A stretch of 48,442 nucleotides of DNA, filler included, from Jimgerdemannia flammicorona (lineage: Eukaryota): NCBI GenBank assembly GCA_003990765.1. It is 2 parts of 2 records of this genome, joined end to end, with 100 filler letters (N's around TTAATTAATTAA, not from the genome) between each part and the next. Parts side by side here need not be neighbours in the genome. Positions count along the whole stretch, not along the records: positions 1 to 24,176 come from RBNJ01001012.1; 1 more part is not named here. One strand, written 5' to 3'. A model generated the notes under the pieces. The model was given only the letters and a program-made list of their open reading frames with translations. It did no database searches and was not told the DNA's origin. This document shows, in pieces, positions 1-48,442 of the stretch. Numbering within the stretch: position 1 is the stretch's first letter; each line of letters starts with the position of its first letter. A program made the position numbers and the translations under genes.

Positions 1-387
1 AAAAAAAAAAAAAAGAGGTCTGGTGCAGATGCCGGAACACTGGCTGGGAGAGTGCAAGGTTTTGGGAAACTTTTGAGTAGTGATAGGGAATAGACTGGGT
101 GTGGAGTAAAGGCTAGCAGGTATGGGGAGCTGCTGGGGGGACTTGAAATCTCAGCTAGTGGGTGGAGTGGGTGATAGTTGGCTCACTGTAGGGTGGGTGT
201 TAGCAGTGTGAGTGGGACTGACAGGTCATTGGCTCTTTGTATTTGAGGAGGGGCAGCAGATGGGGCTGCAGGAGAAGATATTATGGTGAGAGGAGCTGTT
301 GGGAGATCTGCTAACAGGATGGTGGGTTGGTTGGGGCCCTCAGGGGGGGCAACATTGTAGTTTGGTGGCTAGGATCTATGAGCAGAG

Positions 388-470
388 TGGATGGGTTGCA
401 TGTGGATGGGTTGCATGCAAATGGGTTGCATGTGGGTGAGTTGCATGCAAGTGGGTTGCATATAGGTGTG
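388..470. repeat. ~15-bp tandem repeat (ATGGGTTGCATG(T/C)(G/A)(G/A)), about 5 copies
   Basis: Directly visible; a related ATGAGTTG(C/T)AT array lies at ~570-610. Confidence 0.85.
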
Positions 471-1328
471 GGTGTTTTTTAGGGAGAGACTACATAAAAA
501 ATAAAATTAAATAAAACATAAAGATGGATATTTCAGAAAAAGAGCATAAGTGAGTGAGTAAGTGAGCTGTATACCAATGAGTTGCATACCGATGAGTTGT
601 ATGAGTTGCACAAAATTGCTCACAAAGGCTTGCTTCTGTTCCTTTTGAGACCTCCACCATGCGATGCATTGACTCAATAGCTCAGCCACCAAAGGCATGT
701 CCCACAACATCCTCCAACCTTTCTTCATCTTGACCAGATATTGTAAATAAAGTCAGCAGATCTTGCCATAGAGCTGTAGACCCTAAGAAGAGCATGAGGT
801 GAATCAGGTCATGCTAGGGGAATTTAAACAAGTAAAAAGTAGTGGCAGAAAAGAGCAATCTATATCTACTACTGGCTGCTCCAAAAAGGCTGCTGCATAT
901 ATAGCTGTGAGATCTGTGAATTCTAAGGTCTGAAGGGTCACCATAAGTTGTTGCTGGAATTCACCCTCATCTCTACCATCACTATCACCATTACTGTCAC
1001 CATCACCACCACCATTGCCTCTTTGGCTCTCAATGAGCAGCTTGTGTACTGCCCATATGAGAAAGAATCTAACATTGTCAGCAGAGAGTATATTTCCATC
1101 TTGAATACTCCCTCTTTTAATGATCATTATAGGGTGAAAAATGAGTAGACTGGACCAATATATGAATTAAGGGCTGCTGTTTTGTTTGCTCATAATGCAG
1201 TAGAAAAGAATAAAGAAAAAGAATAAAAAAAAGAGAGGAAACAAAGAAAAGAGTGATGTCACCAAAGTGCAGTAGGAAAAAAAAATGAGAGTGAAATAAA
1301 CAAAAGAAAGGGTGATGTTATCAAAGAT

Positions 1329-1470
1329 TTCAATCCAGATGGATCAATCTGGATAGATCAATCTGGATGGATCAATCTGAATGGATCAATCCAGATAGAT
1401 CAGTCCGGATCAATCCAGATAGATCATCCAGATAGATCAATCTGGATGGATCAATCCAGATCAGATCACA
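1329..1470. repeat. Subterminal tandem array of ~14-bp near-palindromic units (GATCAATCTGGAT / GATCAATCCAGAT)
   Basis: About 9-10 copies, 90-230 bp inside the putative transposon terminus. Confidence 0.85.
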
Positions 1471-1556
1471 AGACCAATCCAAGTTGATTTGAATCTATCA
1501 CATGATGAACCTGAATTGAATCTCATCCAGATCAACTCCATTCATTTGGAGCACTA

Positions 1557-2476
1557 ATCATCATATTCGGTGGCAGTGAGAACAAGGAGATCTGGAGCTC
1601 TTCAGTCTATGAGGTTCTCTTCTACAAAATAGAGAACAAATGTGGGATCTTGGGGAGGTCTAACCTGGATGCTTGGACCTTGGAATACTGAGATCAATCC
1701 TTGTAGGAATTGGTCTGAGTTGTTCTGAAGAATAGGATGCTAGAAGTCTTCTACTTCATCACTATTGAGGGTGATAGTGGACTGGGCTTCTGTAGCTACC
1801 CTGGCTTCTAGTACATTGATACAGTGGGATGACAGGTCTCTGAAATCTGAGACTCTAACATACTCTAAGTTGGAGATTGACTATGATGCATACCTGAAGA
1901 TCTGATGGATCTTCTTAGCTGTCCTTATTTTATATATATCTATGGGAGTGACATCTTGTAGCTCTTGAGTGCTGGCCTGTGGGAACTCCCAGCAAAGGAG
2001 GTTTCCTATTTCATACTCCTGCTACATTTGGAGGCATTCAGTAGCAATGGTGATCCTTGTTTCCATTTTACAGCAGTAGAGGATATAGTGATAAGGGTCA
2101 CTAGTATCCAGATTAACACTAGGAGTCCTTTTTAAGTAGGTCCTCATAGCTCTTCTGATGTCTTGAAACATCCTTTCTTCAACTGAGGTGCCTTGGTGGT
2201 TCCTTGATCTTGAGGTTTGGTGGGCAGCAGGCATTTTATTTGTAGTGAGTCTTTGGGCTATTTTGGGATTAGTGGGTCTTATTGGTTGCTGTTACTGCAG
2301 TTTCTTGATCCTTCTTTTATATTCCTCAGAATGCTTGTACTGTGGTTACAATGACTCACAGTTGGTCATCATTGCTCATCTTGTATGCTGTATGATCTTC
2401 TTGTACTCCAATCTGATGGCTTATAAGGAAAGACTATCTCCTGTGCTGATGTCATCATTCTGGGGTCACCATTACA
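1557..2476 (-). repeat. 3' LTR of Gypsy A, truncated by the DNA-transposon insertion
   Basis: Colinear with ~6938-7857; starts TGTAAT on minus directly after the PPT. Confidence 0.92.
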
Positions 2477-2820
2477 TCTTCCTCCTGAATAAGGATCTTC
2501 TCGAGTGTCCTTATTCATTGGTCTAGTCCTAAAAAATTTGCTGATTCTATAATCTCTAGCAAGGGGTTGAAAAGTGGTATTTATGAGCTGGCATCTTCTC
2601 TTTGTATTTTGGCATAATGGTGAAGAGTTGCTCCCTTTATATAGAGCAAGGGCCTGATTCTGATATTGACCAATCAGTTAATGGTTCAAACTCCTCTGGC
2701 TTTGAAAGTCTCATAGATAAGTAGTTACTGGTGCTGTATCCCTTAGAGAATGGTCCAGACAGATAGCCTTCTGGTTACAGGACATGCTGTTATGATTCAT
2801 GGACTAGAACCTTGTAGGTG
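2455..2820 (-). pseudogene. Putative accessory ORF after integrase in Gypsy A, reading through the PPT into the first codons of the LTR
   Basis: Frame reads LLIYETFKARGV*TIN*LVNIRIRPLLYIKG...NPLLEIIESANFLGLDQ*IRTLEKILIQEEDVMVTPE*. Several stops, so support rests on position and motif resemblance. Confidence 0.4.
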
Positions 2821-3728
2821 GTCATCATATTTTGCTTTTCTTATATAGGTTCATAATACTTCTTGAGTCTGTTCCTATATACTATGGTAGGCAGTATAGT
2901 CTCTGAGATTTTTCTAAGCCAGAAGGTAGTTCCCTTGATATCTTGCACATAGAAGGGTTCTTCCCATTTGGGTTCCAGTTTTTGTAACTATGAGGCTTCT
3001 ACCATATTTTAATATAGTAGGACCTTTTCTCCAATTTAGATGGGTTCTAGGGCCTTGTGATTCTTTTCTGCATTATTTCTTATCAGTGCTTGTAACTTGA
3101 TAATGTAATCTTCAGCCTTCTTCCTGATTTTGTATAGTCTCCAGATTTCTGCATCAACCTGTCTCTAAGTTAGGTCTAGATTTGTGGCTGAGGTTCCATC
3201 AGAATCTTCTTCTCCAAAGAGCAGTTTCCTTGGGGTAAAGTGTGTGCTCTGTGACCATATGTTTCATAGGATAGAGAGGGCAGTTGGGAGATAATTATCC
3301 CAATTCTCATATGTCTCTGAGATCTTCACTAGGATGTTCTTGAGGGTCTTATTGGTTCTCTCTATCTATCTATTTCCTTGAGGGTGGTACATGGTGGTCT
3401 TGATATGCTGGATCTTATATTTCTGATATATTATCTTATGGAATCTATTGACAAATTCTGTGCTGCAGTCTGTTGTGATTTGCTTCAGTGTCTTGTAGTG
3501 GCAGATAATTTCTCAGTATAGGAAGTCAGCTATAGAGAGGGCATTGACTTCTTATAATACTCCTGCTTCTATCCATTTGGTGAAGAGGTCTACAATAACT
3601 ATAATATAGTGGTTTCCTAATAATATTACTGGTAGTAGCCCAATGATATCTATTGTGATGTGGTGGAAGGGGATAGGCTCAATTCTTGATAATCTGGATG
3701 CCTGGTCTTGCTGATCTTGTTTTTGTTT

Positions 3729-4020
3729 TTAGCACTTATCACACCCTTTGACAAATTGGCACAGGTCTTCTTCTATGAGGAAGATCTTGCCAGTATAATT
3801 AGGGTCAATTACTCCTCCTTCAACTGAGATTTTGCTTTTGGCCAGACTGCTCCTGGTCTTGATAATTCTGGCATAGTTTTCTGGCAGCTTGACTCCAATT
3901 CCAGTGCCAAGTAGGGTGGTGGTCTGTGGTTCAAGGGTAGTATCTTGAATGCCGGCAAGGTCCATTCCTATGGCTCCTTCAGTCTTGTATTCTGAGATCT
4001 TAGCTTTAGGGTAAAACTTC
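3729..4020 (-). pseudogene. Retrotransposon dUTPase remnant joined by deletion to the integrase zinc-binding region
   Basis: MDLAGIQDTTLEPQTTTLLGTGI..IKTRSSLAKSKISVEGGVIDPNYTGKIFL continues directly as IEEDLCQFVKGCDKC. Confidence 0.88.
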
Positions 4021-6245
4021 TTGATCTTGAGGATAATATCTGATTCTTATTCCTCCTTGTCATCACTATCAGCCTGAAGCTCTGGGGGCTAGTCATCTTC
4101 TTCAGCTTTCTTTTTTGCTTTGGCAGCTTCTTGCTTGTGTTTCTGTTAGTAGATTTTCCTAACTTCACTGATACAGGACCAGCAGTCATTCAGGTATTCA
4201 GAGCAGTACATCCTAGTGCCATAGGGGCATCTTCCTTGAGGGGCATAGCTATTGATGATCTTGTTGTATCACTGCTCATCTGTGAGCTTGGGTGTCTTGT
4301 TCTTGTTCTTGTTCACCAAGTATATGAAGACCTCTGTATCCTCTTCATCTCCTTCCTCTATGTCTGATAGGACTCCTTTGTGGATATTGATAGAGACTTG
4401 TACCTTTCTTCCTCTATAGTTGATCTGCATCTTCTGGACATTAAGGTCAATGATAGCCTTGGCCTTATGAAGCCATTGGTTGCCAATGAGGATGTCATAG
4501 TTGGTGGTACTTGTGACAATCACATCTACTGGAATGGTAGCTCCTTTTATCTTGATAGAGACTTCTCAGATTTTTCCAAGGGGGGTAGCTCGTATACCAT
4601 CTGCTGTAATATAGATCATCTTGGTAGACTCTTCAATGTCCCAACCTAGGCAGTCAATTGCCTTTTTGCTCATAAGGTATCCTCTAGCACTAGTATCAAT
4701 GATAGCATCAAAGATACAGTCTTCAATCTGACATGAGGTATAGACTGATATCTTGTACTAGTCTTCGGATTCTTCATCTGAGTTTTCAGATTCTTCCTAT
4801 GCATTGTGAGCTTCTACAATCTTATACTCTTGATTCTTGGCAGTAGTTGCAAGTCCTACTCTCAACTGCTGTCTGAAGGCAGGGACTTTAGCTAGCTGTC
4901 CAAAGGTAGCATTGACCTTCTGCTCCTTGAGGTCCTTGTAGATATCATACTGATGGATCTTGGTCTTGTGTAGCTTCTGTTCCTTCTGGCTCTCACTTTC
5001 TTCTGAGACTGGAGTGGTGTCTTCAATAATTTGGCAGGCAGCTTCATCTAACTCCATATCTTAATCAATCTCCTTAGGTTGAGTCTTGCTTTGAATAGTG
5101 ATAGCTGGGGTCTTCTTTGGTCTTCCAACTGGCTTACTGTTGCTCTTCCTGTCATAGGGCTTGGACTGGGTTCTGGTACCTTCAGTAGCAGGGTAGAATT
5201 TGAGCTCCTCATAGTATTCTTCATCATCAGTGTCACCAATCTCCTCAATGACAACTATATTGATTTGTTCTCTGGTTCTGCTAGCATTGCTTAGTTGGAC
5301 TTTGTGTCTTGTTTTGGTTATGCAATTCTTTGCATAGTGGCCTTCTTCTCTACATCTAAAGCATGTAATATTGCATTCTTCTGTAGCAGCTACAAATCTC
5401 TACACTGGTCTCCTGTTGGTGCTTCAGACTTCTCTAATAACATCACTAAGGTGTACAGTCATCTTGGCAAACTACTTGGTGAGTTCCTCCACTGGGTCAG
5501 CTTTGGCTGTCTTGGGGGTAGGTGGGGATATTTGTCTGTTTACAACTATGGCAGATATAATACTAGTTGGCTTTGATGGCTCCATCTTGATACCAGTTAT
5601 TTTCTCTATTGAGTATTTGGTAGAGAGTCTAGCAGTCTAATATCTCTATACAAAGACCACTTTCTGATCAAGAGTCAGTACAGCTGGGGTAGACCAGATT
5701 GCTAGGGCAATTTCAGGGTGAACTCCTTTAAGGAAGGTTGAATCTGCTATTTGTTCCTTGAGGTGGTCATCATAGTCAGCCAGGACAATCTGATAGCAGA
5801 TTTGGGTATAGAATGAGTTGGGATCTTTACTAAGTCCCTAGCAGATAGTATTAAGTTGATCCTTGAGAGCTTGCTTGATCTCTTCAATATAATATGTTGT
5901 TCTGAGGAAGGCCTTCATGTTGGCAAGTTTGGCTGTACTATTATCAGCAATAGTGACTGTATTGAACTTGTCTCTGGCAGGTCCTCTGAGGCTGACTGAT
6001 AGAAGGACCAATTGAGCATCCACACCAAGGGCTTGTACAGTAGTGAATTGTTCAAAGTCTTCAATGAAGGTCAGGATTGACTCTTCAGTAGTATATCTAT
6101 AGAATATAGGGGGATGCATTTCCATCTTATCTTGAATTCTTGCAGGGATGACTCTTGTAGTCAGGGTAGTTATTGTGGGGATTGTTCATTTTTTAGCTTG
6201 AAAGTGAGGGATTTATCTTGAATCACCAGCCAATGGGCACCAAGT

Positions 6246-7857
6246 TGTCACATAGTGGTTGCTAAGTCCTTCAAATATGCCAGATTCTCTTCAAGGTATA
6301 TCTCTTAGACTAACTCAAGTTTGTTATAAGTAAGTTCTTATTGGAGTGCCTTCCCAAGGTCTTATAGTTCTCAAACTTTTTATCTTTAACTGTCTTGTTA
6401 TCTCTTAGATTGCTTGCAAGAAAGTGTGTATAAGTGAACTGAAACTGACTTTATTTCAGAGGAAATAAGAGGGATATTTATACAAAATATAATTCAATGG
6501 TTGCTAAGATATAAAGCTAAATATAAATTCCAATAATTAAAATAAAATGCTAGGACAGAAAAAACTACTAAGTTCTAGGGTTGGTACTGATGGTTGTACA
6601 GGTTTAGGATGCTGATATAATTCAGTATCATATCAGAATACTAGTGCTGGCATTATTTAGTGTTACATCAAATGTCAGTGCTGGGACAATTTCATGTTAC
6701 CTCAGAATGCTGGTGCTGGTATTATTCAGTGTAACAAGGAACTTAGAGCAGAATGTTCAGAACTATGGGGGCTTCATCCTTATTATCAGAGGTCAGGATA
6801 TCTTTAAAGGAGATGAGGTCTATGAACATTTTGTCAAGGTCATGTAGGTCATGCATTTTGCATGCTTTGAGTATCTCATGTATATCACATATCTCATATA
6901 TGTCGAAGTCATGTGGGATGATGTCATTGCTGATGATGTCATCATGTTTGGTGGTAGTAAGAATAAGGAGATCTGGAGCTCTCTAGTCTATGAGATTCTC
7001 TTCTACAAAATAGAGAACAAATGTGGGGTCTTGGGGAGGTCTAATCTGGATGTTTGGGTCTTGGAATACTGAGATCAATTCTTACAAGAATTGGTCTGGG
7101 TTGTCCTGAAGAATAGAATGCCAGAAGTCTTCTACTTTATCACTATTGAGGGTGATAGTGAACTGGGCTTCTATAGCCACCCTGGCTTCTAGTATATTGA
7201 TATGGTGGGATGACAGGTCTCTGAAATCTGAGACTCTAACATACTCCAAGTTGGGGATCAACCATGGTATATGCCTAAAGATCTGATGGATCTTCTTAGC
7301 TATTCTTATTTTATATATATCCATGGGAGTGGTATCTTGTAGCTCTTGAGTACTGGCCTGTGGAAACTCCCAGTAGAGGAGGTTTCCTATTTCATACTCC
7401 TACCACATTTGGAGGCATTCGGTAGCAATAGTGATCCTTGTTTCTATTTTACAGCAGTAGAGGATATAGTGATAAGGGTTACCAGTACCCAGGTTAACAC
7501 TAGGAGTCCTTCTTGAGTGGGTCCTCATAGCTCTTCTGATGTCTTGAAATATTCTTTTTTCAACTGAGGTGTCTTGGTGATTCCTTGATCTTGAGGTTTG
7601 GTGGACAGTAGACATTTCATTTATAGTGAGTCTTTGGACTATTTTGAGATTAGTGGGTCTTATTAGTTACTGTTACTGCAGTTTCTTGATCCTTCTTTTA
7701 TATTCCTCAGAGTGCTTATACTGTGGTCACAATTACTTACAGTTGGTTATCATTGCTCATCTCATATACCATATGATCTTCTTGTGCTCCAATCTGGTGG
7801 CTTACAAGAAAAGACTATCTCCTGTACTGATGTCATCATTCTGGGGTCACTATTACA
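6246..7857 (-). repeat. 5' LTR of Gypsy A (1612 bp), containing an ORF remnant
   Basis: TG...CA ends, adjacent PBS, ATAT flank at 7858-7861; homologous to 1557-2476 and 18915-20431. Confidence 0.93.
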
Positions 7858-10624
7858 ATATATAGGAATATTAATAAACTCTCAGATATCTTCATAAATA
7901 TACTATATACTTTAGATATAAGTAAGAACCTCTTCTCAATAGACCAGATAATGGCTCAAGAAGATAAAGGAGTAAATATACAACTAAATAATATAATAGT
8001 AATCAATCTAAAGAATAATAAAGAGTTAATATATGTATATATTGAAAAAGTAGAACCTATATATAATTGATAATATACTAAGTAGTATATTATCTGCATA
8101 TTCTGCAATGATCAGAGAGGATCTCTGGTATATATAATACAAATACTTAGAACACATTAGCAAGATAAGCCTAGAACAGATGATAAGGAGTAGTTTAGCT
8201 AAACTATATATTTCTAAATTTCTTATAATAGATGTATAGCAAATAAGACTTTCTGGTGATCTTTTCAGAAATGGATAAAATGAGTAGTTAGCATTTTTAA
8301 CATAATACATATAGATATCTGTAGTCTTATACAAATGGCAACATACTCTGAGAAGAAATATTTTATTACTTTTATTGATAATTATACTCACAAAACCTAT
8401 ATACTTCTTTATAATAAAAAATGAGATATTCAAAAATTCTGAGAATTTAAAGTAACTATGGAGAATGAAATAGAATATAATATATAGATCTTATACTCAG
8501 ATAATAGTAAGAAATATATCAATAAAGCCTTTAGATACTTCTTAAAAAAGTATGATATTCAATACTCTATTATATATCTGAACAGAATTATATAGCAGAA
8601 TGCTTTAATTGAATAGTAGTAAAGATGGCTTAAATAATAATAAATATGACTAGCTTTATACTCCTTTTGAATTGAGACAGTGAATATAGTGATATATATC
8701 TAAAATTATTATATTTTTCAAGCTCTAAGCAAGGAATTCAGTAATAATCAGTAATCTAGAAATGATAGTGATTTTATCTCTGAAGAATTATAGAGTAGAT
8801 CTTAGTCCAATATCTCACATCTATAGATATTTGGAAGCAAGGCTTACATTCTGAATAAAGGCAGCAATAAAGACAAATTCAAGTCTAAGGCAGATAAGTA
8901 TATATTTCTTAAATATAATAGAGCAGTATATAGATTATAGAACTTATAAAAATATTATATAGTTATCTCTCATGATATTCAATTTAAGAAAACAAAGCAG
9001 GAAATTTATATAAAAATTTCTATCTTTATTAACCTAACAGTATAGCTAGTAAAACCTATACTAGTACTAGTGTAATATATATATATCAATAAGGCTATCA
9101 GAGCTAAGAATTATAGAAATTATAGATAAAGATAATGATGAGAATACTTTTCTGAAAGGTAAAAAAAAGTATAAATCTAGACTATAAAATAAAGTTGAAG
9201 TAGATTTAGAAGATTATTGAGATCAATCTAAGACATTTTATTATAAACATTATGTAAACTATATCTATGAGTATATATAGTAATGACTAGTGAGCTAGAA
9301 AACTACAATATATACCCAGATAATAAGAAAGAGTAGAAAAAGGCTATAAATGAGAAATATAATTTACTCATCAAGAATAATATATAAGATTTAGTCTCTC
9401 TTTCAGTGAATCAATAAGCAATAGAATCTTACTAGATATATAAAGTTAAATATAATAATAATAATAATATAGAGTAGTATAAGACTCAATTTGTGGCAAA
9501 GGAGTATTCACAAGGATATAGTATAGACTACAATAAGACCTTTTTCCTAATATTCAAACTTACTTCACTTAGAATACTTCTTGTAATCAGAGCTAAATAT
9601 AATTACAAAATTCACCAAATAGATATTAAGATAGCTTTCTTGAACAACAATATAGATACAGAGCTATATATTTATCAACCACAAGGATAAGAACTATATA
9701 ATGATAGAAATGAGCTTATATATAAACTATATAAAGGTCTCTATAGTATAAAATAAGTAGTAAGGCTATAGAACTGAAAAATCAACAAATATCTCTTAGA
9801 TAATAGATTTAAGTATTGTGAGGATAATTTATATATATACCTGATATATATATATTCTCAAGAATAATATACTTAAGAATCTAGATCAACAATATTATTT
9901 AGATCAGAATAGTAAATAAGATTAATAATGTAAAGATAATACTATATCAGAAATTCAAAATAACAGATATAGATAATGTGTCTTATATTCTTAGAATATT
10001 AATTATATATAATAAGTACAAGTATACCATATATTTATCACAAGTTATATATATTTAGACTATAATTTATATTAAATAGTAATCAAGTATATTTTCAGAT
10101 ATATTAAAGATATAGTATATTGTATACTCAGTTTGGATGATGATAAGAGATAAAGCAGGAGTAGTACAATAAGGCTATCTAGCATATATAATATAAACTG
10201 GGCTGGAGATCTTGATGATCAGTACTCTATAACTAAATATATCTTTAAAATTAGTGAAAATAGAGCTATTTCATAGTAAATACATAAGAAATCTTTGGTG
10301 GTAATATTATCTATACAAGCAGAGTATTAAGTATTATTTATGATAATAAAGGAAGCCATATAGCTTTAGAAACTATTAAAGAAGTTGAGATTTTCTTAAG
10401 AATAGTACTCTATGCTACTCTAATAAGACAATCAATCTATGATTACTATAGTAAAGAATCCTATATATTACATAGAATAAAGCATATTGATATATAGTAT
10501 TATTTTATATGAGAATATATGAAAAATAGTATTATATACTTAAAATACATCTCAATAGAGTATATGATAGTAGAATTATTGACTAAAGTTCTTTTAAAGA
10601 CTAAGTTTGATTTATATATAAAAG
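7858..10624 (+). mobile_element. Highly eroded Ty1/Copia pol (pre-integrase, IN, RT, RNase H)
   Basis: Degenerate motifs in Copia order: ILYSDNSKKYI (~8487; cf. LRSDNGGEY), EQNYIAECFN (cf. PEQNGVAER), YKTQFVAKEYSQGYSIDYNKTF..IHQIDIKIAFLNNNIDTELYIYQPQG (RT, 9478-9690), STQAEY, DNQS and KHIDI (RNase H, ~10310-10495). Confidence 0.88.
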
Positions 10625-11206
10625 TAGTGCTCTAAATAAGTCAATTTAATCCAGATTGAATTCAGATTAGATTCAGATTAAATACCATCTAGATCAATTT
10701 GAATCAACTATTATTTTGATTTCCAAATTAGATAATTATATATTTACATCAATAACTTAATAAATAATCATCTAATTTTGATGATCTTAGTATTATTTGA
10801 ATGCTCTTAATAAGACCTTTCTAATGATACTAAGAATATTAAAATCGGATTATATATTGTTAAGCTATTAAGAAAAACATTCTTATAAAAAAATTTCTAA
10901 AATTAGCAAGTTAAATAATTTTCAAAATTGGTGAGTCAGACATTTTCCTTAATAACTCAGTAATATATAATTTAATTTCAATATTCTTGATATCATTAGA
11001 AAGGCCTTATTAAGAACCTTCAAATAATATCAAGATTATTAAAATTGGATAATTATTTATCAAGTTATTGATATAAATATTTAATTATCTAATTTGGAAA
11101 TCAAAACAATAGTTGATTCAAATCAATCTGAATGGAATTTGAATTCCATCTGAGTTGATCTAGATGAGATTTGAATCTGATCCAGATTAGCTTATTTAGA
11201 GTACTA
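10625..11206. mobile_element. Fold-back MITE with ~250-bp imperfect terminal inverted repeats, probably hAT superfamily
   Basis: TAGTGCTCTAAATAAG...CTTATTTAGAGTACTA; arms pair to about 10880/10940. Left flank TATAAAAG (10617-10624) versus right flank TATAAAAT once Gypsy B is removed (17987-17994), a 7/8 match to an 8-bp TSD. Confidence 0.8.
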
Positions 11207-11207
11207 T

Positions 11208-11703
11208 TGTGATAGTCAATCCAAATTAGTAATATGAATCAGAGAAATTAGACATTTGATCATGATACCTGAATCCAATTCCCAATATAGCTTAGCCTTA
11301 CAAATAGCAGTCATATTTTACAAGTGTAGAAACTTTAACATTTGTAGAAACTTTGGCAACTGTAGAAATTCTACAGATATAAATCCTTCATAATCATAAA
11401 GATTCTGGCAGATGTAGAAAATTTACACTTACTGACTCACAGAAAATGTAGTCATAACTTAGCCACCTTATAGCTAGCAAAACTTGTATAAATAACCCAG
11501 TATCTTAGAGTGAATAAACCCCAGATCGAAATAGTTCAAAGCAAAGAGATAGCAAAGAAACTAGTAAGCCTACGGGCAGATATACTTCAAACTCACCCAC
11601 TCTCCCCTGCAACTTCAAAAGACTCTGTGAGAGTCAGAACAGTCAAGTTTTTAAGATACAGAAATCCAACATACTTTTAAGAGTAAGTATCCACTATGTT
11701 ACA
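11208..11703 (+). repeat. 5' LTR of Gypsy B
   Basis: TGTGA...TGTTACA; TATA-like TGTATAAATA at 11485-11494 and AATAAA at 11513-11518. Confidence 0.96.
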
Positions 11704-11706
11704 ACT

Positions 11707-11720
11707 TGGTGCCCATTGGC
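11707..11720 (+). promoter_or_regulatory. Primer-binding site TGGTGCCCATTGGC (primer tRNA not identified)
   Basis: Starts with TGG 3 nt after the LTR; identical in element A at 6229-6242 (minus). Confidence 0.75.
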
Positions 11721-11759
11721 TAGTAATTTAAGACGAATTCCTCACTTTCAAGCTGAACA

Positions 11760-13620
11760 ATGAACAATTGCCACTACCCAAACAACTACACAAACTGAGC
11801 CCCAATACTCAGATAAGATGAATATGAGACCACCAGTATTTCATGGATATACCTCAGATGAATCAATCATCACCTTCATTGATAATTTCAAGCAGTATAC
11901 TGCTGTAAGGACCCTGACAGTAGTACAGCAAGTAGTCCTTATACCCTTTAGCCTATGAGGCCCTGCAAGAGCAGCATTCACAGCTACAAACTATGTAGGA
12001 AATGATACCAATACTACACTGATAGCATAGAAGACCTGGCTTCGAAACACCTACTACATAGATGAGATCAAGTAAGCTCTGAAGGATCAGCTCAATACAA
12101 TATACCAAGGAATGAGCAAAGATCCAAACACATTCTACACCAGAATCTGATATCAGATAATCCTTGCAGATTATGCCAATGCTATCTGAGACCAAGTAGC
12201 CAAAGCAACCTTCATGAAAGAAGTCCACCCAGAGATAGCCATGGCCATCTGCTCATCACCAGTGATTCTGGATCTACCACAGAAGGTCACCTATGCTCAG
12301 CGATACTAGATAGCCAGATATCCACAAGACCATATAATGGAAAGAGTCACAGGAGTCAAAATTGAAGCACCCAAGGCAATCAGTGTGATCTCTACCACAA
12401 TGATCAATCGAAACACACCTCAGCCAAAAGCTACAGAGCAGCAAAAGAACAGTGACCCTATGGAGGAACTTGCCAAAAGGTTTGCCGAAATGACTGCCCA
12501 CCTGAGAGATGTGGTAGAGAAAATTCGAGGAAGAGACCGCCACCCTGTTCAGAAGTTTGCCACCACCTCAGACAAGAAGAAAGATACCTGCTACAGCTGT
12601 AGAGAAGAAGGCCACTACTCATATGAATGTATGAGTGAAACCAAGCACAAGGCCCAACCAAGCAATGCTATTAGAAATAAGAAACAGACCAATACAATCA
12701 TCTTTGAAGAAATTGGAGAATCTGATGAAGAGGAATGAGAGGCTTATCCTGCTCAGACCACTAAGAAGAATGTTCACAAAGAACCCTACAAGAGACCACC
12801 AGGAAGACCCAAGAAGAACCCAGTGGAAAAGCAGATGGAAACTGCCACAGAAAGCCAAGCCAAAGAGATGGACCAAGATATGGAGCTGGAGCAAGCAGTT
12901 CAAGATATTATCTGAGGAACCACTCCAGCCAGTAAAGGAGAAAAAGAAAAGAAGCTTTGCAAGACCAAGACCTTCAAGTATGATATCTTCAAAGACCTCA
13001 GTCAACAAAAGGTCAATGCAACCTTTGTCAGCTTACAGAAATCCTGATATTCAGATAGCAAATGAGGTTTGGACTTACCAAAACAACCAAGGAACAAGGA
13101 TGGAAGATAACCGAGGCCAATAATGTTCAAGAAGACTCAAGAGAAAAAAGTGAGGACAATTGCAAAACCTCTGCTTATGCAACATGCCAAATCGAAGATA
13201 GAATCTTTGAAGCCATCATTGATACTGGAGCAGGAGGATGTCTCCTAGCAAGAAGGCAGCAGATCACCTAGGTTGGGATGTGGAAGAAGCAACTAAGCTG
13301 GTATTTGTTACAGCTGATGGTACAAGAGCCACACCTCTGGGAAAAATCTGAGATGTTCTCATTAAGATTGGAGGAGCAACTATCCCAGTAGATATAATTG
13401 TAACCAACACTACCAACTATGACATCCTCATCAGCAATCAATGGCTTCACAAAGCCAAGGCAGTAATTGATCTCAATGCTCAGAAGATGCAGATCACCTA
13501 CTGGGAACAGAAGATACAAATTCCCATCAATGTCAACAAAGGAGTCCTGCTCGACATGGAGAAAGAAGAGAGTGAGCAAGAGGAAGCTTATATAGTGATT
13601 ACTCCAAAAAAAAAAGAAAG
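11760..13620 (+). pseudogene. Gypsy B gag (CCHC knuckle) and aspartic protease
   Basis: MNN..MRPPVFHGY start, CX2CX4HX4C at ~12589-12630, DTGA at ~13221, DILI.NQWL. Contains stops and small frameshifts. Confidence 0.9.
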
Positions 13621-13869
13621 TTGGATGGATGAGTGAAGAAGAATGGTACAAGAAGATTGCAGAAGGCTATGCACCACAAGGAGTCTGTCCCCATAGGATC
13701 AAGATGTATTGTATGGAGCACACTAATGATTGCTATCAGTGCACCATCGGAATCAAGAAGATTCATGAGGAAAGAAGACAGAAAGCCCTTGAGAAATAGG
13801 TCAGAGAAGAAGAGAAGAAGGAAGATGATGAACCACCAGCCCTCCTGAAGGACAGTGATGATGAAGAAG

Positions 13870-14300
13870 AAATCAAGGTCAAGATTTGAAAGATCCACCC
13901 TAATACAGTCTTGCCAGAATATAAGTCAGAAAATGCAGCCAGAATGGACATTGCTATAGTAGAAGAGACTATACTAGAACCCCAGACAACCACCCTACTT
14001 GCAACTGGACTGGAGATGACTATTCCAAAGGATCATGTTGGGATTCTCAAGACAAGAAGCAGCCTGGCTAGAAGCAAAATCACAATCAAAGGAGGAGTCA
14101 TCAATTTAGACTATACTGGAGAAATTCTACTCATTGCTAGGAATCACAATCCTACAATTCCATTTCCAGTCAAGAAGAAGGACTGATTGGCACAAATGCT
14201 GATCTTTCCAATCCTACAACCAAAGATCATAGAAGTTAAGAAGCTGGAGGAAACAAAAAGAGGAAAAAAAGGATTTGGATCTACAAGAAGAGGAGTATTC
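13870..14300 (+). pseudogene. dUTPase domain of Gypsy B, between protease and RT
   Basis: AARMDI, RSSLA, GGVINLDYTGEI, *LAQML and TKRGKKGFGST correspond to trimeric dUTPase motifs I-V; in frame with RT. Confidence 0.93.
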
Positions 14301-15809
14301 GCCAGCACCAAGATCACTGAACTCAAGCATAAGAAGGAGGAAAACACAAGCAAGTACAGCTACACCATCAGAAATGAATTTCCACTCAAGAAAGAACTCA
14401 AGAAAATACTCCATGAATTTGAAGATGTCCTTACCACAGATTTCAAAGATATCAAAGGAAAGACCCCACACTACTATCATGAAGTAGATACTGGAGACAC
14501 TGAACTAATTTATCAGAAGGCAAGACCTGTCCCGCCAGCCTACCAAGAATGGCTCAGAGAAGAAATCAAGCAGATGGAAGAAGTCAGCATCATTAAAGAA
14601 GCCAGCAGCCCCTGGTCCTCATCTATTGTACTAGTCCCAAAAAAAGGCAGTAAGCCTGGAGAATTCGCCCCAAGACTCTGTGTCGACTACAGAAAGCTCA
14701 ACATGGTTACCAAGAAGGATCGCCAACCACTGCCCCTCATCAATGATATCCTTATAACACTGGGAGACAAAGCACAGTACTATAGCACTTTGGACTTATA
14801 CTCAGGATTCCACCAAATCGGACTCACAGATATGGCAAGTGAAAAGTCAGCTTTCATTACCCCAGATGAAACCTACATCTACCTACAAATGCCATTTGGA
14901 ATGTGCAATACACCAGCAAGTTTCCAGCGAATGATGAACAAAATCTTCCACTATGACATAAGAAGATGGATGATGGTCTATGTTGATGATGTAATCATCT
15001 ACAGCCAGACACCAGAATAACACCTACAGTACATCTGGTAGATAATGGAAAGACTGAGAGAGCATGGCCTATACATTAAGCCCAAGAAATGTAAATTCGC
15101 AGAAATCAAGATCTTCTATCTTGGTCACATTATCAACTAAGATGGAACATACATGGACCCTCTCAAGATACAAGCAGTGGCAGCATATCTAAGACCCATC
15201 ACTGTTACAGAAGCCCAAGCCTTCATAGGACTTGCCTCCTATTATTGTAGATTTATTAGAAGATTTTCTAATATTGTGGGACCAATCTATGAACTTAACA
15301 AGAAGGATACCAAGTTCCAGTAGACTGGCAGATAACAAAAAGCATTTGATGAACTCAAGGTTAGACTGACCCAGGCACCCATCTTCAGAAGACCTGACTG
15401 GACTCAAGAATTCATCCTACAGACTAATGCAAGTGCACAAGGACTAGGAGCAGTCTTAGCTCAAAAGAAAGATAAAGTGGAGTATGTCATTGCATACCTC
15501 AGCTGCAGAACCTGAGGAGCTAAAAAAGAATATGAATCCTATAAGTTGGAATGCCTTGCAGTCATCTGGGCCATAGAAAAGTTCCACTACTACTTGGCTG
15601 GAAGACACTTCACCATTCAAACAGACCACTCAGCTCTCATCTGGCTACTGACAACTGGACAACCCAAAGGAATCTATGCCAGATAGATAATGAAGTTGCA
15701 AGCTTATGATGTAACCATTGTACACCACTCTGGAAAAACCAATGCCAATGTAGATACCCTCTCACAGACACCCCGAACTACCTCCAACCAACAAATCAAT
15801 CATGAATAA
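14301..15809 (+). pseudogene. Reverse transcriptase and RNase H of Gypsy B
   Basis: SPWSS.IVLVPKK, RLCVDYRKLN, LDLYSGFHQI, MPFGMCN.PASFQ, YVDD, QTNAS, LECLAVIWAIEKF, QTDHSAL, NVDTLS. Frame ends at TAA 15807-15809. Confidence 0.95.
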
Positions 15810-17004
15810 GGAGCTCTACTACAGAATTATCACATACCTGGGATAGCAAAAAATGCCCCAATATCTGGAAGAATGGACACAAATGATTATCAACAGAACA
15901 TGGAAACAATTCGAAACTGATGGAGAAATACTGAAGAAAGAAAAACTACTAGTCATACCAGAATACAAGAAGGAGTAAGCAATGAAATCAGTATATGAAC
16001 TTGGCCATCTAGGAGGAACAAATACTTATAACAAGGCAAGAAGAACAATATGGTAGCCAGAGATAGAGGAAGATATCAGACAATTCATCAAGACCTGCGA
16101 TAAATGCCAGAAACAGAAACAAGACCAATGAAATCAAGCTCTAGGATCAGCAAACATAGAACCAGTACTATTTGCCCACATTGCAATAGATGTAATTGGT
16201 CCTCTACTCTTGACTTTGACTGGCAACCAATATATCATTGTCATCGTAGACCTTTTTACAAAATGGATAGAAGCAGGACTCCTCATAGAAGCCAATGCAC
16301 AGTCAATCACCAATTTCTTCCACAAAGAAATCATCTGCTGATTCAAGACCCCATTGCAAGTAACTACAGATAGAGGAATGGAATTTGTAAATCAGTTCTT
16401 CGAAGTTCTCTACAAGAAGTACAAGATCCAGTATATTCAGACCACAGCATATCACCCTCAAGGAAATGGATAAGTAGAAAGAACCAACAAGACTCTCAAG
16501 AATATTATTGCCAAGATCTGCGATAACTATGAGAACTGGGATTACTATCTGCCAATAGCATTATCTGCTCTCCAGGATATCTGATCACAAAGTACCCACT
16601 TTACTCCTCAAGAAATACTGTTCAGAGAAGAATGATCTCAGGGAACCCTATTATCTAATAGAGATGCTGTATGGAAATATGTGGACACGGAAATATAGAG
16701 ACTACACCAAATCAGGAAGAAGACTGAGGATTACATAACCAAGGTGCAGATACTACAATGGAGGAATGTGGAAAAAACCCACAAACCTCTGGAGATTATC
16801 AAGATAGGAGATAAAGTTCTAGTATATCGGAATATGGTAGAAGCTTCATGGTCACAAAAACTGAAGCCCAAGTGGAAAGGACCTTACCTTGTGCAAGATA
16901 TAAAAGGGACCACCTTTTGGCTATAAAAACTCTCAGGTACAATTATCTCTACTACTATCTACTGAAACAGACTCAAGAAGTACCATGATCAGCCAATGAA
17001 GTAA
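15802..17004 (+). pseudogene. Integrase of Gypsy B, with its own ATG in a different frame from RT-RH
   Basis: MNKELYYRIITYL..GHLGG..W*PEIEEDIRQFIKTCDKCQ..IAIDVIGPL..VDLFTKW..TDRGMEF..YHPQGNG..WKGPY. No chromodomain recognised. Confidence 0.93.
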
Positions 17005-17510
17005 TACAGCTACCCTCAAGATCACCAGCACTGCCCAACAAGCCATAGAGAGACAATGGTGTTCTACTGAACCACCAACAATGGAGGAATCCTTTGATAG
17101 TATACAAAGTATAGTCCAGACCCACCTATCATGAATTTTACACTTCAAAGCCTACCAGACATGAACTGAGTTTCAGGAATACTTCAAGCTAAGACAACTA
17201 CTGAATTCAAATCCAAAGATGGGGAAAGAAGACTGGATTAAAGAATGTCAGCTCACCTACATTCAGATCATGATCACTAAGAGAGTACACAAATTATTCA
17301 AAGATGATGAGTTAGCTCTAGCTCATCTTCGAGAAGTAATCCCAGGAGATTTCAGACAGGTTAGGAGACAACATTGGAAGAATGTGATGGTGCAAATTGC
17401 ACAGTACAAGGAGATACAGATCATAGAAGCCTGGGAGTTTGAGTGAATAGGATACTTTAGGGATGAATCACCTATTTAGGAGAAAGTTGTGACAGTCAAT
17501 CCAAATTAGT
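16985..17510 (+). pseudogene. Accessory ORF3 of Gypsy B (env position), function unknown
   Basis: One frame with few stops: ..TEFQEYFKLRQLLNSNPKMGKEDWIKECQLTYIQIMITKRVHKLFKDDELALAHLREVIPGDFRQVRRQHW..; may extend through the PPT into the LTR. Confidence 0.7.
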
Positions 17511-17983
17511 AACATGAATCAGGGGAATTAGACATTTGATCATGGTACCTGAATCCAATTCCCAATATAGCTTAGCCTTACAAATAGCAGTTATATTTTA
17601 TAAGTATAGAAACTTTAACATTCATAGAAACTTTGACAACTGTAGAAATTCTACAGATATAAATCCTTCACAATCATAAAGATTCTAGCAGATGTAGAGA
17701 ATTTATACTTACTGATTTACAGAAAACATAGCCATAACTTAGCCACCTTATAGCTAGCAAAACTTGTATAAATAACCCAGTATCTTAGAGTGAATAAACC
17801 TTAGATCGAAATAGTTCAAAGCAAAGAGATAGCAAAGGAACCAGTAAGCCTGTGAGCAGATATACTTCAAACTCACCCACTCTCCCCTGCAACTTCAAAA
17901 GACTCTGCGAGAGTTAGAACGGTCAAGTTTTCAAGATACAGAAATCTGATGTACTTTCAAGAGTAAGCGTCCACTATGTTACA
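17488..17983 (+). repeat. 3' LTR of Gypsy B
   Basis: Ungapped match to 11208-11703, about 38 substitutions by manual count. Confidence 0.96.
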
Positions 17984-18179
17984 CTATATAAAATGAATAA
18001 AACTTATAAATAACTCTATACTAATGAGCAATTCTATACTAATCAATAGAAACTATATATCAGTAAGTAGTAAGCAATAGTAATAATAACAATATAGATA
18101 TAATAGGAAGTTTTTTAGAGTATTAAAAGTATTTTATTATATCTTATATATATATATATCAATATTACTTATATTTCTT

Positions 18180-18914
18180 TATTTGTAAATAGATTTGGAT
18201 TTATATTATAGATAATTTCTTTTGTTAATATTGCTCAGAATTTCCATTTTTCACTACTCTATTTATCTATTTTTATACTTATAAGCAGAGAATTTATATC
18301 TTTTTCAGTCATCTAAATAGTACTCAGTTAGTTATAATTTATGTAGTTCTTTTTATTTATATATTCTGAAATATATCTCATTGAGCAAGAGTATTAAAAT
18401 ATTTTAGTTATAGCAACTTAATATATAGTAATACAGTCTGATTATATTATTACTATAAACATTATAATATATGTAAAAGTATATATAAGTTAGTATTAAT
18501 AAACAATACTCTTTTTCTCTCTACTCTTCCCAAGTATTTTATAATAATTTTATTATAGTCTATCTTGTCTAGATATCTTAGTTTAATTTGAATATATATT
18601 TGAGTAATAGTAGTTATTCATTATTTAGCTTAAAAGTGAGAGATTTATTTTAAATACTAGTTAATAAATACTAAGTTGTAATATAGTAGATATATACTAG
18701 TAGAAGTATAGTAAATTTTTTTATTTTAAATACTTGATCTTTTTTAACTTCTCAGAGTTCTCAGATATAGAGATGGGTGAGTTAGAAGTATATCTGCTTA
18801 CAGGCTTACTAGTTTTTTATCTCTTTGCTTAAACTATTTTAATCTGAGATTTATTTACTTTAGATATTAAAAATATTTATATAAATTTACTAGCTATATA
18901 TAGTAGCTATATAT
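18180..18914 (-). mobile_element. Relic of a B-related Gypsy element: eroded gag start, PBS and part of the 5' LTR (18677-18914), interrupted by the solo A-LTR
   Basis: Reverse complement of 18770-18900 matches the B LTR (AAGCAAAGAGATA..CTAGTAAGCCTGTAAGCAGATATACTTC.AACTCACCCA). 18620-18676 matches the B leader (CTCACTTT.AAGCT..ATGAA). Confidence 0.75.
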
Positions 18915-19134
18915 TGTAATGGTGACTCCAGAATGATGACATTAAGCCTTTCCTTATAAGCTGTACAAGAAGATTATATGGCATATGAGATAAGTAATGA
19001 TGACCAACTGTGAGTCATTGTGACTATAGTACAAGCATTCTGAAGAATATAAAAGAAGGATCAAGGAACTGCAGTAGCAGCAATCAACAAGAACCACCAA
19101 TCCCAAAATAGCTCAAAGACTTACTACAAATAAA

Positions 19135-19953
19135 ATATCTGCTGCCTGCCAAACCTCAAGGTCAAGAAACCACCAAGGTACCTCAGTCAAAGAAAGAATA
19201 TTCCAAGACATCAGAAGAGCCATGGAGACCTACCCAAGAAGGACTCCTAGTGTCAACCTGAGTACTGCAGACCCTTATCACTTTATTCTCTACCATTATG
19301 AAATGGAAATAAGGATCACCATTGCTATTGAATGCCTCCAAATGTGATAGGAGTATGAAATAGAAAATCTCCTCTACCAGGTATTCTCATAGACCAATAC
19401 TCAAGAGCTACAAGATGCCACTTTCATGGATATATGTGAAACATAGACAGCTAAGAAGATCCATCAGATCTTCAGGCATGCACTATGGTTAATCCCCAAC
19501 TTGGAGTATGTTAGAGTCTCAGACTTCAGAGACCTATCATCCTGCCATATCAATGTACTAGAAGCCAGGGTGGCTACAGAAGCCCAGTCCACTATTATCC
19601 TCAATAGTGAAGAAGTAGAAGACTTCTGGCACTCTATCCTCCAGGACAATCCAGATCAATTTCTACAAGGATTGATCTCAGTATTCCAAGGCCCAAGCAT
19701 CCAGGTTAGACCTCCCCAAGACCTCACATTTGTTTTCTATTTTGTGGAAGAGAACCTCATAGACTGGAGAGCTCCAGATCTCCTTGTTCCCAATTTCCCT
19801 GCCACAGCTGAACATGATGACATTATTGGCGATAATATCATCCCACGTGACATATGTGAAATGTATGACCTACATAACGAGTTTGCAGATCTCATCTCCT
19901 TCAGTAATGATGATGATGATGAAGCCCCCATGGTCCTGAACTTTCTGCTTTAA
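19135..19953 (+). pseudogene. LTR-encoded ORF of ~272 codons in family A; also present at minus 7615 downward and minus 2234 downward
   Basis: Same frame in three LTR copies with stops at different codons. ATG is present in two copies (ATA here). The last 150 codons are open in this copy. Confidence 0.8.
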
Positions 19954-19970
19954 GTTCTTTGTTATACTGG

Positions 19971-20085
19971 ATAATGCCAGCACCGGTATTCTCATATAAC
20001 ACTGAATAATGCCAGCACTGGTATTCTCATATAATACTGAATAATACTAGTACTGGTATTTGATGTAACACTAAATAATGCCAGC
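19971..20085 (+). repeat. ~35-bp tandem repeat in LTR-A (ATAATGCCAGCACTGGTATTCTCATATAACACTGA), about 3.5 copies, upstream of the TATA-like box at 20190-20199
   Basis: Directly visible; the counterpart lies at ~6610-6735 on minus. Confidence 0.85.
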
Positions 20086-20567
20086 ATCCTGAACCTGTAC
20101 AACCATCAGTGCCAACCCTGGAACTTAGTAGTTTTAGTTATTGGAATTTATATTTAGCTTTATATCTTAGCAACCATTGAATTATATTTTGTATAAATAC
20201 CTCTCTTATTTCCTCTGAAATAAAGTCAGTCAAGTTTACCTACACACACTTCCTTACAAGCAATCTAAGAGATAACAAGACAGTTAAAGATAAGAAGTTT
20301 GAGAACTATAAGACCTTGAGAAGGCACTCCAATAAGAACTTGCTTATAATAAACTTGAGTTAGTCTAAGAGATATACATACCTTGAAGAGAATCTGACGT
20401 ATTTAAAGGACTCAGTAACCACTACTTGACAATATATAGTAGCTAATATAAGACTTCTTTTTCTATAAGTTATTTTATATAGTTAAGAGATTGGTATATT
20501 TGTAAAATATATATAGATAAGAGATCAGTATATCTGAGAGATTCATACAGTTATACTTTTTATATGA

Positions 20568-21750
20568 TTTTTTTTTTTTTTAATAGACTCAATGTCTCAT
20601 GGATTTTTATTAGAAGAGAACCTAGACTATATAGGCCAAAACTCTCCCCCACCACTCATCAAGCACTGCCTCTCCATTAACCTATACAAGCTATTGTCCA
20701 GTAGCTCAACTATGCCAGGTGCAGTAGGACCAATATTGGCCCACATCTCATTCTGTGTACCATGCTCTTTCTACCACTAGGAGAAAACTCAGCCATATGC
20801 TAATAACTGAAAGCATATGCCTGAGAATCCAACATATGTATAAGGCTATGCCCAAGATGAATAGAATAGCTCATGCTACCCTAAAGAGAATAATAGACAA
20901 AGAAAAAACTCTCATCAAAGTACAACATAGTGGGTAGGGCCTGGTTCTCTCAGTTGAGATGAGTAAAGAACTTACACATGAGGTGGGAGGAGACCCCCAA
21001 TACTCTACTACTCAAGTCTGTGGGCCTTGATTACATTGCTATATTAGCTCCTAGTTCCAGTTGAGTGTAGCCAAGACACCTGAAATAGGTAGCCTTAGGC
21101 CCCCTGACCTCTCTGATAACTGGGGTCCAATCTGCCAAATCATCAAAAGAAGCTGAGAGTGACACCTATTACCTAACTATGCTATATCAATCAAAAGGCC
21201 CCACTGAAGCAGCACTCACTCCAGTCCTGATAACTGCCCCCAGTCTGGTACTCTACTGATTCATCATTATCATCCTTCCTCCTATCTGTGATGACTATCT
21301 CCCCTCCTATCCTGACAATATCTGAAAAGCAGTCACCTATACCAGAACTGGGCTTGCCAGGAAGCTCACCAAAGCCAGAGGGCCCCACCATAGATACTGA
21401 GAACCTGTAGGTAGCCTATACTGAGCACTAGATATCCAAGGTTGGCTGACTCTCTATATAGTCTGAGATACATCAAGACAGTATCTTGTTGGTGACAGCA
21501 AAAGGAAAAAGGTGCTACACCAAAATGGATATACTCTAGATGTAGCCAAAGATACCAGAAACTGTGAAAAAGTAGAGGAAATACTGATCAGATACTAATA
21601 AAGAGGTAACTTATCACTATTATCTCTCTTTCACTGCTCTACAACAGGTACAGCAAACCAACTTAAGATAGAGGAGGTTATAATTATAGAAAGTAGACTT
21701 GGAAGGTTATCTACCAAACTATTGTGACCAGTAAAGTAGTAGAGAAAGAG
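20568..21750 (-). mobile_element. CpG-depleted repeat with poly(A) end; possible non-LTR retroelement fragment
   Basis: T-run at 20568-20581, with AATAAA on minus ~25 nt upstream; no CpG; no diagnostic protein motif recognised. Confidence 0.35.
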
Positions 21751-22328
21751 AGGCTGTATTTTTTATATGATCATACAAATTGTCCAACTGAGAGATTGAG
21801 TGACTGCTAAATTATAATACTATACTATATCATTTAGATCAACTATTATAATACTATATATAATAAAATATCTATTTTTTAATTTTTATTTCTAATTTAG
21901 ATTATATATTATTTAGAATTAACTTTAAACTTTTAAATAAAAAATTATTTAATATATTTTAATTTTATTTATTATATTTATAAAATATTAATATTAATTA
22001 ATTTTTAAATATATATTTAATATATTTTATTGGCTTAACTTATTTAATAATTTATATTTATAAAAGTAAAATTGAAACTCAAAATTATAATAAATTAAAG
22101 TTATAAATATAAAAATTTAAAAAAGATAATTATATCTTTAAAGAAACTTTAAATATTTAAATAATTAAAAAAGTTCTCATTATCTTCAATATATTAATTG
22201 ATAAAATATCAAATAATAAAAATATATTTCAAAATAATGCACATTATTCTATTACTGAACAAGATTTTACATTTCTTTGTCTTTCTAATGTAACAACTTA
22301 TTTCATATTTCAGTCTCAACTATTTACA

Positions 22329-23171
22329 TCACTTCCTTCCCCTTACTGCTCCCGCTCCACCTTTCATCTTAAGTTCACTGTCCTGTAACTCCGACTTTCC
22401 ACTGCTATAATAAGTAAGCATACACTCAAGCTGCCACTTGCGCCAGATCTCCTCGGAAGTGAACCCGAGCGTCTTCCACTCCAGATCTTTCTCCTTCTCC
22501 TTTTCCTTCGTCTCCTCTGCATTGGTTTCCATCTTTGTCTCCGCCTCACCATCTTCTGACTCGGACTCGTATCGCGAAGTCAGCTCGTCGCGGTTGTTCG
22601 TTACGAGTTCGTTCACAATCTGCCCCGCGCGCGTTGCCAAGTTGTCATGCTTCTTGCGGAGGGTGTGCCAATGCGAGAGGCGCTTGCGAAGTATGTCATC
22701 ATCCTCGAGGTTGGTAGCTGTAGCTGACACGGAACCGAGGATGCCGCCGCGGTCATTGGAGGGTTCGCCCAGCTCCTGCTCAATGGATTTACGGGTTTGC
22801 TCTTCCATTCTCTCAATCTCGGGTATAAGCTTTGTGCGCAAGAGGATGCCCAGTACGTGGGTCTCCTGCTCGGTCATGGTGGGGTTATGCGGGTGCAGCA
22901 TGATTTTGGGCAAGGTTGAGCCGCCAGTGCCGGTAGAGGCAGACATATAGCCGTAGAAGTCCTCGGAAAGAGAGGCAAATTTTGCGGTGAGGGTATTGAA
23001 CTTGTTGAGCAGGTCAGGCCAATTGAAAGGGAACTTTGGGTCGTTGAGGTAAAGTAGGTGGGAGGAGAAGGAGTCTTGGAGCGAGTTGAGCTTTGCACGC
23101 AGAACCTCCAACTCAGAAACGGTGTGCGGGTCAAGACGGTTCTGCATTTGACTTTGGATTTGGGAATTCAT
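22329..23171 (-). CDS. MED8: Mediator of RNA polymerase II transcription subunit 8 (single exon, ~280 aa)
   Basis: ELEVLRAKLNSLQDS..FNWPDLLNKFNTL..LHP..LGILLRTKLIPEIE match the Med8 family (WP and LLRTKL.PE). First ATG at 23171. Confidence 0.88.
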   Translation of the reverse strand: MNSQIQSQMQNRLDPHTVSELEVLRAKLNSLQDSFSSHLLYLNDPKFPFNWPDLLNKFNTLTAKFASLSEDFYGYMSASTGTGGSTLPKIMLHPHNPTMTEQETHVLGILLRTKLIPEIERMEEQTRKSIEQELGEPSNDRGGILGSVSATATNLEDDDILRKRLSHWHTLRKKHDNLATRAGQIVNELVTNNRDELTSRYESESEDGEAETKMETNAEETKEKEKEKDLEWKTLGFTSEEIWRKWQLECMLTYYSSGKSELQDSELKMKGGAGAVRGRK

Positions 23172-23312
23172 GGCGAGTGAGATGCGCAACAAAGGAACGA
23201 GTAAGAGGAACTGCAGAAACGAACCGAGCTGTGACTGTCGTCATTGTTTGGGCGTGACGTCATCCAACTTCTTGATTTAATTCCAACAGTCGAACAGTCC
23301 TTGGAACCTAAC
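23172..23312. promoter_or_regulatory. 141-bp bidirectional promoter region with a CRE-type palindrome TGACGTCA (23255-23262)
   Basis: Divergent ATGs at 23171 (minus) and 23313 (plus). Confidence 0.6.
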
Positions 23313-24068
23313 ATGGCTCCTCCAACAATCAAGCAGATCATTTACAGAACCTTCACAAGAAACCATAGCTTGACTCTCAAAGTTGATGCTGTGCGGTATC
23401 TGGAGGACTTGGTGGAAGAAGGCGAAACCCCACCTGACCAAGTTGAAGGCGTGCTCGAGAAGATCGTGACCGCTTACAGGAAGCAGGATGGTATGTAAAC
23501 CTACCTCAATTTTACTGAGTAGCGCCCAATGATTGAAGAACTGACATCATCCTGCATATGCTTTAGTTGATGCCGCCGTCATCGTCGACCGCGCCACCCT
23601 CGAGAAAGCTGTCAATAGCCTCTCGGTTATCCACGCGCCTATCGACACTCCGTTTGCCCGAAACCTGGAAAATGGTGATACGGATGCCATGGAAGAAGAT
23701 GTGGATGCAGTTACTGCTGAGCAACAATTGGATGTCACACGGCATTTTCACGTTATCGACGCGTTCAGTATGCCAAAATGGAGATATACCTATGATCAGA
23801 AAAGCTTTGTCCGGTACGATCGCTGCTTCAAGGATGTGTTTTTATGACTTATTTGTATTAAAATTAACTACCTACTTGTTCTCATGACATCCACCTTATA
23901 TCGATGTGATGATACAGCGTAACAGAAGATCCGAAACTCCTTGCCTCTGCCGCCGCCAAGGGTGATGTTCATCGAGCTCGCTTTGACATGCTCCGACAAC
24001 GGATATTGCGCAACGAGAACTTTTGTCCTCCAGCATTTCAAACCACGGACCGCGACTCTTATTTGAAG
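23313..24068 (+). CDS. DPB2: DNA polymerase epsilon subunit B, 5' part (exons 23313-23490, 23567-23813, 23918-24068), cut off at the gap
   Basis: IIYRTFTRNHSLTLKVDAVRYL, FHVIDAFSMPKWRY, RARFDMLRQRILRNENF; GT-AG introns keep the frame. Confidence 0.9.
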
Positions 24069-24115
24069 GTTGGTCTCTCACCGGCGATACGAATCATTTG
24101 ACTCAGAGATCTGCC

Positions 24116-24176
<61 letters not shown>

Positions 24177-24276
24177 NNNNNNNNNNNNNNNNNNNNNNNN
24201 NNNNNNNNNNNNNNNNNNNNTTAATTAATTAANNNNNNNNNNNNNNNNNNNNNNNNNNNNNNNNNNNNNNNNNNNN
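24177..24276. other. Artificial 100-bp contig linker (N44-TTAATTAATTAA-N44)
   Basis: TTAATTAATTAA stops all six frames and sits centrally in Ns; different, incomplete genes lie on each side. Confidence 0.92.
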
Positions 24277-24299
24277 TTTTTTTTGTTTTGTTCACATAG

Positions 24300-24945
24300 G
24301 CATTGAAAGAAGTGCACAAGAAATTTTATGACTTATACGACTCCAAGAAGAACCAAGAATCGTCTTCGCGAACCGAGGATTCGGTCGATCAGCCGGACGT
24401 GAAGGTATGCATCATGTTTATATCTCTTGGTTGCCGTGTCACTATCAATCCATTTTCATCATCGCCCTGACTCATCCTAACTGGTCGAATCGTCTTTTCG
24501 ACACTCTCGAAATCCATACAACCCCAGGTACTGATCCCTCTCATGAAACGCAATGTTCTCCAAGGTGTCAACATCCTCTTTACGAGCGTCATACCGCTGG
24601 GCCAGGACCCGCGCAAGTCTGAGATTTGGCGGCTGGCGACGCAGTTTGGTGCCGAGTGTTCGCTCGAGCTTTCGAGTAGGGTCACGCATGTGGTCGCGGG
24701 GAAGGTGAGGATCGTCTTGAGGGTTGAGGGAGTGACTGATATTTATTAGGCAAACTTTGGCTGACATTTCTCCCATTGTGTGTATGGTTTCGATTTGTAG
24801 AAAGGTACAGCGAAAGTCAATGCTGCAAGACGGCGGCAAACGATTAATATCGTGCGGACAGAATGGTACGTATGCATGTATTACTATTTCGTTTGGACTG
24901 CGTATTGCGTTGTAATCGTTACTGAAATGCGTGCGTGCGTATGTT

Positions 24946-24977
<32 letters not shown>

Positions 24978-25980
24978 TAAATAATAATAATAATAACAAT
25001 AATCGACGTACATCGTGGTCTTCATATTCCCCATTAATATTTTTTCCGACTCCATGCCTTAATTTCCCAATTTCCCAATCTCCCAATCCCCATAATATCA
25101 ATAGGCTCATCGATTCCATCGCGAAATGGGAACGGCAAGACGAGAAAGGCTACCTCCTTGAAGTCTCATCCGAAACAACACATAACGCTGATGGAAGTGG
25201 TGATCCGTCGACCCCGTTCGCGGCCGACGAAGAGATGGACGAAAACGACATTGCAAACCCGGAGTCGACCGCACCACCGGACCTGGACGATTTCGACCTC
25301 GCGCGCGACGACGATGCGCCGGCCGAGCATCTAAGTGTCAGCCTGGAGGAAGTCGCCGAGAGGACCAGTCATATGGACTGGAATGACGCTGACCGCGAGG
25401 TGGACGAGGCGCTGGCGGAGAGCGGCGTCTCGGATTGGGATGATGATGAAGAGTTGGGCGAAGCGGGGACAGAATCGGAGTCCATGGAGAGTGGGAACGA
25501 CAGGAGGTTTCTATACTGAATTTTGTGTGGTCCTTCGTGTAATCTCACTATTGCATTTCGAATTCAAGATACATGAAAATCTCCATTACTAATATTCATC
25601 TTCACCTTCTCTATCTTCTCAGGGCTCGAGGGCGAAAACGCAAGTCCCAGACCACGCCCCGCCATACAGACATAGACGACGGCGAGCGGGGGTCTGACGG
25701 CGAGAGCGACACAGGCAGCCCGCGCCTGAACGGCTCGCGTCTGTCGAAACGGGTGCGTATCTCGCGATCGCGCAAATCGGGCCTGTCCAAGATGGTGAAG
25801 CTGGACGAGGACGAGGACGAGGACGATAATGATGTCGAGGATGAAGAAGACGAGAACGCCGAGGATGACAGCGGCGACGACGAGGATGATGAGGGCGAGA
25901 GCGCTGGCGCCGCCGAGGAGGAGGATGAGGACGACTTTCTGGAGGCCCTGGCGGGGAAGTTGGACGAGGAGTTGGATTAA
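24300..25980 (+). CDS. FCP1: RNA polymerase II CTD phosphatase Fcp1, 3' part with BRCT domain and acidic tail (exons 24300-24404, 24528-24704, 24801-24865, 25105-25506, 25623-25980)
   Basis: LKEVHKKFY..PDVK|VLIPLMKRNVLQGVNILFTSVIP..IWRLATQFGAEC..VTHVVAGK|KGTAKVNAA..IVRTEW|LIDSIAKWERQDE..MDWNDADREVDEAL; frame-consistent GT-AG introns. Confidence 0.92.
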
Positions 25981-28900
25981 GCGATGGGATGATGTGTCAC
26001 TTCACGCGTTGGGTTGCTTGAACATTACTGGTGATTGATAAGATTATCACTTGTGAGAGGGGGGTTGGGCCTTTTTTTCGGGGGGGGGGAATCCTGTGAG
26101 ATGTAATTATTGTCATTCATCATGTATGTAAAGTTTGTTGGGGATTTTCTCTTGTACATTTTCTTTTTGTTATGTAATGAGGTGACCAGTTGCACAAATC
26201 ATCATTTGTTTATTTTTGAATGGCAGATTTACATAGCTTTTTCGCCATGCATAGATTTGAGGGATTCAGTGAATGTCATGTTGAATAATAATTTTCTTGC
26301 TCGATTTCTCGCATTGTGCATTGTCCTCATGTCAACAGCGTGTTTGCTCGTCCTCACAATCAATATCGCTGCAAGGCATCCCCCCTTCTCAATCGCCACA
26401 GGTGTTGCATCGGCGTACTCCTACTTGCGGGCTGGATGGTATCGGTGAGGTTGGCGAAAGCATTGTGGCGGACGCGGCAGGGCATGGAAGTGGGTGAGTT
26501 ATGCAAGTTGTGTTGACTTGTTTCGAGCGGAGTTCGTGAATTAGCTTTTGACGGGAAGTTACAACGTCGCCCTTCATGCACACACACACACACACGCACA
26601 TACCCTATCCTACTCAAAGACTCGTGCTTTGATACCTCGCCTATCTCTTCCTTCTAACCTCCACCATAAGCGTGTCACCTGAAAACCTCTCCCGTCCGCG
26701 CAGAGTCGATGTCGATCTCTCGGTTGGTGCGAGGTTGGGCGGTGAGGAAGGGTAAGAGAAAAGGGGATTGTGAAGAGGTTGGGGAGATTGTTTGGCAGTG
26801 CAATGAGAAAAGGGAAGGGACGTAATATAGAGTCAGCTCACGGCTCGAACGGGATCGGTTTTCAATAAACGTAATTTCATCAACGCCATTTATCACCCGC
26901 AGTTTCGCCCCATGATTCATGTAATGCGCAAAATCCCAAAAACCCGCTTTCTAGGAAATATACGTTCAGTTCTGCGTGGCTGAAGTATTCCGTACAATGG
27001 CATAACCGCTCACTGCTGGTTAGAGCAGCTATGTGTATGTAGGTCATTTCATCCCTGCTCTCAAATCTCGATCTGATGAGCACTCCGCTAAATGGTCTCT
27101 GGGGATGGTTCCAAAGGCCATGAGAGAGCGGTGCCACCTTTATTTTCCTGAAAAAGGCAACGACTTAGTTCTAGCCTCCTCTGTCCTTAATGCATCACGT
27201 GACATATATACAGGAAGTACAAACAAACCACTCTTCGCACCATGCCAAGAACCACCAAGTACACACAGACATATCTGAACACCGCACCCCCTTTTGTGTC
27301 CTACCTCTATCTGTCGTGGGACACCATTGACATAAAGACGAAGGGCTACGCCGCAAAACATAAGATTCCTCCAATGGCACCTTACCGACCCTGCCTCCCC
27401 CCTCGTCGCCCTCTTCACTCCAGAATGGACCGCCAAGGCCGCCGAAACGATCCAAGCGCTCTCGAAAAAGACATGGAACTTCCTAAGGCCATTTCCACAA
27501 AATCTTGACTTCACCAACTGCCTCCCTCCGGACCTCCCTCCGGACCTCCAGCCGCAACAGAACCGGCATATGACGGACGGACGCTCTGTCGGCGATTTCC
27601 ATCATGCTCATTCTCTCCGACATTCCTACACAGGATCCAAATAATCCCGCGATGCTGTTTATAATGGCGTACGATATAATGGATATGGTGCGGTTGGGGC
27701 CCTATAACGGGAAGGAAGCGGCCTTGCCCGAGCGCGAAGGCGAAAATTTTATGAATTGAGTCGGGATGTCTCGAAAAAGCCATTGATGGTGTGGAAGAAG
27801 AATGTAATGGTAACGGAAGCGGAGGGTTCGGGAGTGTGTCCCCGGGATTTCCCGCCATTCTTTATGCCTTGCTGCGAAAGATGCGCGAGGCGAACACGAC
27901 GACAGATTTGATACCTATGTTGCTCTGGTGCCGACTTGTAAATGGAACCTGGTAAGCTATCATTTACATTGCATGTATATATATATGTTGTTTTAACTCC
28001 TCTTGCCTTATCATCGTCTCATTCCTTCCGGACCTCTTACGACCTCCCACAGGCATAACATCGCAACTGAACCTCCTCGAGCCACACCTCATCCAGACAC
28101 TCGATCACTGTACAGCAGAGCTGTACCGTCTAGCCACCGAGCACCCGGCTGGGCCCATCGGCGCGAGCTTGTCCTGTAGTACGACCGGCTGATTCACGAG
28201 CAGTGGTGTCGGACACCGATGCTCTTCTTCTGTATAGCCCCGCCCCGATAACGGCATTGAAGGCCATCGGGCGCGCCCTAAGAGCGCGCATAAACACGTC
28301 CAGCCCCAAGTCGAAGACCTTGTGGACGGGGTATTAAGGCACGGTTCTTTGAAGCCCAAGGTCGAGTTCGAGACGTGGAAGCCTTGGAGGATTGAAGAAG
28401 CAGCAGAGTGGCTCGAGGGGGTGACTGGGTGAGTTACGGAACGGTGGCCCGCGGGAACGGTAATGGTGGTGAGCGGTGGAATAATGGCGGGGAGTATGTG
28501 CAGTGGGTTCTCCAGTCAAACGCGTCGAACGGTAGCTGGAGGCAACCTTGTCAAATGCGATGGTGGTGATGCTTAAATACCTTGGATGTTTGAATCATTC
28601 CTATCACGACGAAGATGGTTAACTGGGGGCTTATTGGAGGTGAATATACTTTTTTTTTTTTTTTTCAATTAAATATTCTAGCTGCAAGGGATTGAGTTCT
28701 CGGATTCTTAATAGCACGTTCGAAGAATACTAACAGTTGGGTGGGGTTGACGTAATCACATTGACACAAACCACCACTCAGAACATATAAAACCCCCCTC
28801 TGCTGAAGCAATGGTCCTCTTCAACCGTTTCCTTTTCTATGATGTTTTGGTGTTGATTTTCGTTTTTTTCGAATATTATTCGACGATATTAACCCAGTTC

Positions 28901-30174
28901 CCGCACCACTTTCCAAAGACGGTTGCCAGTTTGCGGCATGTGACCGCAAGTTACTATATCAACTAGAGGTGGCGTAATAATTCTTCACAGTGACTCAGTG
29001 CACGACAGGAATTTGTCAAGCGCGGGCTGATTTGATGTCGTTGGGGGAAGCGAAGAGTGTGGTGGAGTAGGAAGGGTTAGGAGCCATATGGTCTATATTG
29101 CACAGTTGTAAAAATGAGTCGGCGTTTGTGGACGTTGCAGAATCTGAAAGGCTGGAGGTTCCGGATCAGGCCCCGGAATCGCGTGGTCTCTTTCAAGGAA
29201 ATAAATCTGTTCTGTTCCGTAGTACCAACGTGCTCGGGTCGCTCTCCGTGACGCATTCAAATCCGTTCAACGTGACGCGCTCCACGAAATGGATATTGCG
29301 GAAGAGGCCTCCGAGTGAATTGGTGGCGGGGAGGGGCGAGTCTTTTAAGACCTTCTAAATGTCAGGGAGAGCCGGCGACGGGAAACGAGCAGACAATTGA
29401 ACAGCCTGCAAAGGTCGTGAATATCAAAAATTTGATACAAGGGATACCAAAGACGAGCTTTTTGCAAACACCTTGACAAAGCCTATGCCATACTGCAAGA
29501 TTTATTTCGGAAATGCAGAATCCAACATGCCCATCATCCCGGAACAAACCATCGCGCGCCGCAGCATATCCTCGGACCCCTTCGCTTGGATCTCGAGCCC
29601 AACTTAACGCCAAGAACTATCTCTGCAAATCGTGCTCATCCCCCCCCCCCCCCCCCCCCCCACGACGATGACGATCCGTCCCTCTGTGTCTTCCATGTCC
29701 TTAACCCCGAATGCTCGGCAATCTCCCCCCGCTGGTATGAGTGCTCCAGCTTACCCACGGTCGCCGAAGATGAGATTTGCGTTAGGTCAGCCGAGATTAT
29801 GGAACCTGGACCCAGGTACCAGGAACTAGGAACGTGGCTTGGTTATGATGTCATCACAATCAAGACCGACGTTCGCAACCGGGAAAGCTACAACGCTCAT
29901 ATCTGCATGTCAATCTTACCAACGTATCGTCCTCGAAACATGTTTCATCGAGTATAAATACATATATTCTTATGACGCACCGTGATTGAGATGTCTCCTA
30001 CAGTTGATCGGAGTATGGTGGTCGAAAAATAAAGCGCATCGATTTTGATGCGCATATATAAATATATATGAAAGGATGTACAGTTAAAAAGCAAAAATTC
30101 GCTATGTATTGTATATTACAAGTTTGTTGTGAGCCTCCAGTAATGTCTTGCTCCCCGTCCCTAAAATTCTCGGA

Positions 30175-30672
30175 TCATTCCATCGGGTTCGTCTTCCCTG
30201 TCTGTCTCCCCGCCTCCGAGATATGATAATGGACCCTACACGCCTGCCCCACAAACCCCGTCCTGGGCGACTTGGGCGATAGCGACTCGCCGTACACCTG
30301 CTGCTTTTTGCACATGCACTCATCCTCGTGGAGCGAGGAGTATCCCATGCTACGCTTCGTCAAGCCGATTTTGCTCTTCAGCCGCTCGGTGACGACATGC
30401 AGAGTGCTGCTGAACGCGGACCGATTCTTCCGCCCGCGGCCCGCAAGGTCGAGTGAGTGGCGTTTGCGGAGGTTGGGCTTCCACGTCGAGGTGTCGGTCG
30501 TCGTGTCAGCGGGGCCAGCGGCGTTTCTGAAGTACTCATCGTCGAGCGAGACGGACATTCCTGTTCTATGTTTTTTGTGGCCGGCGACAGGGTCGTTTGG
30601 GGGGTCGCTTGGGGGATCGTATGGTGGGGAGTTGAAATTGGGGACTGATGTGCTGGCGTGGAGATGGAGCAT
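30175..30672 (-). CDS. Hypothetical protein (165 aa, largely disordered)
   Basis: GC-rich ORF with coding-like composition, flanked by an AT-rich 3' region; no family recognised. Confidence 0.5.
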   Translation of the reverse strand: MLHLHASTSVPNFNSPPYDPPSDPPNDPVAGHKKHRTGMSVSLDDEYFRNAAGPADTTTDTSTWKPNLRKRHSLDLAGRGRKNRSAFSSTLHVVTERLKSKIGLTKRSMGYSSLHEDECMCKKQQVYGESLSPKSPRTGFVGQACRVHYHISEAGRQTGKTNPME

Positions 30673-31912
30673 TGCGTGTAGTGCACTTATGGTAAGGCTA
30701 GATTGGGCTATCGGAAAGAAGGGTACGTTGGGGGAGTGAAAAAGGGGGAATGAATAAGGGGGTCGACATTGAAAGCCGGTCCGTGCGGCAAGGATGTCTC
30801 CTTGGTTGAGTTTTCCGGACCTATCGGATGGTCATTTACAAGATCGTCGTCAGGTGCTTACGCGATAACGATCGTTTCGGGCAATGCGCAGTAAGCCCAT
30901 TTCCGACTTGGACCACGGATCTCATAAAACGCAGGATTTCCACACACACACCGACACACGCGGCCGCGACCGCACGCCGCGAATCCGCCATACATCGGTT
31001 CTGCATGACGACAAAACGGTCTTGGCTGCACATCGATAGAATTCGCGGAAAGTCCCACGGTGTGCAGGTCTGGCGCCGCAAAAGGATAGAGCAGGAGCCT
31101 GCGAGGTATAGGGGCACCCGTTTTGGCTGTGCATCCGACATGACAGCTACCGTATTTTGAACCCAAACCGGTCGTCGGCCCTATTTCGTGCCTTCCGCCG
31201 CCGCGTTCGAGATAACCCGCGCGATGTTCGTGACCTCAGTTCGTAAAAGTCATCGCATGAATCTGTTGATCTTCAACTAGGATCTTCCTCCACGTCGCCC
31301 TCGAACCGGTTGAAGCGTGGCTTACAGGGTTGCTTTTGTGCAAGCCATCGAGCTAGCAGTGCGAAGTCGTTCGCCAAAGCGGGTCGAGACGCATGGGGAA
31401 ATTCGGTGCCAATCATACGTGGGCTACCCCGCCATTGGCCGATCAACGCTGACTTTGATGTTTGCCGATATTACAGGACCTCATATGCGAGCCACCGTCA
31501 GCATAACAACATTCTGAGCTTGGAATAAAGTTTTTACACAGAAAAAAAAAAAAAAAGTCAAGAACAACCAACATACAGAAAAAAGAAATCGCTAGACTTA
31601 TTATTAGACTCATTAGAAGGCAGTCTTACGTATGTACAAAAAAAAAAAAGGTTATCTAATGCCCGTGAAAATGAAGAGGGAGATCCCGTGAACAGATTAT
31701 AATCATACAAGTGAACTCGGACAACGGCTCCACTCCTCAAAGTATACGATACGACGTTGCCATTGCGTCAGCTGCAATTTCAATCCGCCCGAAAACGAAG
31801 GCGAGCATGCGTTACTCGATATCTACATACTGGATAAAAATAAAAGGATAATGAGTGGGCAAATCCTCCGTGCTAGATTGCGCATTCTGTGATTCCCTTA
31901 CGACTCAACCAA

Positions 31913-33542
31913 TCATGCACTCCGTATCCCCTACAGATTCCATCCCATTGGGCAAGACAACACCTCCATGCGCCAAAACCCACCTTGCCCGCATCCTCCT
32001 CCTCATCGTCCTCCCATGTATCCTTAACCCTCTTCACCTTCCTCGCCAGGACACTATTGGGCGCGAGTTCGTTCATTGTCAGGATCTTGTCGCAGCCTGC
32101 GATGTATTAGTGGCAACGCATCAGTGGTGCTTACTGTCTTAGTCAACAACTCGATTAAGGTCAAGGACGCTCGAAGAAAAAACCCACCCGACTCAGGACA
32201 CCCGATGTGTCCCCCGTTCTGGCCGATCATTTGCGTCACGGCGTCCCTGGAGAAGGAGTGCTTGCAGATTTTGCTGCGTTGCGGCATTTACGTCAACATT
32301 AGCAAATCAATATAAAATCGGGTCGCACCATTGCCCCCTATTCCCATGCTCCTCTGCCTCCCCCTCCGTCTCGACCCTTCTTGGTTCCCTAGTTCCTCAT
32401 CCATACTATATCTAACCAATTCAAGGAACAACACCATATGTCCACCTAACGCACCTCGTCACCGGATTCACAAGTAAAGTCTGAGTAATCGGGCACTTGA
32501 GCGACACCCTCTGCGTTCCGATGACGAGGTCGTCATCAACAGGCCGAGGGTTCAGAGGAGGCATCTCCTGGTCGGGATGGTGGACCTCCTATCAGGGGAG
32601 AGAGGAATGGAGACTCGCTGAGCGAAAGTTCAAGCGAATAGAGAAGGAGCGACGTGCTCTTCGCAGAGTGTCCATAAACACTGTGGTTTTCCCATGCACC
32701 ATGAATGCGAGGTCATGAGATTGGGTGTTTGACTGGCATACGTACCCAAACCTTTTGCTTGAAATCGACGAACGCTTCGTTCCCGAAATATTTCGCGGCC
32801 TCCGGCTGGTTTTCGTACTCGTCGGTCGCGCGCTGGACGGCTGTTTGGTACTCAGCGACCAGGTTTTTCTATTCAAGGTAAATGAATATCAAGAGGGTAC
32901 AAGAAACCGAGCGCTAAAGTTCAGCATTACGATGGGGTTAACAAATAGATAGTAATAATAATATATATAAAGGTGGGGCAATATATGATTAGATTCAATC
33001 GCAAAAACGCACAATTTTTTCGCCGCCCTTAATCCGGTCACGCAGGTTTTCCATAGCCGCCTTTTCAATCTTGAGGCGGTTTTCGAGGTCGATGTAGGTA
33101 CGGATGCTGAATTCGATTTTTTCGACCTAATTATGTTCACAAAAGCGATTAAATACCATTTTTCTGTACAGCTACCAATAATAGCCTGTTCAACGCCACC
33201 CACACATCCACTCACACATCCACCCATCCATCCACCACCATCCACCCACTCATCCACCCACTCACCCATCCACCCACCCATCCACCCACCCACCTGCTCG
33301 GCCTCCTGCACCTCCTCGAGCTCGCACGCAGTTTCTGTACCGCGCTGCATACCGTGGGTGATAGAGTCGAGCACTTTGTCGAAATCGCCGACCAGGTTGT
33401 TGAGTTTGACTGCGCAGACGGGCTCGATGTGGAAGTTCTCGAAGGGATCTTCATCGACTTCGGCTTCGGAGAGTGGGTCTGGACCTGGTGAGTGTTCTAT
33501 CGGAGGAGGCGGTGCGCGAGACGAAGAGGCGATCGGAGCCAT
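31913..33542 (-). CDS. NSE2: SUMO E3 ligase Nse2/Mms21 of the Smc5/6 complex (exons 33542-33294, 33126-33013, 32868-32746, 32588-32455, 32273-32188, 32096-~31984, possible last exon 31930-31913)
   Basis: FVDFKQKVWEVHHPD..DDDLVIGTQRVSLKCPITQTLLVNPVTSKICKHSFSRDAV..CPESGCDK is an SP-RING with the Nse2 context. The last exon is uncertain. Confidence 0.9.
33196..33293. repeat. Intronic (CCA(C/T))n-like microsatellite in NSE2 intron 1
   Basis: Directly visible. Confidence 0.85.
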
Positions 33543-33644
33543 GGTGTCGAGGTGGTCAGAGAATCTGGTTTCCTGGCCTTTGTTGCGCGCCGGTGGCTGA
33601 GATGAAATGTGGTGGGCATGGTGACGCAATTTGGGGACATTGAT

Positions 33645-33722
33645 ATATATATATTTTATATATTTTATATTTTATATATTTTATATTTTATATATTTTAT
33701 ATATTTTATATTTTTTTTTATA
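33645..33722. repeat. (TATATTT/TATATATTT)n AT-only tandem repeat upstream of NSE2
   Basis: Directly visible. Confidence 0.85.
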
Positions 33723-34667
33723 TCTGAGAGCCAGAACCCAGCTGAGAGCTATATATACGCGTTGGAGAGAGTACCAGGTTGAACAAATAGGGGTTGGTGG
33801 TAATTATAGGGAATCGTCATTGATCGAGGGTCACGTCGCGGCCCTTGCTTCACAAACTACGTCGACAGTTTTTAACTTCGTCGACAGTAATTGTGTAATT
33901 ATAATACAGTATAGCCGCTATAAATGATCTTTCACGTGGCAGTGCTATTGAACAAAGAGCAGACCTATAGCATGAACAGATTCTATTTACCAATCACTCC
34001 TTCTCTAATGGAGATATGCTCAAGGCTGCAGCTGAGGATATTGATCAGATGTAGGTAATTTTATTTATGCAGTCTTATTCATTATATTTGTTATTTATTA
34101 TATTTCTAACCAAGACTCATACCTTTTTTAAAATTAAAGATGGCGACCACATGCTAGCCCTAATGATGTCCATTGACCATTGATGGCCAGTGCATGTGAT
34201 CCTTTCACAAACAAACCCTAATATATATATACTTAATGGCAAACGATGCGCTTTGCTTGATACGGCTTTGGCTTTTTTTTAGCTCTGCCAAACAATAGTG
34301 AAAACTATTGTTGTATAGTGTTTGCCACGGTTAGCCGATTCAATGAAACTATATAACCTAATAGGTAGGTAATTTTTTATGGTACAAGTATTAAACCTAT
34401 CCACATATTTTCTATAGTCTACCTGGCCTGTAGTATAAAATGTGCATAATAAAGTATGTAATTTACGTAAAAGCCAGAGGTATTAAAAAAATAAAAAAAA
34501 ATAAAAAGACGGAAAAACAGCGCACATGACATATACATATCACAAGTTAGAAGAATCCCTGTGTGCCTGGGTCGTTCAAATATAATGCCAAATAACTTAC
34601 TTCCCCGTCAAACCAAAAAAGAAAATGGAGCCAAAGCAAAACCTTTCAATCTGCCTATTGTCATTCC

Positions 34668-35981
34668 CTAATAAACTCTGGTATTGCGCACAGGGCCAAG
34701 TTCCCAGCTATTGCCGTTATCAGCGTCAAGGGAAGCCAGCGCCTCCACACATGCCACTGCGCTCTTAGGACGGACTTCTCGGTAACGGGGACGATTAACG
34801 ACGGCTGCAGACCTTGAACTTGGAAGGCCCGGATCTCGTGCGGTAGGAGGGTGCGGACGCATCGGCCGATGCAATAGATGCCTATAAGGTAGAGGGGGGA
34901 TGATAGAAGTGAAAGGTTTATTGAGAATGACGATGCTGATAGGCGGTTTGGAGGTGGAGAGGAAGGAAGGAAGGTTGCTTACAGAGTTTTGTGCAGTAAC
35001 AGCGAGCGTTTATCTATAATGAGAAAGCCGTCAACTTCATATTGCCGGGAATTGTACAGAAGTGTCCAACCAACCGACAGCCGTGTACATACCACGCCCA
35101 CCCACAGCAAAGGAAAGGCCAACAGCCTCCACCACCTGCTCTTGCCAAGAAGCATGGGCACTAACACGACGGCGAATCCAAGCGGCAAGAATATCCAAAA
35201 CCAGATCATGGCTAGCACCCAAAGTGATCTCCCAAGGGTCCCAATGTTCCTCCCCGCAGTGAGCTTCCAAAAGTTAACGAACGATCCCTGCCGCATGGTT
35301 TCGAGTGCCTCTTCGACAGCTGGCAAAAGCGCGCGCGGGTCTGTCGTCAGACGTGCGTGCTTAAGTATATAGTCACGCGCGGCGGCAGTGAGGTTGAGTT
35401 CGTTTGGAGATCCCTGGATTATGTGAGTGGCGAGGATGTGGTCGATTTCAAGGCGGAAAGGTTGCAGTGAGGTGGTGGTGGTGGGTGCGGGGATGGACGC
35501 GGGTAGTGGGCGTTGGAGGAATTTCGTGCTGTCTCGGAGATGTTCGAGTTCAATAACATTAGAGTCCGGTTCGGCGAAAGTGGGAATGTATGGGATGAGT
35601 GAAGGAGGGGTCTTGGAGTGCTGGAGAAGCTCCATGTCGATGGTCGTTGAGGAGGGGTTGCCGAGGGCGCGGTATTGCTTTTGCGGGGGGGGAGAGAGGG
35701 ATTTGGTGGCGCAAGGGAGGTCGTCGAAGCGCTTTTTATAGTCTTGATACCATTCGAAAAAATCTGCGGGTGGGTCGAAAGTATTATGATACGATTGCAT
35801 GAATTGCTCGCCCTCTGGGAAAGACAGGCTTACAATCTTGCAAGTCCGACTCCTTACCCAGATTTTCCACTGAATGTTCTTCATAGGTCAAGTACAATCG
35901 AAAGTCCGTCTTGCTCACCGGAGAACTCAATTTATCTTCCAGCACGGCCTCAAGGGTAATCTCGTTTTTGAACCCATCCAT
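34668..35981 (-). CDS. RGS-domain protein with C-terminal transmembrane helices, Rax1-like (exons 35981-35858, 35763-34983, 34881-34668)
   Basis: ITLEAVL..LSSPVSKTDFRLYLTYEEHSVENLDFFEWYQDY..ILATHIIQGSPNELNL..P..LLPAVEEALETMRQGSFVNF, then hydrophobic segments with SRWWRL. The last exon is less certain. Confidence 0.82.
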
Positions 35982-36627
35982 AAAGGCCGGAGGAAGGGGG
36001 AGAAGAAGGGAATAAGGTCCCCAAGCCACACAGATATATATATTCCAGAGGGTCGTGAGCCCTGTCGCACCATCAATTTACTCCCCAGCTCGATGGACGG
36101 GGTACCGCAGATCTCCGATGGTGGCAAAGCCATAAGGGGGAGTTCAGAACGTGGCACATTGGCCCCAAAGGGCATTTTAAAAAGAAGCAATGTCGTTTGT
36201 ACGTACAGGTTCTCCGACCGTTCGCGTGGTGGGGATTATTACCATTATGGTATCAGCACACCCAAATAGCGGACTTGGAAGCTTGTGACTAATACTTAAA
36301 TACCATTACGTTGGGCAGGTGATCGGTTACCAACGCAAACAGCTGCGATAACCCTTAGCTGGCTGTAGTGGGGAGAGATGGGTATCAAGGTATAAAGTTT
36401 TTGTTTTGGCAGGGCCCGACACCTCGCGCCAGGTTTCCTTTTTGACGTCCCTGTATATCGGGGGTCTCGGAAGGCCTTGTGTTAATTTGGCGTAGGGAAG
36501 CAGGTGACGCCACAGGGGCAGAACGTGACTACGTGACTGTCACCACGTGACCGCACCACCCCCCAAGACAAACACAACCGCAAGGAACAACTCTACCGCC
36601 AACAACTTCCCTTCATTTGACGTCAAA

Positions 36628-37831
36628 ATGCAGCAGCAGCAACAGGCAGCATTCTCCTATCTGCAGCCATACTCTCCTGCAGAACAGAGACCAAGTATGT
36701 GGCCCTTTCGAGTTTGTGCTTTGTGTGCCTGCTTCACCTGCCATTTATCTCATTTATTTGCTTGTTCCAACTCCTAGGCATCAGTCTCGATGAGGTAGCC
36801 CCACACCGTCGGCTTCGGCTCTGATTCTCTTTTTTGTCAACACACTGCCTCTGACTTGACTTGGTATTCCTCCACCAACCTAGGAAGTTAGACTCTATAC
36901 AAACAGCAAGGACCGCGAAAAGTACGATAACATGGCCGACTTATATGGCATCATAGTCATGATGGAGCACCTTGAGAAAGCCTACATCCGCGACTCAATA
37001 ACGCACGAAGAGTGAGTAATTTTTATTTATTTATATTTACACCCATCTCATTTGTTTCCTGTTGCAAAGGAGCCAAGCGTTTCGCTCGGAAATTTGTTAA
37101 AGCACGCAGCAAACCCTTCCTTCCTTGTGTTTCACTTATTGCATATTCAGATACACTCCCGCCTGTACCAACCTCATCGCCAAATACAAAACGGCTCTCA
37201 ACCTCGTTCCCGACTCTGTACCGGACCTAGAAGTGTTCATGCACGACTACAAGGTACCGCACCGCGTACGCTCTCCGGCCCTTACGTTCTCCCATATCCT
37301 TCCTGTCGTGTTGAAAAGCTTTACCCATTCCCTCACATCCCAGCTCGCCTGCCCCGCCGCTGCCAACCGCCTCAAGATTGGCGTCCCCGCCACATACGAG
37401 CACGCGATCGGGGATCCGAACCACGACTCGGGCAAATCGGCGAAATACGTCGCCGAGACCGTTCAGGTTCGTTCTGTTTCTTCCCCCTTCTTTACGCGCT
37501 GATATTGTCATTCATGCACCTCATCTACCCCCTTCTCACTGCCCACCTACCTTAGAATTTTATCACGCTGATGGACAACCTGAAGCTAAACTTTAAGGCA
37601 GTTGACCAGTTGCACCCGGTGCTGGTGGACCTTATCCAGTCGCTGAACAACGTGACCAGCCTACCGGCGGAATTTGAAGGGCGGGCCAAGGTGCGCAAGT
37701 GGCTCATCGACCTGAACCAGATGAAGGCCAGTGACGAAATTACCGAGGAGCAGTCCAGGCAGATGCTGTTCGAGATGGAGCAGGCCCATACCGAGTTCTA
37801 TAGAAGCTTGAGCGAAGGAAACGGGAAGTAG
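36628..37831 (+). CDS. VPS28: ESCRT-I subunit Vps28 (exons 36628-36694, 36778-36794, 36884-37011, 37151-37253, 37344-37466, 37556-37831)
   Basis: ISLDEEVRLYTNSKDREKYDNMADLYGII..LEKAYIRDSI..YTPAC..CPAAANRLKIGVPAT..AETVQNFITLMDNLKLN..DQLHP..RQMLFEMEQAH. Confidence 0.96.
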
Positions 37832-38776
37832 GCCGGGAGTGGAAAGTGGAGAGGATAGAGGGTAACATGGAAATGCGTGGTTGTGGTTGTATAATGTGGT
37901 TGACGTTTTTTTTTTTTTTGGTTCTCGGCATAGTGTGCTAGGGATGTGGACGATTTGATTAATTTTCATTACGTATATTGGGCGCGACAATGGACCTTCC
38001 AGATGGGCGACATGCGTTCCCGGCACTTATCTTGTTCTTGTAAAATAAATTTAATGTCATAAATTAACGCTGGTTGCTCTTTTGCTCACGTGATACCAAC
38101 ATATGACGTGCATACGGCCTTCACACTGACCCTATTCTTTCTTTCGTTGATACTACCCCCCGTCACTTTCCCAAATGAACAATTCAGCATTGAGAAGTGG
38201 TCGGCAGCAGAGGGTTTCGTTTAACTCCCATGGTGTTGTTGAAAAATTCTCATTTTCCGCAATAAAAGCGGCATTGCCTGGAGGGGTAGACTCGATTATG
38301 CGAGTAGAATGGCGAGCAGGTGGCAAAGCCACCATCCGTCTTATGCTCAAGGGGAGGAGGAACAAGCGGGCGATCTGGCAATGTTTGGGTTCGTTCGTTT
38401 CTGTCCCGACGGAGAAGGGCCACGATTGTTGATTGGCATGGCAGCATGACCAAGAGCACCGAGTTCAAGTTTAGCTTCGACTTGAGACGGCAAAGAGTGG
38501 ATGCTGATCGGGGTAAAGATTTGGCGGTAATGTTTGGCTCACCGCGCCAGCCTCGTCGAAAGGAGGTCTCAAATCTCCTGGTTGGCTTTGAATGATCTTT
38601 TGGTGTAGTGTCATCCTATCGAATGAATGAATGCACGAGTATAATCCAGAGGACTTTGTAGAGCTATTCAATTTAGGATTAAGGATACTTGCGGACTGTA
38701 TGATTGAGAGGTAGAAACATCGAGTGTATGGGCTTCGTTTATCGGAGTCTCGTGACTTTTAAGCGGTGTTTTCTAC

Positions 38777-38811
<35 letters not shown>

Positions 38812-39047
38812 AGCCTTGTTGGTTCTCTCACCATCAGGCTCTACGCCAGTCGCCCAAAAACACTACTTCGGCCGTCAGCGAAATCATTGAACAAATAATA
38901 GCGAAACTTGTAGTAATGTAGTATCTCATAATAATTGTCTAACGTGTGACGTCAGAAGATGGGCACTATTGTTGGTATATCATTGTTATTTTTTTTTTTC
39001 GTCTTTCTCCACCATCCCCGAACCTTCACTCTTCTCCTATCCCGCCA

Positions 39048-39480
39048 GGAGCAATCGTCCTACGACAGCATTTTGGACATTCACCTGTGCTCGATACGTA
39101 ACACGAGCTGGTTCCTTAAGATAATGGAATTCAACAACTGTTCAGCACCTTCAACTCTCTCAACTCCATGAATTCTTTCGAAATCTTGGCGACACATTAA
39201 AGTGCCTCATATTAACAGGGAGCATGAATATCAGAGGAATTACCCTCGCCTTAGCTATCGCCGCCTGCGGATCCCTCCGATATATGAATTTGTCGCGTTC
39301 GACTTTCGATGACGTAGCCCTCGGCCACCTCTCCGGCGCGCGTGCCACGGATGTGGTTGCTTGATGGAATCAAGCTAATATTCTGAGTGTATTCGCTCAT
39401 TCCCTTTTCGTGGAAGGGGCACGCGTTTCTGGTGCAGAACACGACCTTGACCACGCTGGATCTCGCATGTATGTTGGAAC
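39048..39480 (+). pseudogene. Possible leucine-rich-repeat (F-box/RNI-like) gene remnant
   Basis: QLHEFFRNLGDTLKCLILTGSMNI..AIAACGSLRYMNLSRSTFDDVALGHL* and FLVQNTTLTTLDLAC resemble LRR units; the frames are broken. Confidence 0.35.
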
Positions 39481-40988
39481 TGTGTGAAGCATTGGATGTA
39501 ACTGTGCGATGCAATTATGCTCATGATTTGTATAAACTTTACAATATCAAATACCTCTGGCATATATATCTCTATATTCAACCTAATGCTTTATCTATAA
39601 TCTCCTTTTAATAATTATAAATAAAATTCATGAGGATCCGTTGCATATATAATGAACCACTTTAGAATATCTGTGCATCATAATACTTATATGGAGAATC
39701 TTTGAAGTGAAGGAAGTGGATCATACATGTTTAGGAAATCAACAGTTCCGTCACTACCGTCAAACTGATGGCATTGCCACAACTGGGGGTTAATCGAATG
39801 CATTGAGATTTGTCGATACCTTTTACAATGGCATTTGCATTGGCTCGCACTGATACACGCTATCGCCTCCATGCCATCATGACATGCATATTCCAGACGA
39901 TTTGAACGAGCCCTACTACCGCCGTTACTCGTCGAGAACTTTTAGCACCTTCAGTGACGAACTGAAACAGCGACAGTACGTCACGGATCCATCGACATTG
40001 TAAAGCACGTGAGAAGCCATCCAATCAGTGACGCAAAGATTACAGAAGTTTTTTCTATCTTCCTCGCACCTGTTCCCCTCTCAGATCACAACCGTGCCCA
40101 CCACTTTACTCGACATCATGTGCAAACTTTCCAAGCTGTGGAAGAGGCGAGGTACCCTCTCCCCGATATCGCTATTGCCCTTATTGCTAGCTACGCTTTA
40201 GTGACCAATTTTATCTTTAGACCGCGAAGTCGACTACGTCCAGGAGTTGTGTCGAAGATGCCGTGTCGGTACGTAGCGAACCGATACAGATATCAATTTA
40301 CGAAAATTATTGACAGTTCCTCTCCGTGTGTTTAGATCTGGCAGATCTTCCCAATCCTCTCAAAGACCCGAACATCGCGAAATTGGTGCTCGAAGCTAGC
40401 AAATATATGTGAATGAGCACGCTCGCATGGGTCTTGATACGTTGTCGTCGGCGTTTGGTTATTTGTGTCAATTGTACAAGAGATTTAAAAATTGCGTTTC
40501 TTCCCCAATGTTTGTGCCAAGAACATGTACTGCGATTATTTGCAACGGGGTTTAGGTAGTGAAGAATGAATGTATCTTATGCTCAGATTGAAATTTCTAA
40601 GACAAAACTTTCTCCATCTCGTACTGTACAAGTTCTGCATGATTAATATCGATCATTCCGCCTCCAGAGATGACTCGATCCATGTGGGCAAGTATTGATG
40701 CAAGCGATTTACAATAAATAGGCATGGACCAAATATAAAGATATAAAAAATATATCGCTACTACCTCGCCATGACTAGTAACGCCCTGCCATGCAACATC
40801 ACTCCCGATAATTATCTGGCCTTACCAGTCCATCAAAAGTCACCATTGTATTCCGGCGAACAAAGAAAATAATATAGATATACTGCGCAGCGACCACTGT
40901 ATTATGAAATAGTGCTTGGAACATCTCGACCAAGCGCGGCTTAGTTGAATGATTTTACTGCACTTTGCACATTTTGGCATATTTTATA

Positions 40989-40993
<5 letters not shown>

Positions 40994-41036
<43 letters not shown>

Positions 41037-41850
41037 TAGTCCCTTGGACTTCTGCATTTATTACCTAACCAATCTATACCAATATAATATATAATGTCCT
41101 AACCCTCTATCTAATCCCCCTGAGGCCCCCCCCTCTCTCTCTTTATTCCTTCAAGTTAGAATACTACTAGATCATTAATAACTATAATTCTTCTATCACT
41201 TTTCTCATAGATTCTCTCTACCAGATAGTGATGGTAATTACTCTGGGGGCCCCACCCCCTCTACCAACTAGATACAACATCTACCACCAATCTCTCCTAC
41301 TGCACCATCTGCTCCTCTAATTTCACCTGTCTTCTATTCTTAAATATATACAGCCAATGTCCAGCCAACCCTACTCATACTGTTAAAGCTTATCTGATAG
41401 TGAGCCACTCATTACTAATACACTCTACCAATTGTAACTTCAAGTTTCTCCAATGATCCTCCTCTCTACTCTCTCATCTCTTCATCTTTAAATAACTACC
41501 AAAAATCTCCAAGAATCTCATACTCACCTAACCAATATTCTAGCATCTGCACAAAACTCCTCTCTTGTTTTATATTATAACACTCTTTACAATTGAAGAC
41601 CCCTCTCTTAACTAAATAATCTAAGTGAAAGTTCAACATAATATTCCTCCTCAGTATATACTATTATACCATCTAGAACTTCAAAGAAAGCCACTGCTAC
41701 ATATTTTATATTCTCTTATATTCTACAAACTAACATCTCCCTACAGTCTCCATTATATTTCAGGTTTATTTATATGCTATTCCTATATTGTCTTTCTTTT
41801 TGTATTTATTAACTTTATTGTTTTTCTACTACTATCAATAATGTAAAGAT
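40994..41850 (-). mobile_element. Probable 3' fragment of a non-LTR (LINE-like) retrotransposon, eroded
   Basis: ~40-nt poly(T) on plus, AATAAA on minus ~25 nt from the tail, abrupt loss of CpG and strong purine strand bias. Protein motifs are too decayed to confirm. Confidence 0.5.
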
Positions 41851-42620
41851 ATTTCAAACAGTTTGGAAAATAAGTTAGGATAAAGTAGCTTTAAATTTAA
41901 ATAGATAATAATATTATTAATAGTTATATTAATTTGAATTATATTTTAAATAAATATATATTAAATATTAAATTTTATAATAAAGATCTTGAAGAATATA
42001 AAAAGTAGTATTTTATAATTATATATGTTGGGTTATAATTTATATTAAAAATAATCAATATTTTACTACTCTAATAATAAAATTATAATAACTCTAAGTC
42101 TAAAATGTATAGACAAATTTATCTCCAAAGAGTTAACTTCGAATGTTAATTTATTTCTAAGCCGAAGCCACCAAGCCGCAAGCCGCTGCAAGTCGGATCT
42201 ATCGTGACGTTTTTGCTAAGGAATTCGGTCGAAAAGGAACCTGTCTCGTTGAAAAATGAACCAGTTGTTGGCTTCAATTACACACGTTCTACCTCTACAC
42301 AGTTCTTCGGATTACACGCCTTTGCTATTTCCGCTTGAGTAATTGATTTCCTCTTAGAAATGATCGCTTGCTTTCATAACTCTATTTTATAATATCCTTT
42401 TTACATCACTTTATTTAATATTATTTACAATGGACAACGGATGGCAGGACAACAATAGACTGCAGGGCTATGATAAGATAGCAGGGCGATAGCAACACAC
42501 TGAACAATGAAAACAATAAAGGATGGACAACAGATGACGGCGACGGACCACAGGATGGCGACGATGACCACAACGTGGAACACTTGGAGGTAAAGCACTT
42601 CAATGTGGAACACAGGACAT

Positions 42621-42688
42621 CCTGCGAACCTCACAAGTCAGAACCGTCCTGCGAACCTCACAAGTCAGAACCATCCTACGAACCTCAC
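42621..42688. repeat. 27-bp tandem repeat, 2.5 copies (CCTGCGAACCTCACAAGTCAGAACC(G/A)T)
   Basis: Directly visible; abuts the stop codon of the 42690-43214 ORF. Confidence 0.9.
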
Positions 42689-42689
42689 C

Positions 42690-43214
42690 TTACTTCACTT
42701 TACGAATATATATAATTGGACATGCATAATAACCATGCTGCCGGCTGTAACACTTGGCGCAGACGTGGTGGGATCGGCAGGACTTATCGACGCAGATAGA
42801 CCCATCAGGATGATTGAAATATCCGCAAATTAGGAGGCTGGCAGGACCGACGTCTGTGGATAGTATATTTTTCGGTAATGGAGCTTGTATTGGAATTTGT
42901 GGCAGAGCTTGCGAAGGATCTTGTACCGGAGACAGTGGTAATGGCGACGTTGACGATGGTGACGATGGTGACGATGGTACGTTGGCGAATTCTGGTTTTG
43001 GGATATAATGCTCAAGAGCAAGTACAATTTGCTCATCTTCCTCGTTCTGCTTGCAAAGGATCCCTATTATCGTGTTGCGTTCATTCTGGTGACGGCGGAT
43101 GGTGTGCCGGATACCGTCCAGCTTAACAGCGATGTTGCTAATTCTCTTATCATGAGTCGATTCACGGTAGGGGATTTCACAGCCAGGACTCAACAACCGC
43201 TCCGATGTGGACAT
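42690..43214 (-). CDS. 174-aa protein: N-terminal helical segment, Pro/Ser linker, C-terminal Cys/His zinc finger (CxxFN..C..C..H.CxxC..H..C)
   Basis: ICGYFNHPDGSICVDKSCRSHHVCAKCYSRQHGYYACP; intact intronless ORF with normal CpG content. Confidence 0.7.
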   Translation of the reverse strand: MSTSERLLSPGCEIPYRESTHDKRISNIAVKLDGIRHTIRRHQNERNTIIGILCKQNEEDEQIVLALEHYIPKPEFANVPSSPSSPSSTSPLPLSPVQDPSQALPQIPIQAPLPKNILSTDVGPASLLICGYFNHPDGSICVDKSCRSHHVCAKCYSRQHGYYACPIIYIRKVK

Positions 43215-43254
43215 AGTCTATAAGAAGGGAGCGCGCAAAAGGGAGAAAGAAGGT

Positions 43255-43275
43255 AAGGGTAATGAGTGGAAGCAC

Positions 43276-43372
<97 letters not shown>

Positions 43373-43700
43373 CAGGGAAAGAACGCGTAAAATAAAACAA
43401 GTAAAAAGAATGAACATGTAAAAACATACCTTGAGATACTATGTGCTCGTTGCAAGTAAGGGCAGGAGTGATACAAGGACTTAAGGGTATAAGGCCTGAC
43501 GTAAGGGGGGTTAAAATGTAAGGCAATAAAGTGGAAACACGTAAAAAAATGCAGGAAAAAAACGCGTAAAATAAAACACGTAAAAAGAATGAAGCATATG
43601 TAAAAAAAAATGTACAAAACACACCTTGAGATACTGGGCGCTCGTTTTAAGTATAAGGGCAGAAGCGACACAAGGGCTTAAGCCTGACGTAAGGGTATAA
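43255..43700. repeat. Imperfect tandem duplication of a ~180-bp unit; the first copy has an A-tract expanded to ~95 nt
   Basis: GTGGAA(G/A)CACGTAAAA..GCAGG..AACGCGTAAAATAAAAC..CCTTGAGATACT..GCTCGTT..TAAGGGCAG..GCCTGACGTAAGGG occurs at ~43265-43507 and ~43530-43695. Confidence 0.85.
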
Positions 43701-44332
43701 AACCCGACGTAAGTGTATAAAGCTAAGGGGAGAGGAATAAGGAATAAGAGCGATATGAGACGGCTACTTTTTAAAAGTTAGCTCTGGTGGCTTAGTATGA
43801 CTAAAGAAATCATATGCCAATTAATTACATTAGTCCTATTTCGGAAAATGGTTTTAGATATATATATACCTAAGCAACTGTTCAAACAGGCGCTGGCGAT
43901 CTGTGAAAACAGAGCACCCACACACAGCACAATCTCGAAAAGCTCTGGCTAGTTGCCACCGCACACTACATTCGTATGCATGTGATTGTATCTATTCTCA
44001 TTCTGGAAGTAAACATCTTGTCAACCACCAATAACCACTGCCCAATTCTGCGAGACATTAATTTTGCTCTTATATATACATTAACTTGATGTAATTTGCA
44101 CATTGACATCAGGATCAATAACCAGAATTCTTAATCGGGTTTTTACTATACATTATATGGATCACGTCTTGGGAAGATGAATGCCCGACGAACCAAAGCA
44201 ATTACTAGTGTTGGCGCAATGATCGAGGCAACCATTACAAATTGTTTTACGGACGATACAATACATTGAGAGTGTGGAACAAGAAAATGAACTAAATGAA
44301 CCGGTAGTCATATCAGTATACATGCTCCGACC

Positions 44333-47300
44333 TCACCGCTGGCCATGTCGATGAGCAACCTGTCCTTGCGGAGACGCTTGCTGCTGTTGCGGGCTTTGGT
44401 GAGACGTCGATGGTGCCTGATGTCCAAGCCCATAGCCATGCTGCTGCAGTCCAAGCCACCTCTCCAAGATCCTTCTCACGACCGCCCCGCCGTTCGGATC
44501 GAGCTTCTCTAAGAACCGGAACACGACCGCGGTCTCGCTCCTCTCGGGGTTCAGAAGCTCGCTGTCGAACCGCGTCATATACTGTGCCACGGTTGCGCGC
44601 ATGAGCAGGACCTCGCGCCCGTCCGCTCCCTCGCGGAGGATCTCGAACTCGGAGGACTCGACCGACTCCTTCCAGACTTCGATGTTCGTGCGTTGGTGAC
44701 CCTCCTTCTGCAGCTTGATCTCGAAGTGGTCGTCAAACAGGGTGACACCACAGTTGGGGTGCGTAAAATAAGCATTGTGGGGCCCGAAGGCGATGGAGAG
44801 CGTTGGAAGGGGAATTCCGGACGAGGCAGCAGAATTTGAAGACACAGACGCAGAGGCGGCGGTAGGCGCCGGTGCTGAGGACATCAGCCGGGATGTGGGA
44901 GCGGCCGTGTGGGTTGCGGTGGTGACGCTCGCTGCAGCGGGCGCGGGCTGTTGGTAAGCGGGAGCGGTGGGGAGGAACGTGTGCAGAGGCGGACGTTGTC
45001 CGGAAGCCGTTGTCGGCGTCGGTGCGGATGCCATAGGTCGAACACTGGCGAAGTTTGGTGGTACGTTGACTCCTGACATTATGGGTGTGATTGGGGATGG
45101 TGTAGCTGGCGATGATCGGCTATTCGACGGATAGTATTGGTTAGGTATTGAGACAGGAATTCGGGAGTGGGGACGTGCCGATCCAATTGTTGCGATTGTT
45201 GCTACGATGGGGAATATGTGCAACACATTAGAGCCGTGAAGGTTAAAATAAACTGTGGAGCATTAAATATATCATTCCATCAATAGATACAAACCTGATG
45301 ATTGGCCAGCCTCACCAACGATCGATAGTGTCGCAGCTATGGATGCTGCGACATTGGCAGGCATTACAGATGCCAAATTCAGCGCACCTGCTGGGTATAC
45401 CATTTGATTTCCTTGATCGACAGCTAAATTATCATAAAAATCAATGATAACGATAAGATTGATGATCCTGGAGAGTTTCCATTTGGATACAAAAAAATCA
45501 TGCAAAATATTCACGAGTACATACCTTTAGCCGAGAATCTCTTCTTCAACGGCGACGCCACACCTTTCCCACTCCCACTAGCATTATTACCCGAGCCCCT
45601 TTCAAGTGTCCCCGTGGACTTGTTGCCCCCTAATGCATCCACATTATGCACACCCTCCGCATGAAGCTGAGCTGCGACCACGCGGGCATACTCCTGTCGT
45701 TGAAGCAGCAACAGATGCGCGGTGTCGACTGACGCCATCGGTGGACCAGCCTCGTTGACGTGCGACGACCTCTTCCCACCACTGAGTGCTGCCTCAGAGT
45801 CCTCACCTTCGGACATGCGCCTCTTGCCTTTCGCGACCGAGCTCCCGCCATTCGCAATGACCCCCGACACGGAATGCCTCTTCGTTTTCGCCTTCGCTGA
45901 GGTCGGTGTAGGCGTGTTGGGGAGCATCGCCATCGAACCGAGCCCGTCAAACGCGGCTCCCTGCAAAATTTTGCCGTGCTTCCACTTCACCCCGCATGCG
46001 TTACATAATGTACCAGCGCCACCAGGTCCGCGCCGCCACATGGGCGTGCTTCGAGAGCCACAGTACGCGCACTTCTTGAGGGCGCCATCGTCGGATTTGA
46101 CTGCAAGGGGGCTGACGGCGGCGGCAGCGGCGAGGCCAAGACCGGTCCGGCTCGTGGATCTCGGAGTCGATAATTTTCCCGAATACCTTCTTTGGACTAG
46201 CGTTGAAGGGTTTCATGTTCATGTATGCAACGTCGGTCGTGTAAGAGAGGACGTTCGAACGGGAGAAATGATAAATAAATAAAAAGCGTTGATCTTGATG
46301 CATTCCGTGTACCAAACAGGGAAAAGAACTAACCTTCATCGTCTATTCCGATCATCATCCGAGATCGCTTCGCATTTCTGTTATCAATGCCAGCCTCACT
46401 TCTACGCTTTTCGTATTTGGAGGGTCCGTTCGCCGATGGAGTTGGTGGTGCAAGCAAGGCCTTCACACCCATCTCCTTTTGTAAGGTTTGGTAGAAAGAG
46501 TAGTGGATATATAGATGATGAGTCAGGAGAATTTAGAGCAACGACCTCCACCATTTCCATTTCCGTCCCATCAAACTGCCGACAACACTCAAGAATATTT
46601 GGTAACACTAACCTCAATAAGGCCACTTGGCAAATCAGCAGGTAACTGATATTGCATATAAACGCGATTTGGGAGGTGTCGCATCTACAACACAACCAAA
46701 AGATGAACGTATATGACATAAGAATGAAAAAAAATAACCGTAACAAACTAACCATAATAATTCACTATGTATGCCCTCTTTCAGACCTGGGAAATTTAAA
46801 TTTCTACAAAAACCGGCAATATGCCAAACCTTACCTTCTCAATCATGCCCCCATACACGGTCGTCACGTCGTTCACGGCTCTGCGAAGCGCGGCTAGCAC
46901 CTCGGGCGACACGCCCGAGACGCGCACAGTAGTAGCCTGGTGTGACTTGCGTGTATGATGCTGGTGGGCTTGATCCTTGAAGAACGAGTGGGAGGCAGCG
47001 TCGGCGGCGGGGAGGTGGAACGAGGCCAGGATCTGAGTAAAAGGAGGGGTGACAAGAGACAATCGATTTGAATACATACATTGCGACAATATCAACGTCT
47101 TATGGTCAAAATTCTAAGGTGGTTTACACTTAATTTGTCCATCTTGGTCTCACATCTTCCAAGATATACATATATGTACGTCCTGAGCCCAAACCCAGCA
47201 CAATACACTCTATGTCAGGACCTCAGGACGCATCAGCCCATTAATAAGCATCCGGCATACCTCAAAGGGTGCCGCCATATTCGTCGCTTCCACAATAGCA

Positions 47301-48158
47301 TCCTTGGGAAAGATGAATCGCTCGCTCGAATTCTCCTGGAACTCGAATACGACATCGTAATGCTCAATCACGCGCCTCTCACCCGTCATCATATCGTTGA
47401 AGGCGGTCAGGGGCAGAGGCAAGATCGCTTGGCCCGCAACCGGGTCCTGCGCGGCCGTCTCGATCGCCCAAGGGGTAACAAAAACTGTTTGAACGGCTGC
47501 TATCTCTGCGGCAGCCTGGTCGTTCATAGGTGTGCTCGACGATTCTGTAGACGGTGCCGGCGTCAATGCCTGGGTTGCGGGATGTGGGGTTTCGGTGCGC
47601 TGTTGTTCCTCCGTGAGTGACTGTTCTGTGGCGACAGTGACTTGATGGGGCGGTTGCGGCGAATTCGGTACAATCTCCATGGGTTGAGCCTCGCTCGTTT
47701 TCTCCTCCGCGTCAGGAATTTGCGTCGCTCTGGCTTGATCACCCGTTGGCACGACCGACATGTTGGTCAGCGTGGTGACCGCGGTGATGGGGTTCGCGCC
47801 ACCCTGCTCCGTCGTCGGCACGACCGATATGTTGGCGAGCGTGGTGGTGGCGCTCGTCTCCAGTGGGTGGGTGGGGTTTACCGAGTCCGGCTCGCCCGTC
47901 GACGACTGCGGCAAGGGTGCCGGGGACACGACAGGTTCCTCGATGACCTCCGTACGCATCGCCTCGTAGAAGGTAGTCTCGTGGAAGGTGTGCGGGCCAA
48001 TAGTCAGGGTGCAAACGCCAAGGGGTCTCATGCAAGGCCATTTCTTGCGCGAGTGATTGCTGCGCTTGGGCTGCTGGATAGGATCTGGGCGGTATTTCTG
48101 GAAGATAGAGTTGGTCCAGGCTTGGCGAGACTGCATGAGCGAGAGGAGGAGAACCCCG
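44333..48158 (-). CDS. Swc3-like domain + GATA zinc finger + C-terminal beta-rich domain; 5' end unresolved (exons 48158-47261, 47032-46835, 46684-46613, 46475-46334, 46196-45525, 45423-45295, 45201-44333)
   Basis: GATA finger [30 protein letters not shown]. Swc3-like blocks [64 protein letters not shown] and HQATTVRV. All six introns are GT-AG and frame-consistent. Confidence 0.85.
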
Positions 48159-48442
48159 CTGAGACGGAGAATATTTACAGGTTAGTTATTGGAATGTGGT
48201 ATACATTTTTCAAGTCTGGACGCGGCCGCAAGCGCTTTATGGTGAAATGCAATTCTCATTCCACGGAGTAGTGCCTTGAACTTTAACCACGAACTTCACA
48301 GTGCGATAGTCGGGATCAAGTCTTTCATGCGCCTGTGCCAACTCCCGAAATGTCGCGTGCGTATTTTTTCCGTGCCCGGTTTTGTCGATGTCGCGTGCAC
48401 GGTGTTATCTTTTGTAAATGCACCCATTTTCTTTTTTTCTTT

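Follow-up and report, generated by a model that had tools for sequence, protein, structure and literature searches.

The window, by which we mean the whole 48,442-nucleotide stretch of DNA analysed here, carries a repeat domain followed by a gene-bearing region. A taxonomy check on the VPS28 exon at 37556-37828, which matches a Jimgerdemannia flammicorona protein at 100% identity and an Endogone sp. protein at 88%, bears out the Mucoromycota host on which the original prediction had placed a condition: the host is the mycorrhizal fungus J. flammicorona (Endogonales, Mucoromycota). Its genome measures 240 Mb and reportedly contains more than 77% repeats (PMC7928374, PMC10386755). Observed/expected CpG is 0.00-0.27 in segments of 1-22150 and 0.15 in 40900-42100, versus 0.94-1.10 in the genes, a range that also takes in non-coding DNA of the gene region. 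The depletion has sharp edges, both at 22353, the first genic CpG, which lies within the Med8 reading frame, and around a 1.2-kb island between genes that is distantly related to 9-390 (purine/pyrimidine-coded match). CpG depletion is thus confined to repeats, and the underlying process is limited to repeats and stops sharply at their edges. In this one window the mutated repeats adjoin genes with CpG near 1, an arrangement that either a duplication-sensing agent or plain methylation of heterochromatic repeats could produce.

The interval 11208-17983 (element A) holds a defunct LTR retrotransposon of the Ty3/Gypsy type, part of the J. flammicorona nuclear genome. The LTR boundaries predicted earlier hold, with the 4-bp CTAT duplication directly outside them. 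The TG...CA ends, the 4-bp duplication and the domain order gag-protease-reverse transcriptase-RNase H-integrase (the integrase match being weak) are those of Ty3/Gypsy elements (Metaviridae). A TGG at 11707, after the 5' LTR, resembles the start of a primer-binding site, and ahead of the 3' LTR lies the purine run AGGAGAAAG. Comparison with six homologues (P0037-P0040, P0060, P0134) revealed 28 in-frame stops and about four frame changes in the internal region. Ten stops fall where the homologues agree on the residue, namely tryptophan (TAG at 12307, 15321, 15684 and 16054), arginine (TGA at 11956, 12148 and 14184) and glutamine (12073, 13056 and 15333), and in all 10 a single C>T or G>A change would suffice to turn the sense codon into the stop. 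The expectation that pol stops would be of the TGG>TAG/TGA and CAR>TAR types therefore holds for the four tryptophan and three glutamine sites, to which CGA>TGA at the three arginine sites must be added; the other 18 have no assignable sense residue because the homologues are only 31-62% identical.

Element B is kin to element A in gag, protease, dUTPase and integrase, as determined by self-BLAST and purine/pyrimidine-coded BLAST; neither search found a match to the reverse transcriptase and RNase H portion of element A (14101-16063). Observed/expected CpG in its internal region is 0.03, and a check of its flanks found no clear target-site duplication. The truncated third copy of this family, B3, is 99.2% identical to the B1 LTR when purine/pyrimidine-coded, versus 84.7% in the raw sequence. 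An older family-A relic, aligned to LTR A plus leader, differs by 62 GC>AT and 13 AT>GC transitions and 18 transversions, and has a GC content of 0.217 versus 0.377.

Features of the window (positions count along the whole stretch)
Feature	Position	Strand	Basis or remarks
CpG-depleted repeat domain	1-22352	.	51 CpG (22.3 kb) vs 1531 in 22353-48442
LTR B1, 3' LTR of element B	1558-2476	-	pair alignment with B2; purine tract AGGAGGAAGA adjoins
Internal region, element B	2477-6938	-	self-BLAST, purine/pyrimidine-coded BLAST
LTR B2, 5' LTR of element B	6939-7857	-	pair alignment with B1
AT-rich block, GC 0.23, insertion site of element A	7858-11207	.	diverged palindrome at ~10600-11230
Target-site duplication CTAT, left copy	11204-11207	+	flank of 5' LTR; repeated at 17984-17987
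5' LTR, element A	11208-11703	+	496 bp, TG...CA ends
Internal region, element A	11704-17487	+	dead Ty3/Gypsy-type element; open frames with Pfam matches
Gag zinc knuckle, element A	12310-12735	+	Pfam match
Protease, element A	13352-13633	+	Pfam match
dUTPase, element A	13890-14183	+	Pfam match; between protease and reverse transcriptase
Reverse transcriptase, element A	14187-15017	+	Pfam match
RNase H, element A	15336-15683	+	Pfam match
Integrase, element A (weak)	16342-16470	+	Pfam 18.2 bits, under Pfam cut-off
3' LTR, element A	17488-17983	+	496 bp, TG...CA ends
Target-site duplication CTAT, right copy	17984-17987	+	flank of 3' LTR
AT-rich block, GC 0.196, right of element A	17984-18906	.	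composition
Relic of older family-A LTR end and leader, heavily AT-shifted	18558-18898	-	alignment to LTR A plus leader
B3, truncated third family-B copy	18907-20432	+	LTR to ~19830, then ~640 bp internal; outgroup
CpG-free, G-poor 1.2-kb island between genes	40938-42139	.	CpG positions

Ungapped alignment of the two 496-bp LTRs of element A revealed 38 differences, all of them transitions, with no transversions or indels, which makes exact the count of about 38 given in the original prediction. The B1 and B2 LTRs differ over 919 columns by 89 transitions, one transversion and no indels. Pooled, 127 of 128 differences are transitions, with one transversion in 1415 aligned columns. As an internal control, comparisons of element families A and B gave transitions and transversions at 417:291 and 173:123, a transition share of 0.59. 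The probability of 127 transitions among 128 differences is 4e-28 at that share, 2e-21 at 2/3 and 2e-5 at 0.9; at non-CpG sites only, 104 of 105 differences are transitions (P = 2e-17 at a share of 2/3). Chance is excluded as the origin of the transition-only pattern.

Each LTR of both pairs holds T-for-C as well as A-for-G states. At the 38 differing sites of element A, the 5' LTR has the T/A state at 21 (11 T, 10 A) and the 3' LTR at 17 (11 T, 6 A); the corresponding T-for-C and A-for-G states are 18+17 in one LTR of element B and 25+29 in the other. We looked in both pairs for strand-wise or copy-wise clustering of the changes and found none. Because every LTR holds both states, the changes arose after integration and on both strands.

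Contexts were assigned by assuming the C/G state to be ancestral; double differences of the TG/CA or CG/TA type were scored as former CpG sites. The LTR pair of element A has 13 changes in CpG, 15 in CpA, 8 in CpC and 2 in CpT, in agreement with the mixture expected at the outset (some CpG, many CpA/TpG, few CpC or CpT). Per copy-site, the rates are CpG 13/36, CpA 15/122, CpC 8/68 and CpT 2/146 in this pair, 10/24, 46/296, 27/228 and 6/290 in the pair of element B, and 23/60, 61/418, 35/296 and 8/436 when pooled. The profile is the same in both pairs (CpG about 0.4, 0.36-0.42; CpA and CpC about 0.12-0.15; CpT about 0.02) and in B1, B2 and B3 taken singly. The CpC rate equals the CpA rate, CpG is about threefold higher per site, and CpT is spared about 8-fold (Fisher test of CpA plus CpC against CpT, P = 1e-4 for element A and 2e-9 for element B). 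The order is therefore CpG > CpA = CpC >> CpT, rather than the CpA preference of canonical RIP, and the transition excess extends well beyond CpG, with 104 of the 127 LTR transitions outside it. In both pairs the rate depends on the base 3' of the cytosine and scarcely on the base 5' of it. DNA methyltransferases recognise their targets in this way, through the base on the 3' side; AID/APOBEC enzymes read the 5' side.

The direction of change was polarised with one outgroup copy, B3, for B1 and B2, and with one heavily mutated relic for family A. Relative to B3 we counted 67 GC>AT changes versus 20 apparent AT>GC changes; 19 of these 20 fall in the hot contexts CpG, CpA or CpC and are therefore probably parallel hits. 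The 67 GC>AT changes comprise 33 in CpA, 23 in CpC, 5 in CpT and 4 in CpG, and 2 to which no context was assigned. Had the non-CpG excess vanished on polarisation, the prediction of a process beyond CpG would have fallen; the excess stays, with 61 of 67 changes in CpA, CpC or CpT. The AT-rich blocks show the same context profile taken to completion, the surviving cytosines lying mostly before T. Observed/expected values for CpG, CpA, CpC and CpT are 0.02, 0.84, 0.80 and 1.51 in the block at 7858-11207 and 0.00, 0.63, 0.45 and 1.75 in that at 17984-18906, and all four are near 1 in the gene regions.

A comparison of 1500 soil metagenome contigs with element A gave 740 transitions and 92 transversions at the differing places, so that the transition pattern is family-wide and independent of the assembly of the window. 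At position 11521, all 24 metagenome contigs there and the 3' LTR have T and the 5' LTR has C, which marks either a hot site or a true T>C change. Among the best-supported 40 metagenome places, 36 of which are covered by at least 3 contigs, 25 read as GC>AT changes private to the copy in the window (CpT 11, CpC 9, CpA 3, CpG 2), a context that disagrees with the LTR profile. These may be old subfamily differences.

Index-based analysis gives a different picture of the same DNA. The composite RIP index is negative in 18 of the 22 1-kb bins of 1-22000, including all bins over elements A and B, though the LTR pairs differ by 99% transitions, and this shows how index screens come to miss such a signal. 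The oldest blocks do pass the classical thresholds; the bin 18001-19000 has TpA/ApT 1.22, (CpA+TpG)/(ApC+GpT) 0.73 and a composite index of +0.49. The inflated LTR dating that had been foreseen is evident as well. LTR divergence is 7.7% for element A and 9.8% for element B by all substitutions, versus 0.07% by transversions (1/1415 columns), so that dates may be inflated some tenfold or more, a figure that rests on one transversion. LTR dates and divergence landscapes for the 240-Mb J. flammicorona genome would be inflated accordingly.

We consider the best reading of these data, drawn from one 48-kb window and one soil metagenome, to be repeat-targeted, methyltransferase-linked cytosine deamination, RIP-like but not canonical RIP, and we give it an even chance. 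Confinement to repeats and the non-CpG excess after polarisation support the repeat-targeted C-to-T mutator or non-CG methylation of the original prediction. The process acts on both strands of integrated DNA, makes almost no change other than C to T, and depends on the base that follows the cytosine, with rates highest before G, equal before A and C, and far lower before T. Spectrum, direction, context, confinement to repeats and host are shown by the data; enzyme, methylated intermediate and timing are inferred. The most likely agent would be DNMT1-family enzymes that methylate cytosines in repeat chromatin, the modified base then being deaminated. In the passive decay of 5mC in mammals, the ratio of the CpG rate to transversions is far lower than in the LTRs of the window. 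As the ratio here lies far above passive decay, spontaneous deamination alone may not be fast enough, and the process may require an active step.

The enzymes involved may be a CpG maintenance methyltransferase and the DIM-2-like enzyme reported for Endogonales. This putative assignment goes back to one sentence in PMC9963178, the available text of which reports RID-1 only in Pezizomycotina and DIM-2-like homologues in Endogonales and Glomeromycota. Neurospora DIM-2 is described as CpT-preferring in the accessible part of PMC13297926; the CpT sparing in our LTR pairs runs opposite to this and counts against a DIM-2-like enzyme. The same part of that source describes 5mC as almost undetectable in early-diverging fungi, an observation that counts against a methylation reading. 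The net effect of methyltransferase-linked deamination would be a RIP-like mutator without RID, nearest in kind to Zymoseptoria, in which Dim2 drives C>T mutation in methylated repeats during mitosis (available text of PMC8016269). Carried to completion, it turns elements with a GC content of about 40-48% into blocks of 20-23% GC such as those beside element A, and would explain the origin of 20% GC blocks beside 48% GC genes in J. flammicorona.

Alternatively, the elements may have undergone RIP in the strict sense, with premeiotic homology sensing and burst deamination of both copies by a non-RID enzyme, which we regard as unlikely. The near-pure C:G>T:A spectrum, the similar load of pair members (21 vs 17 in element A, 35 vs 54 in element B), the 85-92% identity at which pairs were left, the oldest blocks at the index thresholds, and a transition/transversion ratio far above our expectation for passive decay would all fit. 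Against this stand the restriction of RID to Pezizomycotina in the text cited above and a context order unlike the patterns described in the available part of PMC4352252 (CpA, or CpA with CpT or CpG). The strand-coordinated runs expected of single rounds are likewise missing, though many rounds would erase them, and with more than 77% repeats (PMC10386755) such a defence failed to stop expansion of the genome.

A cytidine deaminase unrelated to the methyltransferases, AID/APOBEC-like or of another kind, directed to repeat chromatin and acting on unmethylated genomic cytosine, would also yield C>T only, with both strands affected and CpC among the several contexts hit. A dUTPase, which retroelements use against uracil in their own DNA, is encoded by element A. 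We nevertheless find this explanation improbable, as the specificity lies in the 3' neighbour and scarcely in the 5' base that AID/APOBEC enzymes read, and the hottest context, CpG, points to a methylated substrate.

Ordinary decay, in which methylation is CpG-only as in Basidiomycota and arbuscular mycorrhizal fungi, 5mC deaminates and all else is neutral, is very improbable. It agrees with CpG being the most mutable context per copy, with the near loss of CpG from repeats and its persistence in genes, and with the transposon CpG methylation documented in Rhizophagus and Gigaspora (available text of PMC8647823 and PMC13443276). It is contradicted by the non-CpG transition excess beside a single transversion and by the sparing of CpT, which in both pairs is hit about eightfold less than CpA or CpC, and relic blocks down to about 20% GC are depleted in CpA and CpC too. 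Equally improbable is an assembly artefact, in which collapsed or interleaved near-identical copies would turn inter-copy differences into LTR differences. The high repeat content (PMC10386755), the two N runs at 24177-24276 and the many close copies in the soil metagenome favour it; however, inter-copy comparisons are richer in transversions (111 transitions and 7 transversions for B1 vs B3, 124 and 8 for B2 vs B3) than the LTR pairs (127:1), and the 4-bp target-site duplication of element A is intact. A mosaic would still need a biological cause for the transition-only pattern and its context, both of which are also found in the metagenome. APOBEC-type editing of cDNA during reverse transcription, in which deaminated single-stranded minus-strand or plus-strand strong-stop DNA could in principle, by our reasoning, leave LTRs unequal at integration, is extremely improbable, since the retroviral scheme predicts a single type of change in each LTR, C>T for the 5' copy and G>A for the 3' copy, whereas both LTRs of both elements hold both types in near-equal numbers, with neither strand-specific G>A nor strand runs, and the same signature appears in relics diverged far beyond one replication round.

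Going a step beyond the window, we tentatively propose as a possibility that Endogonales possess a genuine repeat-directed cytosine mutator, RIP-like, in which a DIM-2-like or other DNMT1-family enzyme replaces RID and mutates cytosines that precede G, A or C while leaving those before T alone. In that case, genome defence by mutation would either predate the split of Mucoromycota and Dikarya or have evolved twice, and kingdom-wide screens would have missed it because they use CpA-based indices and k-mers. An alignment-based signature in Endogonales would qualify the placement of RIP-like signatures only in Ascomycota (PMC12543289, in its available text) and the statement, in the accessible part of the Rhizophagus paper, that no RIP signatures were found in Gigaspora or Mucoromycotina (PMC8647823). 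It would also give the DIM-2-like methyltransferases of early-diverging fungi a role that can be tested.

Among known systems, RIP of the Neurospora crassa type (Pezizomycotina, RID-dependent) shares with the window near-exclusive C:G>T:A change (127 of 128 LTR differences here), action on both strands and on repeats only with neighbouring genes spared, and the creation of stop codons and of AT-rich blocks, the oldest of which pass the index thresholds. It differs in that our host belongs to the Mucoromycota, RID being reported only in Pezizomycotina (PMC9963178, as available), that CpA comes first in RIP, and that the composite index of the young elements is negative. Dim2 mutagenesis in Zymoseptoria tritici, as described in the available text of PMC8016269, is similar in producing more than 95% C>T in methylated transposon regions through a DIM-2-class enzyme that does not require meiosis; Endogonales, too, are reported to have a DIM-2-like gene (PMC9963178, available part), and the spectrum of the window fits, the role of the enzyme being putative. 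There, however, more than 98% of changes are at CpA and CpG is unmutated, whereas in the window CpG is hottest and CpC equals CpA.

Tuber melanosporum offers a large, transposon-rich mycorrhizal genome with transition-biased copies and a CpG plus CpA signature, but it is an ascomycete with RID and Dim-2 homologues, and the available text of PMC4352252 describes neither a CpC component nor CpT sparing. In Microbotryum and other Basidiomycota, repeat-restricted C>T change at CpG (TpCpG) is attributed to methylation then deamination and occurs without RID, according to the accessible parts of PMC3318451 and PMC4352252; it is CpG-restricted there, unlike the mostly non-CpG transitions of the window. 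Rhizophagus and Gigaspora, which belong to the Mucoromycota sensu lato, have high transposon CpG methylation and a bimodal landscape, although the available text of PMC8647823 and PMC13443276 deals with methylation rather than with mutation spectra. Such a bimodal landscape fits the window, in which CpG-depleted domains and domains of normal CpG are sharply set apart.

The interval originally predicted to carry a hypermutated LTR pair, 11208-17983, corresponds to the exact ends of an LTR retrotransposon (element A), as its LTRs, their TG...CA termini and a CTAT target-site duplication on both sides all agree. Between the LTRs we identified, in order, a gag zinc knuckle, aspartic protease, dUTPase, reverse transcriptase, RNase H and a weak integrase match, which is the domain order of Ty3/Gypsy elements plus an extra dUTPase. 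The LTRs were expected to differ only by transitions, and this is the case: the ungapped alignment contains 38 differences, all 38 of them transitions. Many of these lie outside CpG, again as anticipated (CpG 13, CpA 15, CpC 8 and CpT 2, each TG/CA or CG/TA double difference being counted as a former CpG).

Coordinates of the LTRs of element A, the additional family-B copy and exons identified in the window
Feature	Positions	Strand	Remark
5' LTR of element A	11208-11703		496 bp, TG...CA
3' LTR of element A	17488-17983		496 bp, TG...CA
B3, truncated third family-B copy	18907-20432		
Med8 exon	22332-23240	minus	
DNA polymerase epsilon subunit 2 N-terminus exon	23235-23495		
BRCT protein exon	24471-24746		
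Nse2-type zinc finger exon	32057-32287	minus	
VPS28 exons	37101-37828		
GATA factor exon	45514-46212	minus	
Swc3 exon	47213-48181	minus	

Element A is dead, with 28 stops and about 4 frame changes in the frames aligned to six homologues. The original prediction attributed its stops to tryptophan and glutamine codons. This holds for four W>TAG and three Q>TAA or TAG changes, but three R>TGA changes must be added, and the homologues agree on a residue at only 10 of the 28 stops, giving none for the remaining 18. Best matches to the internal region are only 60-70% identical in protein searches, so its coding changes cannot be polarised. The dUTPase domain (Pfam PF00692, E = 4e-15) is located at 13890-14183 (and 14187-14285), between the protease and the reverse transcriptase; the same domain occurs in the closest database relatives (P0037-P0040), indicating a lineage trait. 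A uracil-excluding dUTPase carried by a retroelement in a cytosine-deaminating genome may deserve attention.

Self-comparison of the window revealed a second element (element B), which lies on the minus strand. Its two 919-bp LTRs, B1 (1558-2476) and B2 (6939-7857), are free of indels relative to each other and differ by 90 substitutions, of which 89 are transitions and 1 is a transversion. The estimate of how strongly LTR-based dates are inflated depends on a single transversion. Transitions outnumber transversions by 111:7 and 124:8 when B3 is compared with the two LTRs of element B. Recoding as purines and pyrimidines raises the identity of B1 to B2 from 90.2% to 99.9%, and of B1 to B3 from 84.7% to 99.2%. 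Comparisons of family A with family B, used as an internal control, gave transition to transversion counts of 417:291 and 173:123 (transition share 0.59). The 127 transitions among 128 substitutions in the two LTR pairs have a probability of 4e-28 at this share, and of 2e-5 at a share of 0.9.

The internal region of element B (2477-6938, minus strand) is related to element A across gag, protease, dUTPase and integrase, and no match was detected to 14101-16063 of element A, which encodes the reverse transcriptase and RNase H. Element B has the appearance of a deletion derivative that is non-autonomous. Its positions 6180-6289, some 650 bp inward of the 5' LTR, resemble the end of the element A LTR plus leader, suggesting a chimeric origin. 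No target-site duplication was evident at the ends of element B. CTATAT-like sequence adjoins element A, B2 and B3 (7858-7866, 18898-18906, 11200-11207 / 17984-17992); outside the LTR, B2 and B3 have ATATATAG in common, and element A has CTAT / CTATATAAA. An insertion preference for TATA-rich, already mutated DNA is suggested.

Using B3 as the outgroup, we polarised the differences between B1 and B2 as 67 GC>AT and 20 apparent AT>GC changes. All but one of these 20 sites are in CpG, CpA or CpC context, as would be seen if hot sites had been hit in parallel by C>T changes in the outgroup. An inverted, older relic of family A, consisting of an LTR end and leader (18558-18898; GC 0.217 versus 0.377), shows 62 GC>AT and 13 AT>GC transitions relative to the LTR of element A. 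With C/G assumed to be the ancestral state, the rates per copy and site in the LTR pairs of elements A and B, respectively, are 0.36 and 0.42 for CpG, 0.12 and 0.16 for CpA, 0.12 and 0.12 for CpC, and 0.014 and 0.021 for CpT. The difference between CpA plus CpC and CpT is significant in both (P = 1e-4 and 2e-9), and B1, B2 and B3 taken singly have the same context profile. The 5' neighbour and the second downstream base have little influence on the rate; in the LTR pairs, no particular 5' neighbour is clearly preferred, and CHG is not clearly favoured relative to CHH. Changes are spread evenly across both copies and both strands of each pair, without detectable strand-coordinated or copy-coordinated runs.

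The blocks of 20-23% GC beside element A (7858-11207 and 17984-18906) have observed to expected ratios of 0-0.02 for CG, 0.63-0.84 for CA, 0.45-0.80 for CC and 1.51-1.75 for CT; all four are near 1 in genes. In both blocks the process appears to have run its full course. The block directly to the left of element A contains a diverged palindrome (10600-11230), whose arms are 80% identical, with 44 transitions and 16 transversions; recoded as purines and pyrimidines, they reach 95% identity over 10678-11142.

CpG depletion ends at the first gene, Med8, with 51 CpG in positions 1-22352 versus 1531 in 22353-48442. CpG is at expectation in all recognisable exons within 22332-48268 and is retained in the non-coding parts of the gene region, which argues against a genome-wide mutation bias. 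Between genes, positions 40938-42139 form a 1.2-kb island devoid of CpG. It opens with a run of about 50 T, its plus strand is nearly free of G at about 41040-41800 (GC skew -0.50 for 41001-42000), and it is a distant relative of 9-390. The alignment of 9-390 with 41190-41570 was dropped as evidence of direction, as it is only 60% identical. Near the BRCT exon, a 59-base T run is followed by two 44-N runs around TTAATTAATTAA (24118-24290), the N region being the filler that joins the two records. A simple or tandem repeat stretch at 43237-43695 includes a homopolymeric A/T run some 95 bases long (around 43277-43371) and units repeated with 74% identity (43364-43507 and 43543-43695); the sequence holding it has an AT skew of +0.33.

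The original prediction looked to VPS28 to establish the host, and this gene places it in the Mucoromycota. The 37556-37828 exon matches a Jimgerdemannia flammicorona protein at 100% identity, that of Endogone sp. at 88% and Mucorales proteins, among the matches listed, at 66-79%. The host is therefore an ectomycorrhizal member of the Endogonales. Published excerpts describe the J. flammicorona genome as 240 Mb with more than 77% repeats (PMC7928374, PMC10386755).

One soil metagenome run shares words with element A (0.06 of the sampled words were present). Aligned at 80% likeness, 1500 contigs match the element, with identities of at least 99% for 71 of them, 95-99% for 286, 90-95% for 615 and below 90% for 528; the differing places comprise 740 transitions and 92 transversions. 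The transition excess therefore holds family-wide. It is similar in size to that of the between-copy comparisons in the window and smaller than that within LTR pairs. Among the best 40 of the 832 differing places, 36 are covered by at least three contigs, all differing from the window, and 25 read as private GC>AT changes (CpT 11, CpC 9, CpA 3, CpG 2). This CpT-rich context does not fit the LTR profile, and these 25 are probably old subfamily differences. A scan of metagenome contigs with the reverse transcriptase frame yielded no relative, and an exact 30-base LTR stretch had no match.

Where the LTRs of a single element differ, the changes necessarily arose after integration, which excludes RNA editing and reverse transcriptase errors. 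With cDNA editing and CpG-only decay (below) also set aside, there remains a repeat-directed C-to-T process whose specificity lies in the 3' neighbour. It is by this neighbour that DNA methyltransferases recognise a target. We favour, with middling confidence, a process in which repeats would be methylated at cytosine by DNMT1-family enzymes and the methylated cytosines would then deaminate, yielding C>T. Besides the 3'-neighbour specificity, this reading draws on the literature on DIM-2-like enzymes and Dim2 mutagenesis: available sections report DIM-2-like homologues in Endogonales and Glomeromycota (PMC9963178), and more than 95% C>T among new mutations of methylated repeats during mitosis in Zymoseptoria with functional Dim2 (PMC8016269). 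Against it, the available text of PMC13297926 describes early-diverging fungi as 5mC-poor and attributes a CpT preference to Neurospora DIM-2, whereas CpT is the spared site here.

The process acts in the manner of RIP. RIP proper, which senses duplication, is the main rival, and we consider it unlikely: the CpA preference of canonical RIP is absent from the LTR pairs, and its hosts are RID-bearing ascomycetes, whereas this host belongs to the Mucoromycota. Partial texts confine RID-1 to Pezizomycotina (PMC9963178) and report the loss of DNMT5 and RID from sister clades of arbuscular mycorrhizal fungi (PMC8298701). A deaminase unrelated to methyltransferases ranks third and seems quite improbable, given that the 3'-neighbour specificity points to methyltransferases. 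CpG-only decay fails on the 104 of 127 transitions that lie outside CpG, accompanied by only one transversion. Editing of cDNA predicts one change type per LTR, and both types are present in both LTRs.

Our evidence comes from one window. It comprises two pairs of LTRs, a single copy serving as outgroup, several relics and the summary of one metagenome. In the portions available, a kingdom-wide k-mer screen reports repeat-enriched mutation signatures in Ascomycota only (PMC12543289), and a Rhizophagus transposon paper lists RIP signatures as undetected in Gigaspora or Mucoromycotina (PMC8647823). None of the papers returned by our literature searches describes C>T hypermutation in Jimgerdemannia or in the Endogonales. 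Index methods would overlook the present signal. The composite RIP index is negative in 18 of the 22 one-kilobase bins of 1-22000, including every bin covering the two elements, and is positive only at 9001-10000, 18001-19000, 20001-21000 and 21001-22000. Basidiomycota and arbuscular mycorrhizal fungi likewise lose CpG, but here the changes reach far past CpG. The equality of CpC with CpA, together with the sparing of CpT, is not described in the available text of the comparison literature, in which the nearest signatures are those of Tuber melanosporum, where CpG and CpA are both affected (PMC4352252), and the Dim2-dependent CpA mutagenesis of Zymoseptoria.

Follow-up and report, generated by a model that had tools for sequence, protein, structure and literature searches.

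The LTRs of a Ty3/Gypsy family in the fungus Jimgerdemannia flammicorona carry an open reading frame (ORF) that we hold with high confidence to be a real, selected, LTR-borne gene, and that is very probably a genuine accessory gene lying wholly in U3. Three LTR copies of this family (family A) made up the local copy set in the window, that is, the whole stretch of 48,442 nt that was analysed (assembly GCA_003990765.1; positions 1 to 24,176 are RBNJ01001012.1). All three window copies are dead pseudogenes; the gene is therefore to be seen as belonging to the family, with no active copy here. Across the family, comparison with metagenome homologues indicates an intact gene on which purifying selection acts. 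The usual view of LTR retrotransposons is that they code for gag and pol only and that their LTRs are non-coding, whereas genes within U3 are characteristic of a small number of complex retroviruses.

Decayed and intact copies of the ORF

Copy c3 (18915-20431, plus strand) is a full-length LTR of 1517 bp with TG..CA ends. Copy c2 (6246-7857, minus strand, 1612 bp) is the 5' LTR of a minus-strand family A element, and copy c1 (1557-2476, minus strand) is the 3' LTR of the same element, truncated at 1557 within the ORF. By blastn against the window, c3 was 79.5% identical to 7857-6246 (c2) over 1626 columns, its full length, and 84.7% identical to 2476-1577 (c1) over 900 columns, which covered its first 878 bases only; the identity between c1 and c2 was 90.2% (1558-2476 / 6939-7857). 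All three copies started with TGTAATRG, and both full copies ended in ..TGACA. Because no polypurine tract (PPT) lies ahead of c3 and no PBS behind it, c3 is apparently a solo LTR. ATAT stands at either side of it, a possible 4-bp target-site duplication that is weak in view of the AT-rich surrounding DNA; the full family A element lacks its 3' LTR end. The family was abundant among the contigs of four sequencing runs (1576 contigs in X1), where contigs represent copies and not expression, starts, ends or strand; among the runs listed as containing it, none was on record as RNA.

The stretch between the two family A LTRs (2477-6245, minus strand) contained gag (CCHC), protease, part of a dUTPase and integrase (rve); RT and RNase H were missing through a deletion of about 2 kb. 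A Ty3/Gypsy element of a sister family, family B (11208-17983, plus strand), was used as comparator. Its LTRs (11208-11703 and 17487-17983) are 497 bp long, 92% alike and without the ORF, and its domains follow the order RVP_2, dUTPase, RVT_1 (5e-30), RT_RNaseH (4e-30), Integrase_H2C2 and rve. The assignment to Ty3/Gypsy follows from the PR-RT-RNase H-INT order of family B and from direct LTRs with TG..CA ends (TGTAAT..GTGACA), PBS and PPT. The domain scan of the window elements found no chromodomain after the integrase. The elements were located in AT-rich DNA. The CpG observed/expected ratio was 0.02-0.12 in TE DNA, compared with 1.04 in the host-gene part. Alignment of the family A and family B LTRs was at shuffle level except for the TATA/AATAAA core, the last ~40 bp and the PBS; since it was no better than with shuffles, the possibility that the family B LTR is a simple deletion derivative of that of family A was rejected.

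The sequence-only reading had described one sense frame across the three LTR copies, and this was borne out: c3, c2 and c1 share a frame of about 272-290 codons that held 4, 3 and 4 stops, respectively, whereas the remaining five frames had 9-31 stops apiece. The peptide quoted in that reading was also present in the translated window copies. In c3 the decayed ORF occupies 19135-19953 (plus strand), with 272 codons and a TAA; the proposed length of ~272 codons thus stood, with the correction that 19135-19137 reads ATA instead of ATG. Four internal stops were found in c3, at 19345 (TGA) and at 19348, 19390 and 19444 (TAG), and in contigs of the sequencing runs the non-c3 copies had C at 19390 and AG at 19444-5. 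The ORF of c2 (6743-7615, minus strand) begins with ATG at 7615-7613 and has 290 codons and a TAA, with three internal stops (7402, 7084 and 6985). In c1 the ORF part begins with ATG at 2234-2232 (minus strand), is cut off at 1557 and contains four internal stops (2024, 1883, 1742 and 1604). At the M-W-Q site the codons were as claimed, ATG TGA TAG in c3, ATG TGG TAG in c2 and ATG TAG CAG in c1. The stops are complementary at this site, but it is not the single site of its kind, each copy having three or four internal stops. Where intact relatives have Arg, the window copies had C or H, a pattern as expected from CpG decay. The window copies were inactivated by C-to-T and G-to-A transitions, which turned W and Q codons into stops, Arg into Cys or His, and one ATG into ATA. 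All four indels between c2 and c3 within the ORF were multiples of 3 (9, 42, 9 and 12); outside the ORF this was true of none of the seven (11, 11, 1, 1, 22, 1 and 4).

Intact relatives were found in metagenomes. The homologue P0004 is a protein of 271 aa that starts with MPAARQ and ends with NFLL, and the metagenome contig L001 (1345 bp) carries an intact ORF of 323 codons between the same conserved signals. With these natural open copies, the restored consensus that had been suggested as a check for an uninterrupted ORF was unnecessary. The open run of L001 was 343 codons long, and none of 1000 dinucleotide shuffles, in which the maximum was 186 codons, reached this length. The dN/dS of L001 was 0.198 against c3, 0.165 against c2 and 0.187 against c1 (pN 0.25-0.29, pS 0.67-0.71), values that are approximate because dS is close to saturation and that lie below 1, as the earlier reading had expected. 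The intact relatives, the dN/dS of 0.17-0.20 and the in-frame ORF indels support the claim of that reading that the ORF is an accessory gene as such.

One protein search gave four intact homologous proteins. Five matches, all of this family, were found among 1.84 billion representatives, and 11 homologue clusters (the P0004 copy and ten more), all on short metagenome contigs, among 5.8 billion clusters; with these 11 clusters the family is rare in protein databases. Identity among the homologues went down to 27-39%, with the MP.. N-terminus and the motifs kept. Homologue P0010 was encoded on a 4848-bp contig. The metagenome scan for further loci gave one locus, and no locus turned up among viral or prokaryote genomes. 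Fused forms were found neither in a homologue search without length limit nor among longer proteins, the latter being a weak test. L001 is the one relative that shows what surrounds an intact copy, and it reaches neither LTR end, and the LTR location of the distant homologues P0009-P0012 and P0014 is therefore assumed.

Placement of the ORF in the LTR

The LTR ends were fixed by the PPT and the PBS. The polypurine tract AGGAGGAAGA (2477-2486, minus strand) adjoins the 3' LTR start TGTAATGG, and the PBS-like sequence TGGTGCCCATTGG (6230-6242, minus strand) lies 3 nt past the LTR end ..GTGACA. The PBS-like sequence TGGTGCCC was present behind the family A 5' LTR, and TGGTGCCCATTGG was also present behind the family B 5' LTR; the window contained no tRNA gene that could name the primer. 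The ORF region was found in both LTRs of one element and in the solo LTR. The TATA-like box and AATAAA reported earlier were confirmed in c3 as a core promoter and poly(A) module at 20192-20224 (plus strand), with TATAAATA at 20192-20199 and AATAAA at 20219-20224. The spacing of 26-27 nt between TATAAATA and AATAAA was common to family A, family B (11487/11513) and L001 (1218/1244), and in family B the module stands in a 497-bp LTR without the ORF. Its motifs and its occurrence in family B suggest that this module marks the U3/R border. The ORF of c3 lies between the LTR start at 18915 and the conserved TATA at 20192. With LTR ends fixed by PPT and PBS, and with a module that is conserved in three lineages and shared with the ORF-less family B LTR, the ORF is likely to be located within U3 and not in R/U5, which agrees with the earlier placement.

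A second TATA-like box, GAATATAAAAG (19045-19055, plus strand), lies 86 nt ahead of the c3 start codon and is a putative promoter of the ORF. It was found 64-86 nt upstream of the ATG and was invariant in all three aligned sequences (c3, c2 and L001), among which the ~60 columns after it diverge; the ATG is preceded by AAGACTCACTACAAA, with A at -3. The invariance of the box at this distance from the ATG suggests that the gene has its own promoter, for which we consider the chances to be even. The gene would be transcribed from GAATATAAAAG and polyadenylated via the AATAAA of the LTR, and each LTR, in an active lineage also each solo LTR, would then make up a gene of about 1.1-1.2 kb that is complete in itself. 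No convincing splice signals were seen by eye around the ATG. A scan for sigma-70 promoters and terminators stayed at shuffle level, and such bacterial-type signals are irrelevant to a eukaryote. The 35-bp tandem array noted earlier was confirmed in c3 at 19966-20086 (plus strand), where 3.5 copies lie between the ORF stop and the TATA, and the array of c2 was located at 6632-6736. Each 35-bp unit contains the 8-bp inverted half-sites AATGCCAG..CTGGCATT, and the repeats are candidate enhancer or binding sites.

The gene could be real and yet lie in R/U5. In that case GAATATAAAAG would be the true promoter of the element and the ORF a leader cistron like the plant ORF0, repeated at both RNA ends within a very long R. 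The invariance of the upstream TATA across lineages is consistent with this, as are the extra ORFs ahead of gag that are known in plants, such as the Retrosat2 ORF0 in the available part of PMC3485330. However, the downstream TATAAATA-AATAAA module is just as conserved, and the family B LTR, which lacks the ORF, has no other module of this kind; an AATAAA ~1.1 kb past the upstream start would tend to stop transcripts in the 5' LTR, before gag. To our knowledge, an R of ~1.1 kb would be exceptional. We therefore regard the location in R/U5 as quite unlikely.

Predicted protein and candidate function

The protein is an orphan family without a Pfam, PDB or fold match. The Pfam search of the three window copies and of all 12 family members (E <= 1) gave two matches only, ATG5_HBR (E 0.09) and EF-hand (E 0.06), both of which were rejected as chance level, and the PDB sequence profile search gave 0 matches at E <= 10. 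The Atlas search gave no match (best feature score 0.83, TM <= 0.33, pLDDT of the Atlas's model 0.35). The two AF2 models were poor, with mean pLDDT of 51.0 and 57.4. Foldseek of the model against the PDB and the BFVD search each gave 0 matches at E <= 0.001, and the best Z scores in the wide VIA-align comparison, 4.2 and 4.5, were under the noise level for helical models. Low-scoring VIA-align rows with a MarR-like fold were likewise below noise and are no evidence for that fold. The homodimer prediction scored 0.00, which counts neither way. The structure prediction and Foldseek check that the earlier reading had proposed, like the Pfam and PDB profile searches, thus returned an orphan protein at these thresholds, and no recognisable DNA-binding domain was found by Pfam on 12 members or by fold comparison. 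No membrane segment was detected either, the maximum 19-residue Kyte-Doolittle mean being 0.47-1.07 in six homologues.

The predicted layout is one of basic N-terminus, helical core (residues ~15-215) and disordered acidic/hydrophobic tail. The N-terminus was arginine-rich (RQTSRSRNHQ..RRAMRTRTRR), with a net charge of +1 to +8. In all five homologues the tail had a net charge of -15 to -25, 21-32% D+E and 26-32% FWLIVMY; it was modelled as disordered (pLDDT 25-36). A disordered acidic region with bulky hydrophobics is a trait of acidic activators. The C-terminal hydrophobic motifs DLISF and LNFLL were kept.

The product would be a soluble, probably nuclear, regulatory protein. Judged from its composition, an LTR transactivator is our best guess, and a tentative one. 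Such a protein would switch on transcription at the LTR of the very element that encodes it, perhaps via the palindrome-bearing 35-bp repeats, in a mode of action likened to that of foamy-virus Tas or HTLV Tax. The fuller proposal of a complex retrotransposon, in which the LTR is a self-contained gene and a transactivator of new fold binds the 35-bp repeats and activates the main promoter, is possible but doubtful.

The product may instead be directed at the host, as an anti-silencing factor against CpG methylation or mutation, or as a chromatin tether that guides integration and would replace the missing chromodomain. The low CpG observed/expected ratio of the TE DNA in comparison with the host-gene part points to strong silencing pressure, and the integrase without a chromodomain and the AT-rich location of the elements are consistent with such a role. 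However, the protein showed no similarity to a known suppressor or tether, and the window copies were mutated regardless; we consider a host-directed role unlikely. It is rather improbable that the product acts post-transcriptionally like Rev or Rem. In that reading, element RNA would be bound by the Arg-rich N-terminus, and DLISF and LNFLL, the leucine-rich motifs of the C-terminus, would serve as an export or interaction signal. The basic N-terminus and the conserved C-terminal hydrophobic motifs would suit this mode of action, but Pfam showed no homology to any RNA-binding family, no intron or splicing need was evident in these elements, and the strongly acidic tail is more in keeping with an activation domain than with an export signal.

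We regard it as highly improbable that the ORF is a passenger that derives from a host gene fragment captured by the LTR and has no role for the element. Although LTRs are able to acquire foreign sequence, and the related family B is without the ORF module, no cellular homologue was present among the 1.84 billion representatives or the 5.8 billion clusters, the 11 clusters obtained from the larger set were all on short metagenome contigs, and the ORF was kept to ~30% identity with its start, motifs and flanking signals. A chance or compositional open frame in an A-rich repeat is scarcely credible, since the stops in all three local copies and the poor predicted structure are outweighed by the shuffle result for L001, the low dN/dS, the exclusively in-frame ORF indels and the intact distant homologues.

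Comparison with known systems

The sag gene of mouse mammary tumour virus (MMTV) is a superantigen ORF within U3 of the viral LTR; R is very short in this virus, the poly(A) signal lies where U3 meets R, and Sag is a type II membrane protein. As in MMTV sag, a whole ORF of ~270-320 codons lies in a long U3 of ~1.2-1.3 kb and is carried by both LTRs and every solo LTR, and as in MMTV, the LTR-A poly(A) signal would lie at the U3/R border with a very short R. An ORF region of the Mtv-9 3' LTR is mentioned in the available part of PMC2118998. Unlike Sag, the LTR-A protein had no sequence similarity (no Pfam match) and no membrane segment (maximum KD19 1.07), and it belongs to a fungal host and a Ty3/Gypsy element without env, for which a superantigen role is meaningless. 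Foamy virus Tas/Bel1 and HTLV Tax are retroviral transactivators encoded at the 3' end, and HIV nef overlaps U3. The LTR-A ORF resembles these as an accessory gene in or beside the 3' LTR, in its candidate internal promoter, in an acidic C-terminal part that looks like an activation domain and in repeats upstream of the TATA that may be response elements. In contrast, it showed no homology to them and is entirely inside the LTR, not between env and LTR.

The LTR-A ORF is also comparable to the plant aORFs (Retrosat2/RIRE3/RIRE8 ORF0), which, according to the available part of PMC3485330, show faster evolution than pol and are maintained by selection. Both are lineage-specific extra ORFs whose function is likewise unassigned. 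However, the same text puts ORF0 between the 5' LTR and gag, whereas the LTR-A ORF is not internal and is repeated in both LTRs and the solo LTR. A phrase search of the accessible text of the aORF review PMC7264820 gave 0 mentions of LTR-located ORFs. PosPlaTy3-5 of Postia placenta and further Ty3/Gypsy elements with a dUTPase from basidiomycetes share the gag-PR-dUTPase-RT-RH-INT backbone, with dUTPase between PR and RT (PMC2864245). Unlike for family A, no LTR-borne ORF is mentioned for elements of this type in the sections of that paper at hand, where the figure 3 legend lists an 'add. ORF'. Three possible precedents were discarded on the passages available: the 'LTR ORFs' of PMC12037069 are pol ORFs, the 'LTRs encode' of a Blumeria preprint is a general statement, and the text on Botrytis BcGypsy1 brtn states no position for it. 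Text searches of open-access literature turned up no LTR retrotransposon described as having an ORF inside its LTR.

Such ORFs are masked as repeats in annotation, or named hypothetical proteins on short contigs. If the LTR-A ORF is the gene proposed here, the U3-gene layout arose outside retroviruses, solo LTRs gain a coding role, and a new orphan family with no known fold joins the TE accessory factors. If its product is a transactivator, solo LTRs of live lineages would supply the activator in trans to all members of the family. This would be positive feedback in an element that lacks env, and a case of convergence with foamy-virus Tas and HTLV Tax. Family A offers a tractable system in fungi for retrotransposon self-regulation or for the control of host silencing.

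The shared reading frame and its decay

When the LTR copy at 18915..20431 (plus strand; c3) was compared with the window by blastn, it matched 7857-6246 (c2) at full length on the minus strand, with 79.5% identity over 1626 columns, and 2476-1577 (within c1, 1557..2476), also on the minus strand, through its first 878 bases only, with 84.7% identity. Copies c1 and c2 were 90.2% identical across 919 bases, and 3.8 kb of retroelement sequence lay between them. Read on the minus strand, a PBS-like TGGTGCCCATTGG was located 3 nt past the c2 LTR end (..GTGACA), and the purine run AGGAGGAAGA abutted the start of c1, the downstream LTR. All three copies began with TGTAATRGTGAC, and both complete copies (c2 and c3) ended in TGACA. 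The PBS-like site, the purine run and the common termini identify these copies as true LTRs with well-defined ends. Having no PPT before it and no PBS after it, c3 looks like a solo LTR; the ATAT on either side is a possible target duplication, albeit a weak one in AT-rich surroundings. At 1557, c1 is truncated and gives way to a different repeat.

The sequence-only reading had described one sense frame common to the three copies, and this was confirmed. The frame (19135..19953, plus strand, in c3; 6743..7615, minus strand, in c2) contained 3-4 stops, against 9-31 in each of the remaining five frames of the same stretches. Four internal stops were present in c3, in which ATA replaces ATG, three in c2, where no other defect was noted, and four in c1, whose frame ends at the truncation; the window holds the ORF as these three dead copies only. 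The in-frame stops fell where the other copies encode W or Q, and the copy alignment reproduced in c1, c2 and c3 the codons reported earlier for the M-W-Q site. All four indels between c2 and c3 within the ORF were multiples of three (9, 42, 9 and 12 bp), compared with none of the seven elsewhere in the LTR (11, 11, 1, 1, 22, 1 and 4 bp).

Copy-specific changes in the LTRs were nearly all transitions; c2 had 41 changes of the type C>T or G>A against 8 transitions in the reverse direction, plus a single transversion. The CpG observed/expected ratio was 0.02-0.12 in transposon-derived DNA (1-21000) versus 1.04 in the host-gene part (22000-40000), and the transposon DNA looks as if shaped by CpG-directed C-to-T decay. 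Neurospora-type RIP fits less well, as (CpA+TpG)/(ApC+GpT) exceeded 1 throughout the LTRs and internal regions. Cys or His was found in the window copies where intact relatives have Arg, as expected from decay of CGN to TGN or CAN. Contigs from a soil metagenome run carried C at 19390 and AG at 19444-5, leaving the frame open at these stop positions of c3.

Element structure and position of the ORF in the LTR

The internal regions were translated with X at stops and then scanned with Pfam. A related second element, family B (11208-17983, plus strand), whose pol has about 68% nucleotide identity to that of the ORF-bearing family A, encoded domains in Ty3/Gypsy order: gag zinc knuckle, protease, dUTPase (13911-14285, plus strand, between protease and RT; E 2.5e-23), RT, RNase H and integrase. 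The family A copy retained gag, protease, only the start of the dUTPase (around 3770-4000, minus strand) and integrase. Compared with family B, it lacked about 2 kb at 3776-3808 (minus strand), a deletion that took RT and RNase H with it and makes the copy non-autonomous regardless of its point mutations. A dUTPase between PR and RT is described for basidiomycete Gypsy elements, for example PosPlaTy3-5 (PMC2864245).

Other repeats were also observed. A 14-bp tandem repeat, TCAATCCAGATGGA (9.8 copies), and a GAGTTGATCTRGATGAGATT motif lay at the c1 truncation point (1330-1461 and 1500-1556) and recurred immediately ahead of the 5' LTR of family B (11150-11200), near a 216-nt inverted repeat (10662-10877/10943-11158); together these may represent another repeat family. 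Just upstream of c3, an inverted fragment (18599-18898) matched the family B LTR end plus leader with 72-73% identity to 11469-11782 and 17749-17983, indicating nested or rearranged insertions. The blocks between elements (7866-11150 and 17984-18914; GC 0.20-0.23) may be older repeats mutated past recognition. Host ORFs with a Med8 domain (22332-23240, E 1.6e-9), a GATA zinc finger (45514-46212, E 5.7e-13) and a Swc3 domain (47213-48181, E 3.7e-6), all on the minus strand, showed the window to be nuclear DNA of a fungus; the nearest Atlas clusters to the Med8-like protein were fungal. The stretch 41001-42000 had a GC content of 0.30 and a GC skew of -0.50, and a long homopolymer run at about 43300-43400 gave about 30 Phe codons when the minus strand was translated.

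The ORF had been claimed to lie in U3. Its place inside an LTR is upheld by the true LTR ends, and its place in U3 is supported by motifs shared with family B. In c3, TATAAATA occurs at 20192, with AATAAA 27 nt on at 20219, and the same pair with 26-nt spacing was found in L001, a metagenome contig with an intact ORF (1218/1244), and in the family B LTR (11487/11513). Family B has the same PBS as family A, an LTR of 497 bp and no ORF; in such an ORF-less LTR the TATAAATA-AATAAA module must, as judged from sequence, serve as promoter and poly(A) signal. In family A, the module would by homology mark the U3/R border; U3, with the ORF, would then measure about 1.3 kb and U5 about 190 bp, R being very short. 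The LTRs of the two families were otherwise unalignable, which means that the family B LTR is not just a family A LTR with the ORF taken out.

Upstream of the ORF, GAATATAAAAG at 19045-19055 was identical in c3, c2 and L001, and the next 60 or so columns were poorly conserved; AAGACTCACTACAAA immediately 5' of the ATG and A at -3 were likewise conserved. The distance from the GAATATAAAAG box to the start codon was 86 nt in the window and 64 nt in L001. On the simplest reading, the box would be a second promoter internal to U3, whose transcript would stop at the LTR's own AATAAA, giving an mRNA of 1.1-1.2 kb held within one LTR. Alternatively, the ORF may be expressed sag-like or nef-like from the 3' end of the element RNA, or the GAATATAAAAG box may be the main promoter, placing the ORF in R.

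The nearest layout is that of MMTV, where the sag ORF lies wholly in a long U3 and R is minimal; the sag protein, however, is unrelated to the product of the LTR ORF, which is not a membrane protein. Additional ORFs of plant elements are internal, such as Retrosat2 ORF0 upstream of gag, unlike the family A ORF. A search of open-access full text yielded no LTR retrotransposon described as having an ORF within its LTR; Figure 3/supplement of PMC2864245 lists an 'add. ORF' for some fungal element, and the Podospora 'crapaud' paper describes LTRs that vary in their 5' half.

Protein features and putative function

The LTR ORF protein had no match in Pfam, PDB sequences or the Atlas. Confidence was low for both AlphaFold models (mean pLDDT 51 and 57), and fold searches of PDB and BFVD gave no match; the best Z values in a wide fold search were 4.2 and 4.5. 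The N-terminus was basic and arginine-rich, residues about 18-185 were predicted to be helical and followed by a small beta unit, and no membrane segment was found. Disorder, frequent indels and a strong negative charge (net -15 to -25) marked the last 56-126 residues, in which the hydrophobic motifs F.(D/N)L(I/L), DLI(S/T)F and LNF.(L/I) were conserved. In composition, the product resembles a nuclear protein bearing an acidic activation domain. A 35-bp array located between the ORF and the TATA (3.5 copies in c3, 3 in c2) contained 8-bp inverted half-sites in each unit and is a plausible candidate response element. The family B LTRs carried their own, different 18-bp tandem repeat upstream of the TATA (11316-11368 and 17606-17648; 2.4-2.9 copies), parallel to the family A array.

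Based on the activation-domain-like composition and the candidate response element, the product may be a Tas/Tax-like self-activator, the likeliest of the functions considered though less likely than not. A host-directed factor acting in anti-silencing or tethering is less probable, and a Rev-like RNA factor slightly less so again.

Intact relatives and selection

When c2 was read through and compared with 5.8 billion protein clusters, four proteins were matched, P0004 among them. Profile searches returned 5 proteins from 1.84 billion representatives, without length limit, and 11 clusters from 5.8 billion, every one from short metagenome contigs. Identity to P0004, one of these metagenome proteins (MPAARQTSRS.. 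through ..RILNFLL), ranged from 80% down to 27-39% (lowest for P0009, P0010, P0011, P0012 and P0014). All full-length members started with MP. and shared the blocks W(Q/H)(E/D)YEI, HQ(I/V)FRH.P, LQDN.DQ and F(Q/E)GP.I. None of the clusters found carried a functional name, and no fusion to another domain was seen among the homologues from the profile searches and a longer-protein search. L001 (1345 bp) was the sole DNA locus fetched, and its protein was 55% identical to P0004. The expected open consensus has natural counterparts in P0004 (271 aa, uninterrupted) and L001 (intact ORF of 323 codons).

A dN/dS below 1, proposed earlier as a check, was obtained by the Nei-Gojobori method: L001 against c3, c2 and c1 gave pN 0.25-0.29, pS 0.67-0.71 and dN/dS 0.17-0.20, approximate values with dS near saturation, in which the excess of silent changes is still plain. 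Among c1, c2 and c3 the ratio was 0.39-0.54, a value to be expected from neutral decay added onto older selected divergence. That the ORF is a passenger is very unlikely. The open run of L001 was 343 codons, a length reached in 0 of 1000 dinucleotide shuffles (maximum 186), and a chance ORF is the least credible reading of all.

The conclusion holds that the LTR ORF is a genuine accessory gene, kept under selection, which a fungal Ty3/Gypsy family carries in its LTRs. Accessory genes of LTR retroelements were already known; the U3 layout had previously been tied to complex retroviruses.
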